A stretch of 64,000 nt of DNA from an uncultured Gammaproteobacteria bacterium (GCA_964507055.1 CAZDOJ010000001.1:13210-77209), one strand, 5' to 3'. Counted from the stretch's first letter, positions 1-64,000 are shown. Notes: generated by a model not told the origin, from the letters alone. Program-made: numbers and translations.

Positions 1-530
1 TGTAGATTGGTAAAGCCATTATCATTGCGGATATCACCGCAGACAGATTGGATCCATGGGTGTAAATTATTAATTCCGAAATTAATATTGATGATGTTCC
101 CACTTGCTGGAGGTGTTGGAGTTACTGCTGAAACAATTCCAAAGTTAAAGCTATTTGATGTTGTATTTCCACTTCCTGTAACGGTCATACAGCGAGTAGG
201 TCCTTGTGTTGTTGTCATGGTATATCCACTTGGAACTGTCGGCATGGCAATACAAAATGTTCCACTGCCATTCATTTGTACATTGTAATTTCCTGAAGCA
301 TTTGTTGTCCCTGCTATTGTCGCTCCAGTGTTTTGATTATTCATTCGTACAGTAGCTCCTGCATATCCAGATTCTCCAGTATCTTTTGTGCCGTTGCTGT
401 TTGTATCTATAAAAACGGAACCAGTATAAATATTTATATTTGTGGCTTGTGCATTTGCCCAATGCACGACCGAAAATCCAACAGAGAAAAGAATAAGAAG
501 ACTTACTGAAAATGAAGCAAAGCGGACCAT
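1..530 (-). CDS. secreted surface protein (N-terminus in window, gene runs off left edge)
   Basis: Absent from the ORF track because it has no in-window stop. Reverse-strand ATG at 530-528 gives MVRFASFSVSLLILFSVGFSVVHWANAQA (signal peptide). This is followed by an SdrD-B/Cna-B-like pattern (FIDTNSNGTKDTGESGYAGATV...). The frame is open to position 1. Confidence 0.6.
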   Translation of the reverse strand, partial: MVRFASFSVSLLILFSVGFSVVHWANAQATNINIYTGSVFIDTNSNGTKDTGESGYAGATVRMNNQNTGATIAGTTNASGNYNVQMNGSGTFCIAMPTVPSGYTMTTTQGPTRCMTVTGSGNTTSNSFNFGIVSAVTPTPPASGNIININFGINNLHPWIQSVCGDIRNDNGFTNL

Positions 531-581
531 AATGTATTCGTATTATCAGTATAGATTATGTGAAGAAACAATACAAAATAT

Positions 582-1328
582 TTATTGACAGCTTGCTCCT
601 CGTGCTCCGTTTGTGTCACATCCTGGTCCGACCGTAACTTGGAAAGAGGCAGGGGGACCATTCAATGGATACGTAATTGCGTATCCTGGGGGGAGGGAAG
701 TATATGAAATTGTCACTGTTCCAGCAGCAAGGTTGGAAATTGTAAATGTTCCATCGGTATTATTTGTTACAGTTCCTCGGGATGCAGTAATTGATGGTGT
801 TCCATTATAGTTTGCTTCACCATTATCCTTATATCCGTTTTTATTCGTATCACTATAAACTGATCCAGCAATTGTATAGACTACTTGTGATGGTGTAGGC
901 GTTGCTGTTGGTGCTGCTGGTGGAGGGAATCCTACATTCATAATAAGATTGCCACAGTTATTCGGGGTGTTACTACATCCTCCATTTGCTTGAAAACTTT
1001 TTGATTGCGACGTTGTTCTGCCATCAGGTAACCGGACCGTAGCTGTGCATGTCGTAAGAGGCATTTGTCCGAGATTAAAACTTCCTGTGGCATCAACTGT
1101 GGTTGTTCTATTTGCATATCCTGAACAGACAGCAGTTATTGTTGTTCCTATTGCTGGAGTATCTATACCACTGTCATAACTGATGATACTTCCTCCACGC
1201 TCATACCATATACGGCCATAGATTTCATTTGTTGCAGCAAAGGCATATTCAGATGAAAAAATTGCGATGGATAAGGGAAAGAACAATAAAAAGATGAAGG
1301 TGAGTTTCCTTAAATGAAACTTATGCAT
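582..1328 (-). CDS. secreted surface protein with SdrD-B-like repeat
   Basis: 248-aa ORF with an N-terminal hydrophobic signal (LTFIFLLFFPLSIAIFSSEYAFA), a PT linker, and the pattern YSDTNKNGYKDNGE...GTFTISNLAAGTVTISY. Confidence 0.65.
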   Translation of the reverse strand: MHKFHLRKLTFIFLLFFPLSIAIFSSEYAFAATNEIYGRIWYERGGSIISYDSGIDTPAIGTTITAVCSGYANRTTTVDATGSFNLGQMPLTTCTATVRLPDGRTTSQSKSFQANGGCSNTPNNCGNLIMNVGFPPPAAPTATPTPSQVVYTIAGSVYSDTNKNGYKDNGEANYNGTPSITASRGTVTNNTDGTFTISNLAAGTVTISYTSLPPGYAITYPLNGPPASFQVTVGPGCDTNGARGASCQ

Positions 1329-1380
1329 ATAAATATACTAGCATACGTATTGGTATTTACATTTTGTTTCAAAAGGTTTT

Positions 1381-3600
1381 CTATTGTCCTGGTTGTGTGG
1401 ATATTTCTCGGATGAAAAGATTGTAATCAATTTGGTTAACATCATTATCATCGTTTAAGTCAGACTTTACACTCTTTTCCGCCAATGCACAGTTTGCAGC
1501 GGCGGTAAGATCACTGTAGCAATCAAGGATTGAATTGTAGTCAAGGATATCAAGTCTGTTGTCATTATTTACATCTCCTGCGACAAGCGGGATTGATGTG
1601 ATCTTATTCTTTTGTCCCGAATTAATTTTCTGAACACCATTCACTTGTCGTCTCAAATATGTGTCTGCCTTCACCTTCATTGTGTATTGACCACTTGGGA
1701 AACCACTTTGGATAGGGATATCTCCGAGGTAATTTCCAGTGCTTGGATTATAGGTAATTGTTCCTGTTCCACTTGCGATGAGTTGATTATTTAGTGTAAA
1801 CACCTGGACGTCAGCTCCGATTGTTGGATGCTTCGGATCTTTGTTACTCAAGGAGTAGTCATTTGGATTTGTGTTGTCTCCACGATTACCAATCCCATCA
1901 AGGAAGACCGTTACATCAATTGTCGTTGTGTTCTCAGGAAGGTTTGGATCGTATGTATTTGGATTTCTTGGATCACTATCGATATGGCAAACTGGATCTC
2001 CGCCGTCAATTAATCCATCACCATTATTATCTTTAGAATCACCGCATGTATTTCCACCGCCTCGTTCACCATCTTTCTTCGGATCATATGAATTAGGATT
2101 CTTTGGATTGCCATCCGTGTGACATGTTGAATCAGCCGCATCTTTGAATCCATTATTGTCATTATCAATCCCGTCTGAGCATCGTGCCTTATCTGTATTT
2201 CCGAAGTGCTTATCATTTGATTGACTTGCGTTGGTTACATTAATTGCATATCCTGAAGGATCTGTTGGCAATGTTTGTGTCCAACCTGATTTCATTTGTT
2301 GTGACAACTTGTATGAACCGTCACAAAGTCCTGTAAATGTGTAATTTCCATTTGTGTCAGTTGTTGCAGTTTTTGTTCCTGCACTTGAAGTTGCTTGAAT
2401 AGTCCAACCTGAAAGTTTCGGCTCATTTGTATCAAATGCACCATTCATATTTGCATCGCTGAAGACAAACCCACCAAGCAATCCTTTACCGATTAACTTA
2501 GAGATTTCCTGATACACACCATCCAATTCACTTGGAGCAGGGAAGTAGAATTTACCACCTGTGAGCTCTGCAACTTGTCTCATGTAATCAGCAGAGAAGA
2601 ATTTGCTATCACCTTGTGCTGCCTCATCACCCAAACCGATTGTAAAGAAAACTGTCTTATTTGCAGCAAAGCCACTCTTTACGGCAGCCAATGCCTTTGC
2701 TTCACCTTCAGCAGCGGGTACTTGTTGGTTATTACCAATAATGTAATTTGCTTGACCATCTGTAAGCATGACTACAACTTTTTTGACCCCTGGTCGGCCT
2801 TTGGATGTAATTTCTTTATTTGCTTCAGCGATACCACATTCCTGACATGTATTTCCGCTTGCTGTCAGTGCATCGACTTTCGTTTTAATAGAATTGTAAT
2901 CAGTGGTAAGTGTGCTACTTAATGTACTATTTGTTGAGAAAGAAACCATACCTATTCTGGTTGTTTCTTCTTGGCCCGCTACAACATCAATAAAATTCTT
3001 TGCAGCATTCTTTGCTTGAACTAATTTATTTGCTTGTCCCATCGAACCTGATCTATCAATAACGAGGATGACGTCTGTCGTGACATTACCACACGTTGCC
3101 GGAACATCTGTTGAAACCTGTGCTGGCTGAGCAAGAGCATTTTGGCATGTTCGTGCTTCATAGGTTGCGGTTCGTTGTTCTGTTTGTGTAGGAGCGTCGG
3201 TATAATCAACTGTAAATGTCACTGTTCCAGCTGCGACAGAAGTTTTTCCTGAGGGGATAGTACTAGTTTTCGTTTCTTCCGGAGCAATTGTCCCTAGTGA
3301 AACTGTTTTTCCAGTGACTTCATCTTTGGCAGTAACTTCGATAGAACGTGATTTGTCGACATTAGTGTATGAAACGCCAACTTCAACTTCACCAGCAGCT
3401 GTACACTGTGATTGGCTTGATTGGAGAACAACTTGTCCTGAAAGTTCTTGATTTGCTGAAGGTTGTACAACTTGTGCTCGTCCACGAAGTTCTTGTTGCT
3501 CACGGAGATTATTTACAATGAGTGGGAGAACAATCATCGCGTATGCGATTCCCACAACCGTCAATGAAATAACTTTCCTTCTGTCTTTGAATCTTCTCAT
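1381..3600 (-). CDS. large surface protein: N-terminal TM anchor, vWA domain, SdrD-B-like domain, Cys/Asp Ca-binding repeats, dockerin-like C-terminus
   Basis: MIDAS motif DVILVIDRSGSM. Repeats CSDGIDNDNNGFKD and CGDSKDNNGDGLIDGGDPVCH. C-terminal paired DxNxDxxxDxxDY repeats (GDVNNDNRLDILDYNSIL, DLNDDNDVNQIDYNLFI). Confidence 0.75.
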   Translation of the reverse strand: MRRFKDRRKVISLTVVGIAYAMIVLPLIVNNLREQQELRGRAQVVQPSANQELSGQVVLQSSQSQCTAAGEVEVGVSYTNVDKSRSIEVTAKDEVTGKTVSLGTIAPEETKTSTIPSGKTSVAAGTVTFTVDYTDAPTQTEQRTATYEARTCQNALAQPAQVSTDVPATCGNVTTDVILVIDRSGSMGQANKLVQAKNAAKNFIDVVAGQEETTRIGMVSFSTNSTLSSTLTTDYNSIKTKVDALTASGNTCQECGIAEANKEITSKGRPGVKKVVVMLTDGQANYIIGNNQQVPAAEGEAKALAAVKSGFAANKTVFFTIGLGDEAAQGDSKFFSADYMRQVAELTGGKFYFPAPSELDGVYQEISKLIGKGLLGGFVFSDANMNGAFDTNEPKLSGWTIQATSSAGTKTATTDTNGNYTFTGLCDGSYKLSQQMKSGWTQTLPTDPSGYAINVTNASQSNDKHFGNTDKARCSDGIDNDNNGFKDAADSTCHTDGNPKNPNSYDPKKDGERGGGNTCGDSKDNNGDGLIDGGDPVCHIDSDPRNPNTYDPNLPENTTTIDVTVFLDGIGNRGDNTNPNDYSLSNKDPKHPTIGADVQVFTLNNQLIASGTGTITYNPSTGNYLGDIPIQSGFPSGQYTMKVKADTYLRRQVNGVQKINSGQKNKITSIPLVAGDVNNDNRLDILDYNSILDCYSDLTAAANCALAEKSVKSDLNDDNDVNQIDYNLFIREISTQPGQ

Positions 3601-3603
3601 ATG

Positions 3604-4812
3604 CTAGTCACCGTTCTGAACGGAGAGTTCTCGTAAGAATAAATTGTAGTCAAAACTATTCACGACACCATTATCATCGATATCAACATTTTCAACTGGT
3701 GTATGTGCTTTACATTCTTCCGTATTAAATTTAGAATTTGCATCTGCGATAGGGAGGGGATTTAATTCTCCATATCCACAATCAAGCATTGCATTGTAAT
3801 CGATGACATTTAAGAAATTATCTCCATTAGAATCACCCGCGACGAGTTGTGTGTCTGGTAATGGATTCTCTTGATCTTTCTGAATCTGCTGAATGCCTGG
3901 AACAAGTCTTCGAAGGTATCGATCGGTTTTGACCTTAATATTGTAGTTGCCAGATTCGATATCTCCCAATCCCATCTTGCCGACAAATGTTCCGGATTCA
4001 CTATCATAGGTAACTGGAGCTGAAGCACTCGCGACAATTTGATTGTCTGTATTAAAAACTTCCACAAGAAGGTTTCTTTGTGGATGGACAGGATTCTTAT
4101 TACTCAAACTATTTCCTGTAGGATTTGGATTATCTCCAGCTGCTCCAACTCCATGCATAAAGAGTGTAAATGTCACAGATGTTCCTGTTATTGTTGGCTG
4201 TGGTACGAGTGTTGCACTTGGTGTGCCAGTTGCTTCACCATTAATGACAATTGTTGCAGGAGTTGTTGAAGAAAGAACATTTTGACTTGCTTGATCGTTT
4301 GCTCCAGAGGAAAGTGCTTGTGACATACTGCCGAACGTAACTGTTGTAGGAGTTCCATTGGTTGGACCAACGGCTGTGAAGTTCACTGTCGCAACTTTTG
4401 TCTTTGTTTGCACTGCTTTTGTAGGATCAGATCCTATACTTACGGATTGGGCAATAGCTTCTGCCGTTGTTACTGGACCTTCAACACTTGAAAAGACTGT
4501 TGAATTTAATGTAATTGGATTTGCAGTGTTGAGTTGGACTTTGGTTGGATCATAGGTGATTTGGTATTTAACGAAGGTAATGAGGTTTGTTCCCGGATCA
4601 ACAGTAATATCGAGGGCGATAGGATCTCCAACATTTTTCGTCAATGGAGCTGCTGTCGTTGATGAAGGCTCAAAAGAAAGCGTTGTAGAGCCTGCTGCTT
4701 TTTGTCGTATGTCTTGTCTTTGAGAAAGTATGGAGATCGTTAATGGGATAGTAAGAAGTACTGCAACAGCAGCGACAATTAGAAAAATTTTCTTCTTATT
4801 TGAAGTGTTCAT
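3604..4812 (-). CDS. surface protein with cohesin-like N-domain and dockerin-like C-terminus
   Basis: N-terminal TM or signal segment (IFLIVAAVAVLLTIPLTISIL). Cohesin-like segment (PIALDITVDPGTNLITFVKYQITYDPTKVQL). The C-terminal ~170-aa module is homologous to that of 1381-3600 and includes GDSNGDNFLNVIDYNAML and DIDDNGVVNSFDYNLFL. Confidence 0.7.
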   Translation of the reverse strand: MNTSNKKKIFLIVAAVAVLLTIPLTISILSQRQDIRQKAAGSTTLSFEPSSTTAAPLTKNVGDPIALDITVDPGTNLITFVKYQITYDPTKVQLNTANPITLNSTVFSSVEGPVTTAEAIAQSVSIGSDPTKAVQTKTKVATVNFTAVGPTNGTPTTVTFGSMSQALSSGANDQASQNVLSSTTPATIVINGEATGTPSATLVPQPTITGTSVTFTLFMHGVGAAGDNPNPTGNSLSNKNPVHPQRNLLVEVFNTDNQIVASASAPVTYDSESGTFVGKMGLGDIESGNYNIKVKTDRYLRRLVPGIQQIQKDQENPLPDTQLVAGDSNGDNFLNVIDYNAMLDCGYGELNPLPIADANSKFNTEECKAHTPVENVDIDDNGVVNSFDYNLFLRELSVQNGD

Positions 4813-4952
4813 ATATTACTTTATTTTACGACCGCTAGACACCATAATGCGGCGTAATTTAATCGTATAGAAGAACTAGGTTGGTGTCAAGAAGTTTTTG
4901 CTGTTGGTTTTGTCTCTTTTCAAAGTGCAAGTGACGTGTTACACTTTTCGTG

Positions 4953-5522
4953 ATGATTTTATCTGACGGAGATATCAAAAAAGCCCTCGCCAGCAAGCGA
5001 ATTGTTATCAAGCCAGCTCCCAATTTGGATGAGCAATTAGGTTCGTGTTCTATTGATTTACGCCTTGGAAAAGAATTCCGAGTCTTTGATCACAGCAAAC
5101 ATCCATTCATCGATCCTTCCAAAAAAGACTACAGTAATGAGATAACCAAAGTTGTAAAAGTAAATAAAGATGGAGACTTTATCATGCAGCCTGGCGAATT
5201 TGTTCTTGCTGTAACTTTGGAAAATGTGAAGATTCCATCGGATATGATGGGACGACTTGAGGGACGATCTTCACTTGGTCGTTTGGGATTGGTAGTTCAT
5301 TCAACAGCATCTACTTTTGATGCAGGTTGGGACGGAAAACCAGTACTCGAATTAGGTAATCTTGGGCGAATGGCAATTAAATTAACCCCTGGGATGAGAA
5401 TTTGTGCAATGGTTTTTGAAGAACTGACATCACCAGCTGAAACTCCATATACCAGTAAGAAATTTGCTAAGTACAAATTTCAGCAAGCACCGGAAGAGAG
5501 TAGAATCCACGAGGATAAATAA
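4953..5522 (+). CDS. dcd: dCTP deaminase
   Basis: MILSDGDI...SIDLRLG...GRLEGRSSLGRLGLVVH is the typical Dcd signature. The ATG at 4953 is preferred over the GTG at 4950 because TGtTACACT (4937-4945) lies 7 nt upstream. Confidence 0.85.
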   Translation: MILSDGDIKKALASKRIVIKPAPNLDEQLGSCSIDLRLGKEFRVFDHSKHPFIDPSKKDYSNEITKVVKVNKDGDFIMQPGEFVLAVTLENVKIPSDMMGRLEGRSSLGRLGLVVHSTASTFDAGWDGKPVLELGNLGRMAIKLTPGMRICAMVFEELTSPAETPYTSKKFAKYKFQQAPEESRIHEDK

Positions 5523-5565
5523 AGCTTTGTCATTCCGAGTTTATTTCGGAATCTTCGTAAAGTAG

Positions 5566-5595
5566 ATCCTGAAGCAAGTTCAGGATGACATTTTT
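5566..5595 (+). terminator. putative intrinsic terminator after dcd
   Basis: 8-bp stem ATCCTGAA/TTCAGGAT (5566-5573 and 5579-5586) with a 5-nt loop. TTTTT follows at 5591-5595. Confidence 0.45.
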
Positions 5596-5600
5596 ACTAT

Positions 5601-6281
5601 ATGTCATACAATATCTCACTTGATTTAGACTTCAAAAGAAATCCACATAAAGGGAGATATTTTGCCTTAGAAGGAATTGATGGAAGTGGCAAAACTTACC
5701 AGACAGATGCACTGACTCAGTATTTTCAGAAGAAAGGTAAAGAAGTAATCGTTGCCCGAGAGCCTCGAAAAGAACACGGCGTCCTGCATGAAGTTATTGC
5801 AAACGTGTTACTCGGAAAAATCAAAATGTCTCCATTGGCTTTGCAATACTTATTTACTGCAGATCGTATCCTCAACCAAGAAGAAACAATCATTCCCGCA
5901 CTTAAGGATGGAAAGATCGTCATTGCGGATAGATCATTTTGGTCAATTATCCCGTACGCTTTATCGGATTTGAAATTGGATTTTACGACAGACGCAACCA
6001 ATTTTATGTTGATGGGTCAGGGGATTTTATCGTCGTATCACCAGACAGTCATTCCGGATAAGATTTTATTTTTGGACATTTCAGTTGATACTGCAATGGA
6101 ACGATTGTCCGGCAAATCCGAAGCAAAGGAAATTTATGAGAAGCGAAGTAAAATCGAAAAACATCACAAAGGATATCATTGGCTTCTCGAACATTATGCT
6201 GATCAATTCTCAATAATCGATGGAGAATGTTCACAAAAAGAAGTAACTGAAAAGATTGTTAAGGAATTACGCAACCAATGA
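5601..6281 (+). CDS. tmk: thymidylate kinase (bacterial type)
   Basis: P-loop FALEGIDGSGKTYQ, followed by VAREP and DRSFWS as in dTMP kinases. Confidence 0.8.
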   Translation: MSYNISLDLDFKRNPHKGRYFALEGIDGSGKTYQTDALTQYFQKKGKEVIVAREPRKEHGVLHEVIANVLLGKIKMSPLALQYLFTADRILNQEETIIPALKDGKIVIADRSFWSIIPYALSDLKLDFTTDATNFMLMGQGILSSYHQTVIPDKILFLDISVDTAMERLSGKSEAKEIYEKRSKIEKHHKGYHWLLEHYADQFSIIDGECSQKEVTEKIVKELRNQ

Positions 6282-6967
6282 AGGGAAAATTAATTGTCAT
6301 CGAAGGGATCGATAGTTCAGGAAAAACAACACAGCTCAAACTACTTCAGCAGCATCTCGAAATAAATAAGATTGCATTTCAAACCGTCGACTTCCCGCAA
6401 TACCAAACATCATTTTATGGCAAAATGATTGCGCGTTTTTTACGTGGAGAATTCGGTCCGTTGCATTATGTGAGTCCATACATTATTTCAGTGATCTATG
6501 CACAAGATCGGGGAAGGGCAAAAGAAGAAATGTATCGGTGGTTGGATGAGGGCCAATTCGTTTTATCAAATCGCTATGCTACATCGAGTATGGCTCACCA
6601 GACTGGACGTTTCCCGATTCGTCAACGGAACGCTTTCGTCAAATGGCTTGAGGAATTGGAATATAAAGAAGTAGGGATTCCTCGCGAAGATATTGTTTTG
6701 TTCCTTGATGTTCCAATTAAAACTGCACAAAAATTAATGCGTAATGATAATCGCATTCAAGAGTATAGAAAAGGTGCAAAAAAAGATATGGTAGAAAAGA
6801 ATAAAGAGTACTTACAGCATTCTGCAGATACATACGAGTGGCTCACCAAAAAATTTCCTCACTGGATCCGGATCAAATGTACAAATAAAAAAGGTGAGAT
6901 GAAAAGTCGCGAAGAGATCCATGAACTTATCAAAAAAACACTTGCAAAGAAGGGCATTATCAAGTAG
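6278..6967 (+). CDS. thymidylate kinase paralog (eukaryote/archaea-like type)
   Basis: IVIEGIDSSGKTTQ P-loop, then VDFPQYQTSFYGKMIARFLRG. Overlaps the upstream tmk by 4 nt (ATGA). Confidence 0.7.
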   Translation: MKGKLIVIEGIDSSGKTTQLKLLQQHLEINKIAFQTVDFPQYQTSFYGKMIARFLRGEFGPLHYVSPYIISVIYAQDRGRAKEEMYRWLDEGQFVLSNRYATSSMAHQTGRFPIRQRNAFVKWLEELEYKEVGIPREDIVLFLDVPIKTAQKLMRNDNRIQEYRKGAKKDMVEKNKEYLQHSADTYEWLTKKFPHWIRIKCTNKKGEMKSREEIHELIKKTLAKKGIIK

Positions 6968-6984
6968 AGTAGAGAAATAAATTT

Positions 6985-7524
6985 ATGATCCTCAGTCCCA
7001 AAACATTACTCGAATTGGTTGAAAAAGAAAAGCTTGTTGAAAACCTTTCAGAGCGAGAATTAAGCAATCCTGAAGGAACAGGGTTTGATTTGCGTCTTGG
7101 TGAAGTCTTCAAGATTTCAGGAAGTGCATTTCTCGGCGAGACTCACAGAAAAACTCCAGATATCGAATCAGTCATGGTCTACGATGAAAAAAAACCACAG
7201 GCAATTAAGATTGCACCAGGCGATTTCTTTCTCGTCAAAACAATTGAAAAGATAAATCTTCCAATAGATCTCTCAGCAGTTATTTTGCCAAGAACAACGA
7301 CATTTCGATCAGGACTTTTCATCCGTACGGGTCCAATTCAACCAGGATATTCTGGTGAATTAACATTTGGTTTGAAAAACGAAGGACCTGTGACAGTTGA
7401 AATTGAGATGGGTGCACGTTTTGTCCACCTCATCTTCCACGAAATTAAAGGCGAAGGTAGCCAATACCGCGGCCAATGGCAAGGCGGACGTGTGTCTGCA
7501 ACAAAGGTTGAGAAACAGGTGTAA
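6985..7524 (+). CDS. dCTP deaminase/dUTPase-superfamily protein (second copy)
   Basis: MILSPKTL...GFDLRLGEVF...PRTTTFRSGLFIRTGPIQPGYSGELTFGLKN matches the dcd/dut fold pattern. Confidence 0.7.
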   Translation: MILSPKTLLELVEKEKLVENLSERELSNPEGTGFDLRLGEVFKISGSAFLGETHRKTPDIESVMVYDEKKPQAIKIAPGDFFLVKTIEKINLPIDLSAVILPRTTTFRSGLFIRTGPIQPGYSGELTFGLKNEGPVTVEIEMGARFVHLIFHEIKGEGSQYRGQWQGGRVSATKVEKQV

Positions 7525-7586
7525 TTGATTCTTCTAATAAGCGATGCAGTAACTATCGTGCTAGCTTCAATGTTATAATGTATGAG

Positions 7587-8303
7587 ATGGCGGAGCGATT
7601 AACACAAGGTAATCGAATTCAAGATTGGGCAATTGCTTTTAAACATCTTGGATTTAAGGCTCAAGCTGAGAAATTGTCTACAGATAGATTGAAAGGGTTT
7701 CGAGAGTTAGAAAGACTTAATCTTCCTCGTTATCGTAGTACAACACTTCCCTTAACAACTTTCTTAGATGAACCGGAAATGCATTTTAATAAATTAGATG
7801 CTAATAAGTATTGGATAAACCTTCCTCCAATTAATCCATCTCTCCAACGTTTTCGTCAAATTGATCTTTCTCGAAAGGATGTAACAACTTTTATAGAAGA
7901 AAATATTCCTACTCACCAAATATCAAATTATAATTTACATCTTTCAGAATATGTTAAAAATTTATATGGTGGTAACATTGTCGTATCAAAAGATGGTCTA
8001 AATGTTTCTATTGAAATGGGAGATGGAGTGCAAAGTCCGATTGCTACTGGGGAAAAGACACCTACATATATTACTAATAGAGATCCTTTTACTGGCATTT
8101 TTAAATATTCCTTTGAAGATAATGATTTGAGGAGAGCTGTATGGAGAACAATTTCTGCTATTCCACATGATGGAGAAGCTCGAGACATGAAATTTCTGCC
8201 TGGATATTATGAATTTATTTTAGCTCACAGAGATTCTACAAAAGCACTTGAACCAATATTTCTTGATTATAGTTCGAGCTCAATCTATCAAATGTCTGAA
8301 TGA
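7587..8303 (+). CDS. hypothetical protein
   Basis: The track ORF starts at 7578. TGtTATAAT (7571-7579) overlaps that ATG and sits 7 nt upstream of the ATG at 7587, so 7587 is preferred. No recognisable motifs. Confidence 0.6.
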   Translation: MAERLTQGNRIQDWAIAFKHLGFKAQAEKLSTDRLKGFRELERLNLPRYRSTTLPLTTFLDEPEMHFNKLDANKYWINLPPINPSLQRFRQIDLSRKDVTTFIEENIPTHQISNYNLHLSEYVKNLYGGNIVVSKDGLNVSIEMGDGVQSPIATGEKTPTYITNRDPFTGIFKYSFEDNDLRRAVWRTISAIPHDGEARDMKFLPGYYEFILAHRDSTKALEPIFLDYSSSSIYQMSE

Positions 8304-8352
8304 ATATTTTCCCACTTGAAACATCGCTTCAAAAAAGGTTATAAATAACACT

Positions 8353-9312
8353 ATGAAAGCCCCTATAAAACACCCTGAATACCAATACCTCGATTTGCTC
8401 CAAGAAGTTCTTGATGATGGGATCAAAAATGTCGATCGTGGAACTGGTGCGGTTTCATATAGTGTTTTCGGACGACAGACTCGCTACGATTTGTCCAAAG
8501 GATTTCCACTTTTAACGACAAAGAAAGTGTATTGGAAAGGCGTTTTGCATGAACTGTATTGGTTCATGGCAGGTATGTCCAATATCAAATACCTCGTCGA
8601 TAACAATGTCCACATATGGGATGATTATCCATTCAAGATGTATAGCCAAAAGAATAAAAAACAATTAACCAAAGAAGAATTTGTCGCGAAGATTGCAGAA
8701 GATGATAAGTTCGCGACAAAATGGGGGAATCTTCCAAAGATTTATGGCGAATCGTGGAGACGCTGGCCGACTCGAACAAATAGGACTATTGATCAACTCG
8801 GTTGGGTTATTCAGGAATTAAAAGATGATCCTGATGCACGTAATTTAATTGTGAATTCTTGGAATCCAGAATACCTTTATACGATGGCAACAATCGAAGA
8901 TGCTTCACGATTCCCGATCTGTCACAATATGTATCAAGTCAGTCAAAAGGGTGGCAAATTATCGTTACAATTGTATCAACGAAGTGCAGACCTCTTTCTC
9001 GGAGTTCCATTTAATATCGCAAGTTATGCATTGCTCACAATTATTCTTGCAAAGATTACTGGTTATGAACCAGGCGAGTTCGTTCATACTTTTGGCGATG
9101 CTCATATCTATGAGAATCACATCCCACAAGTGAAAGAAGAATTGTCACGTAAACCAAAAGATTTCCCAACAATTACGATTGATCCGTCTGTGAAGAAACT
9201 TGATGATTTCCGTCCAGAACATGTGACACTCAATAATTATGATCCGCATCCGGTTCTTCGTGGAGAATTGACTGTCGCTGGCGGTTTGTTTGAAGGAAAG
9301 AAAAAGAAATAA
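8353..9312 (+). CDS. thyA: thymidylate synthase (ThyA, long form with insert)
   Basis: FPICHNMYQV...LYQRSADLFLGVPFNIASYALLT...HTFGDAHIYENH is the canonical ThyA active-site region. Confidence 0.9.
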   Translation: MKAPIKHPEYQYLDLLQEVLDDGIKNVDRGTGAVSYSVFGRQTRYDLSKGFPLLTTKKVYWKGVLHELYWFMAGMSNIKYLVDNNVHIWDDYPFKMYSQKNKKQLTKEEFVAKIAEDDKFATKWGNLPKIYGESWRRWPTRTNRTIDQLGWVIQELKDDPDARNLIVNSWNPEYLYTMATIEDASRFPICHNMYQVSQKGGKLSLQLYQRSADLFLGVPFNIASYALLTIILAKITGYEPGEFVHTFGDAHIYENHIPQVKEELSRKPKDFPTITIDPSVKKLDDFRPEHVTLNNYDPHPVLRGELTVAGGLFEGKKKK

Positions 9313-9674
9313 TGAAGATATTTATCAGTCATTCCACCAAAGGCAATTTTGAAGAAGAGTTATATATCCCGCTCCAAAATTCTGAACTCAATGATAAGCA
9401 CGAATTGATTTTTCCTCATGAGACAGGCAATGAAATAGAAATAAAAGATGTGATCCGTGATTGTGATTTGGTACTTGCTGAGGTAAGTGATCCGACTTTT
9501 GAGCAAGGTTTGGAACTCGGATGGGCGAGTGGAGCGTATGTTACAACGATTTGCTTTTATAAAAATGGTATAGAGCCATCTCCTTTGTTAGCAAAGGTTT
9601 CTGAAAATATCAATGCGTATGGAACGCTGGAAGATATGGTGAAGAAAGTTCAAGAAGCAGCTGACGCATTATGA
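9312..9674 (+). CDS. hypothetical; possibly nucleoside 2-deoxyribosyltransferase/DNPH1-like
   Basis: 120 aa. MKIFISHS...CDLVLAEVSDPTFEQGLELGWA resembles the Rossmann-like N-deoxyribosyltransferase pattern. Located inside the dTMP cluster. Weak call. Confidence 0.35.
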   Translation: MKIFISHSTKGNFEEELYIPLQNSELNDKHELIFPHETGNEIEIKDVIRDCDLVLAEVSDPTFEQGLELGWASGAYVTTICFYKNGIEPSPLLAKVSENINAYGTLEDMVKKVQEAADAL

Positions 9675-10165
9675 TTTCAATTATTGCCGCAATCGATGAT
9701 AAAAGAGGACTAGGGAAAAATGGAGATTTACTTTTCCGCATCAAAGATGATTTACAAAGACTTCGTGTAATCACCAAAGGACATCCTCTTGTCATGGGAC
9801 GAAAAACATTTGATTCATTTCCCGGATTACTTCCAAATCGAACACACATTGTCGTAACTCGGAATCCAAATGCTTATGATAATACTGATATAAAACCACA
9901 TGTTATTGTCTCTTCACTTGAAGAGGGAATTGCTGCAGCGAAGGAAGCTGAAGGATCTGATGAGATCTTTGTATTTGGTGGAGGACAAATCTTTACAGAG
10001 GCAGTCGAGAAAAGTTTAGTGGACCGTTTATATTTAACGATTGTCAAAGGAGATTTCGGAGCCGATACATTCTTCCCAGACTATTCTATGTACACAAAAG
10101 AAATCGAAAAAGAAGAGAAAGAAGGGGAAGGATTCAAGTATACATTTTTAACTTTGGAAAAGTAA
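9671..10165 (+). CDS. folA: dihydrofolate reductase
   Basis: ISIIAAIDDKRGLGKNGDLLFRIKDDLQRLRVITKGHPLVMGRKTFDS, followed later by FVFGGGQIF. Confidence 0.88.
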   Translation: MISIIAAIDDKRGLGKNGDLLFRIKDDLQRLRVITKGHPLVMGRKTFDSFPGLLPNRTHIVVTRNPNAYDNTDIKPHVIVSSLEEGIAAAKEAEGSDEIFVFGGGQIFTEAVEKSLVDRLYLTIVKGDFGADTFFPDYSMYTKEIEKEEKEGEGFKYTFLTLEK

Positions 10166-10205
10166 GATATTGTTTTTGTGACAGGCTTTCTGCTATATTT
10201 GTCAC

Positions 10206-11525
10206 ATGATTAACCTCAAGAAAACAGATCCCCAAATTTATGAACTCATAAAGGCTGAAGAAAGACGTCAGAAAGACGTTCTCGAAATGATCCCTTCGGA
10301 GAATTACACATCACAAGCAGTGATGGAAGCTCTTGGTACAGTTCTAACAAATAAATATTCAGAAGGTTATCCAAAGAAACGATACTATCAGGGAAATGCT
10401 GTTGTCGATGAAGTAGAAATCCTTGCACAAGAACGTGTAAAGAAATTGTTTGGTGTGCCGTATGCAAATGTCCAACCATATTCTGGATCTCCTGCAAATG
10501 CTGCAATTCACTTTGCATTGATGGAGCAAGGCGATACGTTAATGGGATTGAAGTTGGCTTTTGGTGGACATTTGACCCATGGAGCGGCAATGAGTTACTC
10601 AAGCCGATTCTTCAAATCTGTGCAATATGAGCTTGGTCCTGACGGCTCACTCGATTACGATGCGATTGAGAAGTTAGCGATGAAGGAAAAGCCAAAAGTT
10701 ATTGTTTGTGGTTTTACAGCATATCCAAGAGCAGTTGATTTTAAACGGTTTGCACAAATCGCAGATAAAGTTGGAGCTTATTTACATGCAGATATCTCTC
10801 ATATAACTGGTTTAATTGTCGCTGGTGTTCATCAAAGTCCAGTTGATTATGCACACGTCATCATGACTACAACCCATAAAAGTCTTCGCGGTCCACGAGG
10901 TGCAATTATTATGGTTACAGAGAAGGGATTAAAAAAGAATCCTGATCTGCCAAAGAAGATTGATAGTGCAATTATTCCCGGATTGCAAGGCGGACCGCAT
11001 GACAATCAGACGGCGGCAATTGCTGTTTCATTAAAAGAGGCAAGTACAGCATCATTCAAAAAATATGGAGCACAAATTGTAAAGAATAGTAAGGCGTTGG
11101 CTGAAGGTTTGAATACATTTGGTTTTGATTTAATAAGCGGCGGATCTGATAATCATCTCATTCTTATCGATTTACGCAATAAAAAAGTAAATGGTGCAGT
11201 AGTTGCTTTGGCACTTGATGTCGCGGGAATAGTTACCAATAAAAATGGTGTACCTTTTGATCCAATGCCTCCATTTTATCCTTCAGGATTACGCTTGGGA
11301 ACTCCAGCTTTAACCACTCGTGGAATGAAAGAAAAAGAAATGAAGCAGGTTGCAATATGGATAAACCAAGTTGTTGAAGAAGTTGGCGATTTGATATTAC
11401 CTGAGGATAAAGAGGAACGGAAGCTTGTTTGGAAAAAGTATAAAGCTGATATTGTAAAGAATAAAGCTCTATTAAAAATTGCAAAAGAGATTAAATCATT
11501 TTGTACAAAATTCCCCGTACCATAA
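10206..11525 (+). CDS. glyA: serine hydroxymethyltransferase
   Basis: SENYTSQAVMEA, YYQG and TTTHKSLRGPRG (PLP lysine motif). TGcTATATT lies 6 nt upstream of the ATG. Confidence 0.92.
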   Translation: MINLKKTDPQIYELIKAEERRQKDVLEMIPSENYTSQAVMEALGTVLTNKYSEGYPKKRYYQGNAVVDEVEILAQERVKKLFGVPYANVQPYSGSPANAAIHFALMEQGDTLMGLKLAFGGHLTHGAAMSYSSRFFKSVQYELGPDGSLDYDAIEKLAMKEKPKVIVCGFTAYPRAVDFKRFAQIADKVGAYLHADISHITGLIVAGVHQSPVDYAHVIMTTTHKSLRGPRGAIIMVTEKGLKKNPDLPKKIDSAIIPGLQGGPHDNQTAAIAVSLKEASTASFKKYGAQIVKNSKALAEGLNTFGFDLISGGSDNHLILIDLRNKKVNGAVVALALDVAGIVTNKNGVPFDPMPPFYPSGLRLGTPALTTRGMKEKEMKQVAIWINQVVEEVGDLILPEDKEERKLVWKKYKADIVKNKALLKIAKEIKSFCTKFPVP

Positions 11526-11593
11526 ATCTCAAAAATCATCGTACAGTTGGTAAATAAGAGTACTACCTTGCCGAGACAAGCAGCATAAAATTA

Positions 11594-12544
11594 TTATGAA
11601 GTGCAGATATTGGCTACGATATTTTCAAGAATCTTATCTAAATTGCCTCCGTTGATACTATTAAAGTAATGTGTCTCAGTTGGTGCTGAAGCAACTTCTT
11701 TCATTAATGTTTCAAGATATGGGAAAAGCACTGCATCACTTGGATAACTTGGACTGTAAATATTTACTGAATAGATCCCAACTCCCATTTGCTTGATATC
11801 ACTTGCTATATTTGTCGGAACTCTTGGATCCTGTTCTCTTGCAAAACATCGCTGCTGTGGTGCAGTATTCGGATCAGGTGTTTCAACATAACAGTTTCTT
11901 GGTGGAGGAACTTCTGGTACACCGTCTGTCATAAGAATTAAATTCCACTTATATCCAGGATAAGCTTTTTCATCAAGTTGTTCTGCAATTTTATCCTTGA
12001 CCATAGCCATACCATCTCTTGTTCTCGTGTAACCATCAGGTTTAAGGCCATTAATCGCTTTATCTAATTCAGGTTTTGCGTCTTTGTAATAATTGATTGG
12101 CACTTCTTCTTCCACATCTTTACTAAAAGTATACAAACCTACAACTGATTTCCCTCCAAGGTTTTCGAGAAAATATTTAACGGCTTTTTTCGTATTATCC
12201 ATTTTCCCAGCAAACTTCATTGAACCAGAGGTATCGACTAAAAAGATCATCGCGGAATTCTGTCCACAATTACTTACATTAAATGTTTTTAGCTGAAGAT
12301 TATTATCTGCTGAAGTCTGTGCGTCAGTTGGCATAACTATTCTTTGCTTTGGATAATCTTCTGGATTGAAGTGAGGTTCAAGTGTTGGTGGTCCACCTGG
12401 ACCGTTTGGGTCAACTGGCGTTCCGCCGCCTGAGGCTACAAAAGCTCCCGCGATGACCAGTCCCATGATAAAAAGAATGGAAATAGCATTTGTGCGTGCT
12501 TCTCTATATGGTAGGGGAGGTCTACTTCCTTTGATTTTGCTCAT
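11594..12544 (-). CDS. membrane-anchored vWA domain protein
   Basis: N-terminal TM segment (AISILFIMGLVIAGAFVA) and MIDAS motif MIFLVDTSGSM. Confidence 0.75.
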   Translation of the reverse strand: MSKIKGSRPPLPYREARTNAISILFIMGLVIAGAFVASGGGTPVDPNGPGGPPTLEPHFNPEDYPKQRIVMPTDAQTSADNNLQLKTFNVSNCGQNSAMIFLVDTSGSMKFAGKMDNTKKAVKYFLENLGGKSVVGLYTFSKDVEEEVPINYYKDAKPELDKAINGLKPDGYTRTRDGMAMVKDKIAEQLDEKAYPGYKWNLILMTDGVPEVPPPRNCYVETPDPNTAPQQRCFAREQDPRVPTNIASDIKQMGVGIYSVNIYSPSYPSDAVLFPYLETLMKEVASAPTETHYFNSINGGNLDKILENIVANICTS

Positions 12545-12555
12545 AAGAATAACAG

Positions 12556-13407
12556 CTAGAGCTGGCTTCCACCGCTGCTTCCACTTCCGCCGCCACCGCC
12601 GCCTTTATTGTGGGCGAGAACGCCATCTGCGTAGAAGTTATTATGTCCACTTACTTTCTTGAGATTATATGCCTGTACTGGACCAGGGAAATAATCCATC
12701 CTAGTAATCGCGACATATTTTCCTGAATCTTTCAATACTTTGTCTCCGACTTTAAGAGGTTTTACTTTCAATACAGCATTCTCTTGAGCTGTTTTCTCTG
12801 GAGAAATAGATTTCCAACCTTCTGATGTGTACAGTGGATGTTCATTCGTTACACCAAGAACAGTTCCATCAGCGAGTTTGACATTATAATGATGATCGCG
12901 AAGTGGGGCATCCATTTCTTGTACTTTTACTGCAACTTGCTTCTTGCCATCATACCCGATGACACTATCTCCAACTTTTACATCTTCGATATTCTTTTCA
13001 GAATAATCAGCCATTAAGATCTTTGTTCCAGCTACGAAGCATGTGCTTCCACCGCCGCCACCGCCGCCACCACCTGTTGCAGGAGGCTGAGGAGTCGGAG
13101 TTGGAGTTGGGGTTGGTGAAGGAGTCGGTGTTGGTGTAAGTGTGATGCCAGGAAAATCTTCAAGCTGGAGATTTGATTTTCCGTCAGTATCGTCACCACG
13201 TTGGATAATAACTGGTTGACTATCATCTGGGGAAGCAAACTTAGGAGCAGAATTGCCGAGCATCATAACGCCGCCGCCAATGACAATTCCTAGGAAAATG
13301 ATTGCATAGATGGTACCAGCACCTACAGCGCCACGAGATTTTTTAACCTTTAATAAAAGTGCGTTTTTAGGTTTTCGAGCAGTAGTAGTTTTCTTTTTAG
13401 CGGGCAT
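12556..13407 (-). CDS. membrane-anchored protein with PT linker and Hint (bacterial intein-like) domain flanked by poly-Gly
   Basis: TM segment (IYAIIFLGIVIGGGVMML), linker TPTPTPSPTPTPTPTPQPP, then G9-ST-CFVAGTKIL...TNEHPLYT...NFYADGVLAHN-K-G6. Confidence 0.8.
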   Translation of the reverse strand: MPAKKKTTTARKPKNALLLKVKKSRGAVGAGTIYAIIFLGIVIGGGVMMLGNSAPKFASPDDSQPVIIQRGDDTDGKSNLQLEDFPGITLTPTPTPSPTPTPTPTPQPPATGGGGGGGGGSTCFVAGTKILMADYSEKNIEDVKVGDSVIGYDGKKQVAVKVQEMDAPLRDHHYNVKLADGTVLGVTNEHPLYTSEGWKSISPEKTAQENAVLKVKPLKVGDKVLKDSGKYVAITRMDYFPGPVQAYNLKKVSGHNNFYADGVLAHNKGGGGGGSGSSGGSQL

Positions 13408-13478
13408 AGAAAAGCTCCTACATCCAGATTACTCTGAAAATTATTGCTCTGTCAAGCGACATTTTTCATGATTAAGGG

Positions 13479-13507
13479 TTGCATCAAGCTCAACTCTCTA
13501 GTATAAT
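13479..13507 (+). promoter_or_regulatory. canonical sigma-70 promoter of rpsB (TTGCAT-17-TATAAT)
   Basis: TTGCAT at 13479-13484, a 17-nt spacer, and TATAAT at 13502-13507. This would give a ~68-nt 5' UTR. The UTR contains the 8-bp inverted repeat CATTCAGC/GCTGAATG (13523-13530 and 13555-13562) and a GAAGGA SD at 13569-13574. Confidence 0.6.
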
Positions 13508-13581
13508 GACAGTTATCTTACACATTCAGCAGATATATCCTGAACCCACATATAGCTGAATGGAAGTTGAAGGATATTATT

Positions 13582-14478
13582 ATGAAAGCAGTTAGTTTAG
13601 AAGAATTATTAGAAGCAGGTTGCCACTTTGGCCACCAAGTTTCCCGCCAGAACTCCAAAGCAAAAGAGTATATCTTTGAAGCACGCGATAAAATCCACAT
13701 TATTGATCTTGAAAAAACAAAGGAAGGCCTTGAAGATGCTGGTAAGTTTATTAAAGATGTTGCACGAAAGAACGGTACTATATTAGTACTTGGTACAAAG
13801 CGACAAGCACAGAGTGTTCTCGAAGAAGAAAAAAGTAGATTCTCTAATGACGATCTCGCAGGAATGTATTTCGTTAACAAGCGATGGATCGGTGGAACTT
13901 TGACTAACTACTCAGAAGTTGCAAAGAATTTCAAAAAGTTAAAAGATCTTACATCAAAGTTAAAGGATGCAAAAGAGCGAGCGAAATACACAAAAAAAGA
14001 ATTAAGTGATTGGGATAAAGAACGAGCAAAGCTTGAAGCATTCTATGGTGGAATTGCTGATATGCCGACTGTACCTACAGCATTATTCATTATAGATACA
14101 CATCTCGAACACGTCGCAGCAGGTGAATCACTTAGAGCTGGTATCCCAACTGTGGGTATCACTGATACAAATGCTGATCCAACAATCATTACGTATCCAA
14201 TCCCTGCAAATGACGACGCAGTTGGTTCGTTGAAGCTTATCATTGGCTATATCTTTGATGCATGGGCTGAAGGAAAGAAATTGATTGGTTCTGAAGAACC
14301 AAAGGAAGAAAAGAAAGCAAAAGAAGAAAAACCAGCTGAGAAAAAAGCTGAAGCTAAAGAAACAAAAACTGAAAAAGCAGAAGCAAAGAAACCAGCAGCT
14401 CCAAAAGCTGACAAAAGTGGCGAATCAAAAGCAGGTCCCGTAAAGAAGCCTGCAGCAAAGAAGTCAGAGAAGAAATAG
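13582..14478 (+). CDS. rpsB: 30S ribosomal protein S2 with Lys/Glu/Ala-rich C-terminal extension
   Basis: MKAVSLEELLEAGCHFGHQ... The ATG at 13582, preceded by GAAGGA, is preferred to the track TTG at 13567. The tail reads EEKKAKEEKPAEKKAEAKETKTEKAEAKK... Confidence 0.9.
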   Translation: MKAVSLEELLEAGCHFGHQVSRQNSKAKEYIFEARDKIHIIDLEKTKEGLEDAGKFIKDVARKNGTILVLGTKRQAQSVLEEEKSRFSNDDLAGMYFVNKRWIGGTLTNYSEVAKNFKKLKDLTSKLKDAKERAKYTKKELSDWDKERAKLEAFYGGIADMPTVPTALFIIDTHLEHVAAGESLRAGIPTVGITDTNADPTIITYPIPANDDAVGSLKLIIGYIFDAWAEGKKLIGSEEPKEEKKAKEEKPAEKKAEAKETKTEKAEAKKPAAPKADKSGESKAGPVKKPAAKKSEKK

Positions 14479-14517
14479 TTCTTGATTCTTACTTCATAAT
14501 TCTTTATTCTATAACCT

Positions 14518-14973
14518 ATGGCACAACTAGATTTAAAAGCAATCAAAAAATTACGTGATGAAACATCTGCATCAATTGCAGATTGTCGTCGAGCTCTCGA
14601 AGAAGCAAACGGAGATGAGAAAAAAGCTCTTGAATGGCTAAAGAAGAGAGCCGGTGAAATTGCTGCTAAGAAAGCAGATCGCGAAACTTCACAAGGAATT
14701 ATCGAGGCATATATTCATGGTGGTGGTAAAGTTGGAGTTTTAGTTGACCTTGCATGTGAGACTGATTTCGTTGCAAAAACAGATGAATTCAAAGCTCTCG
14801 CAAAAGAAGTTGCTATGCAGGTTGCAGCTATGGATCCAAAAGATGTGGATGATCTTTTGAAGCAAGCATACATTCGTGATGGTTCACAAACAATCGAATC
14901 CCTCGTTAAAGATGCTATTGGTAAAATCGGAGAAAATATCGCAATTAAAAAATTCGTCCGGTTTGAGATCTAA
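14518..14973 (+). CDS. tsf: elongation factor Ts (short form, 151 aa)
   Basis: N-terminal UBA-like segment IKKLRDETSASIADCRRALEEANGDEKKALEWLKKRA. Also CETDFVAKTDEF. Confidence 0.85.
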   Translation: MAQLDLKAIKKLRDETSASIADCRRALEEANGDEKKALEWLKKRAGEIAAKKADRETSQGIIEAYIHGGGKVGVLVDLACETDFVAKTDEFKALAKEVAMQVAAMDPKDVDDLLKQAYIRDGSQTIESLVKDAIGKIGENIAIKKFVRFEI

Positions 14974-14982
14974 ACCTATTTT

Positions 14983-15534
14983 ATGGATCCAGTCTTAACT
15001 ACAACAAAGCAAAAACTCCAAAAGGTTCTCGATGTGCTTCGAGATGATATCGCAACAATTCGTACTGGTCGTGCAGTCCCTTCATTGGTTGAAAACATTA
15101 CTGTTATGGCATATGGTGGTTCAGCCAAACTCAAAGTTATGGAGCTTGCAACAATCGGAACTCCTGACAATCAAACTATTGTTATCACACCATTTGACGC
15201 ATCAACGATTCACGAAATTCAAAAGGGGATTGAGCAGGCAAATGTGGGCTACAACCCAATCATTGATGGCATGTTACTTCGTATTTCTATCCCACCACTT
15301 TCTTTGGAACGTCGACAAGAACTCATTAAAGCAATGAAAGGAAAACTCGAAAACGGTAAAATTATGGTTCGACAAGTTCGTCACGAAATGATTGAAGATA
15401 TGAAGAAGGATTATGAAGGCCGCGAGGACGATATCAAACGATTAGAAAAAGAAGTACAAAAAGCTGTTGATGAAACTATCGAAACTATTGAAGATTGGGG
15501 CAAACAAAAAGAACAAGAACTTCTCCAAATTTAA
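14983..15534 (+). CDS. frr: ribosome recycling factor
   Basis: 183 aa with LRDDIATIRTGRAVPSLVENI...LSLERRQELIK. Sits in the conserved rpsB-tsf-frr order. Confidence 0.9.
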   Translation: MDPVLTTTKQKLQKVLDVLRDDIATIRTGRAVPSLVENITVMAYGGSAKLKVMELATIGTPDNQTIVITPFDASTIHEIQKGIEQANVGYNPIIDGMLLRISIPPLSLERRQELIKAMKGKLENGKIMVRQVRHEMIEDMKKDYEGREDDIKRLEKEVQKAVDETIETIEDWGKQKEQELLQI

Positions 15535-16838
15535 TCTTCTGTAGGTTCTTTTGCAAACATATCTAAATAAGCAATTGCAGGATCCATGCCTTCTGTTACT
15601 GGTAAAGCTTCAGGTTTCGTTACCCCGAATAGGTTGTTTAGTATATCTTCTATTTTTCCAATAGTAGCTAAGTCTTTAGGTCTTTCCCTCGAAGCATCTA
15701 TACTAACATTGAGCAGCTGACTCAAAGCAAATTGTGCTTTCAGAGCTTCTTCATCAGAACGGCTACTACTTTCTTTAAATTGCTCAAGGTCCTTCATCGC
15801 ATCTTGTACAGTAGCTATTTCCTCACGCCAGGTCTCAAAATAACGTGCTTCCATTAAATGAGTTCCAAAATAGTTTGCTTCATTCTTATTACCTGGAGTG
15901 TCATCTAAACTAAACGTATAATATTTGGTGCCACCTTTTTGAGGCAACTTCTCCCAACTTGCTGATGCACCTCTTGCGTCATTATAACTTGCATAGATGA
16001 ACTCATTTTTAATCTGAATCATTGCGTCATCGTATGAAGTGCCATCTGCCATTACTTCTTCTATCCTTGTACGGAACTTTATATTTGCAGCTCCAACTGC
16101 TTCTTTCTTTTCTTTCCATCCTGGATTGGCATCTGCATATGCGTGCTCTTGTGTTCGCACATCTTCTCCAAAGCGTTCAAATATTTTGGGTAGGTCTTCA
16201 ATGGTTACTTCCTCAGATGTAAATCCATCAAGAATCTTATCAATATTTGGAGCATAGGTATATTCAGGATATGTTTCAAGTGCCTCAAGTTGATCTTCAG
16301 CTTCAGTCTTTTTTACATCTTTAAGAGTTTCATCTCCATCCAACTCTTGTGCCGCTTTCGTTGCTGCTTCAGGATTAAGGAGAGTATCTTTTAAAACAAG
16401 TAATGCTGCTTTATTTGTCTCAGCTATTGCACGTGCCTCTTCATCCTTGGTCTGCATTTGTTGATCAAATCTCGCGATTCGTTGATCCAAGTATGTTTCT
16501 ATTTTGTCTTTGTGAGGTGGGGAAATTTCATGGCCAGCATAGGCATCTAACAAGATTTCTCGTATATCTACCAATCTGCTTTCTTGACGAAGAAACTCCT
16601 TTCTACCAATGACAACATCTTTCTTTTGCTCATCAAGATCTCCAATTTCCGCTTTCACAAGATCGAAAGCATCAATTGCAGTTACTTTATAGCTATCAGT
16701 GAGCTTGGCACTAAAAAGGCCCGCTTGATTATCAAACTTATCCGATCGGAATGATAATCCAGAGTGGTCATATTCCGGGCTTGGTTTTACTTTAGCTTCT
16801 TTTTCGAGAACAATGCGTTCTCCACCAGCTTCACTCAT
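15531..16838 (-). CDS. hypothetical acidic protein
   Basis: 435-aa ORF with no recognisable motif and no island-type tail (ends AKEPTED). Confidence 0.6.
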   Translation of the reverse strand: MSEAGGERIVLEKEAKVKPSPEYDHSGLSFRSDKFDNQAGLFSAKLTDSYKVTAIDAFDLVKAEIGDLDEQKKDVVIGRKEFLRQESRLVDIREILLDAYAGHEISPPHKDKIETYLDQRIARFDQQMQTKDEEARAIAETNKAALLVLKDTLLNPEAATKAAQELDGDETLKDVKKTEAEDQLEALETYPEYTYAPNIDKILDGFTSEEVTIEDLPKIFERFGEDVRTQEHAYADANPGWKEKKEAVGAANIKFRTRIEEVMADGTSYDDAMIQIKNEFIYASYNDARGASASWEKLPQKGGTKYYTFSLDDTPGNKNEANYFGTHLMEARYFETWREEIATVQDAMKDLEQFKESSSRSDEEALKAQFALSQLLNVSIDASRERPKDLATIGKIEDILNNLFGVTKPEALPVTEGMDPAIAYLDMFAKEPTED

Positions 16839-16937
16839 ACAGTCTTATCGTATCGTACTTCAACCATATGAAGCAAGTGAAGAAAGCTAAATAAACCTAT
16901 TGTGTGCAGAGTTTAAAAACCTGCTATAATTATTTCT

Positions 16938-18122
16938 ATGATCATCACTGCTTTGGTTTTCCTCCTCATTCTCTCTGTTCTCGTACTTATTCATGAAGCC
17001 GGTCATTACTTTGTTGCTAAAAAATTAGGGATCAAAGTTGAAGAGTTTGGTTTTGGTTTTCCACTTACTCCAGCTATTTGGCAGAAAAAAATAGGCGAGA
17101 CAGTCTATTCATTTTACCCTGTTTTAATTGGAGGATTCGTCAAGCTTTACGGAGAAGATGATGCTGGAGGTGGACGAATTGCCGCACCAAAGGATGCAAA
17201 AAAAGGAAAAGATCCTGATGCAAAACGTGCGTTTTTCTCCCGTCCATTGTGGCAGAGAACTGCTGTAGTTGTTGCTGGTGTCTTCATGAATGCCGTGCTT
17301 GCAGCGGTTATTTATTATGTCTTTCTTGGTATGTCAGGTTTTAAGACAGAGCTTCCGCTTATTGGTCAGCATACATTCTTCGGAGCAAATCAAACTGTCC
17401 AGACACAAGTTGTTGTCAGTGAAATTTCTAAGGGTTCACCTGCAGAACAAGCTGGTATAAAACCATTCTCACGAGTTGAAAGCATCAACGGCGTACCGAT
17501 GAAAGATTTAAAGACATTTTCATCAACTATAAAAGAGAATACCGGAAAACCACTACAAATTACGTGGATCGAAGACCAAACAGGGAAGTCGTCAACTGCA
17601 ACTGTTACTCCACGTGTAAATCCTCCAAAGGGTGAAGGTGCATTGGGTGTAGCATTTTTCCCAGTTCAGACTGTGACACTTGCATATGAAACACCAACGC
17701 AAAAAGCATTCTCAGGTATTGTCCATCCAGCAAATCTGATGGCATACAACTTCAATGTCCTTGGTCAATTGATTGGAGTTTCTGTTCGCGAGAAGACTGC
17801 TGAGCCAATTAGCCAAGGTGTCTCTGGTCCTGTTGGTATTTATAATGTTGTAGGAACAATTGTGGATTTGCCTGATGCAAAAGAACGATTTTTACAACTA
17901 CTTAATTTAGCAGGTTTGCTCTCGATTTCATTGGCATTCTTTAATGTGCTCCCAATTCCGGGGCTTGATGGAGGAAGATTATTCTTTATCATTCTTGAAG
18001 GTATCATCGGGAAGAAAGTAAATCCAAAAGTCGAAGGATATTTCCATGCTGTCGGTATGGTTCTTTTGATCGGATTGTTGCTTCTGGTTACGATTAAAGA
18101 TATTACGCAATTGTTTAAATAA
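16938..18122 (+). CDS. rseP: RIP metalloprotease RseP (site-2 protease, M50)
   Basis: HEAGHY zinc motif in TM1, a PDZ-like middle region, and NVLPIPGLDGG. TGcTATAAT lies 7 nt upstream of the ATG. Confidence 0.88.
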   Translation: MIITALVFLLILSVLVLIHEAGHYFVAKKLGIKVEEFGFGFPLTPAIWQKKIGETVYSFYPVLIGGFVKLYGEDDAGGGRIAAPKDAKKGKDPDAKRAFFSRPLWQRTAVVVAGVFMNAVLAAVIYYVFLGMSGFKTELPLIGQHTFFGANQTVQTQVVVSEISKGSPAEQAGIKPFSRVESINGVPMKDLKTFSSTIKENTGKPLQITWIEDQTGKSSTATVTPRVNPPKGEGALGVAFFPVQTVTLAYETPTQKAFSGIVHPANLMAYNFNVLGQLIGVSVREKTAEPISQGVSGPVGIYNVVGTIVDLPDAKERFLQLLNLAGLLSISLAFFNVLPIPGLDGGRLFFIILEGIIGKKVNPKVEGYFHAVGMVLLIGLLLLVTIKDITQLFK

Positions 18123-18178
18123 ATCTCCTGGGATCCCCATCAATATTGACTTTGTTTTTCCTATCTGTAAGACTAGAT

Positions 18179-18919
18179 ATGAGGGAATTTATGGTTAATG
18201 AAGAGTTAGTTGCTAATATACGCAATCGATTTCAACAAGGTGAGAGACGAAATGAAATTCGCATGTCTTTGATGGAAGAGGGATGGGAAGAAGCTGATGT
18301 AGATAATGCAATTTCTTTTATTCAAAATGAGGCTTTAAAGCAGCTGCCAGGGATTTCTCATATATATAAATTTATTGATCATCTCGATAGTAAAACTTCA
18401 CATTCGTCACCGAAAGTTATAGCTGCAGTTTTAGCAGGATGTTTCGGAGTTTTGCTCATCATCTTTGGAGGACTTTATTATTTCTTGGATCCTCTAGGTT
18501 TTGGTGGTGTTGAACGAGATAAACAAAGGGAAGCAGATATTGTGAAGATCCGTTCTGCGATTGATAAGTATCAAGTGGATAAGAGTGTTTATCCATCTAC
18601 GCTGCAAGAATTACTGCCAAAATATTTACAAGCAATTCCACAGGATCCAGAGACAGGCGGACAATATAGTTACCAAACAATGGACAATAATTATAACTAT
18701 GAACTTTGTGTGAATTTCGAATCAAAAGCACCTCAATGCGTTTCATCATCGATTGATACCTCAGATATTCCTATGGTGATTGCGACGCCAACTCCAGCAG
18801 CGACAGATACCGTAACTTTGCCCGTAGAACCAGATGCATCTGCACCTGCTGAATTAGAAGAAGCACCAATTGTCACAATTGTCCCTGAAGTAACTGGAGA
18901 GGGAAGTTTGGCATTATGA
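18179..18919 (+). CDS. membrane protein with pilin/GspG-like extracellular domain
   Basis: TM segment VIAAVLAGCFGVLLIIFGGLYYFL, then IRSAIDKYQVDKSVYPSTLQELLPKYLQAIPQDPETG (pseudopilin-like). The start may instead be the track position 18146. Confidence 0.5.
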   Translation: MREFMVNEELVANIRNRFQQGERRNEIRMSLMEEGWEEADVDNAISFIQNEALKQLPGISHIYKFIDHLDSKTSHSSPKVIAAVLAGCFGVLLIIFGGLYYFLDPLGFGGVERDKQREADIVKIRSAIDKYQVDKSVYPSTLQELLPKYLQAIPQDPETGGQYSYQTMDNNYNYELCVNFESKAPQCVSSSIDTSDIPMVIATPTPAATDTVTLPVEPDASAPAELEEAPIVTIVPEVTGEGSLAL

Positions 18920-19677
18920 TTTCGGCCTCGAATATAGCAAAAAAGCATACCCATTTTCATCACATCAATCAGGGAATTACGGTCGCTCAAGTTACAGATA
19001 ACGTCCAAGGAATTGAACTTGCGAAGAAAATTCTTTACGACATAACGGATGCAAAAACAACAGTATATCTTTCTGGTGGGAAAACACCGAAAGCACTATA
19101 TGAACAGCTCGCTCAAGAAGAACAAATAAAACCGGGTGCGGTTGGAATTGTCGATGAACGGTTTGGAAAAAAGTTTCATGGTCACAGCAATGAGAAAATG
19201 ATCAGAGAAACAGGCTTGATGCGTTATTTGGAAATACTAGATATTCCTTTCTATCCCATTCTCCAAAATGAAACCAGTCGCGAAGAAACAGCAAACCTAT
19301 ACGACGAAAAAGTTCGTCATCTGAACGCAACATTTCATCAAAGTATTGCAATTTTAGGAATAGGTGTAGATGGTCATACATCAAGTCTTGCACCAAATAG
19401 AAAAGATTTTAAGAATCCTATGTTTGATCCGATGCAAAGTCATTTACTTGTTTCAGAGTTTAATGATCCAAAAAGTTTTTATGGTGAGCGAGTTGGAATG
19501 ACATTTCTCGGATTGTCGATGATTGATCTCAATCTTGTTTTAGTCTTTGGTGAAGACAAAAAGGAAGCACTTGATGCGTTGTTTGATGAAGGTCCGGAAG
19601 AAGAAATCCCATCGCGTTTTTTTAAACGTCCCGATATAGCAAATAAAACTCTTTTCATTACCGATCAAAAAGTTTAG
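18916..19677 (+). CDS. pgl: 6-phosphogluconolactonase
   Basis: YLSGGKTPKALYEQL and LGIGVDGHTSSLAP are motifs of the 6PGL/NagB family. Lies adjacent to zwf. Confidence 0.8.
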   Translation: MISASNIAKKHTHFHHINQGITVAQVTDNVQGIELAKKILYDITDAKTTVYLSGGKTPKALYEQLAQEEQIKPGAVGIVDERFGKKFHGHSNEKMIRETGLMRYLEILDIPFYPILQNETSREETANLYDEKVRHLNATFHQSIAILGIGVDGHTSSLAPNRKDFKNPMFDPMQSHLLVSEFNDPKSFYGERVGMTFLGLSMIDLNLVLVFGEDKKEALDALFDEGPEEEIPSRFFKRPDIANKTLFITDQKV

Positions 19678-19685
19678 AATAGATA

Positions 19686-21122
19686 ATGATGTCTCCCTTT
19701 GTTTTTGTTATTTTTGGTGCAACAGGCGACCTGGCACAACATAAATTATTACCAGCATTATTCTCTTTATATAAACATGGTCAATTAGGAGAGAAATTTT
19801 ACATCGTTGGTTTTGCACGTCGAGAATTTACTGATGAAGCATATGCACACATGCTTGGTGATGAATTGGAATTTCACAAAGACGAACAGTGGAAAGACTT
19901 TGCAAAGAATATTTATTACCAACAAGGATATTTCGATCAGCCAGAAGGTTATGAGCAATTAATTGAAAAGCTCAATGCGTTTGACACAGAAATTGGTGCC
20001 TGCATTACTCGTGTCTTCTATCTTGCAACGCCACCCGACAATTACGAAAACATCTTATATCATCTTGAATCTACAAAACTTTCAGAAGGTTGTGGTCAAG
20101 GATCTGAAAAATGGACTCGCTTGGCTATAGAGAAACCCTTTGGCAAAGATCTTGATACGGCACGTGCTTTGGATAAGAAGCTTTCAAATATTTTTGAAGA
20201 AAAACAAATTTATCGTGTTGATCATTATCTTGGTAAAGAAACAGTACAAAATATGTTGGCCTTTCGTTTCGCCAACAGTATCTTTGAGCCAGTTTGGAAT
20301 AAACAACATATAGATAATGTGCAAATAACATTTGCTGAAAAGAAAGGAATTGGAACGCGGGGGAAATTCTTTGATGGGGTAGGGATGCTTCGTGACGTTG
20401 CTCAAAATCATTTGCTGCAATTACTTGCGACAGTTGGGATGGAACAGCCAAAAAGTTTCACCAAAGAAAGTGTTCGTGATGAACGTGCAAAAGCTATCAA
20501 GGCAATCCGTCCACTATCAAAAGATGATGTAAAGCAAAATGTCGTTCGTGGACAGTATGAAGGATATAAAAAAGAGAAGGATGTCTCGCCAGCATCACGA
20601 ACAGAAACTTTTGCAGCAATGAAATTGTTCGTTGATACAGAGCGTTTTGCAGACGTTCCATTTTATCTTCGTGCAGGGAAAGAGATTGAACAAAACCTTG
20701 TCGAGATAAAAGTCGTTTTCAAACAAACATGTCATATCTTATTTAAAGAATATGGTTGTCCTGAAACCGGTAATGTCCTCACGATTCGGATCCAACCAGA
20801 TGAAGGAATTAATCTTCAGGTGATGGCAAAAAATCCTGGAACTGAGTTATCGTTGAGTACTGTTGATATGCATTTTTCTTATCATCAAACTTTTGGCCAT
20901 CATGGTGCAGATGCATACGAAAAGATTATGCTCGATATTTTGAAGGGAGACCAAATACTCTTTAATCGATCCGATGAGCTGGATTATTCGTGGTCACTTA
21001 TTTCTCAAATATTAAAAGGTTGGGAAAGTGATGATGATGAGATCTCTCAATACGAAAAAGGGAAATGGGGGCCTCAAGAAGTTTTTGATCTCATTGAAAA
21101 AGACGGGCGAAAATGGTTGTAA
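19686..21122 (+). CDS. zwf: glucose-6-phosphate 1-dehydrogenase
   Basis: FGATGDLAQHKLLPAL, EKPFGKDL and RVDHYLGKE. Confidence 0.92.
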   Translation: MMSPFVFVIFGATGDLAQHKLLPALFSLYKHGQLGEKFYIVGFARREFTDEAYAHMLGDELEFHKDEQWKDFAKNIYYQQGYFDQPEGYEQLIEKLNAFDTEIGACITRVFYLATPPDNYENILYHLESTKLSEGCGQGSEKWTRLAIEKPFGKDLDTARALDKKLSNIFEEKQIYRVDHYLGKETVQNMLAFRFANSIFEPVWNKQHIDNVQITFAEKKGIGTRGKFFDGVGMLRDVAQNHLLQLLATVGMEQPKSFTKESVRDERAKAIKAIRPLSKDDVKQNVVRGQYEGYKKEKDVSPASRTETFAAMKLFVDTERFADVPFYLRAGKEIEQNLVEIKVVFKQTCHILFKEYGCPETGNVLTIRIQPDEGINLQVMAKNPGTELSLSTVDMHFSYHQTFGHHGADAYEKIMLDILKGDQILFNRSDELDYSWSLISQILKGWESDDDEISQYEKGKWGPQEVFDLIEKDGRKWL

Positions 21123-21167
21123 GCAATTGGTATTTATTCTCAAGTGTGGTATAACTAATAAGTAATT

Positions 21168-22151
21168 ATGCAAGTAGCGATTTTAGGATTAGGGAAAATG
21201 GGTCGTAATATTACGGAAAAACTCATGAAAGATGGACATCATGTTGTAGTCTGGAATCGTTCAAGAGCTGTTCTTGATGAGATGCGTCAGTCAGAAACAG
21301 ACTACGTAGTGAGTGGCCAATTGATGCTTGCACATACTCTCGAAGAACTTCGTGATATGCTGCAAAAACCCCGAATTATATGGAGTATGCTTCCTGCAGG
21401 TGAACCTACTGAAAGTGTTATGGCACAACTTCTTGAAAGTGTCGTGGAACAAGGTGATGTTGTCATTGATGGGGGAAATGCTTTCTACAAAGATACTGAA
21501 AGAAGAGCACAGCAGTTTCAGCAGAAATCAGTCAAGTATCTTGGCATTGGTGTTTCAGGTGGCGTTATCGGTTTGAATAATGGGTATCCACTTATGGTTG
21601 GCGGTGATCAAACAGGATATGAATATATAACTCCAGTACTCGACAGTCTCGCAAAACCAAATGGTGGACATACCTACTTTGGTCCAGGTGGTGCAGGACA
21701 TTTCGTGAAGATGGTTCACAATGGTATTGAGTACGGCATGATGCAAGCGATCGCTGAAGGATTTGGAGTTCTTGCCAAAAGTGAGTACAAGCCCGACTTG
21801 GTAAAAGTTGGAAATACTTGGCAAAAGGGAAGTATCGTTTCTAGTTTTCTTGTCTGGATGGCTGAAAATGCAATTAGTAAAGATCCAAATCTTAGCCAAT
21901 TCGATGGCTATATTGAAGCAACAGGCGAAGGGAAATGGACAAGCGAGATTGCTAAAGAAATGAAAGTCCCAACACCAGTTCTGGATGCGGCAATTGATTT
22001 TCGTAATCGTTCACAGTTTGACAAAGGCGTGCAAGAGACATATGTTGCAAAACTCGTTGCTGCACTTCGACATGAATTTGGTGGACATGATGTCCACAAA
22101 GATGATCCCCTCGCAGATGGATCAGGAACACCTCCTACACAAACTTCATAA
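21168..22151 (+). CDS. gnd: 6-phosphogluconate dehydrogenase (decarboxylating, short form)
   Basis: MQVAILGLGKMGRNI NAD(P) fold, GGAGHFVKMVHNGIEYGMMQ. Confidence 0.85.
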   Translation: MQVAILGLGKMGRNITEKLMKDGHHVVVWNRSRAVLDEMRQSETDYVVSGQLMLAHTLEELRDMLQKPRIIWSMLPAGEPTESVMAQLLESVVEQGDVVIDGGNAFYKDTERRAQQFQQKSVKYLGIGVSGGVIGLNNGYPLMVGGDQTGYEYITPVLDSLAKPNGGHTYFGPGGAGHFVKMVHNGIEYGMMQAIAEGFGVLAKSEYKPDLVKVGNTWQKGSIVSSFLVWMAENAISKDPNLSQFDGYIEATGEGKWTSEIAKEMKVPTPVLDAAIDFRNRSQFDKGVQETYVAKLVAALRHEFGGHDVHKDDPLADGSGTPPTQTS

Positions 22152-22165
22152 ATTAGCCTCAAAAA

Positions 22166-22194
22166 TTGACTTACCCAGCTATTTTAGCTACAAT
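22166..22194 (+). promoter_or_regulatory. sigma-70 promoter TTGACT-17-TACAAT driving the T-box leader
   Basis: TTGACT at 22166-22171, a 17-nt spacer, and TACAAT at 22189-22194. Confidence 0.6.
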
Positions 22195-22200
22195 AATGAC

Positions 22201-22437
22201 ATAAAGCGTCGGAGTTTGGCTTCCTACCAAACAAATTTCATTTTTTGAAACGCTGACTGTGGGTTTACAAGAACGAAGCAGTACGGAAAGCTTGACCGTA
22301 AAAATAAAGAAACTGTAATCGTTTTCAAAGAGAAAACAGAGCCAGTTAGTAAGATTTCTTTAGCAATAAGGAAATAAACCAAGGTGGTACCACGAGATTA
22401 CCTCGTCCTTGAGCAGTAACAAGGAGGGGGTTTTTTT
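22201..22437 (+). promoter_or_regulatory. T-box riboswitch leader
   Basis: AAGGTGGTACCACGAG at 22381-22396 matches the T-box consensus GGTGGTACCGCG and overlaps a terminator. Stem-I-like distal hairpin TACGG-AAAGCTTGA-CCGTA. Located upstream of an aaRS gene. Confidence 0.65.
22401..22437 (+). terminator. T-box terminator hairpin + U7
   Basis: CCTCGTCCTTG (22401-22411) pairs with CAAGGAGGGGG (22420-22430) with one G-G mismatch. TTTTTTT at 22431-22437. The 3' arm contains the AGGAGG SD of the next ORF. Confidence 0.65.
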
Positions 22438-22809
22438 GTGTCTGAAAAATATAGAGGAATAACAATTGAAATTAAATTAACTGGTCCAAATGCTGAAGCA
22501 TTCCTAGCAAAGAATGGAAAGTTCGGAAAAACATTTAGGGATGAAAACGGGCACTATCTTGTCGGAAAATTTTCTGGAAGAAAAAGAAGATCCGTTCTTG
22601 GAACCACTGATATAGTATTTGGTTTGGTTAAAGAAACAGAAAATCGTGAAGTTATTCTTATCGGTGGAATCTTGGGAAATAAAGGTAAGGGGAGGCGGGT
22701 TTCTGTCTCCAATGAAGAGGGAATTGGCACACAGCAATTGAGAAAAGGTATTGATTTAATAGTCCAAACCGATGCACCGGTTGCATTATTTGAAAATAAT
22801 ATACGCTAA
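22438..22809 (+). CDS. hypothetical protein (T-box controlled)
   Basis: 123-aa ORF with a GTG start 10 nt after AGGAGG (22422-22427). No recognisable motifs. Confidence 0.5.
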   Translation: MSEKYRGITIEIKLTGPNAEAFLAKNGKFGKTFRDENGHYLVGKFSGRKRRSVLGTTDIVFGLVKETENREVILIGGILGNKGKGRRVSVSNEEGIGTQQLRKGIDLIVQTDAPVALFENNIR

Positions 22810-22830
22810 TGATTATGCTATACTAACTAC

Positions 22831-24063
22831 ATGAAATATTCGAAATTATATATTAAAACCAGTAAAAATGTTCCTGCAGATGAGACAGCAAAAAATGCAC
22901 AGCTCCTTATTCAAGCTGGATTTGTCTACAAAATAATGGCAGGGGTTTATGCATATTCACCGCTTGGACTACGAGTTCTTGAGAATATCAAAAAGATTGT
23001 TCGCGAAGAGATGAATGCTGTTGATGGTCAAGAGTTGATCATGTCGAGTCTCCAAAATCCGGAGACATGGAAAATTACCACTCGATGGGAAGATGATGTC
23101 GTCGATGTTTGGTTCAAATCCAAACTCAAGGATGACAGCGAAATTGGTCTTGCTTGGTCTCATGAAGAAGCAATTATGGAGATGATGCAGCACTCTATAA
23201 CTAGTTATCGTGATTTGCCAACGAGCGTGTACCAATTTCAGACCAAACTACGAAACGAATTGCGAGCAAAGAGTGGCATCATGCGTGGGCGAGAATTTGT
23301 CATGAAAGATATGTATTCATTGCATGCTTCGGCTAAAGATTTGGATATCTATTATAACAATGTTATTGAGGCTTACAAAAAAGTCTATGATCGATTAGGT
23401 TTTGGTGATGATACCTATGTGACCTTTGCAAGTGGAGGTGCTTTTACTAAATTCAGTCATGAATTCCAAACCATTTGCGATGCTGGTGAAGACATCTTAT
23501 ATATTCATCGAGGCAAAAATATCGCGGTTAATGAAGAAGTGCTTGATGAGGCTGTCAAAGAATTAGGAATTGATAAAAAAGATCTTGAAAAAGTTAAGAG
23601 TGCTGAGGTCGGAAATATTTTCAACTTCGGAACAGAAAAAGCAGAGCAAATGGGAATTACTTTTACTGACAAAGAAGGAAAACAGCAACCAATTTATCTT
23701 GCATCATATGGCATTGGCATCACTCGGGTTATGGGAGTTATTGTCGAGAAGTTTGCTGATGAACGAGGTATCGTGTGGCCAGAGAATGTTGCCCCATATA
23801 AAGTCGATTTAATTTCTATCAAAGCAAACGAAAAAGCTGATGCATTATATAAAAAGCTACAAGATGCTGGAGTAGAAGTGCTTTACGATGATCGAGAAGA
23901 TATCGGTCCAGGAGCAAAGTTTGCCGATGCTGATTTGATTGGTATTCCAGTCCGATTGGTTGTCTCATCAAAAACTGAAGACAAAGTCGAATGGAAGAAG
24001 CGAACTGAAAAAGAGTCTGAATTAATAACTGTTGAAGAAGTCCTCAAACGTCTGAAGAAATAA
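22831..24063 (+). CDS. proS: prolyl-tRNA synthetase lacking the INS editing domain
   Basis: Class IIa motifs: YSPLGLRVLENIKKIVREEM, SYRDLPTSVYQFQTKLRNELRAKSGIMRGREFVMKD, YGIGITRVMGVIVE. At only 410 aa there is no insertion domain. Confidence 0.8.
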   Translation: MKYSKLYIKTSKNVPADETAKNAQLLIQAGFVYKIMAGVYAYSPLGLRVLENIKKIVREEMNAVDGQELIMSSLQNPETWKITTRWEDDVVDVWFKSKLKDDSEIGLAWSHEEAIMEMMQHSITSYRDLPTSVYQFQTKLRNELRAKSGIMRGREFVMKDMYSLHASAKDLDIYYNNVIEAYKKVYDRLGFGDDTYVTFASGGAFTKFSHEFQTICDAGEDILYIHRGKNIAVNEEVLDEAVKELGIDKKDLEKVKSAEVGNIFNFGTEKAEQMGITFTDKEGKQQPIYLASYGIGITRVMGVIVEKFADERGIVWPENVAPYKVDLISIKANEKADALYKKLQDAGVEVLYDDREDIGPGAKFADADLIGIPVRLVVSSKTEDKVEWKKRTEKESELITVEEVLKRLKK

Positions 24064-24090
24064 CCCTTCGCCTCCGTTCAGGAAATACTC

Positions 24091-24912
24091 CTAAAATAGG
24101 AACGGCAAATTAAATACCTTAATCCAAAAGACTGTATAGATCGCAAAGAAAACGACAGCTCCCACAATATAAAGAACCCGCAGCAATGCTGAGGTCTCAT
24201 GTGGAGCGTTAGCCTGCGAAACTTCTGCTGGCGAAGGTAATGGCTGCGTAAAAACCTGTGCTTGGGGATCTCCGGGGGAAGGATTATAAGGAGTGACTGG
24301 AGCCATTGGGTCTGTATCTGGTGGATTTGCTTGGCTTGAATCAAGTGACGAAAATGCTTGTGGAGATGCTAAATCCGGTTGCGATTCTGTTGGTGCGGGA
24401 GCTGGATTATTGAAGAAAGCTGAAGGAGATCCTGAAGCAGATCCAAAGCTTGAAGATGAAGTAGGTTCAGATACCGGAGCAGGAGCATCTGACGCGAAAA
24501 GTGTTGCCGAAGGATCAGCTGGTTCAGGTGTTGTCGCAGGTGAAGCTGAGACTTGATCAAATGTATCCATAATTGGCGGAGCTGCTGGTTCAGGTGCAGG
24601 CATAGTATTTGAAAGTGTTGGATCTGTAATTGGACTCGCATTTGGTGATGTAGACAAAACGCTATTTGGATCAGAAGCGTTTACAAGTGGATCTGATGCA
24701 GGAGAAGAAAGATCTGTTGTAGGTGGCACGTCTCCAACTGCTGGATTCGGTGGCATCACAGAATCTGCAGGAGTTGGTGTATTTACTGGTGTATCACCAG
24801 GTGTTGTACCTGCAACATCATGTGCCGTTCCCATAATACGGTCATACGTCTCTCGTGCTTTTGGGTCGAGGTGGTTAAGGGCTTTTGGATCCATAAGGTC
24901 TCTTTTAATCAT
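24091..24912 (-). CDS. Pro/Ser/Thr/Ala-rich tail-anchored membrane protein
   Basis: 273 aa of low-complexity P/S/T/A body with a single C-terminal TM segment (LLRVLYIVGAVVFFAIYTVFWI). Confidence 0.6.
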   Translation of the reverse strand: MIKRDLMDPKALNHLDPKARETYDRIMGTAHDVAGTTPGDTPVNTPTPADSVMPPNPAVGDVPPTTDLSSPASDPLVNASDPNSVLSTSPNASPITDPTLSNTMPAPEPAAPPIMDTFDQVSASPATTPEPADPSATLFASDAPAPVSEPTSSSSFGSASGSPSAFFNNPAPAPTESQPDLASPQAFSSLDSSQANPPDTDPMAPVTPYNPSPGDPQAQVFTQPLPSPAEVSQANAPHETSALLRVLYIVGAVVFFAIYTVFWIKVFNLPFLF

Positions 24913-24991
24913 CCCATTTTTCGAACTTTGGTGTCAAGTGTTTCGCTCTATATTTGACGCTTCACAAAACTTCTTCTATAATCGCAAGATT

Positions 24992-27016
24992 ATGGAAAAG
25001 GATAGATTGTTTTCAAACAGAGATAAGGCTTCTCGAGAAATGTACAAGCAAACACGTAAAGCGATAGGTGGACCTACGCGTATTGATAGTTTATTCGTTG
25101 CGACTACTTTGACTGGAGAGCCCGTCAATTATAGAGAAGATTTTACTCAACCATTGCTTGAAAGTGAGTATCGTAAGGCAGGATTAATCATGCATACGGT
25201 GGAGCATGCAAGAAGTAATCCTCTTACATTGGTCCCTGAGTTAGTGAAGACGAAAGCGTTTGCCATTGATGCAGTAATAATTAATGGTGAAATGCATAAA
25301 GATAATGGCACACATATGGTTGCTGTTGTTCCAACGGATACTGAAGAAGATGGTACAAAGCTTACTGAATATCATGTTATTGATTCTCTCACCGAGGGTG
25401 GTGTTACTTCATATAAGTCAGAAATAGAAGCCTATGAACATATCCAATCACTCTTTGTACCGGAATCTGTCCTCATATCTCTTCACCCGAGTGAAAAAGA
25501 AGTTGAACGAAGAACACATCATGGAGATGAAATTATTACGGAAATGCTTCAGGTTGGGGATAATGCCTTCATAGAGGTTCAGGTTGCAAATGATGATCCT
25601 AGATTTTTTGGAAAGAAAGAATCGGAAGTAACTACTGCTGAAACGCTCGAGCAAGACAAAAAAGCATTGCAAGAAGTGATGCATGCACTTATTGACGATT
25701 TCCATAGCGAAGATCCAAGTCGTAAGCAGTATCTGTATACAGAATTCGCAACCATAGCAGCTCGACACGATATGCGTTACCCTTTGCTCTCTGAAATAGC
25801 GATGGATCATCTCGAGCCAGGTGCTACTCCTAGTTCCGAAGATCTTCAAAATGTACATAAGACTATCGAAACACAGCCAACAGATAATAGTATCGTGGAT
25901 ACACAAATTCCAGCATCAGTACTTCGTTCTGCCAAGCGATTGGTCGCTCATTATGCACAAGAACAAGCAAGTGACCCCTCGTTACGCGTTGTAGATATTG
26001 ATGCTCAAGTATCCTTTATTGATGAACAGGTTGCTCTTTATAACAAATCGCTTTACGATTTAGGTGATCTTTCAGAATATAACCCACGAGAATTTACTGG
26101 AGATGAATTACTAAAAGGAACCAGAGCTGCGTATGAAGAGGCACGAAGAAAGGGCTTGGATGTAATGACACCTGATTCTGAGAATGTCCGAAGTGATGGT
26201 AAGGTCGCGGTAACCTATGGATTCACTACATTTGAAAAAACAGGGAAATGGCGTAAAAAGCAGCAAACCTCGTGGAGATCTGCAATGGTGTTGGTTCTGG
26301 ATACAGAACAAAGAAAGCCTATTATATATGGTGCTCAGGATGGATCTTCTCATGAAATTATGATTGATGGTGTAGGTACGTCTGTTGAAAATTTGACTGT
26401 TGATAGAGCGGTTGCAGTTCATACCAATAATTTAAATATAAAAGAGGTTGAGGTCGAGGGTGGTGCTTCTTTACATTTTGATAGTGGACATCTAGCATAT
26501 GCGACTGTTCGTCCAGAAGCGACAGTTACTTTTGAAAACTCAGTTGTGAATATGGTAAGTTCAGACAAGAATACTCGAACGTATGCACATTATAGTCAGA
26601 TCGGAAGAGTGCAGGTAATAAATGGACTTTTTGATGTAGGTGGTACAGATATTGGCCATTTATATGCGAGCGATGCTAGAGTAAGCGTGTATGGTGACAT
26701 AGTAAAGCTTACTGCTGATAATAAAAATACAGCATTTACACAACAACAAGGAGTGTGCGGAGAATATTATGGACTGAATCAAGCACACATAGTGCACTTT
26801 GCTTCATATCCAGAGAAAGTGACTGCATCTCCTAATACAAGATATTTCGTTGATGACGAAACTGTCCAAATAGATCGTGATGGAAATAGATGTGTATATT
26901 CTAAGGCTTATGATCAATTTCAATATGACAGGGAACACACCATTGATGCGATGCATACGCTAGTAGACTGGTCAGGGCAAAATGATGATGTTGAAGGTCC
27001 CCGAAGATCACTGTGA
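24992..27016 (+). CDS. tail-family protein T1 (function unknown)
   Basis: The ATG at 24992 lies 9 nt after TATAAT (24977-24982); the track GTG at 24938 is less likely. The C-terminus is LVDWSGQNDDVEGPRRSL, followed by a TGA stop. Confidence 0.85.
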   Translation: MEKDRLFSNRDKASREMYKQTRKAIGGPTRIDSLFVATTLTGEPVNYREDFTQPLLESEYRKAGLIMHTVEHARSNPLTLVPELVKTKAFAIDAVIINGEMHKDNGTHMVAVVPTDTEEDGTKLTEYHVIDSLTEGGVTSYKSEIEAYEHIQSLFVPESVLISLHPSEKEVERRTHHGDEIITEMLQVGDNAFIEVQVANDDPRFFGKKESEVTTAETLEQDKKALQEVMHALIDDFHSEDPSRKQYLYTEFATIAARHDMRYPLLSEIAMDHLEPGATPSSEDLQNVHKTIETQPTDNSIVDTQIPASVLRSAKRLVAHYAQEQASDPSLRVVDIDAQVSFIDEQVALYNKSLYDLGDLSEYNPREFTGDELLKGTRAAYEEARRKGLDVMTPDSENVRSDGKVAVTYGFTTFEKTGKWRKKQQTSWRSAMVLVLDTEQRKPIIYGAQDGSSHEIMIDGVGTSVENLTVDRAVAVHTNNLNIKEVEVEGGASLHFDSGHLAYATVRPEATVTFENSVVNMVSSDKNTRTYAHYSQIGRVQVINGLFDVGGTDIGHLYASDARVSVYGDIVKLTADNKNTAFTQQQGVCGEYYGLNQAHIVHFASYPEKVTASPNTRYFVDDETVQIDRDGNRCVYSKAYDQFQYDREHTIDAMHTLVDWSGQNDDVEGPRRSL

Positions 27017-27052
27017 TCTTTTATTCTTGATAAGTGCTATAATACTACTTTT

Positions 27053-36347: not shown

Positions 36348-37661
36348 ATGTCAAGACCCGAGCAAGAATCACAAGGTTTAGAACGGAAAAGACCAATAAG
36401 AGACCGTCTTAAAAATACGGTTTCAGGAATTGCGGAAAAAGGAAGAGGTTTGAAAGATTATGCTGTCGTATTTTCGCGTACAGCTCTTACTGTAGGTTTG
36501 CTTACACGCCACACATTACTTCATAGTTCTGATCGTCCTGATGGCGGATCAGAAAAGCGACCAGAAGCTTTATCCTACGCAGACCAAGCCAGACTATTAG
36601 CCGAACAAATTCACGCAAATGATCCTGTAATGACAGAATCGAATTTGGCATTCTATCCAGCAGCAGCTGTTACTGACGGTGATTATCAAATTGGTGTATC
36701 ATTCTATTCTGAGCCTTCTGCAGAAGAGGATTCAGGATCAATTTCTGTGACAATTGCTTTGGGAGCAGATCGTCCTTTGCCAGAGCGTGAATTACGATTT
36801 GATCCAGATGGAAGGTTAGAATTAGTTAATCATGGGGAATTACGAGATGCTTTAAATCGAAGAGATGAATCTGCAGAATTACAAACAGATTCTCTAACCG
36901 GAGAAGTGACACTTGAAGTTCCAGATGATGTCGATGATGCAGCTTTTCGTGAATACGCAGCAGCGTCTTCAGATAGGATACTCACCAATAATGAAGCACT
37001 CGTATATTTAGGATTTATAAAAGAACAAGTAGGCGATCGGTGGCCAGAAGATTTGGTATTACCTGATGTAACCGAGGATGGAGATTTTCCTGAAGCAATT
37101 GATGATACAAAAAGGCTGTTTACTCGAATTGCTGCTCGATTAGCGGCTCCACGTCCCGAATCAGCTGATGATCCACTATCGCCTAAGTTTGAACGAGTAA
37201 GAACAACCGAATGGATTATCTCTGAAGGCCATCGAGCAGTTCTTGATACACATACGAATGGGAATGGTGAGGTCGACGAAGTTCACCTAAAAACATATGA
37301 GAATGTTCCTACAGAATTTGGTTTTAGCTACGATGAAAGAAAGAAAGTGACTCTTCGGCCAGGAGACACAGAATATGAAGAATCAGTATATGTACATCCT
37401 GCTGACGTCTTTCATCTTACTGAAGCAAATCGAGAAGTGGCAATGGAATTAATGCAGTCATCAAGAAGAATTAGAAATCGAGAAGAACATGATCCTGCTA
37501 CAACGACTCAAATCGGGGAAGTATTTACAGTATTACAGTCCAAAGTTACGAGTTTGCGTGAACAACCTCGTCTTGATGACAATATTGATATAGAAGAACA
37601 AAATGGACATATTGATTGGGATGGACCAGATGATGATAGTGGTCCAAGAAGATCTTTGTAA
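36348..37661 (+). CDS. tail-family protein T8 (family B)
   Basis: C-terminus NGHIDWDGPDDDSGPRRSL. The N-terminus is homologous to T6. TGtTACAAT lies 9 nt before the ATG. Confidence 0.85.
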   Translation: MSRPEQESQGLERKRPIRDRLKNTVSGIAEKGRGLKDYAVVFSRTALTVGLLTRHTLLHSSDRPDGGSEKRPEALSYADQARLLAEQIHANDPVMTESNLAFYPAAAVTDGDYQIGVSFYSEPSAEEDSGSISVTIALGADRPLPERELRFDPDGRLELVNHGELRDALNRRDESAELQTDSLTGEVTLEVPDDVDDAAFREYAAASSDRILTNNEALVYLGFIKEQVGDRWPEDLVLPDVTEDGDFPEAIDDTKRLFTRIAARLAAPRPESADDPLSPKFERVRTTEWIISEGHRAVLDTHTNGNGEVDEVHLKTYENVPTEFGFSYDERKKVTLRPGDTEYEESVYVHPADVFHLTEANREVAMELMQSSRRIRNREEHDPATTTQIGEVFTVLQSKVTSLREQPRLDDNIDIEEQNGHIDWDGPDDDSGPRRSL

Positions 37662-37666
37662 TATAA

Positions 37667-38845
37667 ATGAATACTCCAGAAAATCCACGATATAAAGGAC
37701 CTGATAGATCAGGGAAAGTTGAGAGAGCTCCCCATGTTGAAACACCATTTCAAGAAGCAGTGCGTTTGGCTACAGCACTACATCGTGCAGATCCGAATCG
37801 TATCTATCAAGGATTTGGGAGGTATGACGTATTTTCAGACACGCCTGGTGTTTCAGGTGTACATGAGGTGCATGTGGATCCTTTGGATGTAGATCAGAAA
37901 GGGACGCATGGGTTCGTCTTTCCTTTCGATGAAGAAGTTGAAGGAGAACAAGTTGTCGGATCTGTACGATTTTTTATCAAAGATGGGTTGATGCATGCTG
38001 ATCCTACAAAGATTTGGGAAGCAAATGCTATGCGTGCATTAGACGAGGAGTTCGGACCCGATCATGTGGATGAGTTGGGTTTTCCTGAGCAATCTGGTGC
38101 TTCAGAGAGGTTTGTTGCGGAATCTCAAGTCCTTGCATCTGTTCAAGCGGAATGGGAGAACCATTTTCAAACAGCCGCGAGTGCACTTGCCCTTGGCTCA
38201 GTTCGAGAAGTATTAAATCAGATAAAAGCCACGTATAGTGAATTGCTTCCAAAAGAATTAGGTTTTGATGATATAGATGTATCCGCTCTCGATTATGATA
38301 GCGTCATAGCTCATGTAGGTCTAGCAGCTGAACACCTTGTGATATCAACGATACATTATAGCGAATGGCACGATGGACAAAATACCTATAATCTTACAAC
38401 GGAAAAAGATAAAACTGGAGCAGTGACAGATATTAGCTTCAAACACGCACACCGAATGGCGGATGATATGGCGGTCACGCATACTATTCGTGATTGGACA
38501 TTTACTGCTGATGGAGAATATTGTGCTGGATCGTATCAACAATTAGCTCCTTTTGCGGAGTATCTTGAAGATCCTGCTCAACTCCAAATGGTTTCGGCTC
38601 ACAACAAAACGCAGATGGACGAGCGAATCCGAGAAGCAGATCTTGGTGAAGATATTGCTGACACGCTACAAATACAAGCAGGAATTGATTTGCTGAAAGA
38701 TCCAAAACATTTTAAAATTCTCCAACCAGTACTTAATAAAGGAGATGTACTTTTTCCCGAAGAAGAATCCTTAGATCAGCGGCATGAACAGATTGATTGG
38801 AGTGGAGAGGATGATCAAGATATTGGTCCACATAGATCGTTATAA
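37667..38845 (+). CDS. tail-family protein T9 (distant family B)
   Basis: C-terminus HEQIDWSGEDDQDIGPHRSL. Lies only 5 nt after the T8 stop, so it is probably co-transcribed. Confidence 0.85.
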   Translation: MNTPENPRYKGPDRSGKVERAPHVETPFQEAVRLATALHRADPNRIYQGFGRYDVFSDTPGVSGVHEVHVDPLDVDQKGTHGFVFPFDEEVEGEQVVGSVRFFIKDGLMHADPTKIWEANAMRALDEEFGPDHVDELGFPEQSGASERFVAESQVLASVQAEWENHFQTAASALALGSVREVLNQIKATYSELLPKELGFDDIDVSALDYDSVIAHVGLAAEHLVISTIHYSEWHDGQNTYNLTTEKDKTGAVTDISFKHAHRMADDMAVTHTIRDWTFTADGEYCAGSYQQLAPFAEYLEDPAQLQMVSAHNKTQMDERIREADLGEDIADTLQIQAGIDLLKDPKHFKILQPVLNKGDVLFPEEESLDQRHEQIDWSGEDDQDIGPHRSL

Positions 38846-38846
38846 T

Positions 38847-39899
38847 ATGGTAGAAGCATACAGAAATAATAAGGAGCGTAATAAAAAACCTTTCACTATG
38901 GTACTTCTTGATCACGGTGCTGCTCGTCCTTCCGAAATAGCAGTTTGGAAAAATCATATTGTGACCCTTCTCAATAGAGATCCTTCTCATCATGGGAAAA
39001 TAGTAGTCTTCACAGAAAATGCTGCCGGCACAATCAGCAACGCTAATCGTGTGCAAAATAAAATTCGTAACGGGAAACTACCTACAAAAGCTTCCATTGA
39101 AGCAGGCCTTGAAGAGATTGCCGCAGCTGGAAGAATATTAAATGTTCCTGAAGCAGAAGCACACGCTATCGCACAAGAGGGACTTGAAGAAGGATTTGAT
39201 GGTGCAATTTTTCCCATACTTGATGATCTTCACCGGGAGCATGGAGAAAGAGTCGTTTGGATAGATGAAGCACATCCTTTATCAACGCATGAGAAAGGTA
39301 TAGCCTTCTTGGATACTGGATTTTTTATAGATCCTCCTTACGGGACGACTTCTCAATCCGAAATTGCTGATTGGTATCGTGAGAATTTTCGAAAAAACTC
39401 AGAATTTGATAGAGAGCGAGAAAATAATATAAGCCAAGCTTTGGCTGAACAGCTCGATGATCCCAATATTATTGGTGGCGTCGGGGTGATGGGATATTTC
39501 CATACCCGCGTTGTTCATAATTTGGCACGAAATGGCTATGCGGCTCGCAATGTTTTTCCAGAAAGAGAAGGAAGAAACTTTCACTTTAGTCCTAATACCT
39601 ATCTGCATAGAATGATTCATTTCTTTCCAGATCGTCAAATTACCGATGCAGATGTCCAAGATGCTTTAAGTGTAGGTCAATATACTGGGACTTTACTAAG
39701 AAGTGAAGGACGTGATCCTGCGACATTGAGTATTCAAGAAAGAAACAAAGTAGGCAATGAAATTTTGCATATCAGAGGGAAAGCACGTCAACGAGAGCTT
39801 CAGATATTTGATTCATCAGAAGCACTTGGAGATCATAATGATGAAATTGATTGGGCTGGGAATGATGAGCCTGATGAGGGACCTAAAAGGTCTCTTTAA
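38847..39899 (+). CDS. tail-family protein T10 (family A, H/E/E/H paralog)
   Basis: The MVEAYRNN start at 38847 is preferred over track 38784, which overlaps T9. Family A blocks: FTMVLLDHG, GKIVVFTENA, VGVMGYFHTRVVHNL, NVFP. C-terminus NDEIDWAGNDEPDEGPKRSL. Confidence 0.85.
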   Translation: MVEAYRNNKERNKKPFTMVLLDHGAARPSEIAVWKNHIVTLLNRDPSHHGKIVVFTENAAGTISNANRVQNKIRNGKLPTKASIEAGLEEIAAAGRILNVPEAEAHAIAQEGLEEGFDGAIFPILDDLHREHGERVVWIDEAHPLSTHEKGIAFLDTGFFIDPPYGTTSQSEIADWYRENFRKNSEFDRERENNISQALAEQLDDPNIIGGVGVMGYFHTRVVHNLARNGYAARNVFPEREGRNFHFSPNTYLHRMIHFFPDRQITDADVQDALSVGQYTGTLLRSEGRDPATLSIQERNKVGNEILHIRGKARQRELQIFDSSEALGDHNDEIDWAGNDEPDEGPKRSL

Positions 39900-39960
39900 T
39901 GGCCTATAATAGTTTTATTTTTAATCATTTCATGGTATAATCCCAAAAGACAAGCCATCC

Positions 39961-41019
39961 TTGTCCCATTTTTTTATGAATAATATTGAAGGTGCTCCCA
40001 AGAAAAGAGTAGAACATCGTGAGGTGGATCCACGAAAAAAACCTATTGATCTTTTCTTTTTACCTCATCATGAGGATATGTATCACGTGCTTGATCCATG
40101 GGAAGAAAAAATACGTAATACACTCGCAGAAAAACCTACCGGCAAACTTGTTGTTTTTACAGAACTAGCAACTGGACGAAGAGATATGAGCGATCGTGTA
40201 CGTGGGCTTGTATCCAATGGTGTTTCTCCCAGTGACGCATATGCACAAGCAATAATATCACGGTTGCGTGAAGCTGGAGATGACGGTACAGATAGTGAAC
40301 TTGAAAATATTGCGTTACGAAGTCTCTCTGGATTTGTAGGAGAATCATCCATGAGACTTGACGGAATTGTCCGTGATTTTCCTGGAAGGATAGACTGGAT
40401 AATTGAAGGTCGTCGCGATGATCAAGAATTACCTGAAGATGACGAAGATGTAAAGGCTGCGTACACATTTCTGACGACAAGAGTTGATGGAGTTCCTAGT
40501 GACGACCATATTGATATTTATCGAGAATCACTTGCAACAATTTCCCATAGCGATCGTGTGCGGGATCGGTATATCGCGGAGCAAATTGCAGAGACACTTG
40601 AAAATCCTGATACTATTGGTGTTGCTGGGTGGGTGGGCACCAAACACACAGCAATCAGTCATAAATTAAAAGCAGACGGCTATACAATTAATCGAACATT
40701 TCCACAGTTAGAGGATGGAGTATTGGTATTTGCACCGATAACAACTCTTATACGAGAAGCCGAGTATCATCCAAGGAGAGAAATTCCCAAAGAAGATATT
40801 ATCGTGACAACCGCTCTTGCCAACCCAGTTTTTGATTTCGATCCGAATGCATCCGATCAGCAATTTTTTAAGAATGCACATACATGGATGACAGAGAAAA
40901 AAGCAGAACTCACGTTACAAGAAGAGCTTGGCAGTGATCAACCATTATCAGAAATTGATCCGTCCGTTAACTGGGATGGGACAGAGGATCCTGATTCCGG
41001 TCCACGTCAGAGCCTTTAA
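39961..41019 (+). CDS. tail-family protein T11 (family A)
   Basis: The TTG start gives MSHFF, homologous to MSHFE of T12; the ATG at 39976 is an alternative. Blocks LFFLPHH, GKLVVFTELA, FPGRI, AGWVGTKHTAISHKL. C-terminus VNWDGTEDPDSGPRQSL. Confidence 0.8.
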   Translation: MSHFFMNNIEGAPKKRVEHREVDPRKKPIDLFFLPHHEDMYHVLDPWEEKIRNTLAEKPTGKLVVFTELATGRRDMSDRVRGLVSNGVSPSDAYAQAIISRLREAGDDGTDSELENIALRSLSGFVGESSMRLDGIVRDFPGRIDWIIEGRRDDQELPEDDEDVKAAYTFLTTRVDGVPSDDHIDIYRESLATISHSDRVRDRYIAEQIAETLENPDTIGVAGWVGTKHTAISHKLKADGYTINRTFPQLEDGVLVFAPITTLIREAEYHPRREIPKEDIIVTTALANPVFDFDPNASDQQFFKNAHTWMTEKKAELTLQEELGSDQPLSEIDPSVNWDGTEDPDSGPRQSL

Positions 41020-41054
41020 TTGCTTTTTGTGCCCAATTTGTTACAATACCGCCT

Positions 41055-42089
41055 ATGTCACACTTTGAAAGAGAACCTATAAAAAGAACAGAACGACTTG
41101 ATCCAAGGCAGAAGCCGACGACACTTTTTTTTATCAACCATAATGAGGCTGATCATACGCCACTTGTACCTTGGAAAAATCACCTTGAAAACCGTTTGCA
41201 GGACTTACCGAAAGGGAAAAAGATTGCGGTATTCACTGAAAGTGTTATCACAAGTACTGAAGTCGCTCAAGCCACGCAGGAACGAGTTGCCGATGGTATG
41301 AGTCCAACTGAAGCATATGTACATTCTGTATATGATCAATTGCTTCCAGGTATGCCACGCACTGACAAAACTCTGGAGCTTGTACATGATCATGTCCGAG
41401 CTCAGAATTCTTTTATAGCAGCATCTCGGGATATACTTGATGAATTAGCCCAACGCTATCCCGGAATCCATTGGATTGAAGAATCACATGATGCAACAGA
41501 GCGTGACCGTATCGTAGAGAGTGCAAAAGATTTTTTTACCATGCTTGATGTTCGAACTGATCCTCAAAGCCAAACATTGGATGAAAAAAAAGAGGTGATA
41601 GAGAATTTTGGAGCAAGGCAGCAGATGCGTGATCAAAGCATTGCAGGACTTATTACTGGAGCACTTGAAGAAGATGATGTTGTAGAAAGTATTGGTTGGG
41701 TTGGAGCGGATCATACAGGTATTTCTCATGCTTTAGTGCGAGATGGATATACAGCAAATAGAGTCTTCCCACATAGGCAAGGAGGGACCTTCTATTTTGA
41801 ACCATTAACTACATTGTGGAAAACGGCAAACATTCGAGAACTTACCGATGAAGAAGTAGAAGTATCACTTCAAGCAGACCGAAACCTCGCAGTTCCATTG
41901 AGTGTTGGAAGACAAGCTGATATTCAAGCCGCACATCGGATGATTAAAGTAGCAACCCAGCTGAGACAGCGAAGTAATCAAAGGCAAGAACCACCATCAA
42001 TAGATTCAAGTGAAACTTCTTTGCCTCAAACTGCTATTGACTGGGCTAGTGAAGAAGAAGGTCCCACAGAACCACGAAGAACTTTATAG
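41055..42089 (+). CDS. tail-family protein T12 (family A)
   Basis: LFFINHN, KIAVFTES, YPGIHWIEESH, IGWVGADHTGISHAL. C-terminus TAIDWASEEEGPTEPRRTL. TGtTACAAT lies 7 nt before the ATG. Confidence 0.85.
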   Translation: MSHFEREPIKRTERLDPRQKPTTLFFINHNEADHTPLVPWKNHLENRLQDLPKGKKIAVFTESVITSTEVAQATQERVADGMSPTEAYVHSVYDQLLPGMPRTDKTLELVHDHVRAQNSFIAASRDILDELAQRYPGIHWIEESHDATERDRIVESAKDFFTMLDVRTDPQSQTLDEKKEVIENFGARQQMRDQSIAGLITGALEEDDVVESIGWVGADHTGISHALVRDGYTANRVFPHRQGGTFYFEPLTTLWKTANIRELTDEEVEVSLQADRNLAVPLSVGRQADIQAAHRMIKVATQLRQRSNQRQEPPSIDSSETSLPQTAIDWASEEEGPTEPRRTL

Positions 42090-42116
42090 TCAAAATGAAT
42101 TTGGTATAATCCCCAC

Positions 42117-43289
42117 ATGGTAGAACATGTTGATTCCTCTCGAACCGGAAAAAAACCACGCAAACCTTTTACACAATTTCTTGTCTCTCATAGTGACGAT
42201 AAACTTGATCAGCTCTCTGGATGGGCTAATGCACTTCAGCGATCGCTTGAAGAAAATCCAGATAAGAAAGTTGTAGTTTTTACAGAAAATGCTAAGGGAG
42301 TTAAAGCAGATTCAGAAAAACTAACAGAAAAGGTTCTGGAAGGTATGCTGCCATCTGATGCATATGCTGCTGTAGCAACAGAAAATATGAGTTCATACTT
42401 TGCAAAGAATAGTACTCGTGTAGGTGTTACAAGACAACGTCGGATTATTAAAAAAGAGGCAGAAAAAGCTAGAGATCAGATTGGAGGAGGATTTTTTGGT
42501 AGATCATTTCAACTTCTTGATGCTATTGCAGCTGAATATCCGGGCAGAATAGTATTCATAAGTGAATGGGAACCAGAGCTCGCAAATCAATTAGATACAC
42601 AACAGAAAACTCGAGAATTAGGTATCGGTTTTCGAAGAGAATTGGGATTGCAGACTCGGGCTGAAAAAGCTGCTTCTGCACGAGAGTTCTTTCTATTCCA
42701 GGCAGATAATGCAAATGCCAGAGAAGAGTCTGCTGCACAAGTTCTGACGGATGCCTTAGACCGCGATGACGTTGCTGCAGGAGTTGGCTGGATGGGAGCC
42801 GCACATACTGGACTTGTACATCGATTGCAGGCAAATCATGATGTACGCATGATTATGCCAGGAAAGGTTGGAAGAGATTTTGTATATACGCCTGAGAATG
42901 CACTTATTCGTGAACGACTATTTCATCCGGATCGTGATATTGATTTGGATGAAGCATACGAGGCTGTACAGATAGAAAGAAGAGTAAGAAGACAGTATCC
43001 AATTTTCCATTTGGGGATTGTTTTAGAAAGTAAATGGGGTATAAATCCATTTCATAATAAGCAGAGAAAAGCTGAAATTGATCAAGAAATTAGTAGAAGA
43101 GCTCAGGTTGAATTCCAAGCTTTTCGAGCAGGCCGAAATGAGTATGCCCAAGATCAAAACACAATAGTAGCTCTTCCCAATGCATCAGCGATTGTACAAG
43201 ACAATGAAGTGTCACTAAGAGATATGAACTCTGGTCTTGATTGGGATGGTTCAGACGGTCCAGATCAAGATTATCGAAAAACATTGTAA
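42117..43289 (+). CDS. tail-family protein T13 (family A)
   Basis: QFLVSHS, KVVVFTENA, LPSDAY, YPGRIVFISEWE, VGWMGAAHTGLVHRL. C-terminus GLDWDGSDGPDQDYRKTL. TGgTATAAT lies 6 nt before the ATG. Confidence 0.85.
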   Translation: MVEHVDSSRTGKKPRKPFTQFLVSHSDDKLDQLSGWANALQRSLEENPDKKVVVFTENAKGVKADSEKLTEKVLEGMLPSDAYAAVATENMSSYFAKNSTRVGVTRQRRIIKKEAEKARDQIGGGFFGRSFQLLDAIAAEYPGRIVFISEWEPELANQLDTQQKTRELGIGFRRELGLQTRAEKAASAREFFLFQADNANAREESAAQVLTDALDRDDVAAGVGWMGAAHTGLVHRLQANHDVRMIMPGKVGRDFVYTPENALIRERLFHPDRDIDLDEAYEAVQIERRVRRQYPIFHLGIVLESKWGINPFHNKQRKAEIDQEISRRAQVEFQAFRAGRNEYAQDQNTIVALPNASAIVQDNEVSLRDMNSGLDWDGSDGPDQDYRKTL

Positions 43290-43319
43290 TTATTATTTAA
43301 AAAGAATATAATCCCGTCA

Positions 43320-44513
43320 ATGACTGAACGATCTGCAAAATCACCTGCTCAGGTGGAAGGGGCCGTGGCTCCAGATGGCAAGAAAAAACCTGTTTCCCTT
43401 TTCTTTGTTTCGCATCATCCTGCACAAGGATACCAGCTCGACGGATGGAGAAGAAAGATAGAAGATATCCTTGATTCTACTCCAAAAGGAAAAGTTGTAG
43501 TTTTTACAGAGAATGCTGGGCAAAGCCATAGGCATTCCAATCTTACTCGACAAAATGTTGCTAATGGTGATCTACCATCAGATGCCGTTGAAAAAAGTTT
43601 CCGAGAACTAAATGATCATTATCGAAGTCATGGGGTTGAATGGGCCTTGAGTGATGAGAGAGTAGCAGAACTTCTTGAGAAAGGAACAAAAACATTTACT
43701 GGCATATCGACAGCTATACTTGATGATATTGCTGCTCGTTATCCTGGAAGAATAGATCTCGTTGAGGAATGGGAAAGTCGCAAAGGACATCAACTTGAAC
43801 ATGATCTCTACAAAAAGGATACTCCTCAGCGAAATACAACCCTAAGTGCTGTTATGTCTTTATTTCCTCAAGGACGTAGAATTTTGGCTGCTGAGGGTCG
43901 AGAAAAATTGGCATCCGAAGCTGCAATATACCGTGAACGTGAGGAAACATCTGCACGAATTATTAGTGATGCATTAGAACAACCCGATACTATTGCGGCG
44001 GTTGGCTGGATGGGTGCAATACATACTGGACTGAGCCATGAGCTCACTCGAGAGGGTCATCCAGTAATGCGTGTATTTCCAGAGCGAGTAGATGGAGAGC
44101 CATATCTTTTTCCGCCAGGACATACGCTCCTTCGTGCCAAGCGTTTTGATCCGGATAAAGAATTAACTGATGATGAGATCGTAACGGCTGAGCAGGCTGA
44201 TCTGAAGGGAATGCATAAACAATTTGGTGATCCACGGATCAATCCAATTGGTTTTTTTATGCGGTATAAGTCTCAAAAAGAAGAAGTACGCTCAGGAAAA
44301 GCACAGGCTTCTATTCGATATGCTCAAGAATGGTATAGACGAAAAATGGGCAAACAGGCATCAAATGAAGAGCAAGTAAGTACAAATAGACAACTTCAAG
44401 AATCAGTTACGGTTGCCCCAGATATAGCAGAGCCCCCACTTGGCGATCTGAATTCCGATATAGATTGGGGAGAGTCTGGACCCGATGCAAATGGACCAAA
44501 ACGGTCACTCTAA
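43320..44513 (+). CDS. tail-family protein T14 (family A)
   Basis: LFFVSHH, GKVVVFTENA, LPSDAV, YPGRIDLVEEWE, VGWMGAIHTGLSHEL. C-terminus SDIDWGESGPDANGPKRSL. Confidence 0.85.
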   Translation: MTERSAKSPAQVEGAVAPDGKKKPVSLFFVSHHPAQGYQLDGWRRKIEDILDSTPKGKVVVFTENAGQSHRHSNLTRQNVANGDLPSDAVEKSFRELNDHYRSHGVEWALSDERVAELLEKGTKTFTGISTAILDDIAARYPGRIDLVEEWESRKGHQLEHDLYKKDTPQRNTTLSAVMSLFPQGRRILAAEGREKLASEAAIYREREETSARIISDALEQPDTIAAVGWMGAIHTGLSHELTREGHPVMRVFPERVDGEPYLFPPGHTLLRAKRFDPDKELTDDEIVTAEQADLKGMHKQFGDPRINPIGFFMRYKSQKEEVRSGKAQASIRYAQEWYRRKMGKQASNEEQVSTNRQLQESVTVAPDIAEPPLGDLNSDIDWGESGPDANGPKRSL

Positions 44514-44514
44514 G

Positions 44515-44550
44515 CCTGTAATAGTTAAATAGTATATTTTTTGTTATAAT
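44515..44550 (+). promoter_or_regulatory. island junction promoter: CCTGTAATAG-N20-TATAAT (T15)
   Basis: Box at 44515-44524 and TGtTATAAT at 44542-44550. ATG follows 6 nt later. Confidence 0.55.
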
Positions 44551-44556
44551 CCTTCG

Positions 44557-46401
44557 ATGGTAGAACAATCAAGAAGAATTGCACCACAGGGAAGTCGTAC
44601 TTTTCGTGGTACAGATGTGTCCGCAATGCATGCAGAAATGCAAGGTATCCTTACGGCTTCGAGAGATAATGATCCGCATGCCTCCACAATAGACTCATAT
44701 AGAAAGATTGCTGATGCACTTCCTCTACGGGTTCCAGCTGCTACATACCAAGCCGTTAGTGAATCTATCAATAATCCTGATCCCGTGATTTCAAAAGCTG
44801 GGAAGGAAGTTTTTACTTGGCTAAATATAAAGACTGTAATTTCAGTTGCAGAAAGATATTCGGGAGAAGGTTTGGGAGATGTTGAAGATTTCGCTCAGGA
44901 AGGGGTTACTATCCTTTATGAAAATGTAGACACAATTCATCAGAGGGCAGATAGTTCTATGTATACTTATCGTTTGGCTGAAGAGGCTCTGACTAATAGT
45001 ATTGCTCGTGAGCATGGATTTAGTGTTACTATGAGCGAAAATAGAGTTGCATTACCTATTGGTCAGACCGTGACTGAATTATTTGATAATGCTCCCTTAG
45101 GGGTTGATGAAGTAGGGCTTGAAAGGCAAGCAGTAGTATTAGCACAGAAATTTGGAATTACTGAAGATGCTGCATTTAAATATCTCTCAAGGAGGAGTGC
45201 ATTGCAGCCAATTCACGAAAGTAAGATGCAGCCAGAACGTGAGGATACAGAGGTAATAGAAGATATTATGGTTTTAGATGAGCTTCTGAGGATGCTTCCT
45301 GAAAGGAATGAACAAATGCTGCGGATGAGATTTGGGAATGGTTTTACACTAGATGAAATTGCCCAACGCTACAACCTGGTTCCTGAACGTGCTCGTCAAA
45401 TAATTGCTAAAACAATTAAATCATTACAGCATGAGCAAGTTATCGATTTTGTTACAGGGGGAGTTAAACCCGCATCTCGAAGTCAGCGAATAATGACATC
45501 AGATGGAGAAGAGGGGCAGGATATTGAAGATGTCATCCGCGAAAAGCGTTTGGCTGGATATGGTGAATCTGGATCAGGTTCGTGGGCTGAATCTAGAAAG
45601 GAATTGGCTAATATTGCACATGCATTCTTAGCTGAGCCGCAAATTGGGTATCCGGAAATTGCAAATAGGCTTGGAATTACAGTAGATAAAGTAATTTATA
45701 GTGTACAAACTCTTCGTTCAAAATATTTGTTACCAGATGCTAATGCAGGTAAGCATGCAAAAATAACTCCCGATGATGGCAACAGAACATTGCAGGAAAG
45801 ACTACATTCACGATATGAAAGACAAGAATCCGAGATTGTAGTTCCGCCAATTCAGGGGGAAAGAGAAACAAGTACTATCCCAGCAATTGAGGACACTTCT
45901 TCTAAATCGAAACCACCATCAGAAAGAACACTTCGTGCTTTAATTTTGCAAAAACAAGCGTGGAAGTTACAGCAAGAAGACGGAAAAACGTACGATGAGA
46001 TTTCTGAAATACTCAATGTTAGTCTAGGATCCATACGAAGATATCTTCAAAACGAACGGCGAGACCTTGGTCTTGCAAATCAGACGAATGTCGGACGTCC
46101 TAAAGATCCTGAGGTGCAAGCTAGAAGAGCCGTTTTGGCTGAGAGAATTAAAGCTGGTGAGCCTCTTAGAGTTCATGGATTTGCTAAAGAGTTTGGTACT
46201 ACTGTAGGTACTATAAATTTTGATATACGTGAAATTTTGAGTGGATATCATACTTCTTCATCAGAGACAACAATATTTTCTCAAGAAGAACATGCTTCGC
46301 AACAGCCTAAACTTGAGGAGCCAGAGGTTACGATCGCTGATGTAGCTGTCGATTGGGATGGTACCGATGATCCTGAAGCAGGTCCTCAACGAACTTTATA
46401 A
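44557..46401 (+). CDS. tail-family protein T15: sigma-70-family N-terminal half + extra HTH modules
   Basis: Region 2-like NIKTVISVAERYSGEGLGDVEDFAQEGVTILYENVDT. Region 4.2-like LPERNEQMLRMRFGNGFTLDEIAQRYNLVPERARQIIAKTIKSL. Further HTH-like segments are present. C-terminus VAVDWDGTDDPEAGPQRTL. Confidence 0.8.
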   Translation: MVEQSRRIAPQGSRTFRGTDVSAMHAEMQGILTASRDNDPHASTIDSYRKIADALPLRVPAATYQAVSESINNPDPVISKAGKEVFTWLNIKTVISVAERYSGEGLGDVEDFAQEGVTILYENVDTIHQRADSSMYTYRLAEEALTNSIAREHGFSVTMSENRVALPIGQTVTELFDNAPLGVDEVGLERQAVVLAQKFGITEDAAFKYLSRRSALQPIHESKMQPEREDTEVIEDIMVLDELLRMLPERNEQMLRMRFGNGFTLDEIAQRYNLVPERARQIIAKTIKSLQHEQVIDFVTGGVKPASRSQRIMTSDGEEGQDIEDVIREKRLAGYGESGSGSWAESRKELANIAHAFLAEPQIGYPEIANRLGITVDKVIYSVQTLRSKYLLPDANAGKHAKITPDDGNRTLQERLHSRYERQESEIVVPPIQGERETSTIPAIEDTSSKSKPPSERTLRALILQKQAWKLQQEDGKTYDEISEILNVSLGSIRRYLQNERRDLGLANQTNVGRPKDPEVQARRAVLAERIKAGEPLRVHGFAKEFGTTVGTINFDIREILSGYHTSSSETTIFSQEEHASQQPKLEEPEVTIADVAVDWDGTDDPEAGPQRTL

Positions 46402-46442
46402 TTTATCTTTCCGCCTCATCCTATGGTATAATCTTGCCCAAT

Positions 46443-48695
46443 ATGATTGAACGGAGACCTCAAATGAAATCGGCAGTCTTTACCGGAGATGTTGATGGCA
46501 TTGATCCTTATGGTACATTGGCAGAATATGTAAAAGTTATTGATACTGTGGCTGCGATTCGCACTCCAGAAGATCGTATTCAGGCAAGACATGTATTACG
46601 TCGGATGATTATTGGATTTCCTCCTCACATTTCTCCCGCAGCTTTCATTAAAAATGAACATGCAGAGCTTGCTCTTACAGATGAAGAGCGAAGGATACAA
46701 GAACAAGATACAATTGATAGAAAAGCCAAACAAGAAGCAATTGATGCAGATATTGCTTCAGGTACATATCCTTGGCAAGCACATGCACGGCATAATGAAG
46801 AAAGCAGAGTCAATACACATCTCATTGGGTTTTACGGAGATGAAGCTTTACAACCACTCTATGGACCTCCTTATTTTGAATCAACTCACGGACAAAAAGA
46901 AGTCCATTTAATACATTTGGATATCAAGCCAGTTGAGGGAGAAGTGCGAAAGAGTGCACATTGGGATGCGTTACCAGAAGATCTTCGAGAACAGTTTGAG
47001 GGAGGATCAATCCCAATCACCGGAACGACTGACCTTTATGCATTAACAGATGAGGAATTAGACAACCTTGCAGTGTCCGAAGATCCATTCAAAATGCAAA
47101 AGCATATAAAAAAGAAACTTGCTCAAGCGGATGATGGATATTATGTTTTGTATTATAGTGATTTCCGCAATCCAGGAGGGAGAACTGGTGTCCTCATGCA
47201 ATCAAGGGATGGAGATATGCAACCTGTGACCACGAAAATTGGTGATGATGAATTTCTCATTGAAGCCAAATCGATAGGGACAAAATATGGTGGATTTGGA
47301 GGAAAGCATCGTCGTCAAAGTGGAAATGATGTCATTACGGGTGGGGGGACTGCTAGAGAATCCGTACGTGAAATTGAGCGCTTGGAAGAGACTGAATTTC
47401 ATGATGGTCCTCAACCAGTTGGTGCTATAACATTTCGCAACGAGGAAGGTGAAGATCAAGGTGTACTGCTTCGACTTACACCGTCAACTGTTCGTGCTGC
47501 TTTTACTATGCCAGATGCATATCCGAAAATTGATTCCCCTGATATTGCAAAGCGGGTTTTCGATATGTATACACAATTATTGGCTGATCAAACGCTTGGA
47601 GAAAATCCTTATATTATAGGTGCTCAATCTTCACATACGGAAAATATCCTCATTTGGAAAGATACGTATGGCTATACAGACTCAGCAGATAAAGCAGCTT
47701 TTCATGATGGTTCAGTGGTGAGTTATGAGAAGGACTTCAAGTTGCGTACGCCTAAAGAGTTTCTCATAGAATACATTGGGCTCGTAGGATATATTCCTGG
47801 AAGGAGCAAGGTAGAAAAACAATACTTTATTGATGGGCTTACTCGAGCTTTTGCCTCTCATGGCAAAAATATTGACCTCCATCCTGAAGATTATGATTTT
47901 GAGATTGCCGAAAAGCTTTGGGCAGAAGGGGGAATTGCATATTCTGTATTTAAGGCTAGAAGAGAACGAGGATTTGTGGCAGATGGAGTACTTAAAGATT
48001 TTACTGATTATGCTGCAAAGGTGAGAGATATATTTGGCGAAAAAGCAATGGGTTCTGAAGAATCATTTAAGCAGAGGATGGAAGATATGGTTGCAACTGT
48101 GAAGAAACAGCTTCTTGAGAAAAGAAATAAAACCAGTGACATTGACGCCCAAAGAGAAATCAATAGTATATTAGCAGAACTCGGAGGAAATAATTTTTTG
48201 AATGGAAGTAATGGATATGATCTCATTTCGAATACGTTTTCACAAAATCATGGAGAAACACAGGAAGATAATGAGCTTATTCAAAACGCTGAAGATATTA
48301 AGACGATACAACAGCTATTTTTCATACATGAATTATATTTCGATCATGAAAGTGATGTAGTATCTGGTGCGTTGAAAAGTTGCCCTGAAGAAGAACGTGA
48401 AAATGTTGAAGATGCAAAAGCGGAGGTTGGTCGAAAACTAGATGAAGCATTTATACTTCGCACGCCAGAAGGACTTTATCGAGCTCTAACAGATGCGGAA
48501 TATGTGCGAGAGTTGATAACAATGGAGGTATATTCACAAGGCTCAGAATTATCTACAGATATTGAAGCTCATCCCGAACAAGTGATCTTCGATCCACGAC
48601 AATATGGATCATCGACTGAGTTTTTTTTAGCTGATGCCCAGATAGACTGGGCTGGAATAGAAGATCCTGATCCTGGATCACAACGAACGCTTTAG
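46443..48695 (+). CDS. tail-family protein T16 (750 aa, unknown)
   Basis: The ATG at 46443 lies 10 nt after TGgTATAAT (46424-46432); the track TTG at 46434 abuts the -10. C-terminus AQIDWAGIEDPDPGSQRTL. Confidence 0.85.
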   Translation: MIERRPQMKSAVFTGDVDGIDPYGTLAEYVKVIDTVAAIRTPEDRIQARHVLRRMIIGFPPHISPAAFIKNEHAELALTDEERRIQEQDTIDRKAKQEAIDADIASGTYPWQAHARHNEESRVNTHLIGFYGDEALQPLYGPPYFESTHGQKEVHLIHLDIKPVEGEVRKSAHWDALPEDLREQFEGGSIPITGTTDLYALTDEELDNLAVSEDPFKMQKHIKKKLAQADDGYYVLYYSDFRNPGGRTGVLMQSRDGDMQPVTTKIGDDEFLIEAKSIGTKYGGFGGKHRRQSGNDVITGGGTARESVREIERLEETEFHDGPQPVGAITFRNEEGEDQGVLLRLTPSTVRAAFTMPDAYPKIDSPDIAKRVFDMYTQLLADQTLGENPYIIGAQSSHTENILIWKDTYGYTDSADKAAFHDGSVVSYEKDFKLRTPKEFLIEYIGLVGYIPGRSKVEKQYFIDGLTRAFASHGKNIDLHPEDYDFEIAEKLWAEGGIAYSVFKARRERGFVADGVLKDFTDYAAKVRDIFGEKAMGSEESFKQRMEDMVATVKKQLLEKRNKTSDIDAQREINSILAELGGNNFLNGSNGYDLISNTFSQNHGETQEDNELIQNAEDIKTIQQLFFIHELYFDHESDVVSGALKSCPEEERENVEDAKAEVGRKLDEAFILRTPEGLYRALTDAEYVRELITMEVYSQGSELSTDIEAHPEQVIFDPRQYGSSTEFFLADAQIDWAGIEDPDPGSQRTL

Positions 48696-48731
48696 AAATG
48701 TCAGGTTTGTTGAGCTAAATTTTGCTATAAT
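48693..48731 (+). promoter_or_regulatory. junction repeat TAGAAATGTCAGGTT + TGcTATAAT (T17)
   Basis: A 15-mer at 48693-48707 that includes the T16 stop codon and is identical to 50766-50780. The -10 element is at 48723-48731. Confidence 0.55.
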
Positions 48732-48737
48732 CCCCGA

Positions 48738-50768
48738 ATGAAAGAACTACTCAGAGCGAGAAAATCATTTTTGAGAGGAGAACCCCTCCGTCATAATCCT
48801 GGTGATGATGATCGGACCCAGGATAAATTTGCTAACGTACCACATGGTGGTCCCCAAAAAGAAGGAAGATTACCAGGAGAAAGAATTAGTGATCAACAGC
48901 GTGATGAGGTGCTATCCGGAGTTCTCAATAGTGAAGTAAAGATGCTCGTTTTGGCGGGAATGGTTCTGGACCCTGAAGTATACACTGCTGGAGATCTCGA
49001 TAGTATGATACGGGATATGCAACGTGGACAAAAAGGTTGGAATTTAAGTAGCAACATAGCATTCGGGTACTGTCTCAATTCTTTCGATGGGATTGGACTA
49101 GTCGCAAAAAGTGAACCTGTAAACGATCGGACGACCTTGGGATTTAAAGCAACACAAAGAGGCAAAGACACGTTACCAGTTATTGGACATCTCTTGGATT
49201 TCTCACTGAAACATCCAGATATAGCTTTGCGGCGTGTCTTTTCAACAACTGCTTCTCCTTCAAAGGCCACGGCTGAAGGCGAACAAGCTGGAGACTATAA
49301 AGTCCGTGCTCCCAAAAGACGATTTCGTATTCTTAAAGCACTCGTCGAGAACGAGGGGCCACTACGTGAGTCAGATATGCGAAAGCTTGTAAATAATTCA
49401 TCTGTTGAGTTGCATCTGGAAAGCCTTCATAACATTGGGCTTATAACTTATGAGAACACAAGAGTTGGTGCAGATCATATCACCTATACAGTTATTCCAG
49501 ATGCTATCTCTGATGTTCATGCTCTGCCTTCTATTCCAACGTCAACCGATAACCAGCTGCAATTACGTGCAGCATATATTACCTCAAAACTTTCGGGTGA
49601 AATTTCTCCAAAAGATGTATATGAACGATTAGTCGCTTTATTCCCACAATATAAAGAACGGGATCCTCGTGGTACAGAAAAGGTAATAAATAGAAAGCTC
49701 CATCACATGTCAATGCATGGATTTATAGAAAAAGGGAAACGCACAATAGACCGAAAAACAGATATCTCAGTAACTGAAGAACAGCGAGAAACTATAGCTG
49801 AGATCGTGGGAATTATTGATGCATTTCAGGCAGGAGATCCGACATTCTTAGCAGAAGGAGAACAGAAAGCTCGACGAATTATCCAAAATCCTGAGGCAGC
49901 AGCTACTCTTATGCGTAAGGCTCAGGAAAGTTCGCATACAGCTCTTGCTCTTGGTCAAGCAGAATTGAAGAGAAGATTAGTGACTTTTGCTGAACAAAGC
50001 GAAGGTCCGATAACAAGTGTGCTTGCTGCTGAATATCTGGAGCATCGTGTGGGTAAAAGTTATGCTGGTGCGATATTACGAGAACTTGCAAGAGAAGGAA
50101 AGATACAGGTTGAATCACGGGGTCAAGTTATAAGATATGGTCCTGTCGCTCCGCAGGAACAAGAGATCCCTTTGCCTGAAGATAAGCGAGGTTTAGAACA
50201 AGTTGCAGTTACGGTAAATGCGGAGATTAAGCCATTTGCTGATGGTATCAAGTTGCTTCTTGCTGCATATGCTTCACATACCGATCCTCAGTCAGAATCA
50301 GCTCTTGAAGTAATGGATCAAATTCGTTCTGTACGAGCACTGCCTGAATATGCACATCTCATTTCGAAACGTGATCAGATAGAACAACGGCTTGCTGTTA
50401 TTGCATCAGAAGAGGCTGGTATCGAGTTAGCGAATGAAGAACCCGTTGTAGAAACAGAAGTTGAGATGCAAGAAAATACGGAGGTTGTTCTGAAACCCCA
50501 AAATAGTCCAAAATCGAAGACAGTTGAGCTTCGTGAGCGAATTCAAGCCTTTAAGGATTTAGGAGTATCTGATTCTAGCGAAATTGCACAATGGATGGGT
50601 GTAAGTAGATCTACCATCACAAGACATATTCGGCAGATGCAAGCACAAGAAACACAAGAAGAACCCATACTTCCTGCAGTTGAAGATCAGCCATTAAGTG
50701 CATTAGATGCTGGGATTGATTGGAGTGGAGATGATGATCCTGATCCCGGTTTACAAAGAACACTTTAG
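48738..50768 (+). CDS. tail-family protein T17 (family C, winged-helix/HTH-rich)
   Basis: The first ~130 aa are homologous to T18. HTH-like segment SEIAQWMGVSRSTITRHIRQM. C-terminus AGIDWSGDDDPDPGLQRTL. Confidence 0.85.
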   Translation: MKELLRARKSFLRGEPLRHNPGDDDRTQDKFANVPHGGPQKEGRLPGERISDQQRDEVLSGVLNSEVKMLVLAGMVLDPEVYTAGDLDSMIRDMQRGQKGWNLSSNIAFGYCLNSFDGIGLVAKSEPVNDRTTLGFKATQRGKDTLPVIGHLLDFSLKHPDIALRRVFSTTASPSKATAEGEQAGDYKVRAPKRRFRILKALVENEGPLRESDMRKLVNNSSVELHLESLHNIGLITYENTRVGADHITYTVIPDAISDVHALPSIPTSTDNQLQLRAAYITSKLSGEISPKDVYERLVALFPQYKERDPRGTEKVINRKLHHMSMHGFIEKGKRTIDRKTDISVTEEQRETIAEIVGIIDAFQAGDPTFLAEGEQKARRIIQNPEAAATLMRKAQESSHTALALGQAELKRRLVTFAEQSEGPITSVLAAEYLEHRVGKSYAGAILRELAREGKIQVESRGQVIRYGPVAPQEQEIPLPEDKRGLEQVAVTVNAEIKPFADGIKLLLAAYASHTDPQSESALEVMDQIRSVRALPEYAHLISKRDQIEQRLAVIASEEAGIELANEEPVVETEVEMQENTEVVLKPQNSPKSKTVELRERIQAFKDLGVSDSSEIAQWMGVSRSTITRHIRQMQAQETQEEPILPAVEDQPLSALDAGIDWSGDDDPDPGLQRTL

Positions 50769-50804
50769 AAATGTCAGGTTCACTACAATGAAGTTTGTTA
50801 TAAT
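50766..50804 (+). promoter_or_regulatory. junction repeat TAGAAATGTCAGGTT + TGtTATAAT (T18)
   Basis: A 15-mer at 50766-50780 that includes the T17 stop codon. The -10 element is at 50796-50804, with the ATG 6 nt later. Confidence 0.55.
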
Positions 50805-50810
50805 CCCCAA

Positions 50811-53528
50811 ATGAAAGAACGATTTCGAGAAAGACGTATACAAAGGGAGGTTTTACGACATCATCCTGATCCGGGCGAACAGGATAAATTTTCGCAAGGT
50901 GGAGCACATCCTGAAGTTCCTGGTGAACGGAGAGAAAGAGTATCGACACAGAAGATTGATGAACTCCTGGCAGGAGTGTTTAATAATGAATCCAAGATGA
51001 TTGTCCTTGGTGGGATGATCCTCAATCCTCACTGGTATTCAGATCAGCAGCTTCATGATATGACAATGCGGATGCAACGAGGAGAGCGAGGATGGGGCAT
51101 TGGAAATCACATTCCCTTTGGTTACTGTCAGGATTCTTTTGATGATATCGGACTTGTTGCAAAAAATGAAATCGATGGGGCTCGCGATAGTTTAAAATAT
51201 CATGTGACCCAAGATGGTATTAGTGCACTTCCTGCTATTGGTCATCTACTTTCGTTTGTTGAAGAATCAGGCATCTCTTTGCATAGAACTTTCTCAACAA
51301 CGAGTACTCCTTCTTCAGCAGCGAGTATTGATTCTGAGGAAGAACATAATGATGATCGTGACATACGAAAACGTGCACCAAAGACAAGGTATAGAATTTT
51401 TAAACAATTACTTGCTCATGAAGGACCAATACAAAAAGTTGATTTACAAGAAAATCTCAACGTGAATGGGAGTTCTCTCGGGCACCATTTAAGAAACCTC
51501 AGTATTGAAGGTATGCTTGACTATCAAAGCTATTATGATGGTGAACCACTCGCTGTTACATATCGCATCAATGCAGATGCTTTTCAAAAGATAAACTATG
51601 ATGATCTTCCACGAGATGCAAGATCAACGATTACAACGATTACGAGACGAGTTGCTTTTATTGCTGCTCATATGGAAGGGACTGTTACTCCTGCTAAAGT
51701 GCATGAAAAATTGCTTGCTCTGTATCCTCAATATGCAGAGAGAACTGAGGGTCATGTTCGAAGCAGCGTGAATCGTGCCTTAACGCATCTTGCAAAACAT
51801 GAGTATCTACAGCGAGGAGAGATCTCTGCAGATCGTCCTTCATTAATCTCTTTAACTGATGAGCAGCGAGAAAGAATGCAACAACTTGTAACGATCATCG
51901 ATACATTCCAATCAGGTGATCCCGAATTCTTAGCACAAGGTGAGCAAAAAGCCCGCGAAATTTTAAATGATCCTCAAAGAGTAGCACGATTAATGAGACA
52001 CGCACAAGAAAATTCTAGAATAGCATTAGCTTTGGGGCCTGCGGAGTTAAAACAGATGATCATCGAAATCATTAAAGATAGTGACACACCATTATCCGGA
52101 GCGAGAATTGTGCCGTTGATGGACCATCGGATTGGACAGCCGTATGCAACAGCTTTATTAAAGCAATTATATGATGGTGGTGAAATAGCCTTGGTAAGTG
52201 AAGGAAGATCAAAATGGTATGGAAAACTTCAAGAAACAGGAGGTGTTGACGCATTACCCGAAGATAGAGATGGGTTAAGATCATCACTGCAACAAGTTAC
52301 TGCTGAATTTCAGCCATACGAAAATGGCCTGGGGCTTTTATTTGCTGCTTTAGACACGCATGATCCAGCGTCAGCAGATGCCCGAGAGGTTTTAAATCAG
52401 ATTGAATATGTCCGCATGGATCCTGAATATCGAAGACTTAAAGGTAGAATCGACACTATACAAGATAGGCTGGAGAGTTTCGCTGATGAAATTGAAGATG
52501 AAGCAGTTGCGGACGAAACTCAGGTTAGAAAAAGAACACCACGCCAAAGTTCGGTCGTCATTCGCCAACGGATAGATGCTTTTAGGGATTTAGGGATTAC
52601 CAATCAAAGCGAAATTGCACGTTGGATGGGCTTCTCTCCTGATAGTTTGAAATATCATTTCCAGTCGATGGACGATACGCTTAATAGAGCAATATCTCCT
52701 GAGCGAATGGCAAAAATTGATATATCCAGAGCATTGCGTGATCAGGATCAATTAACTCCCGCACAAATTGCAGAACGGATGGGTACCACTGAGAGTACAG
52801 CTCGTGCATATCTCGAACTTGCAGATGATGCTGAAAGGCTTGCAAATCAACGCGAAGTAACTTCTCCTTATCAAGATCGCCTTGTTAGAGTCCGCGAAAT
52901 GGAAGAAGAGTGGGGTGACATGATGCAAGTTACACCGATGGTTCATCAAATGGCTGCGGAGTTAGGCCTATCTGTTGCATCGATCCATAATTATCGAAGA
53001 GAACTTTTTGCGACACGTGCTCGAGCAGCAAGAGTACGGGAAGGCCAAATAGAACAGGTCCGAGCGATGACTGAAGAGTTACAGCAGCTTCCTAACCAAG
53101 AACGTGTATTAGTGATTGCTGAAAGACTAGGATTAAATCGATCAACTGTATATCGCTTTCAAGATAAAGCATTTGGAGTTGCAGAGCAAAGAAAAGTAGG
53201 AATTGCTGAGCGACGTGCACGGGTTGCCCAGCGTTCAGAAGAGCTTCGTGCAATGGGAATCCCTATAAAAGAAGCTGCAAAAGTTATTGCTGAAGAAGAA
53301 GGTGTCTCTCCTGGGACGATAATGTTGGACAGAAGAGCTTTATTACAATCACAGCGAGAAGCCACACAAGCAGAAAATCTATCATCTTCTGTAGAAGAAA
53401 CCATTGTTTATGAGGCAGATCATAGCTTGCCTGATCTTTCGTCAGAGCAATCATTAAATACCTTCAATGAAACAATTGACTGGTCTGGTGAAGATGATCC
53501 GGATATTGGACAACACAGGACACTTTAG
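50811..53528 (+). CDS. tail-family protein T18 (family C, multi-HTH)
   Basis: At least 5 HTH-like segments: IARWMGFSPDSLKYHF, IAERMGTTESTARAYL, MAAELGLSVASIHNYR, IAERLGLNRSTVYRF, IAEEEGVSPGTIMLDR. C-terminus ETIDWSGEDDPDIGQHRTL. Confidence 0.85.
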   Translation: MKERFRERRIQREVLRHHPDPGEQDKFSQGGAHPEVPGERRERVSTQKIDELLAGVFNNESKMIVLGGMILNPHWYSDQQLHDMTMRMQRGERGWGIGNHIPFGYCQDSFDDIGLVAKNEIDGARDSLKYHVTQDGISALPAIGHLLSFVEESGISLHRTFSTTSTPSSAASIDSEEEHNDDRDIRKRAPKTRYRIFKQLLAHEGPIQKVDLQENLNVNGSSLGHHLRNLSIEGMLDYQSYYDGEPLAVTYRINADAFQKINYDDLPRDARSTITTITRRVAFIAAHMEGTVTPAKVHEKLLALYPQYAERTEGHVRSSVNRALTHLAKHEYLQRGEISADRPSLISLTDEQRERMQQLVTIIDTFQSGDPEFLAQGEQKAREILNDPQRVARLMRHAQENSRIALALGPAELKQMIIEIIKDSDTPLSGARIVPLMDHRIGQPYATALLKQLYDGGEIALVSEGRSKWYGKLQETGGVDALPEDRDGLRSSLQQVTAEFQPYENGLGLLFAALDTHDPASADAREVLNQIEYVRMDPEYRRLKGRIDTIQDRLESFADEIEDEAVADETQVRKRTPRQSSVVIRQRIDAFRDLGITNQSEIARWMGFSPDSLKYHFQSMDDTLNRAISPERMAKIDISRALRDQDQLTPAQIAERMGTTESTARAYLELADDAERLANQREVTSPYQDRLVRVREMEEEWGDMMQVTPMVHQMAAELGLSVASIHNYRRELFATRARAARVREGQIEQVRAMTEELQQLPNQERVLVIAERLGLNRSTVYRFQDKAFGVAEQRKVGIAERRARVAQRSEELRAMGIPIKEAAKVIAEEEGVSPGTIMLDRRALLQSQREATQAENLSSSVEETIVYEADHSLPDLSSEQSLNTFNETIDWSGEDDPDIGQHRTL

Positions 53529-53534
53529 TAGCAG

Positions 53535-53570
53535 CCTGTAGTAGAATTTTGAGCCTAAATTTGGTATAAT
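53535..53570 (+). promoter_or_regulatory. island junction promoter: CCTGTAGTAG-N20-TATAAT (T19)
   Basis: Box at 53535-53544 and TGgTATAAT at 53562-53570. ATG follows 6 nt later. Confidence 0.55.
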
Positions 53571-53576
53571 CCGCAA

Positions 53577-56027
53577 ATGGTAGAACAAAGAGGACCAACT
53601 TCAGAAAAAGTTGTGACTGCAAACGGCCGTCAAGAACGTCGTAAGGGCCCGAAAAAGCGTGTAACGATGATCCACCTCATCCATACTGATGCTGCTGCTG
53701 AGGAGCATCTCACCCCATTTGAACAAGGTATTCGTGATGCCGTCCAAAGAAATCCTGAGCTTACTAAAAAAATTGGTGTATTCATGGAAGATACATCTAT
53801 GACAGCTGCTCAAACAGCTTTTATAAATGCTAAGATTTCAGCAGGCTCCCTTCCTTCAGAAGCAATGCTTGACTGGCATGTTAAGGAGTATCAGGAGCGT
53901 GAAAATGGGGCAGAACCATATGCGGAGGATGTTAAGAGACTTGGAGAAGTTCTTTCAACAGGATTTTATGGTAGAGCCAGAGAAATCGCAGATAGAACTT
54001 TTGCTGAATACCCAGGAAAACTTTTTCTTATTTCAGAAGGTCATGCTGAGCACACGCATGTTCATATTGATAAAGGACCACAACCGCAAACGAAACGAAG
54101 GGGGTTTTTCCCGAAACGCAAGGCTGAGGGACCCGCTCCTAAGAGCGAAGAAGAAATGTTGGAGGCAATGAAAGAGAGGATTGTGTCTTTATCATCCAGC
54201 CTTCGAGCTCGTGATACTAAGATAGTCCAAAATATCGACGAGGCACTGGCAAGAGATGACGTTGCTGAAGTGGTTGGATGGGTTGGGGCAGTACATACTC
54301 CCGTAGGGCATGAGTTAAGTAGGAAATATACAGTGAAGCGTATCTTTCCCGATAAGCAAGATGGTGTTTTTTTCTATTCTCCGGGACAACAGCTTACAAG
54401 GAAGGCAACAATGGATCCGGAATATATTCCTACTCATGCAGAAATTACTCAAACCCGTTTGTCTCACCAAGCCGCTCTTTCTGAGCTGAAAGCTGAAGGA
54501 GCAATCCCAGCAACCTATGACCGGCAGGGGCATGATGGTGCTATATCTCAACAAATAATTAGACGTGAATACGATTGGATGAAGAGGCAAAATACCCCTG
54601 AAGCTACTCCCAGGTTGGCAACTGTTGATATAGTGGCTCAAACTCTACGAGATCGGGAACAAGATTATGCGAGGATTAAGGCAGAAGAAGCCCGAGCTGC
54701 ACATCCGGACTATCCGTTTACACTGCGTATACAACCCGATCAACCAGAATGGGCGATTTTGAAAGCTGCAGGGATGTCTGCTGAAAAGATTAATTCAGGT
54801 ACATTTACTCGACAGGAATTACTCGATGCCGGCTTCTTATTCAAAAACACACTGAATTCAGGAGAAAAAGGAATTATAAGTGGAAAGATACCAGATCCAG
54901 AAGATCCAGAAAAAGAAATTGATTTTACAGGACGGAAGTTGTTAACGAGAGCGGAGGTAGAAATGGTATATGCGTATCAGCAACAACATCCTGAAGTTTA
55001 TGGACTACAAGGTCATGATATCGATGAAGTACGAAATGATATGTTGAGTTTCATGCGTGAAGCTGTGCGTACCGATCCCTTTGAATATAATAATGATTTT
55101 CTTCGTAAAGCACTTCCTTATGATCGAGCTCAAATGGGTTGGGAAATGGACTGGGAACAAGATGAGGCAGATCTGATAGAAAAATTCTGGAGAGCTGAAG
55201 AAAAGAAATATGTGCGAAGTGATCAAGATCCAGAAAAAACGAGAGATTCGAAATGGAGAGCCGCTTGGATACGTGTGAGAGAGAATTTTGCTCGAACACA
55301 ACTTGCTGATCTCTATACTTTGAAAGATGAAGGTACTAAAACTGCTTATTTTAACCGTAAAGAGGTGCGTGGTATCACAACAGAAACGAAAAATATGGTA
55401 CGTGGAGGAAGTGTTTTAAACGAGCCTTCGCCTTTTCTTGATAGTGGATTTTTCTTTGGTCGTAATATTGATATAGATCTTTGGATGAAAGAACAGACTG
55501 GTGATACTGAGGGCGTACACAGAAGGCTCAACGTAGTAAATGTCCATCTTATCGGTGCTCATCCAGAATTCCCGGGTTTTAGTGAAATGGGCACTCAAGG
55601 TTGGGATCAGCGATATATGACTCCAGGAGAATATGTACGAGAGCTCTATCCAGAAGATGAGGCAGTTCGTACCGCAGTACAGACTCAAGAAGCCACACTG
55701 GCTGCACAAGTCTTACATATAGATAAAATCATTAAAGAATCACATGTGCGATTACTAGCAGCTGTTAAAAAATGGGATGCGGAACGAGGAATATTAGGTC
55801 TAAAAGAAATTTTCAAGCGACCTGCATCAGAGTATGCTCCTCAGGCTAAAAATATTGTTGAAGGTGAAGACTATGGAGAAGCGTTACGGGTAGATTCCAC
55901 GGAAACAACAGTTGCGTCAGGAATGCCACAATTGAGCTCTGATAACACACCGCTTGCTGAGATTGATTTACAGATTGATTGGGGAGGAGAAGGAGATCCA
56001 GATCTTGGTGCACATAAGTCTCTATAA
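53577..56027 (+). CDS. tail-family protein T19 (family A domain fused to ~500-aa unknown C-terminal region)
   Basis: The N-terminal ~300 aa carry MIHLIHTD, IGVFMED, LPSEAM, YPGKLFLISEGH, VGWVGAVHTPVGHEL and RIFP. C-terminus LQIDWGGEGDPDLGAHKSL. Confidence 0.85.
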   Translation: MVEQRGPTSEKVVTANGRQERRKGPKKRVTMIHLIHTDAAAEEHLTPFEQGIRDAVQRNPELTKKIGVFMEDTSMTAAQTAFINAKISAGSLPSEAMLDWHVKEYQERENGAEPYAEDVKRLGEVLSTGFYGRAREIADRTFAEYPGKLFLISEGHAEHTHVHIDKGPQPQTKRRGFFPKRKAEGPAPKSEEEMLEAMKERIVSLSSSLRARDTKIVQNIDEALARDDVAEVVGWVGAVHTPVGHELSRKYTVKRIFPDKQDGVFFYSPGQQLTRKATMDPEYIPTHAEITQTRLSHQAALSELKAEGAIPATYDRQGHDGAISQQIIRREYDWMKRQNTPEATPRLATVDIVAQTLRDREQDYARIKAEEARAAHPDYPFTLRIQPDQPEWAILKAAGMSAEKINSGTFTRQELLDAGFLFKNTLNSGEKGIISGKIPDPEDPEKEIDFTGRKLLTRAEVEMVYAYQQQHPEVYGLQGHDIDEVRNDMLSFMREAVRTDPFEYNNDFLRKALPYDRAQMGWEMDWEQDEADLIEKFWRAEEKKYVRSDQDPEKTRDSKWRAAWIRVRENFARTQLADLYTLKDEGTKTAYFNRKEVRGITTETKNMVRGGSVLNEPSPFLDSGFFFGRNIDIDLWMKEQTGDTEGVHRRLNVVNVHLIGAHPEFPGFSEMGTQGWDQRYMTPGEYVRELYPEDEAVRTAVQTQEATLAAQVLHIDKIIKESHVRLLAAVKKWDAERGILGLKEIFKRPASEYAPQAKNIVEGEDYGEALRVDSTETTVASGMPQLSSDNTPLAEIDLQIDWGGEGDPDLGAHKSL

Positions 56028-56078
56028 CTTGAATATAAGGCTAAATTCAACTATAATACCCCGATACATTAGATAACT

Positions 56079-57275
56079 ATGACTGAGACACGAAAACCAA
56101 GAGAACCCTTCAAATTGAGTAAGCCAGTGAACCCAGCATACAGAGCAGCTTCAAAAAGATGGTCAGACCATCCAACGGCTGTAGACTTCACCAATTATGC
56201 TGACTACCACTGGGTTGAGAAATTTAATGAACATTCCAGAGCTGGAAATAAAATTGCAGCATTAGGATGGTTGCTGGCAGGACAAACCCGAAAGTCATTT
56301 ATGACCCGATATGATATCGTAGGTCGAAATGAAGTTGCTCCTCGGATGAGTGATGCTCAAAAGCAGACAATCAGTCGTTTTGAAACAGTCCAAAAAGTAA
56401 CAAATATCATAAAACGTGCACTTGAAGATAGTGAGACAAAAAAGCGTAGACCAAAGGAGCCACTTAGACATAGAATTGCTCGGTATAAGGATGTTTTTGA
56501 TTCAGCGAGAGCAAAAAGAAGAGAGAGAATCGATAATGGAGGAGGACTTTTTAATACGGCATTTTCTACATTTGTTCCAGATAAAGGAATTGAAAATGCA
56601 TATAAGAGTAAAGTAGCACGGCAATATGGACCATCTGATGAGGAGTCTGCTCAACAAGGGGTGGCTGAAAAAGAACCTAAAAACACTTTTGATATAGGTC
56701 ACGGATTGACCGTAGACTTTGATCAAGCTCGAGATGCTGGACTTGATGCCGTAGAAGGTAGATTGGGGCCGATAACTGGAAATGAGACTAACCAGGAACT
56801 AAATGCTCGAAAAGCAATCGCTGCAGAAGCAAGAAAAAAGGATATTCAAGGCCAATTAGATAAACAGCGTGCAGATTTTGATGCTGGACGTGAAAGTCAG
56901 GGGCTTGATCCAGTAGATCATGCAGGAGAACCAGATGCTGATGCTGCAATAGCAAAATACCTCGAAGCAAAAAAGACAACGTCGGAGACTCCGCAAGCTT
57001 CTGTACCGGATATGAAGGGTGTAAAAATAACAATGCCAGGATTTCTCAAAAGAGATCCTGATCGAAATAAAACCTTTGAGGAACGTACACTTGCAGAAGT
57101 TGCTAAACGTGTTGCAGAAGCCGAAGCTGCGAAACAGGCTTCAGTTTCCCAAAATCGAAATGGTATGCCTGAGTTATCAGATGATCAAAATGTGCCGCTA
57201 TCGACTCTGGATGAAAGTGTACAATGGGATGGCTCTGACAGTCCACGTGGGGTCGATGGGCCAAAGATGCGATAA
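56079..57275 (+). CDS. tail-family protein T20 (basic/acidic, degenerate tail)
   Basis: C-terminus ESVQWDGSDSPRGVDGPKMR. The W-x-G, acidic and GP-K elements are kept, but the terminal [ST]-L is missing. TATAAT lies 21 nt before the ATG. Confidence 0.8.
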   Translation: MTETRKPREPFKLSKPVNPAYRAASKRWSDHPTAVDFTNYADYHWVEKFNEHSRAGNKIAALGWLLAGQTRKSFMTRYDIVGRNEVAPRMSDAQKQTISRFETVQKVTNIIKRALEDSETKKRRPKEPLRHRIARYKDVFDSARAKRRERIDNGGGLFNTAFSTFVPDKGIENAYKSKVARQYGPSDEESAQQGVAEKEPKNTFDIGHGLTVDFDQARDAGLDAVEGRLGPITGNETNQELNARKAIAAEARKKDIQGQLDKQRADFDAGRESQGLDPVDHAGEPDADAAIAKYLEAKKTTSETPQASVPDMKGVKITMPGFLKRDPDRNKTFEERTLAEVAKRVAEAEAAKQASVSQNRNGMPELSDDQNVPLSTLDESVQWDGSDSPRGVDGPKMR

Positions 57276-57279
57276 CTTC

Positions 57280-58797
57280 TTAAAGTGTTTTCGGTAGATC
57301 TTGATCAGGTTCATCTTCTCCAGCAAAATCAACTGCATCGGTAGGTATTCCATGCTCTGACGCAAAGAATATAGGCATAGCAGCTTTCGTTATCTGAATT
57401 TGTTCTGGTTTTTCTGTAACCTTTGGTTTTGGAGTAATTTCGTCTATCATACCTAATTTTTCTGCTTCATCGCGAAGAGATGGTGCACCTAATGCTTGTG
57501 TGATCGCTGATGAAGACGTATCAATTACTTCTTCAGGCTCTCCAGAAGCTCGAATTTGCTCAACAGGAATACCTCCAATTTCAGTAATTTCATGTGCATA
57601 GCGTAATGTCCCATCAAGATTTTCAATAATTGCAGGTTGTGTCTCTACTTGAGTTTCGGGCTTTAGGCGGATTCTTTTATATTCGTATTGTTTTATCTTT
57701 TTAGGCCTTAGTCGTCCTTTGAGATATCGCTTGATGCGTCCTTCTTCGCCTGCTTCTTGATCTTCAGCTCTGGCTATCTCAGCAACTTCTTTTGTTCCAT
57801 CGTTCAGTGGTCGCCCTGCTATAATTCCTTGTGTCGAAGGTGGTGTAAATCCATTTTCTGTATAGAGCTGCTTCATTCTCGCCGCGTATGTTTTGTCTAC
57901 TTCTTCAGCCTGGCCGTAATCTCCTTGCAAATCAAAACCGAGCATTCTACGAAACTCATCACGTCTCCGTTCAACAATATTTGAAAGATTATCATCTAAT
58001 TCGATGGATGGATTTCCGCCTTTTATCGTTTCGCCTAGTTCAGGGATTTGGGCCATCCATGCATCATGAGCTCTTGCTGCTTCAGGGTGAAAGAGACGAT
58101 TATATCCATTCCATGGAGCAGCTTCGATAGCTGCAACCCATTTTTGGATTATTGCACGACGCTCCATGTATTCAGTGCGAAGTCGGTCACGATCTGCGAT
58201 CTCTTCAGCACTTGAACCAAGCGGATCCCATGGAATAAATGCGACAGTACCTGTAGCTCTGGATTTTCCATTTTTTCTTGGACCAAATAACACACCTCGC
58301 TGATGATCGGGATTTGCAACCGGACATCGACAGGAATAGGTACATACTTTTACTTCACTCTTGGGAATTATTTTATCAGGGGAGATATATACTTTTGCTT
58401 CATCAGTTAGTTCATCAAGGAGCTCTGTTGCAATACTGAGGGAGTCTGTTATCCCGGCTGCCATATCTTGCTCAGTTAATAAGTCCTTGGCTTCAAGTAC
58501 TGCCTGTTTGCCGAGGCGAAGTTCATGCCTTGTCGGTTCTGTTGAAGTTTCAGTGGCCGTTTTTTCTATATCCGTAGGGGAAATACCATGCAGCATTGCA
58601 GCAGTTACAAGTCCATCAGTTGCGAGTCTTCTTGCATCTGGATCATCAATCTGTTGAGCACTAACTAACGCAAAAGAAATAGGAAGCACATATCTATCTG
58701 CAAGTTCTCTCTCAGATTGAGCTGTCCGCTCTCGTGAAGCAGCTGGAATTCCATCCGGATGTGGATGTCTTGGTCGGAATCTATCAGGAGTGTTCAT
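57280..58797 (-). CDS. tail-family protein T21, operonic with the coupling ATPase
   Basis: The ATG lies 1 nt after the stop of 58799-62551. C-terminus DAVDFAGEDEPDQDLPKTL. No relaxase-type motifs noticed. Confidence 0.85.
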   Translation of the reverse strand: MNTPDRFRPRHPHPDGIPAASRERTAQSERELADRYVLPISFALVSAQQIDDPDARRLATDGLVTAAMLHGISPTDIEKTATETSTEPTRHELRLGKQAVLEAKDLLTEQDMAAGITDSLSIATELLDELTDEAKVYISPDKIIPKSEVKVCTYSCRCPVANPDHQRGVLFGPRKNGKSRATGTVAFIPWDPLGSSAEEIADRDRLRTEYMERRAIIQKWVAAIEAAPWNGYNRLFHPEAARAHDAWMAQIPELGETIKGGNPSIELDDNLSNIVERRRDEFRRMLGFDLQGDYGQAEEVDKTYAARMKQLYTENGFTPPSTQGIIAGRPLNDGTKEVAEIARAEDQEAGEEGRIKRYLKGRLRPKKIKQYEYKRIRLKPETQVETQPAIIENLDGTLRYAHEITEIGGIPVEQIRASGEPEEVIDTSSSAITQALGAPSLRDEAEKLGMIDEITPKPKVTEKPEQIQITKAAMPIFFASEHGIPTDAVDFAGEDEPDQDLPKTL

Positions 58798-58798
58798 A

Positions 58799-61700
58799 CT
58801 ACTTACCTAACTTTGGTGGCCCATCGTCTTTGCCTTTTTCATTTTTCTTTTCCATTTCATTGTAAAGTTCAACTTCTTGCTCCATAGTAAGTGGTGCATC
58901 TAATTCAGGACGAGGTTTTGGTTCAATTGCTGTTGTTTGTCCTCCAAGTACTTGTTTATCCGTTGGTGTGATATTTTGCGTTGGCTTAACTGTCTCTCCT
59001 TCAATAACAAATGAATCAGGTCTTCTTGCTAGTTCTCCACGTGGTTTTGGTCCAAGTCTTGGCCGTAGTGCTTCTATCTGTTTTGCAGTGACCAACTCAA
59101 CAAAGATTGGTCTACCATTTTTAAGTGCTACAATTCCTGTAAAGTCAGGCAATCTTGTAATATCTTCAGGTCTGACGATTGGTTCCCGTACGTCCTCATC
59201 AGTTTTTGTTGTTACAGTGATTTCTGGAATTCTTTGGCTTGGGTTCGTCGTCCTACTTATCTCTCCGCCTTTTCCTCGAGTAGTCGTTGTGCTGCGAGGC
59301 GTTCTATGTGCTGGAGTTGTTGCTTTACTTTCTTTTGTTACGGTACGAGTATGTTGTCCGAAATATGCACTAAATTCGTCAACAGTGGCTTTGTCATCAA
59401 GATTTGGGAGGAGTAATCTACCACCATGACTGTTACTTCTTACTGTAACATATCCATCTTGGGTCCAAATTCTTCGAGCCTGTCCACCATCTTGTATTGC
59501 CCCGAGATATTGCTGCCATCTCTTTCGAGAAAGTGCTAAGAATTGATCGTAGTTACGAATTGGTGCAATATGAGGCAATTCGTCCAGAGCTCCAAGCATT
59601 CGTGGTCCCATAGGTAATCCTTCGACACCGCGTCTTTCTGAATTTTCACCATGTGCTCTAAAATGTGTCATAAGATGTGCAAGGAAGAGCCCTCGGTATC
59701 GTTCTTGATCTGATTCGTGAGCCATCATATAAAGTGATGGACGATTTTCAAAGGTATCATCACTATACATAGTATTGGGATCAATTTCATGTACTTTCGT
59801 TGCATCTTGCACTTTTGGATCTGTCCAAGGTTCAAGTGCTTGGCGTGCCATTGTAATAGCTGATCGTGCGTTTTCTGCACCCGTTCGTAAACCTTCTTTT
59901 AAGTCGAGAAGTGCATTCCATGCCTGGACTGAATCTGATCGGAGTGCCAGACCTTCTCTAATTTTTTCTTGGTCACCGTAAGCTGCACCCTCAGCAATTA
60001 TTCTTCGTGCTTCACCTTCCTGCCATACACAGAATCCAGCAAGTTTTGGTAGGGGACTAAGTTGTCCTTTGATTGTAAAGCGTTGAGCGGCTTCAAGAAC
60101 GTGACCCATATGTCGGGGAGATTCCATATTATATCGTCCGTTGATATACAGTAATGGAGTCATCAACATACGTGCTTGACTATGCCAATAGTCCATATTG
60201 GAGTCGCTATCATTACCTTTGCTTATTCCACTGATAAGTTCGTTTGCAATTTTCATTGACTCAGACCATGTCCGTGTATGTTCAAGTGGATTCCATCGAT
60301 GGGTGCCTTCTCCTGAAGTATCAAGCGGATCCCATCTGTATACATCTCCATGAGAACGAGCCCAACCTTCAGTTTTTTTCCAGATTTCACTTCCAACAGC
60401 TGTTGATATCACCAGACCTCGTCTTGCGAGAATATTTGGAACAATGATTGATTCTGATTTACCTTGTCCTGTTGGTCCAACAACAAGTCCATGTCCACCT
60501 TCTCCTCCAGCAATGAGTCTTCCGCTACTTCGTCCCCAGATGATCCTGTCTCCGAGTTTATCTATGTTTCTGCTTGCGAAATAATCTTGTCTAGACATTT
60601 CTCTTCGTGTAGGCCAACCATATTCTGGATCTCCACGTCGACTTCTGCGACGCATTGCACGTGTATCATCGATCATCTGTTGGACGACAAAATCAACCCC
60701 ATCTCTCATTGCTCTCATAATTTCTGACTGGCTTCTGAATTCTGTTTGTTCAGTTATTCTTGTAGGACCATCGATATCTGGCATTCGTTCAGGGCGGGGA
60801 ATAACTCGTGTTCTTAGATGTTGAGGTTCTCTTCTTGTTGGGTTTGTTGAGGCTTCAGTAACCACTGGCTTTGCGTTGTCAGGGTGAGCTGGTTCTTTAC
60901 CCGTAGCGGGGACCACCAATACACCATTAACAAATTTCAGTTTTTCTGTTTGCTCCTCAACGGGAATATTTGGTGTACCGTCGAGTGGGATCGTACCTCG
61001 AATTTTGTCGGGAGTTAATGTGCTGAGGTCTTCTCCTGCAGGTACAATAATAAGATTCCCTTCATGAACAACAAGTCGTGCATTTGGGATTGAGCGTCGT
61101 TCTGTCCAGTGTACTTCGACTGTCTCAGCTTTTTCTCCACCGGACCAAAGGCGAATAGTTGTGTGCTCATTAACTTTTGTTTCAAAATACGTACCTTCCT
61201 CAGTTGACCTCTTTATTGCATTCTCACTGATTTCTCTCCATTTTTCATTGTAATCCTTCACAACTTGAGTAGCTGGTGCTTCCATCCGTGATCCTACTTT
61301 TTGCAATTCTTTTTGTACATCAGCAGCGAAAAGATCTAGATCTGGAAGTTCCTCTATATTTGGTAAACTAGGATCTTGATTTACTTTTGTTACTGTGCCT
61401 TGTAAGTCTTTCGTGGTGGAATTTTGTGTAAGCCTAATACCAAACTCAAGCGTTTCCCATTCTTTTTGTGTGAGGGGTCCTGATTTTTCTTTTAATCGTT
61501 CGGTTAAACCTGTGAGATCTGTTTCTATATGAGCAAGTATCGTAAATGCTGCATTTTGTCTTTGCACCTGGGTTCTGATTTCCTCTGGAATCGCTTCTAC
61601 CGGAAGATCTGATAATCGTTCAATAAGTTGATAATCAATATATTTAATGAGGACATTTCCCAATACTTTCTTTTCTGTTTCGGTTAGAGATTTTAGATCT

Positions 61701-62551
61701 CGTTGCATTTCATCTTCTGGAAGTGCAATTTCATCAGCAGTAGTTTCTTCAGCACCAGAAGGGTATGAAGGTGGTATCTTTCTATCTTCGACGGGAGCAC
61801 CTTCGGCTGAAACAGTTTGTTTCTGTGTTCCAGTTGTTTGTTCTTCTGAGCCGACTTTTTCAGTAACAGGAGCTTCTGTTGTCGAAATATCTTCTGTGCG
61901 GATTGTAGTTTGCAGGCCTGTATCTATCGTTGCTTGCTGATCTGTATCATCCGTAGATTCTCTACTACTGGAACCTGTTTGATGATCACTTCCTGTAGTA
62001 TCCTGCTCTGTGTCTGAACGATCATTCCCATGTGCATCGTCCTGACTAGATGTATCTTGTCTATCTGTCTGTTGGCTGTCTTCATTCGCTGTTTCTTGTT
62101 GTTCGGTTCTGACCTGATTTCTTTCAGTTTCTATTTGTGGTTGCTGAGGAACTTCATCACGAATAAAGGCTTGTTGTGTAAGAATACCTGCTCGTATATT
62201 AGATATTGGGTCTCGATCTCGTCCTAAGTAATTCTCATTTAAATTGGTCTGTAATTCTCCCGGGTTAGTTTGTGCAATGTCATACAGAGCAGATCCAATT
62301 TGATCAACTGTTTCTATTTCTGGGTTTCCAGTTAGTGTCCGAGCAATGTCTACATATGCAGCTTTAAGTGGAGCTTCTGCTCGTATAATTTGTTCTGCTG
62401 AGGGCCTATCTTTTCCGATAGATTTTGTGGCTTGTCTGCGAATATCTCCCAATACGAAAGAATTAATCCGTGCAATCCCAGCAGTTCTTGGATCAACTGC
62501 TTGATCTTTATGTTCATCTCCTGGTCTGCCAATTGGCCTTTCTGCTGCCAT
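58799..62551 (-). CDS. VirD4/TraG-family type IV coupling protein-like ATPase with ~690-aa N-terminal extension
   Basis: Walker A: GHGLVVGPTGQGKSESIIVPNIL (coding 60455-60478). Walker B region: LGALDELPHIAPI. GAIQDGGQ is also present. These match the TraG/VirD4 pattern. No hydrophobic TM segment is evident. Confidence 0.8.
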   Translation of the reverse strand: MAAERPIGRPGDEHKDQAVDPRTAGIARINSFVLGDIRRQATKSIGKDRPSAEQIIRAEAPLKAAYVDIARTLTGNPEIETVDQIGSALYDIAQTNPGELQTNLNENYLGRDRDPISNIRAGILTQQAFIRDEVPQQPQIETERNQVRTEQQETANEDSQQTDRQDTSSQDDAHGNDRSDTEQDTTGSDHQTGSSSRESTDDTDQQATIDTGLQTTIRTEDISTTEAPVTEKVGSEEQTTGTQKQTVSAEGAPVEDRKIPPSYPSGAEETTADEIALPEDEMQRDLKSLTETEKKVLGNVLIKYIDYQLIERLSDLPVEAIPEEIRTQVQRQNAAFTILAHIETDLTGLTERLKEKSGPLTQKEWETLEFGIRLTQNSTTKDLQGTVTKVNQDPSLPNIEELPDLDLFAADVQKELQKVGSRMEAPATQVVKDYNEKWREISENAIKRSTEEGTYFETKVNEHTTIRLWSGGEKAETVEVHWTERRSIPNARLVVHEGNLIIVPAGEDLSTLTPDKIRGTIPLDGTPNIPVEEQTEKLKFVNGVLVVPATGKEPAHPDNAKPVVTEASTNPTRREPQHLRTRVIPRPERMPDIDGPTRITEQTEFRSQSEIMRAMRDGVDFVVQQMIDDTRAMRRRSRRGDPEYGWPTRREMSRQDYFASRNIDKLGDRIIWGRSSGRLIAGGEGGHGLVVGPTGQGKSESIIVPNILARRGLVISTAVGSEIWKKTEGWARSHGDVYRWDPLDTSGEGTHRWNPLEHTRTWSESMKIANELISGISKGNDSDSNMDYWHSQARMLMTPLLYINGRYNMESPRHMGHVLEAAQRFTIKGQLSPLPKLAGFCVWQEGEARRIIAEGAAYGDQEKIREGLALRSDSVQAWNALLDLKEGLRTGAENARSAITMARQALEPWTDPKVQDATKVHEIDPNTMYSDDTFENRPSLYMMAHESDQERYRGLFLAHLMTHFRAHGENSERRGVEGLPMGPRMLGALDELPHIAPIRNYDQFLALSRKRWQQYLGAIQDGGQARRIWTQDGYVTVRSNSHGGRLLLPNLDDKATVDEFSAYFGQHTRTVTKESKATTPAHRTPRSTTTTRGKGGEISRTTNPSQRIPEITVTTKTDEDVREPIVRPEDITRLPDFTGIVALKNGRPIFVELVTAKQIEALRPRLGPKPRGELARRPDSFVIEGETVKPTQNITPTDKQVLGGQTTAIEPKPRPELDAPLTMEQEVELYNEMEKKNEKGKDDGPPKLGK

Positions 62552-62579
62552 ATTTTTGGTATATGTGTAAGAAATGATG

Positions 62580-62588
62580 ATTATAACA
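62580..62588 (-). promoter_or_regulatory. extended -10 (TGtTATAAT) for the coupling-ATPase operon
   Basis: The reverse complement of attataaca is TGTTATAAT, 28 nt upstream of the ATG at 62551. No SD in between. Confidence 0.45.
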
Positions 62589-62654
62589 TAGGATATGATT
62601 AATGAAAAGCTTGGTAGATTAATGTGATCAAAAAATCATACAGAAATCATACAT

Positions 62655-62690
62655 CCTGTAGTAGTATTTTTACCAGTTTTTTGATAAAAT
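62655..62690 (+). promoter_or_regulatory. island junction promoter: CCTGTAGTAG-N20-TAAAAT (T23)
   Basis: Box at 62655-62664 and TGaTAAAAT at 62682-62690. ATG follows 7 nt later. Confidence 0.5.
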
Positions 62691-62697
62691 ATCCACC

Positions 62698-64000: not shown

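Follow-up and report, generated by a model that had tools for sequence, protein, structure and literature searches.

Within the analysed window, a stretch of 64,000 nucleotides from the genome of an ultrasmall Patescibacteria (Levybacteria) bacterium, one long open reading frame encodes a coupling protein (T4CP) of the VirD4 type in which a region of ∼670 residues, and no transmembrane (TM) helix, precedes the ATPase core, as a preliminary description of this DNA had proposed. The gene is physically embedded in an array of genes for soluble proteins that share a C-terminal tail. The reading that we favour, and consider probable though by a little only, is that a dedicated, peripherally docked T4CP recruits the tail-bearing cargo, sigma-factor-like proteins included, for a type IV secretion system (T4SS) encoded elsewhere in the Levybacteria genome. 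Several Logan assemblies and an NCBI contig of 1.32 Mb encode the identical T4CP. Its features are as follows.

58799..62551, minus strand: whole ORF, a 1250-residue long-form TM-less VirD4-type coupling protein (T4CP) by Pfam matches
62580..62588, minus strand: extended −10 promoter-like box TGTTATAAT, located 28 nt ahead of the ATG start codon of the T4CP
62147..62551, minus strand: N-terminal module 1, residues 1–135, of moderately ordered composition and no known family
61682..62134, minus strand: acidic T/E/D/Q/S-rich low-complexity tract, residues ∼140–290, a probable disordered linker
61202..61681, minus strand: helical module, residues ∼291–450, with helices predicted by AlphaFold2
60872..61189, minus strand: beta-rich module, residues ∼455–560, with strands predicted by AlphaFold2 at low confidence
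60617..60736, minus strand: amphipathic helix and basic patch RSQSEIMRAMRDGVDFVVQQMIDDTRAMRRRSRRG, residues 606–645, from the hydrophobic moment and AlphaFold2 helices
59045..60547, minus strand: T4CP core, residues ∼669–1169, an NBD with an inserted all-alpha domain (∼784–917)
60455..60478, minus strand: Walker A, residues 692–699, within the core
59579..59584, minus strand: Walker B, Asp990/Glu991, within the core
58802..59044, minus strand: C-terminal extension, residues 1170–1250, ending in KGKDDGPPKLGK, with a predicted terminal helix at 1223–1239

A VirD4-type core without a membrane helix

Pfam, a profile search of the PDB, and an AlphaFold2 model searched with Foldseek identify residues ∼669–1169 as a bona fide VirD4/TrwB-type T4CP. 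In Pfam, the protein matches T4SS-DNA_transf (E = 5.4e-29, residues 679–1093, 101.8 bits against a cutoff of 20.1), TraG-D_C (9e-10), and TrwB_AAD_bind (8.7e-9), the last of which marks the all-alpha domain (AAD). The PDB profile search returned Cagβ (4e-26), TrwB (3.5e-21), and DotL (2.5e-5), and besides these just two weak ABC transporter chains. In the AlphaFold2 model, which is of a monomer, the core is predicted with pLDDT >90 and the AAD appears as an all-helical insertion at residues ∼784–917; Foldseek on this model detects Cagβ (E = 1.7e-15), TrwBΔN70 (TM-score 0.70), and, as a further relative, DotL. HerA, VirB4, and DndH fall 7–10 orders of magnitude behind Cagβ and TrwB in Foldseek and were rejected as the identity of the fold, as were ATPases of the FtsK/SpoIIIE/TcpA/terminase type, for which Pfam and NCBIfam show no family at E ≤ 1. 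PHROG and PADLOC gave no match to the window T4CP. In a 150-sequence alignment of T4CPs, Lys698 is invariant and Asp990, Glu991, Gln1020, and Gln1024 are near-invariant, and a dN/dS of 0.08 among the family relatives denotes strong purifying selection on the core. Identity to the nearest ordinary T4CPs is only ∼30%. The earlier claims of a long T4CP-like ORF, of a VirD4/TraG core, and of a Walker A at about residue 692 (GPTGQGKS begins at residue 692) are thus borne out; all three T4CP profiles it had named match, and nothing in Pfam, NCBIfam, the PDB profile search, or Foldseek places the ATPase outside the T4CP clade.

T4CPs of the VirD4/TraG/TrwB type carry an N-terminal TM domain, typically of two helices, that anchors the hexamer. 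TM segments were called by Kyte–Doolittle hydropathy only. The highest 19-residue mean (KD19) in residues 1–690 is 0.79, against a usual threshold of ∼1.6, and the same residues hold no run of 12 or more that is free of charged or polar residues; as a positive control, a segment reaching 1.6 lies upstream of Walker A in 122 of the 150 nearest T4CPs. Four relatives of the protein, described below, have upstream maxima of 0.98–1.41 (0.79–1.41 over all five members), so that by hydropathy neither the window T4CP nor any other family member has an N-terminal TM domain, in agreement with the preliminary description. What that description overstated is how unusual this is. T4CPs without a TM domain are a recognised class, exemplified by TraJ of pIP501 (PMC7431656), and as a VirD4-type ATPase with no TM domain of its own the window protein belongs to it. 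The atypical feature that stands is the length of the N-terminal region. Walker A lies at a median of residue 162 among the 150 nearest T4CPs and at residues 5–127 in the TM-less ordinary ones among them; more than 600 residues precede it only in the window T4CP and two relatives, with 314 as the next longest, an arrangement far from what chance would give. The known TM-less T4CPs of class iii are simply short proteins, and the large selected N-terminal extension is what differs here from this known minor class.

Lacking a membrane helix, the T4CP would have to reach its channel peripherally. The class iii proteins (Llosa and Alkorta, 2017), such as TraJ with its membrane protein TraI, are likewise monoderm-type, lack a TM domain, and need recruitment to the membrane (PMC7431656). 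In contrast to TraJ, the adjoining partner of the window T4CP is soluble and tail-bearing, and no membrane partner gene of the TraI kind lies beside it: by hydropathy all neighbours in the five loci are soluble, with a maximum KD19 below 1.5 within 10 kb. The single exception is one cargo protein at 1.63, about 24 kb from the T4CP.

Composition and selection of the N-terminal region

Module 1 is without a match in Pfam and PDB searches. The acidic tract reported earlier is present (T 17%, E 13%, D 12%, Q 11%, S 10%, net charge −25) and 88% of residues 151–200 are disorder-promoting by composition; a repeat check ruled out a tandem repeat at the DNA level, and in the relative L052 the equivalent stretch is rich in P/A/T instead. 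The helical module is predicted with pLDDT 55–70 over residues 291–376, and its sole database match, apolipoprotein A-I, is non-significant (E ∼ 0.2). In the beta-rich module, the relatives keep the pattern GDKVVI..VIQG..P(N/D)G(E/Q)T(N/S)L.F. Residues 606–645 have the highest hydrophobic moment of the N-region (0.62), correspond to AlphaFold2 helices at model positions 319–349, and lie at the very point at which ordinary T4CPs emerge from the membrane, making them a candidate peripheral membrane or docking element. With pLDDT <50 over most of its length, the N-region yielded no reliable model; at the opposite end of the protein, the terminal helix at 1223–1239 reaches ∼80.

Comparison of the relatives gave dN/dS values of 0.12 for module 1, 0.11 for the beta-rich module, and 0.57 for the linker, the fastest part. 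At ∼0.11 the N-region is under purifying selection, and its divergence is about twice that of the core in every pair compared, which makes it, among the structured parts of the T4CP, the one that evolves fastest. By both measures the N-region is real and functional. Its fast evolution would be compatible with a role as tail receptor and equally with one in docking.

Tail-bearing neighbours and conserved synteny

The genes around the T4CP are the following.

57280..58797, minus strand: 505-residue tail-bearing partner, starting 1 nt past the T4CP stop codon (operon)
24938..57275, plus strand: 20 consecutive ORFs for soluble tail-ending proteins, putative cargo, including a small ORF that ends at 33679
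62698..64000, plus strand: 527-residue tailed cargo gene, divergent from the T4CP, of which only the start lies in the window as it runs off the edge

The partner has no Pfam family and is soluble (KD 0.92). In the relatives L003, L004, L049, and L052 an orthologue immediately follows the T4CP gene, so that the partner is conserved in all five loci (BLAST: L003 against L004, 45% identity, E = 1e-66; window against L003, E = 5e-5). Most array ORFs are also without a Pfam family; the exceptions include sigma-70 r2/r4 and HTH domains in the ORFs at 44557–46401, 48738–50768, and 50811–53528, and Pyr_redox in that at 27053–28978. The 527-residue cargo protein is 46% identical (E = 4e-140) to an orthologue adjoining the T4CP of L003 and is the first of at least five further tailed genes past the window edge. 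Cargo flanks the T4CP on both sides, from 24.9 kb in the window to at least 9 kb past its end, and the tailed genes number at least 26. Because of their common C-terminal tag, these neighbours are candidate secretion substrates.

The tail of ∼20 residues, [LI]DWxGxxDPDxGPx[RK][ST]L-COOH, is sharply conserved (leave-one-out PSSM median 19.6), and the same tail is found on unrelated bodies: sigma-like proteins, the Pyr_redox protein, and many singletons. The suggestion that the C-terminus of the T4CP itself echoes the tail survives in a weak form. Anchored at its end it scores −9.2, far below the tail median. With a register shift of 0–3 residues the last eight residues score 7.7 (real tails, 18–21), a value that none of 147 ordinary T4CP C-termini equals, and the echo matches the tail of its own lineage in three of four lineages.

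The T4CP architecture was found in only two other proteins among 1.84 billion representative proteins (three clusters), and context searches bring this to five loci, which represent four lineages; GTDB representative genomes and JGI metagenomes hold nothing close to the long-form T4CP. Common to the five loci are a long TM-less T4CP, a translationally coupled partner of ∼500 residues, and flanking arrays of soluble orphans with a shared tail, the cargo protein divergent from the T4CP being 527–536 residues long throughout. Apart from the T4CP, no recognisable enzyme or ATPase is kept in all of them. The tails differ by lineage: IDWxG..DPDxGPxR[ST]L, EPxVGxSxxxSIxxQE..KGK[ST]K, or EPxVxRxRTIxxRE..GK[ST]K. 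Cargo bodies are orthologous between lineages (26–54% identity), yet the cargo of each genome all bears that genome's own tail type. On sequence comparison this pattern is one of concerted evolution, as expected of a signal with one shared, co-evolving receptor, and the same synteny in four further loci together with lineage-specific tails on orthologous cargo argues for co-evolution of the tail with some element of the locus.

Proposed role and alternatives

In the favoured reading, a VirD4-family ATPase would have lost its N-terminal transmembrane anchor, whose place would be filled by a cytoplasmic region of ∼670 residues made of two selected modules with the fast-evolving acidic linker between them. 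The T4CP would act as both recruiting receptor and motor for its at least 26 soluble tailed neighbours. Its hexamer would bind the tail together with the co-transcribed partner and then feed the cargo to a chromosomal monoderm-type T4SS encoded elsewhere, through which the cargo would leave the cell, probably into a bacterial host. Docking at the channel could occur through protein–protein contacts of the N-region and/or through the amphipathic, basic segment at 606–645. Family membership, the lack of a TM helix, the conserved synteny, the co-variation of tail and lineage, and purifying selection on the N-region are observations, whereas a role of the tail in secretion, its reading by the T4CP and the part involved, and exit through a T4SS are inferred.

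Genes for VirB4, VirB6, or any other T4SS component are absent between ∼10 kb to the left and ∼9 kb to the right of the window, a span of ∼85 kb, which leaves the connection with a T4SS indirect. In Patescibacteria, T4SSs are widespread and non-conjugative, relaxases are rare, and the T4SS is required for epibiotic growth in Southlakia, the only species that is amenable to genetics (PMC12102498). The accessible parts of PMC12102498 and PMC12857230 report no substrates of a Patescibacterial T4SS; the nature of T4CP–T4SS contacts is described as ‘not yet defined’ (PMC12857230), and the main text of PMC12102498 uses ‘transmembrane’ nowhere and ‘C-terminal’ once, in a passage on VirB1. A bolder version of the favoured reading, which we put forward tentatively, is that the locus might be the first recognisable effector-translocation module of a Patescibacterial T4SS. 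In this version, the N-terminal platform and the partner would read a genome-specific tag carried by at least 26 proteins of the cargo, the tag would co-evolve with its receptor like a key with its lock, and sigma-70-like and multi-HTH cargo would be injected to reprogram host transcription.

A possible but less probable variant keeps the same system with a canonical division of labour, in which the AAD and/or the C-terminal extension reads the tail and the N-region merely docks, in place of the TM domain, onto the membrane or the inner-membrane complex of the T4SS and would not be the tail receptor that the preliminary description suggested. Both candidate readers are present, the ∼80-residue extension with a confidently predicted terminal helix; in TrwB, TraD, VirD4, and DotL, it is the AAD and the C-terminal tail that bind signals or adaptors; and the position of the amphipathic, basic segment would suit docking by the N-region. 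However, no selected elements of the locus change faster than the N-region and the tails, whereas a docking surface for the T4SS would be expected to be conservative, and the weak resemblance of the T4CP C-terminus to the tail would fit a pseudo-substrate bound elsewhere in the protein.

It is unlikely that a T4CP-like ATPase has been exapted to work without a T4SS, as a cytoplasmic unfoldase, an assembly chaperone, a sorting hub, or part of another export route, with the loss of the anchor reflecting a fully soluble function. The missing TM helix and the ∼85 kb free of T4SS genes would fit such a role, and in Southlakia t4cp is non-essential though the T4SS is essential, exaptation of Patescibacterial T4CPs having been raised as a possibility (PMC12102498). 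Yet the protein keeps every catalytic and AAD feature that translocating T4CPs have, under the strong constraint on the core noted above (dN/dS 0.08). Charged C-terminal tails on otherwise unrelated soluble proteins are, moreover, a hallmark of T4SS substrates. Distance from virB4 is itself the rule in Patescibacteria, where 148 of 5,713 T4CPs are encoded near it (PMC12102498).

More doubtful still is the view that the tails are degrons, tags for oligomerisation or localisation, or a remnant of duplication, and that the T4CP merely shares their genomic island. Many cargo genes are paralogous (one 10-member family and several smaller ones), so part of the tail sharing could be inherited, but unrelated bodies bear the same tail, orthologues elsewhere have a different, genome-uniform tail that duplication cannot explain, and the synteny of T4CP, partner, and cargo is kept in five loci. 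Very improbable, finally, is an ordinary conjugative T4CP of an integrated element, a membrane T4CP with a missed TM segment or start, or an artefact of ORF fusion. Most T4CPs do serve conjugation, and NCBIfam ranks the ICE-type CD1115 family first (4.6e-20, short of the cutoff for that family), but no relaxase, VirB4, integrase, or tRNA was found nearby, the region is chromosomal and adjoins housekeeping genes, the long N-terminal ORF keeps its length in five loci with no frameshifts and under purifying selection, and its hydropathy falls far short of the TM level that 122 of 150 relatives reach by this same method.

The favoured reading can be set beside known systems. With TrwB of R388, Cagβ/Cag5 of H. 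pylori, and VirD4 of Agrobacterium, the window T4CP has in common the NBD, Walker A/B, and the inserted AAD; it differs in lacking the TM hairpin, in the ∼670 residues of no known family that precede the core, and in that its gene adjoins neither a relaxase nor T4SS genes. In the Legionella Dot/Icm system DotL is membrane-anchored and the signals are degenerate, whereas the window tail is sharply conserved and the candidate effectors cluster at the T4CP instead of being scattered. The likeness lies in one T4CP serving many unrelated effectors through short C-terminal acidic or charged signals with the help of auxiliary proteins bound to the T4CP (PMC12857230). In Legionella the coupling complex comprises DotL with DotM/N/IcmSW/LvgA, and the signals include the E-block. 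The window organism also differs in being a monoderm epibiont, whose target would be another bacterium. In the X-T4SS of Xanthomonas and Stenotrophomonas, VirD4 recognises a C-terminal element common to diverse bacterial-killing effectors, but that element, XVIPCD, is a folded domain of ∼120 residues against the ∼20 of the window tail, and VirD4 has a normal TM domain. No toxin or immunity pairs are evident at the window locus. The chromosomal, MPF-FATA-like T4SS of Patescibacteria belongs to the same phylum as the locus (Quinonero-Coronel et al., 2025; Wang et al., 2023); long TM-less T4CPs, tail-bearing cargo arrays, and a secretion signal are not described in the accessible parts of that work.

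Being extremely rare, the long-form T4CP cannot be a general Patescibacterial mechanism, and it may be a lineage-specific elaboration. The locus nonetheless offers a testable handle on Patescibacterial T4SS cargo, with a sharp C-terminal motif and at least 26 candidate substrates, of which the sigma-factor and HTH proteins would be plausible cargo for delivery into a host bacterium. A dedicated T4CP in four independent lineage variants with differing tails amounts to a natural specificity-swap experiment, and a T4CP that can exchange its membrane anchor for a large selected cytoplasmic region bears on how T4CPs dock onto the T4SS.

The promoter-like box upstream of the T4CP is one of 19 extended −10 boxes in the window, where 6.1 were expected and none of 100 shuffles reached 19.

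The coupling ATPase and its N-terminal region

58799..62551, minus strand: open reading frame of the coupling ATPase (T4CP), 1250 aa

The ATPase encoded by this reading frame is a T4CP, and the assignment is secure. Pfam places T4SS-DNA_transf at residues 679–1093 (5.4e-29), TraG-D_C at residues 985–1135 (9e-10), and TrwB_AAD_bind (AAD, all-alpha domain) at residues 988–1149 (8.7e-9); the VirD4/TraG models of NCBIfam match at sub-threshold level only, led by the CD1115 family (4.6e-20). The Walker A motif (GPTGQGKS) begins at residue 692, and in a 150-sequence alignment its lysine, the Walker B residues D990 and E991, and the conserved glutamines are all intact. AlphaFold with a 150-sequence alignment is confident for the core only (pLDDT >90 over residues ∼669–1169, which include an all-helical insertion at ∼784–917). 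Foldseek comparison of the model with the PDB ranks Cagbeta first (1.7e-15), TrwBdeltaN70 second (∼1e-12, TM 0.70 on target), and DotL next (9e-7), with HerA, DndH, and VirB4 behind DotL (1e-5 to 1e-4). A profile search of PDB sequences likewise returns Cagbeta (4e-26), TrwB (3.5e-21), and DotL (2.5e-5), with neither FtsK nor TcpA among its matches, and an FtsK/TcpA-type ATPase was rejected for 58799–62551 on this basis. The placement among T4CPs proposed in the preliminary description is thus borne out by Pfam, PDB profiles, and Foldseek alike, and the reading frame, the position of Walker A, and the low-complexity tract that it reported are real, with the same coordinates.

The same description had found no transmembrane (TM) helix in the N-region, the ∼670 residues preceding the core, and none was detected: the maximal 19-residue Kyte–Doolittle mean (KD19) upstream of Walker A is 0.79, where the hydropathy criterion for a TM-grade segment was KD19 ≥1.6. 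Long forms of the T4CP are encoded at four other loci (L003, L004, L049, and L052), and all five proteins are without a TM-grade segment before Walker A (maximal KD19 0.79–1.41). This architecture is rare. An exhaustive phmmer search of 1.84 billion cluster representatives with residues 290–1250 yielded 1816 matches at E ≤0.001, only three of which fell at E <1e-30, namely the T4CP itself and the L003 and L004 proteins P0002 (1349 aa) and P0003 (1306 aa), the remaining top matches being T4CP-type proteins of 206–904 aa. Walker A was mapped in the best 150 of the 1816 matches, where its median position is residue 162 and a TM-grade segment lies upstream of it in 122/150; the TM-less others are short (Walker A at residues 5–127), and more than 600 residues precede Walker A in the three long forms only (next longest, 314). 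A word-indexed protein search with the full-length T4CP returned the query alone, low-complexity words having probably swamped the search, and omission of the acidic tract added one match, an ordinary 578-aa VirD4. GTDB representative genomes scanned with the ATPase part gave no match, and JGI metagenomes scanned with the three-protein alignment gave one weak ordinary relative and none closer.

No family was found for the N-regions of the five T4CPs in Pfam, nor for any of them in PHROG or PADLOC, and the only PDB matches of the window N-region, to apolipoprotein A-I, are non-significant (E∼0.2). Compared pair by pair, N-region and core stand at 70 vs 84%, 38 vs 65%, 44 vs 61%, and 32% (partial) vs 43% identity, so that N-region divergence is about twice that of the core in every pair compared. 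The window core is 30–34% identical to those of the other lineages, and no similarity was detected between the window N-region and the other four (BLAST E 2.4, HMM E 1, HHalign probability 0.2%), which fits simple extrapolation to the distance of the window lineage given this twofold divergence.

dN/dS by region of the T4CP in the closest pair, L003 vs L049 (Nei–Gojobori; dS is ∼1.1–1.5, near saturation, and the values are therefore approximate)
Residues 1–280: 0.12
Residues 281–420 (linker): 0.57
Residues 421–655: 0.11
Core: 0.08
C-terminal extension: 0.16

These values divide the N-region into two selected modules with a relaxed linker between them. The linker position is occupied by the acidic tract in the window T4CP (residues 140–290, T/E/D/Q/S-rich, net charge −25, and not a DNA tandem repeat) and by a P/A/T-rich tract in L052. 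An origin of the long form in an ORF fusion or a mis-called start was rejected, since the form recurs in five loci with its N-region modules under selection. Single-sequence AlphaFold gave a pLDDT of 39 for residues 290–690, and no N-region fold was assignable with the 150-sequence alignment; a helical stretch at residues 291–376 is moderately confident, with low confidence elsewhere in the N-region. The strongest amphipathic segment (residues 606–645), followed by RRRSRR, sits at the point where ordinary T4CPs exit the membrane and is a candidate peripheral-binding or docking element.

The tailed gene array and its counterparts

The T4CP gene is embedded in an array of no fewer than 26 genes with a common C-terminal tail, extending over at least 48 kb of the window and L001, a Logan contig that runs past the right window edge. 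Twenty consecutive tailed ORFs occupy 24938–57275 on the plus strand, the 505-aa partner downstream of the T4CP (57280–58797, minus strand) is the 21st, and L001 adds five, divergent from the T4CP. The proteins encoded by these 21 are all soluble, and each terminates with [LI]DWxGxxDPDxGPx[RK][ST]L-COOH. For most tailed proteins no Pfam family was identified; sigma-70 region 2/4 together with multiple HTH domains was recognised in three, and a pyridine-nucleotide-disulphide oxidoreductase domain in a fourth. Apart from sigma/HTH matches for a single cargo protein, PADLOC and PHROGs assigned T4CP, partner, and cargo to no defence or phage family.

44557–46401, 48738–50768, and 50811–53528 (window); L049:19413–20993; L003:16534–21287: cargo with sigma-70 region 2/4 and multiple HTH
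27053–28978: Pyr_redox_3 tailed protein (3.8e-10), the sole enzyme-like cargo recognised
27035–53570 (+): range of extended −10 boxes (TGnTATAAT) of tailed genes, e.g., 44542–44550, 48723–48731, 50796–50804, and 53562–53570

The sigma/HTH cargo type is kept across lineages and, if exported, could act on host transcription. The window holds 19 copies of the extended −10 motif TGnTAYAAT (6.1 expected), 11 of them directly 5′ of tailed-gene starts and ending ∼5–10 nt short of the ATG. Nearly all tailed genes have a box of their own and are without a Shine–Dalgarno sequence, and the spacing implies individually promoted, essentially leaderless mRNAs. The box of the T4CP lies 28 nt 5′ of its ATG. 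The partner, which begins 1 nt past the stop codon of the T4CP gene and lacks a box of its own, is therefore co-transcribed.

Several minor features of the array were observed. The mechanically called starts at 24938, 35098, 38784, 39961, and 46434 are probably too far upstream; translation of each of these ORFs from an internal ATG that closely follows a TATAAT box would yield an N-terminus like that of other cargo (MEKDRLF, MRQEREP, MVEA.., MNNIEG, and MIERRPQ). An M-x-E-[RQ]-x-[RK]-rich N-terminus (e.g., MTEQKR, MVEQSRR, MKERFRER, MAAERPI, MATEQRR, and MAERERK) is common to cargo (window 24938–58797; L001, L003, L004, L049, and L052) and all five long T4CPs, and could reflect a leaderless-translation constraint or a second, N-terminal signal. 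A small ORF (≤123 aa, ∼33311–33679, plus strand) in the gap 33298–33755 ends ...NIFDGSNDGQSGPRRSL; this tailed gene, short or degenerate, had escaped the 150-aa ORF list. Exactly at the left array boundary lies a gene (24091–24912, minus strand) that runs divergently to the first tailed gene; its 273-aa orphan product has a C-terminal hydrophobic anchor (KD 2.41), and no other membrane protein is encoded close to the array. The tailed cargo at L004:5467–6948 and residues 79–241 of P0002, its first N-terminal module, have a ∼170-aa domain in common (26% identity, E 1e-5), which suggests domain exchange between cargo and T4CP N-region. The 883-aa tailed cargo at L001:4406–7057 carries a ∼600-aa S/T/D/G-rich acidic low-complexity region similar in composition to the T4CP acidic tract.

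L003 and L004 are the genomic contexts of P0002 and P0003, and L049 and L052 were found via homologues of the largest cargo family. At all five loci a ∼483–505-aa gene lies directly downstream of the T4CP in the same direction, and the T4CPs of the four loci outside the window measure 1306–1410 aa. Upstream, in the four loci with that side sequenced, a divergent 527–536-aa cargo gene is followed by more soluble orphan genes. The T4CP is the sole recognisable enzyme kept in every locus. The tail reads EPxVGxSxxxSIxxQE...KGK[ST]K in L003, L049, and L052 and EPxVxRxRTIxxRE...GK[ST]K in L004. All-against-all BLAST of cargo bodies with the tails removed revealed that many are orthologous between lineages, including the 527-aa protein (46% identity, E 1e-139), a sigma/HTH-rich pair, 372-aa, 398-aa, and 883-aa proteins, and the operon partner. 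Thus, orthologous cargo wears the tail type of its own genome. The tails have changed in concert, which duplication descent cannot explain, and their uniformity per genome is as would be expected if a single co-evolving receptor reads them all.

The preliminary description had also noted a weak echo of the tail in the C-terminus of the T4CP itself. This does not stand under C-terminal anchoring, where the T4CP scores −9.2 against the tail profile (tail median 19.6), and is weakly recovered for the last 8 residues with a shift of ≤3: the window T4CP then scores 7.7 with the window-type profile, which 0/147 ordinary T4CP C-termini reach, against 18–21 for real cargo tails. Shifted scores for L052 (7.2) and P0003 (6.0) are each highest with their own lineage's profile, and P0002 and L049 tie between two profiles. 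The echo is thus weak but lineage-matched, and a pseudo-substrate or autoinhibitory role for the C-terminus is conceivable.

Proposed function and comparison with other coupling proteins

The most likely function, on balance, is that of a peripherally docked coupling ATPase that recruits its tail-bearing neighbours for export via a T4SS encoded elsewhere. The N-region may be the tail receptor, as proposed in the preliminary description, or a docking module. The main rival, an exapted, T4SS-independent role for a T4CP-like ATPase, strikes us as improbable. The interval that begins ∼10 kb to the left of the window and closes ∼9 kb to its right shows no T4SS structural gene, which speaks for this rival, while the intact catalytic core speaks against it. 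A conjugative-element T4CP was rejected for want of a relaxase, integrase, or tRNA over the same interval, and searches for tRNA and Rfam elements revealed none that would delimit an island.

Coupling proteins that have no TMD form a small recognised group, of which TraJ of pIP501, paired with the membrane protein TraI, is an example (PMC7431656), and a missing TM helix alone is thus no novelty. The protein described here resembles TraJ as a VirD4-type ATPase without a TMD and differs in having no adjacent membrane partner. What is new is the replacement of the TMD by a large, selected N-terminal region, the conserved, soluble, tail-bearing operon partner, and the central position of the gene in an array of cargo whose C-terminal motif is both sharply defined and lineage-specific. 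A survey of Patescibacteria counted 5,713 VirD4 homologues, mostly distant from virB4 and with few relaxases, proposed a non-conjugative, unknown function, and reported the t4cp of Southlakia to be non-essential (PMC12102498). In the sections of a 2025 review drawn on here, the T4SSs of Patescibacteria are essential for epibiotic growth and their substrates are unnamed (PMC12857230). Our literature search found no description of tail-bearing substrates in Patescibacteria. The locus thus supplies both a signal and candidate substrates for a secretion system with no named cargo, although the family is rare and the flanks covered give no direct link to T4SS genes, which limits its significance.

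Host and chromosomal surroundings

Housekeeping genes lie in 1–24 kb of the window (thyA, DHFR, SHMT, rpsB, a 151-aa EF-Ts, RRF, an M50 protease, pentose-phosphate enzymes, and a class II aminoacyl-tRNA synthetase). Ribosomal protein S2 is 81–84% identical to those of Candidatus Levyibacteriota MAGs and 93% identical to that of OZ246394.1, a 1.61 Mb chromosome and the closest genome by S2, in which a T4CP peptide scan found no relative. The T4CP protein is carried on a 1.32 Mb NCBI contig. The S2 matches and this contig identify the host as a Levybacteria-type member of Patescibacteria and the locus as chromosomal. OZ246394.1 is labelled 'uncultured Gammaproteobacteria bacterium'; the other close matches are all Levyibacteriota/Patescibacteria, so that this label seems to be erroneous or a placeholder.

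The left flank of the window, covered for 10 kb, holds genes for surface proteins and housekeeping functions only. Surface-type proteins carrying VWA and SdrD B-like domains form a cluster at 582–4812 (minus strand) and L053:12273–18966; two of them have dockerin-like repeats at the C-terminal end (DDNGVVNSFDYNLFLRELS), a protein with a cohesin domain is encoded ∼6 kb farther to the left, and the cluster may encode a cohesin–dockerin surface assembly in a Patescibacterium. Genes of deoxynucleotide metabolism are densely clustered at 4950–11525 (two dCTP deaminase-like genes, two thymidylate kinase paralogues, thyA, DHFR, and SHMT). Adjoining a VWA protein (11594–12544), a Hint/intein-like domain protein (12556–13407, minus strand) combines a TM segment at its N-terminus with a C-terminus of poly-Gly/Ser.
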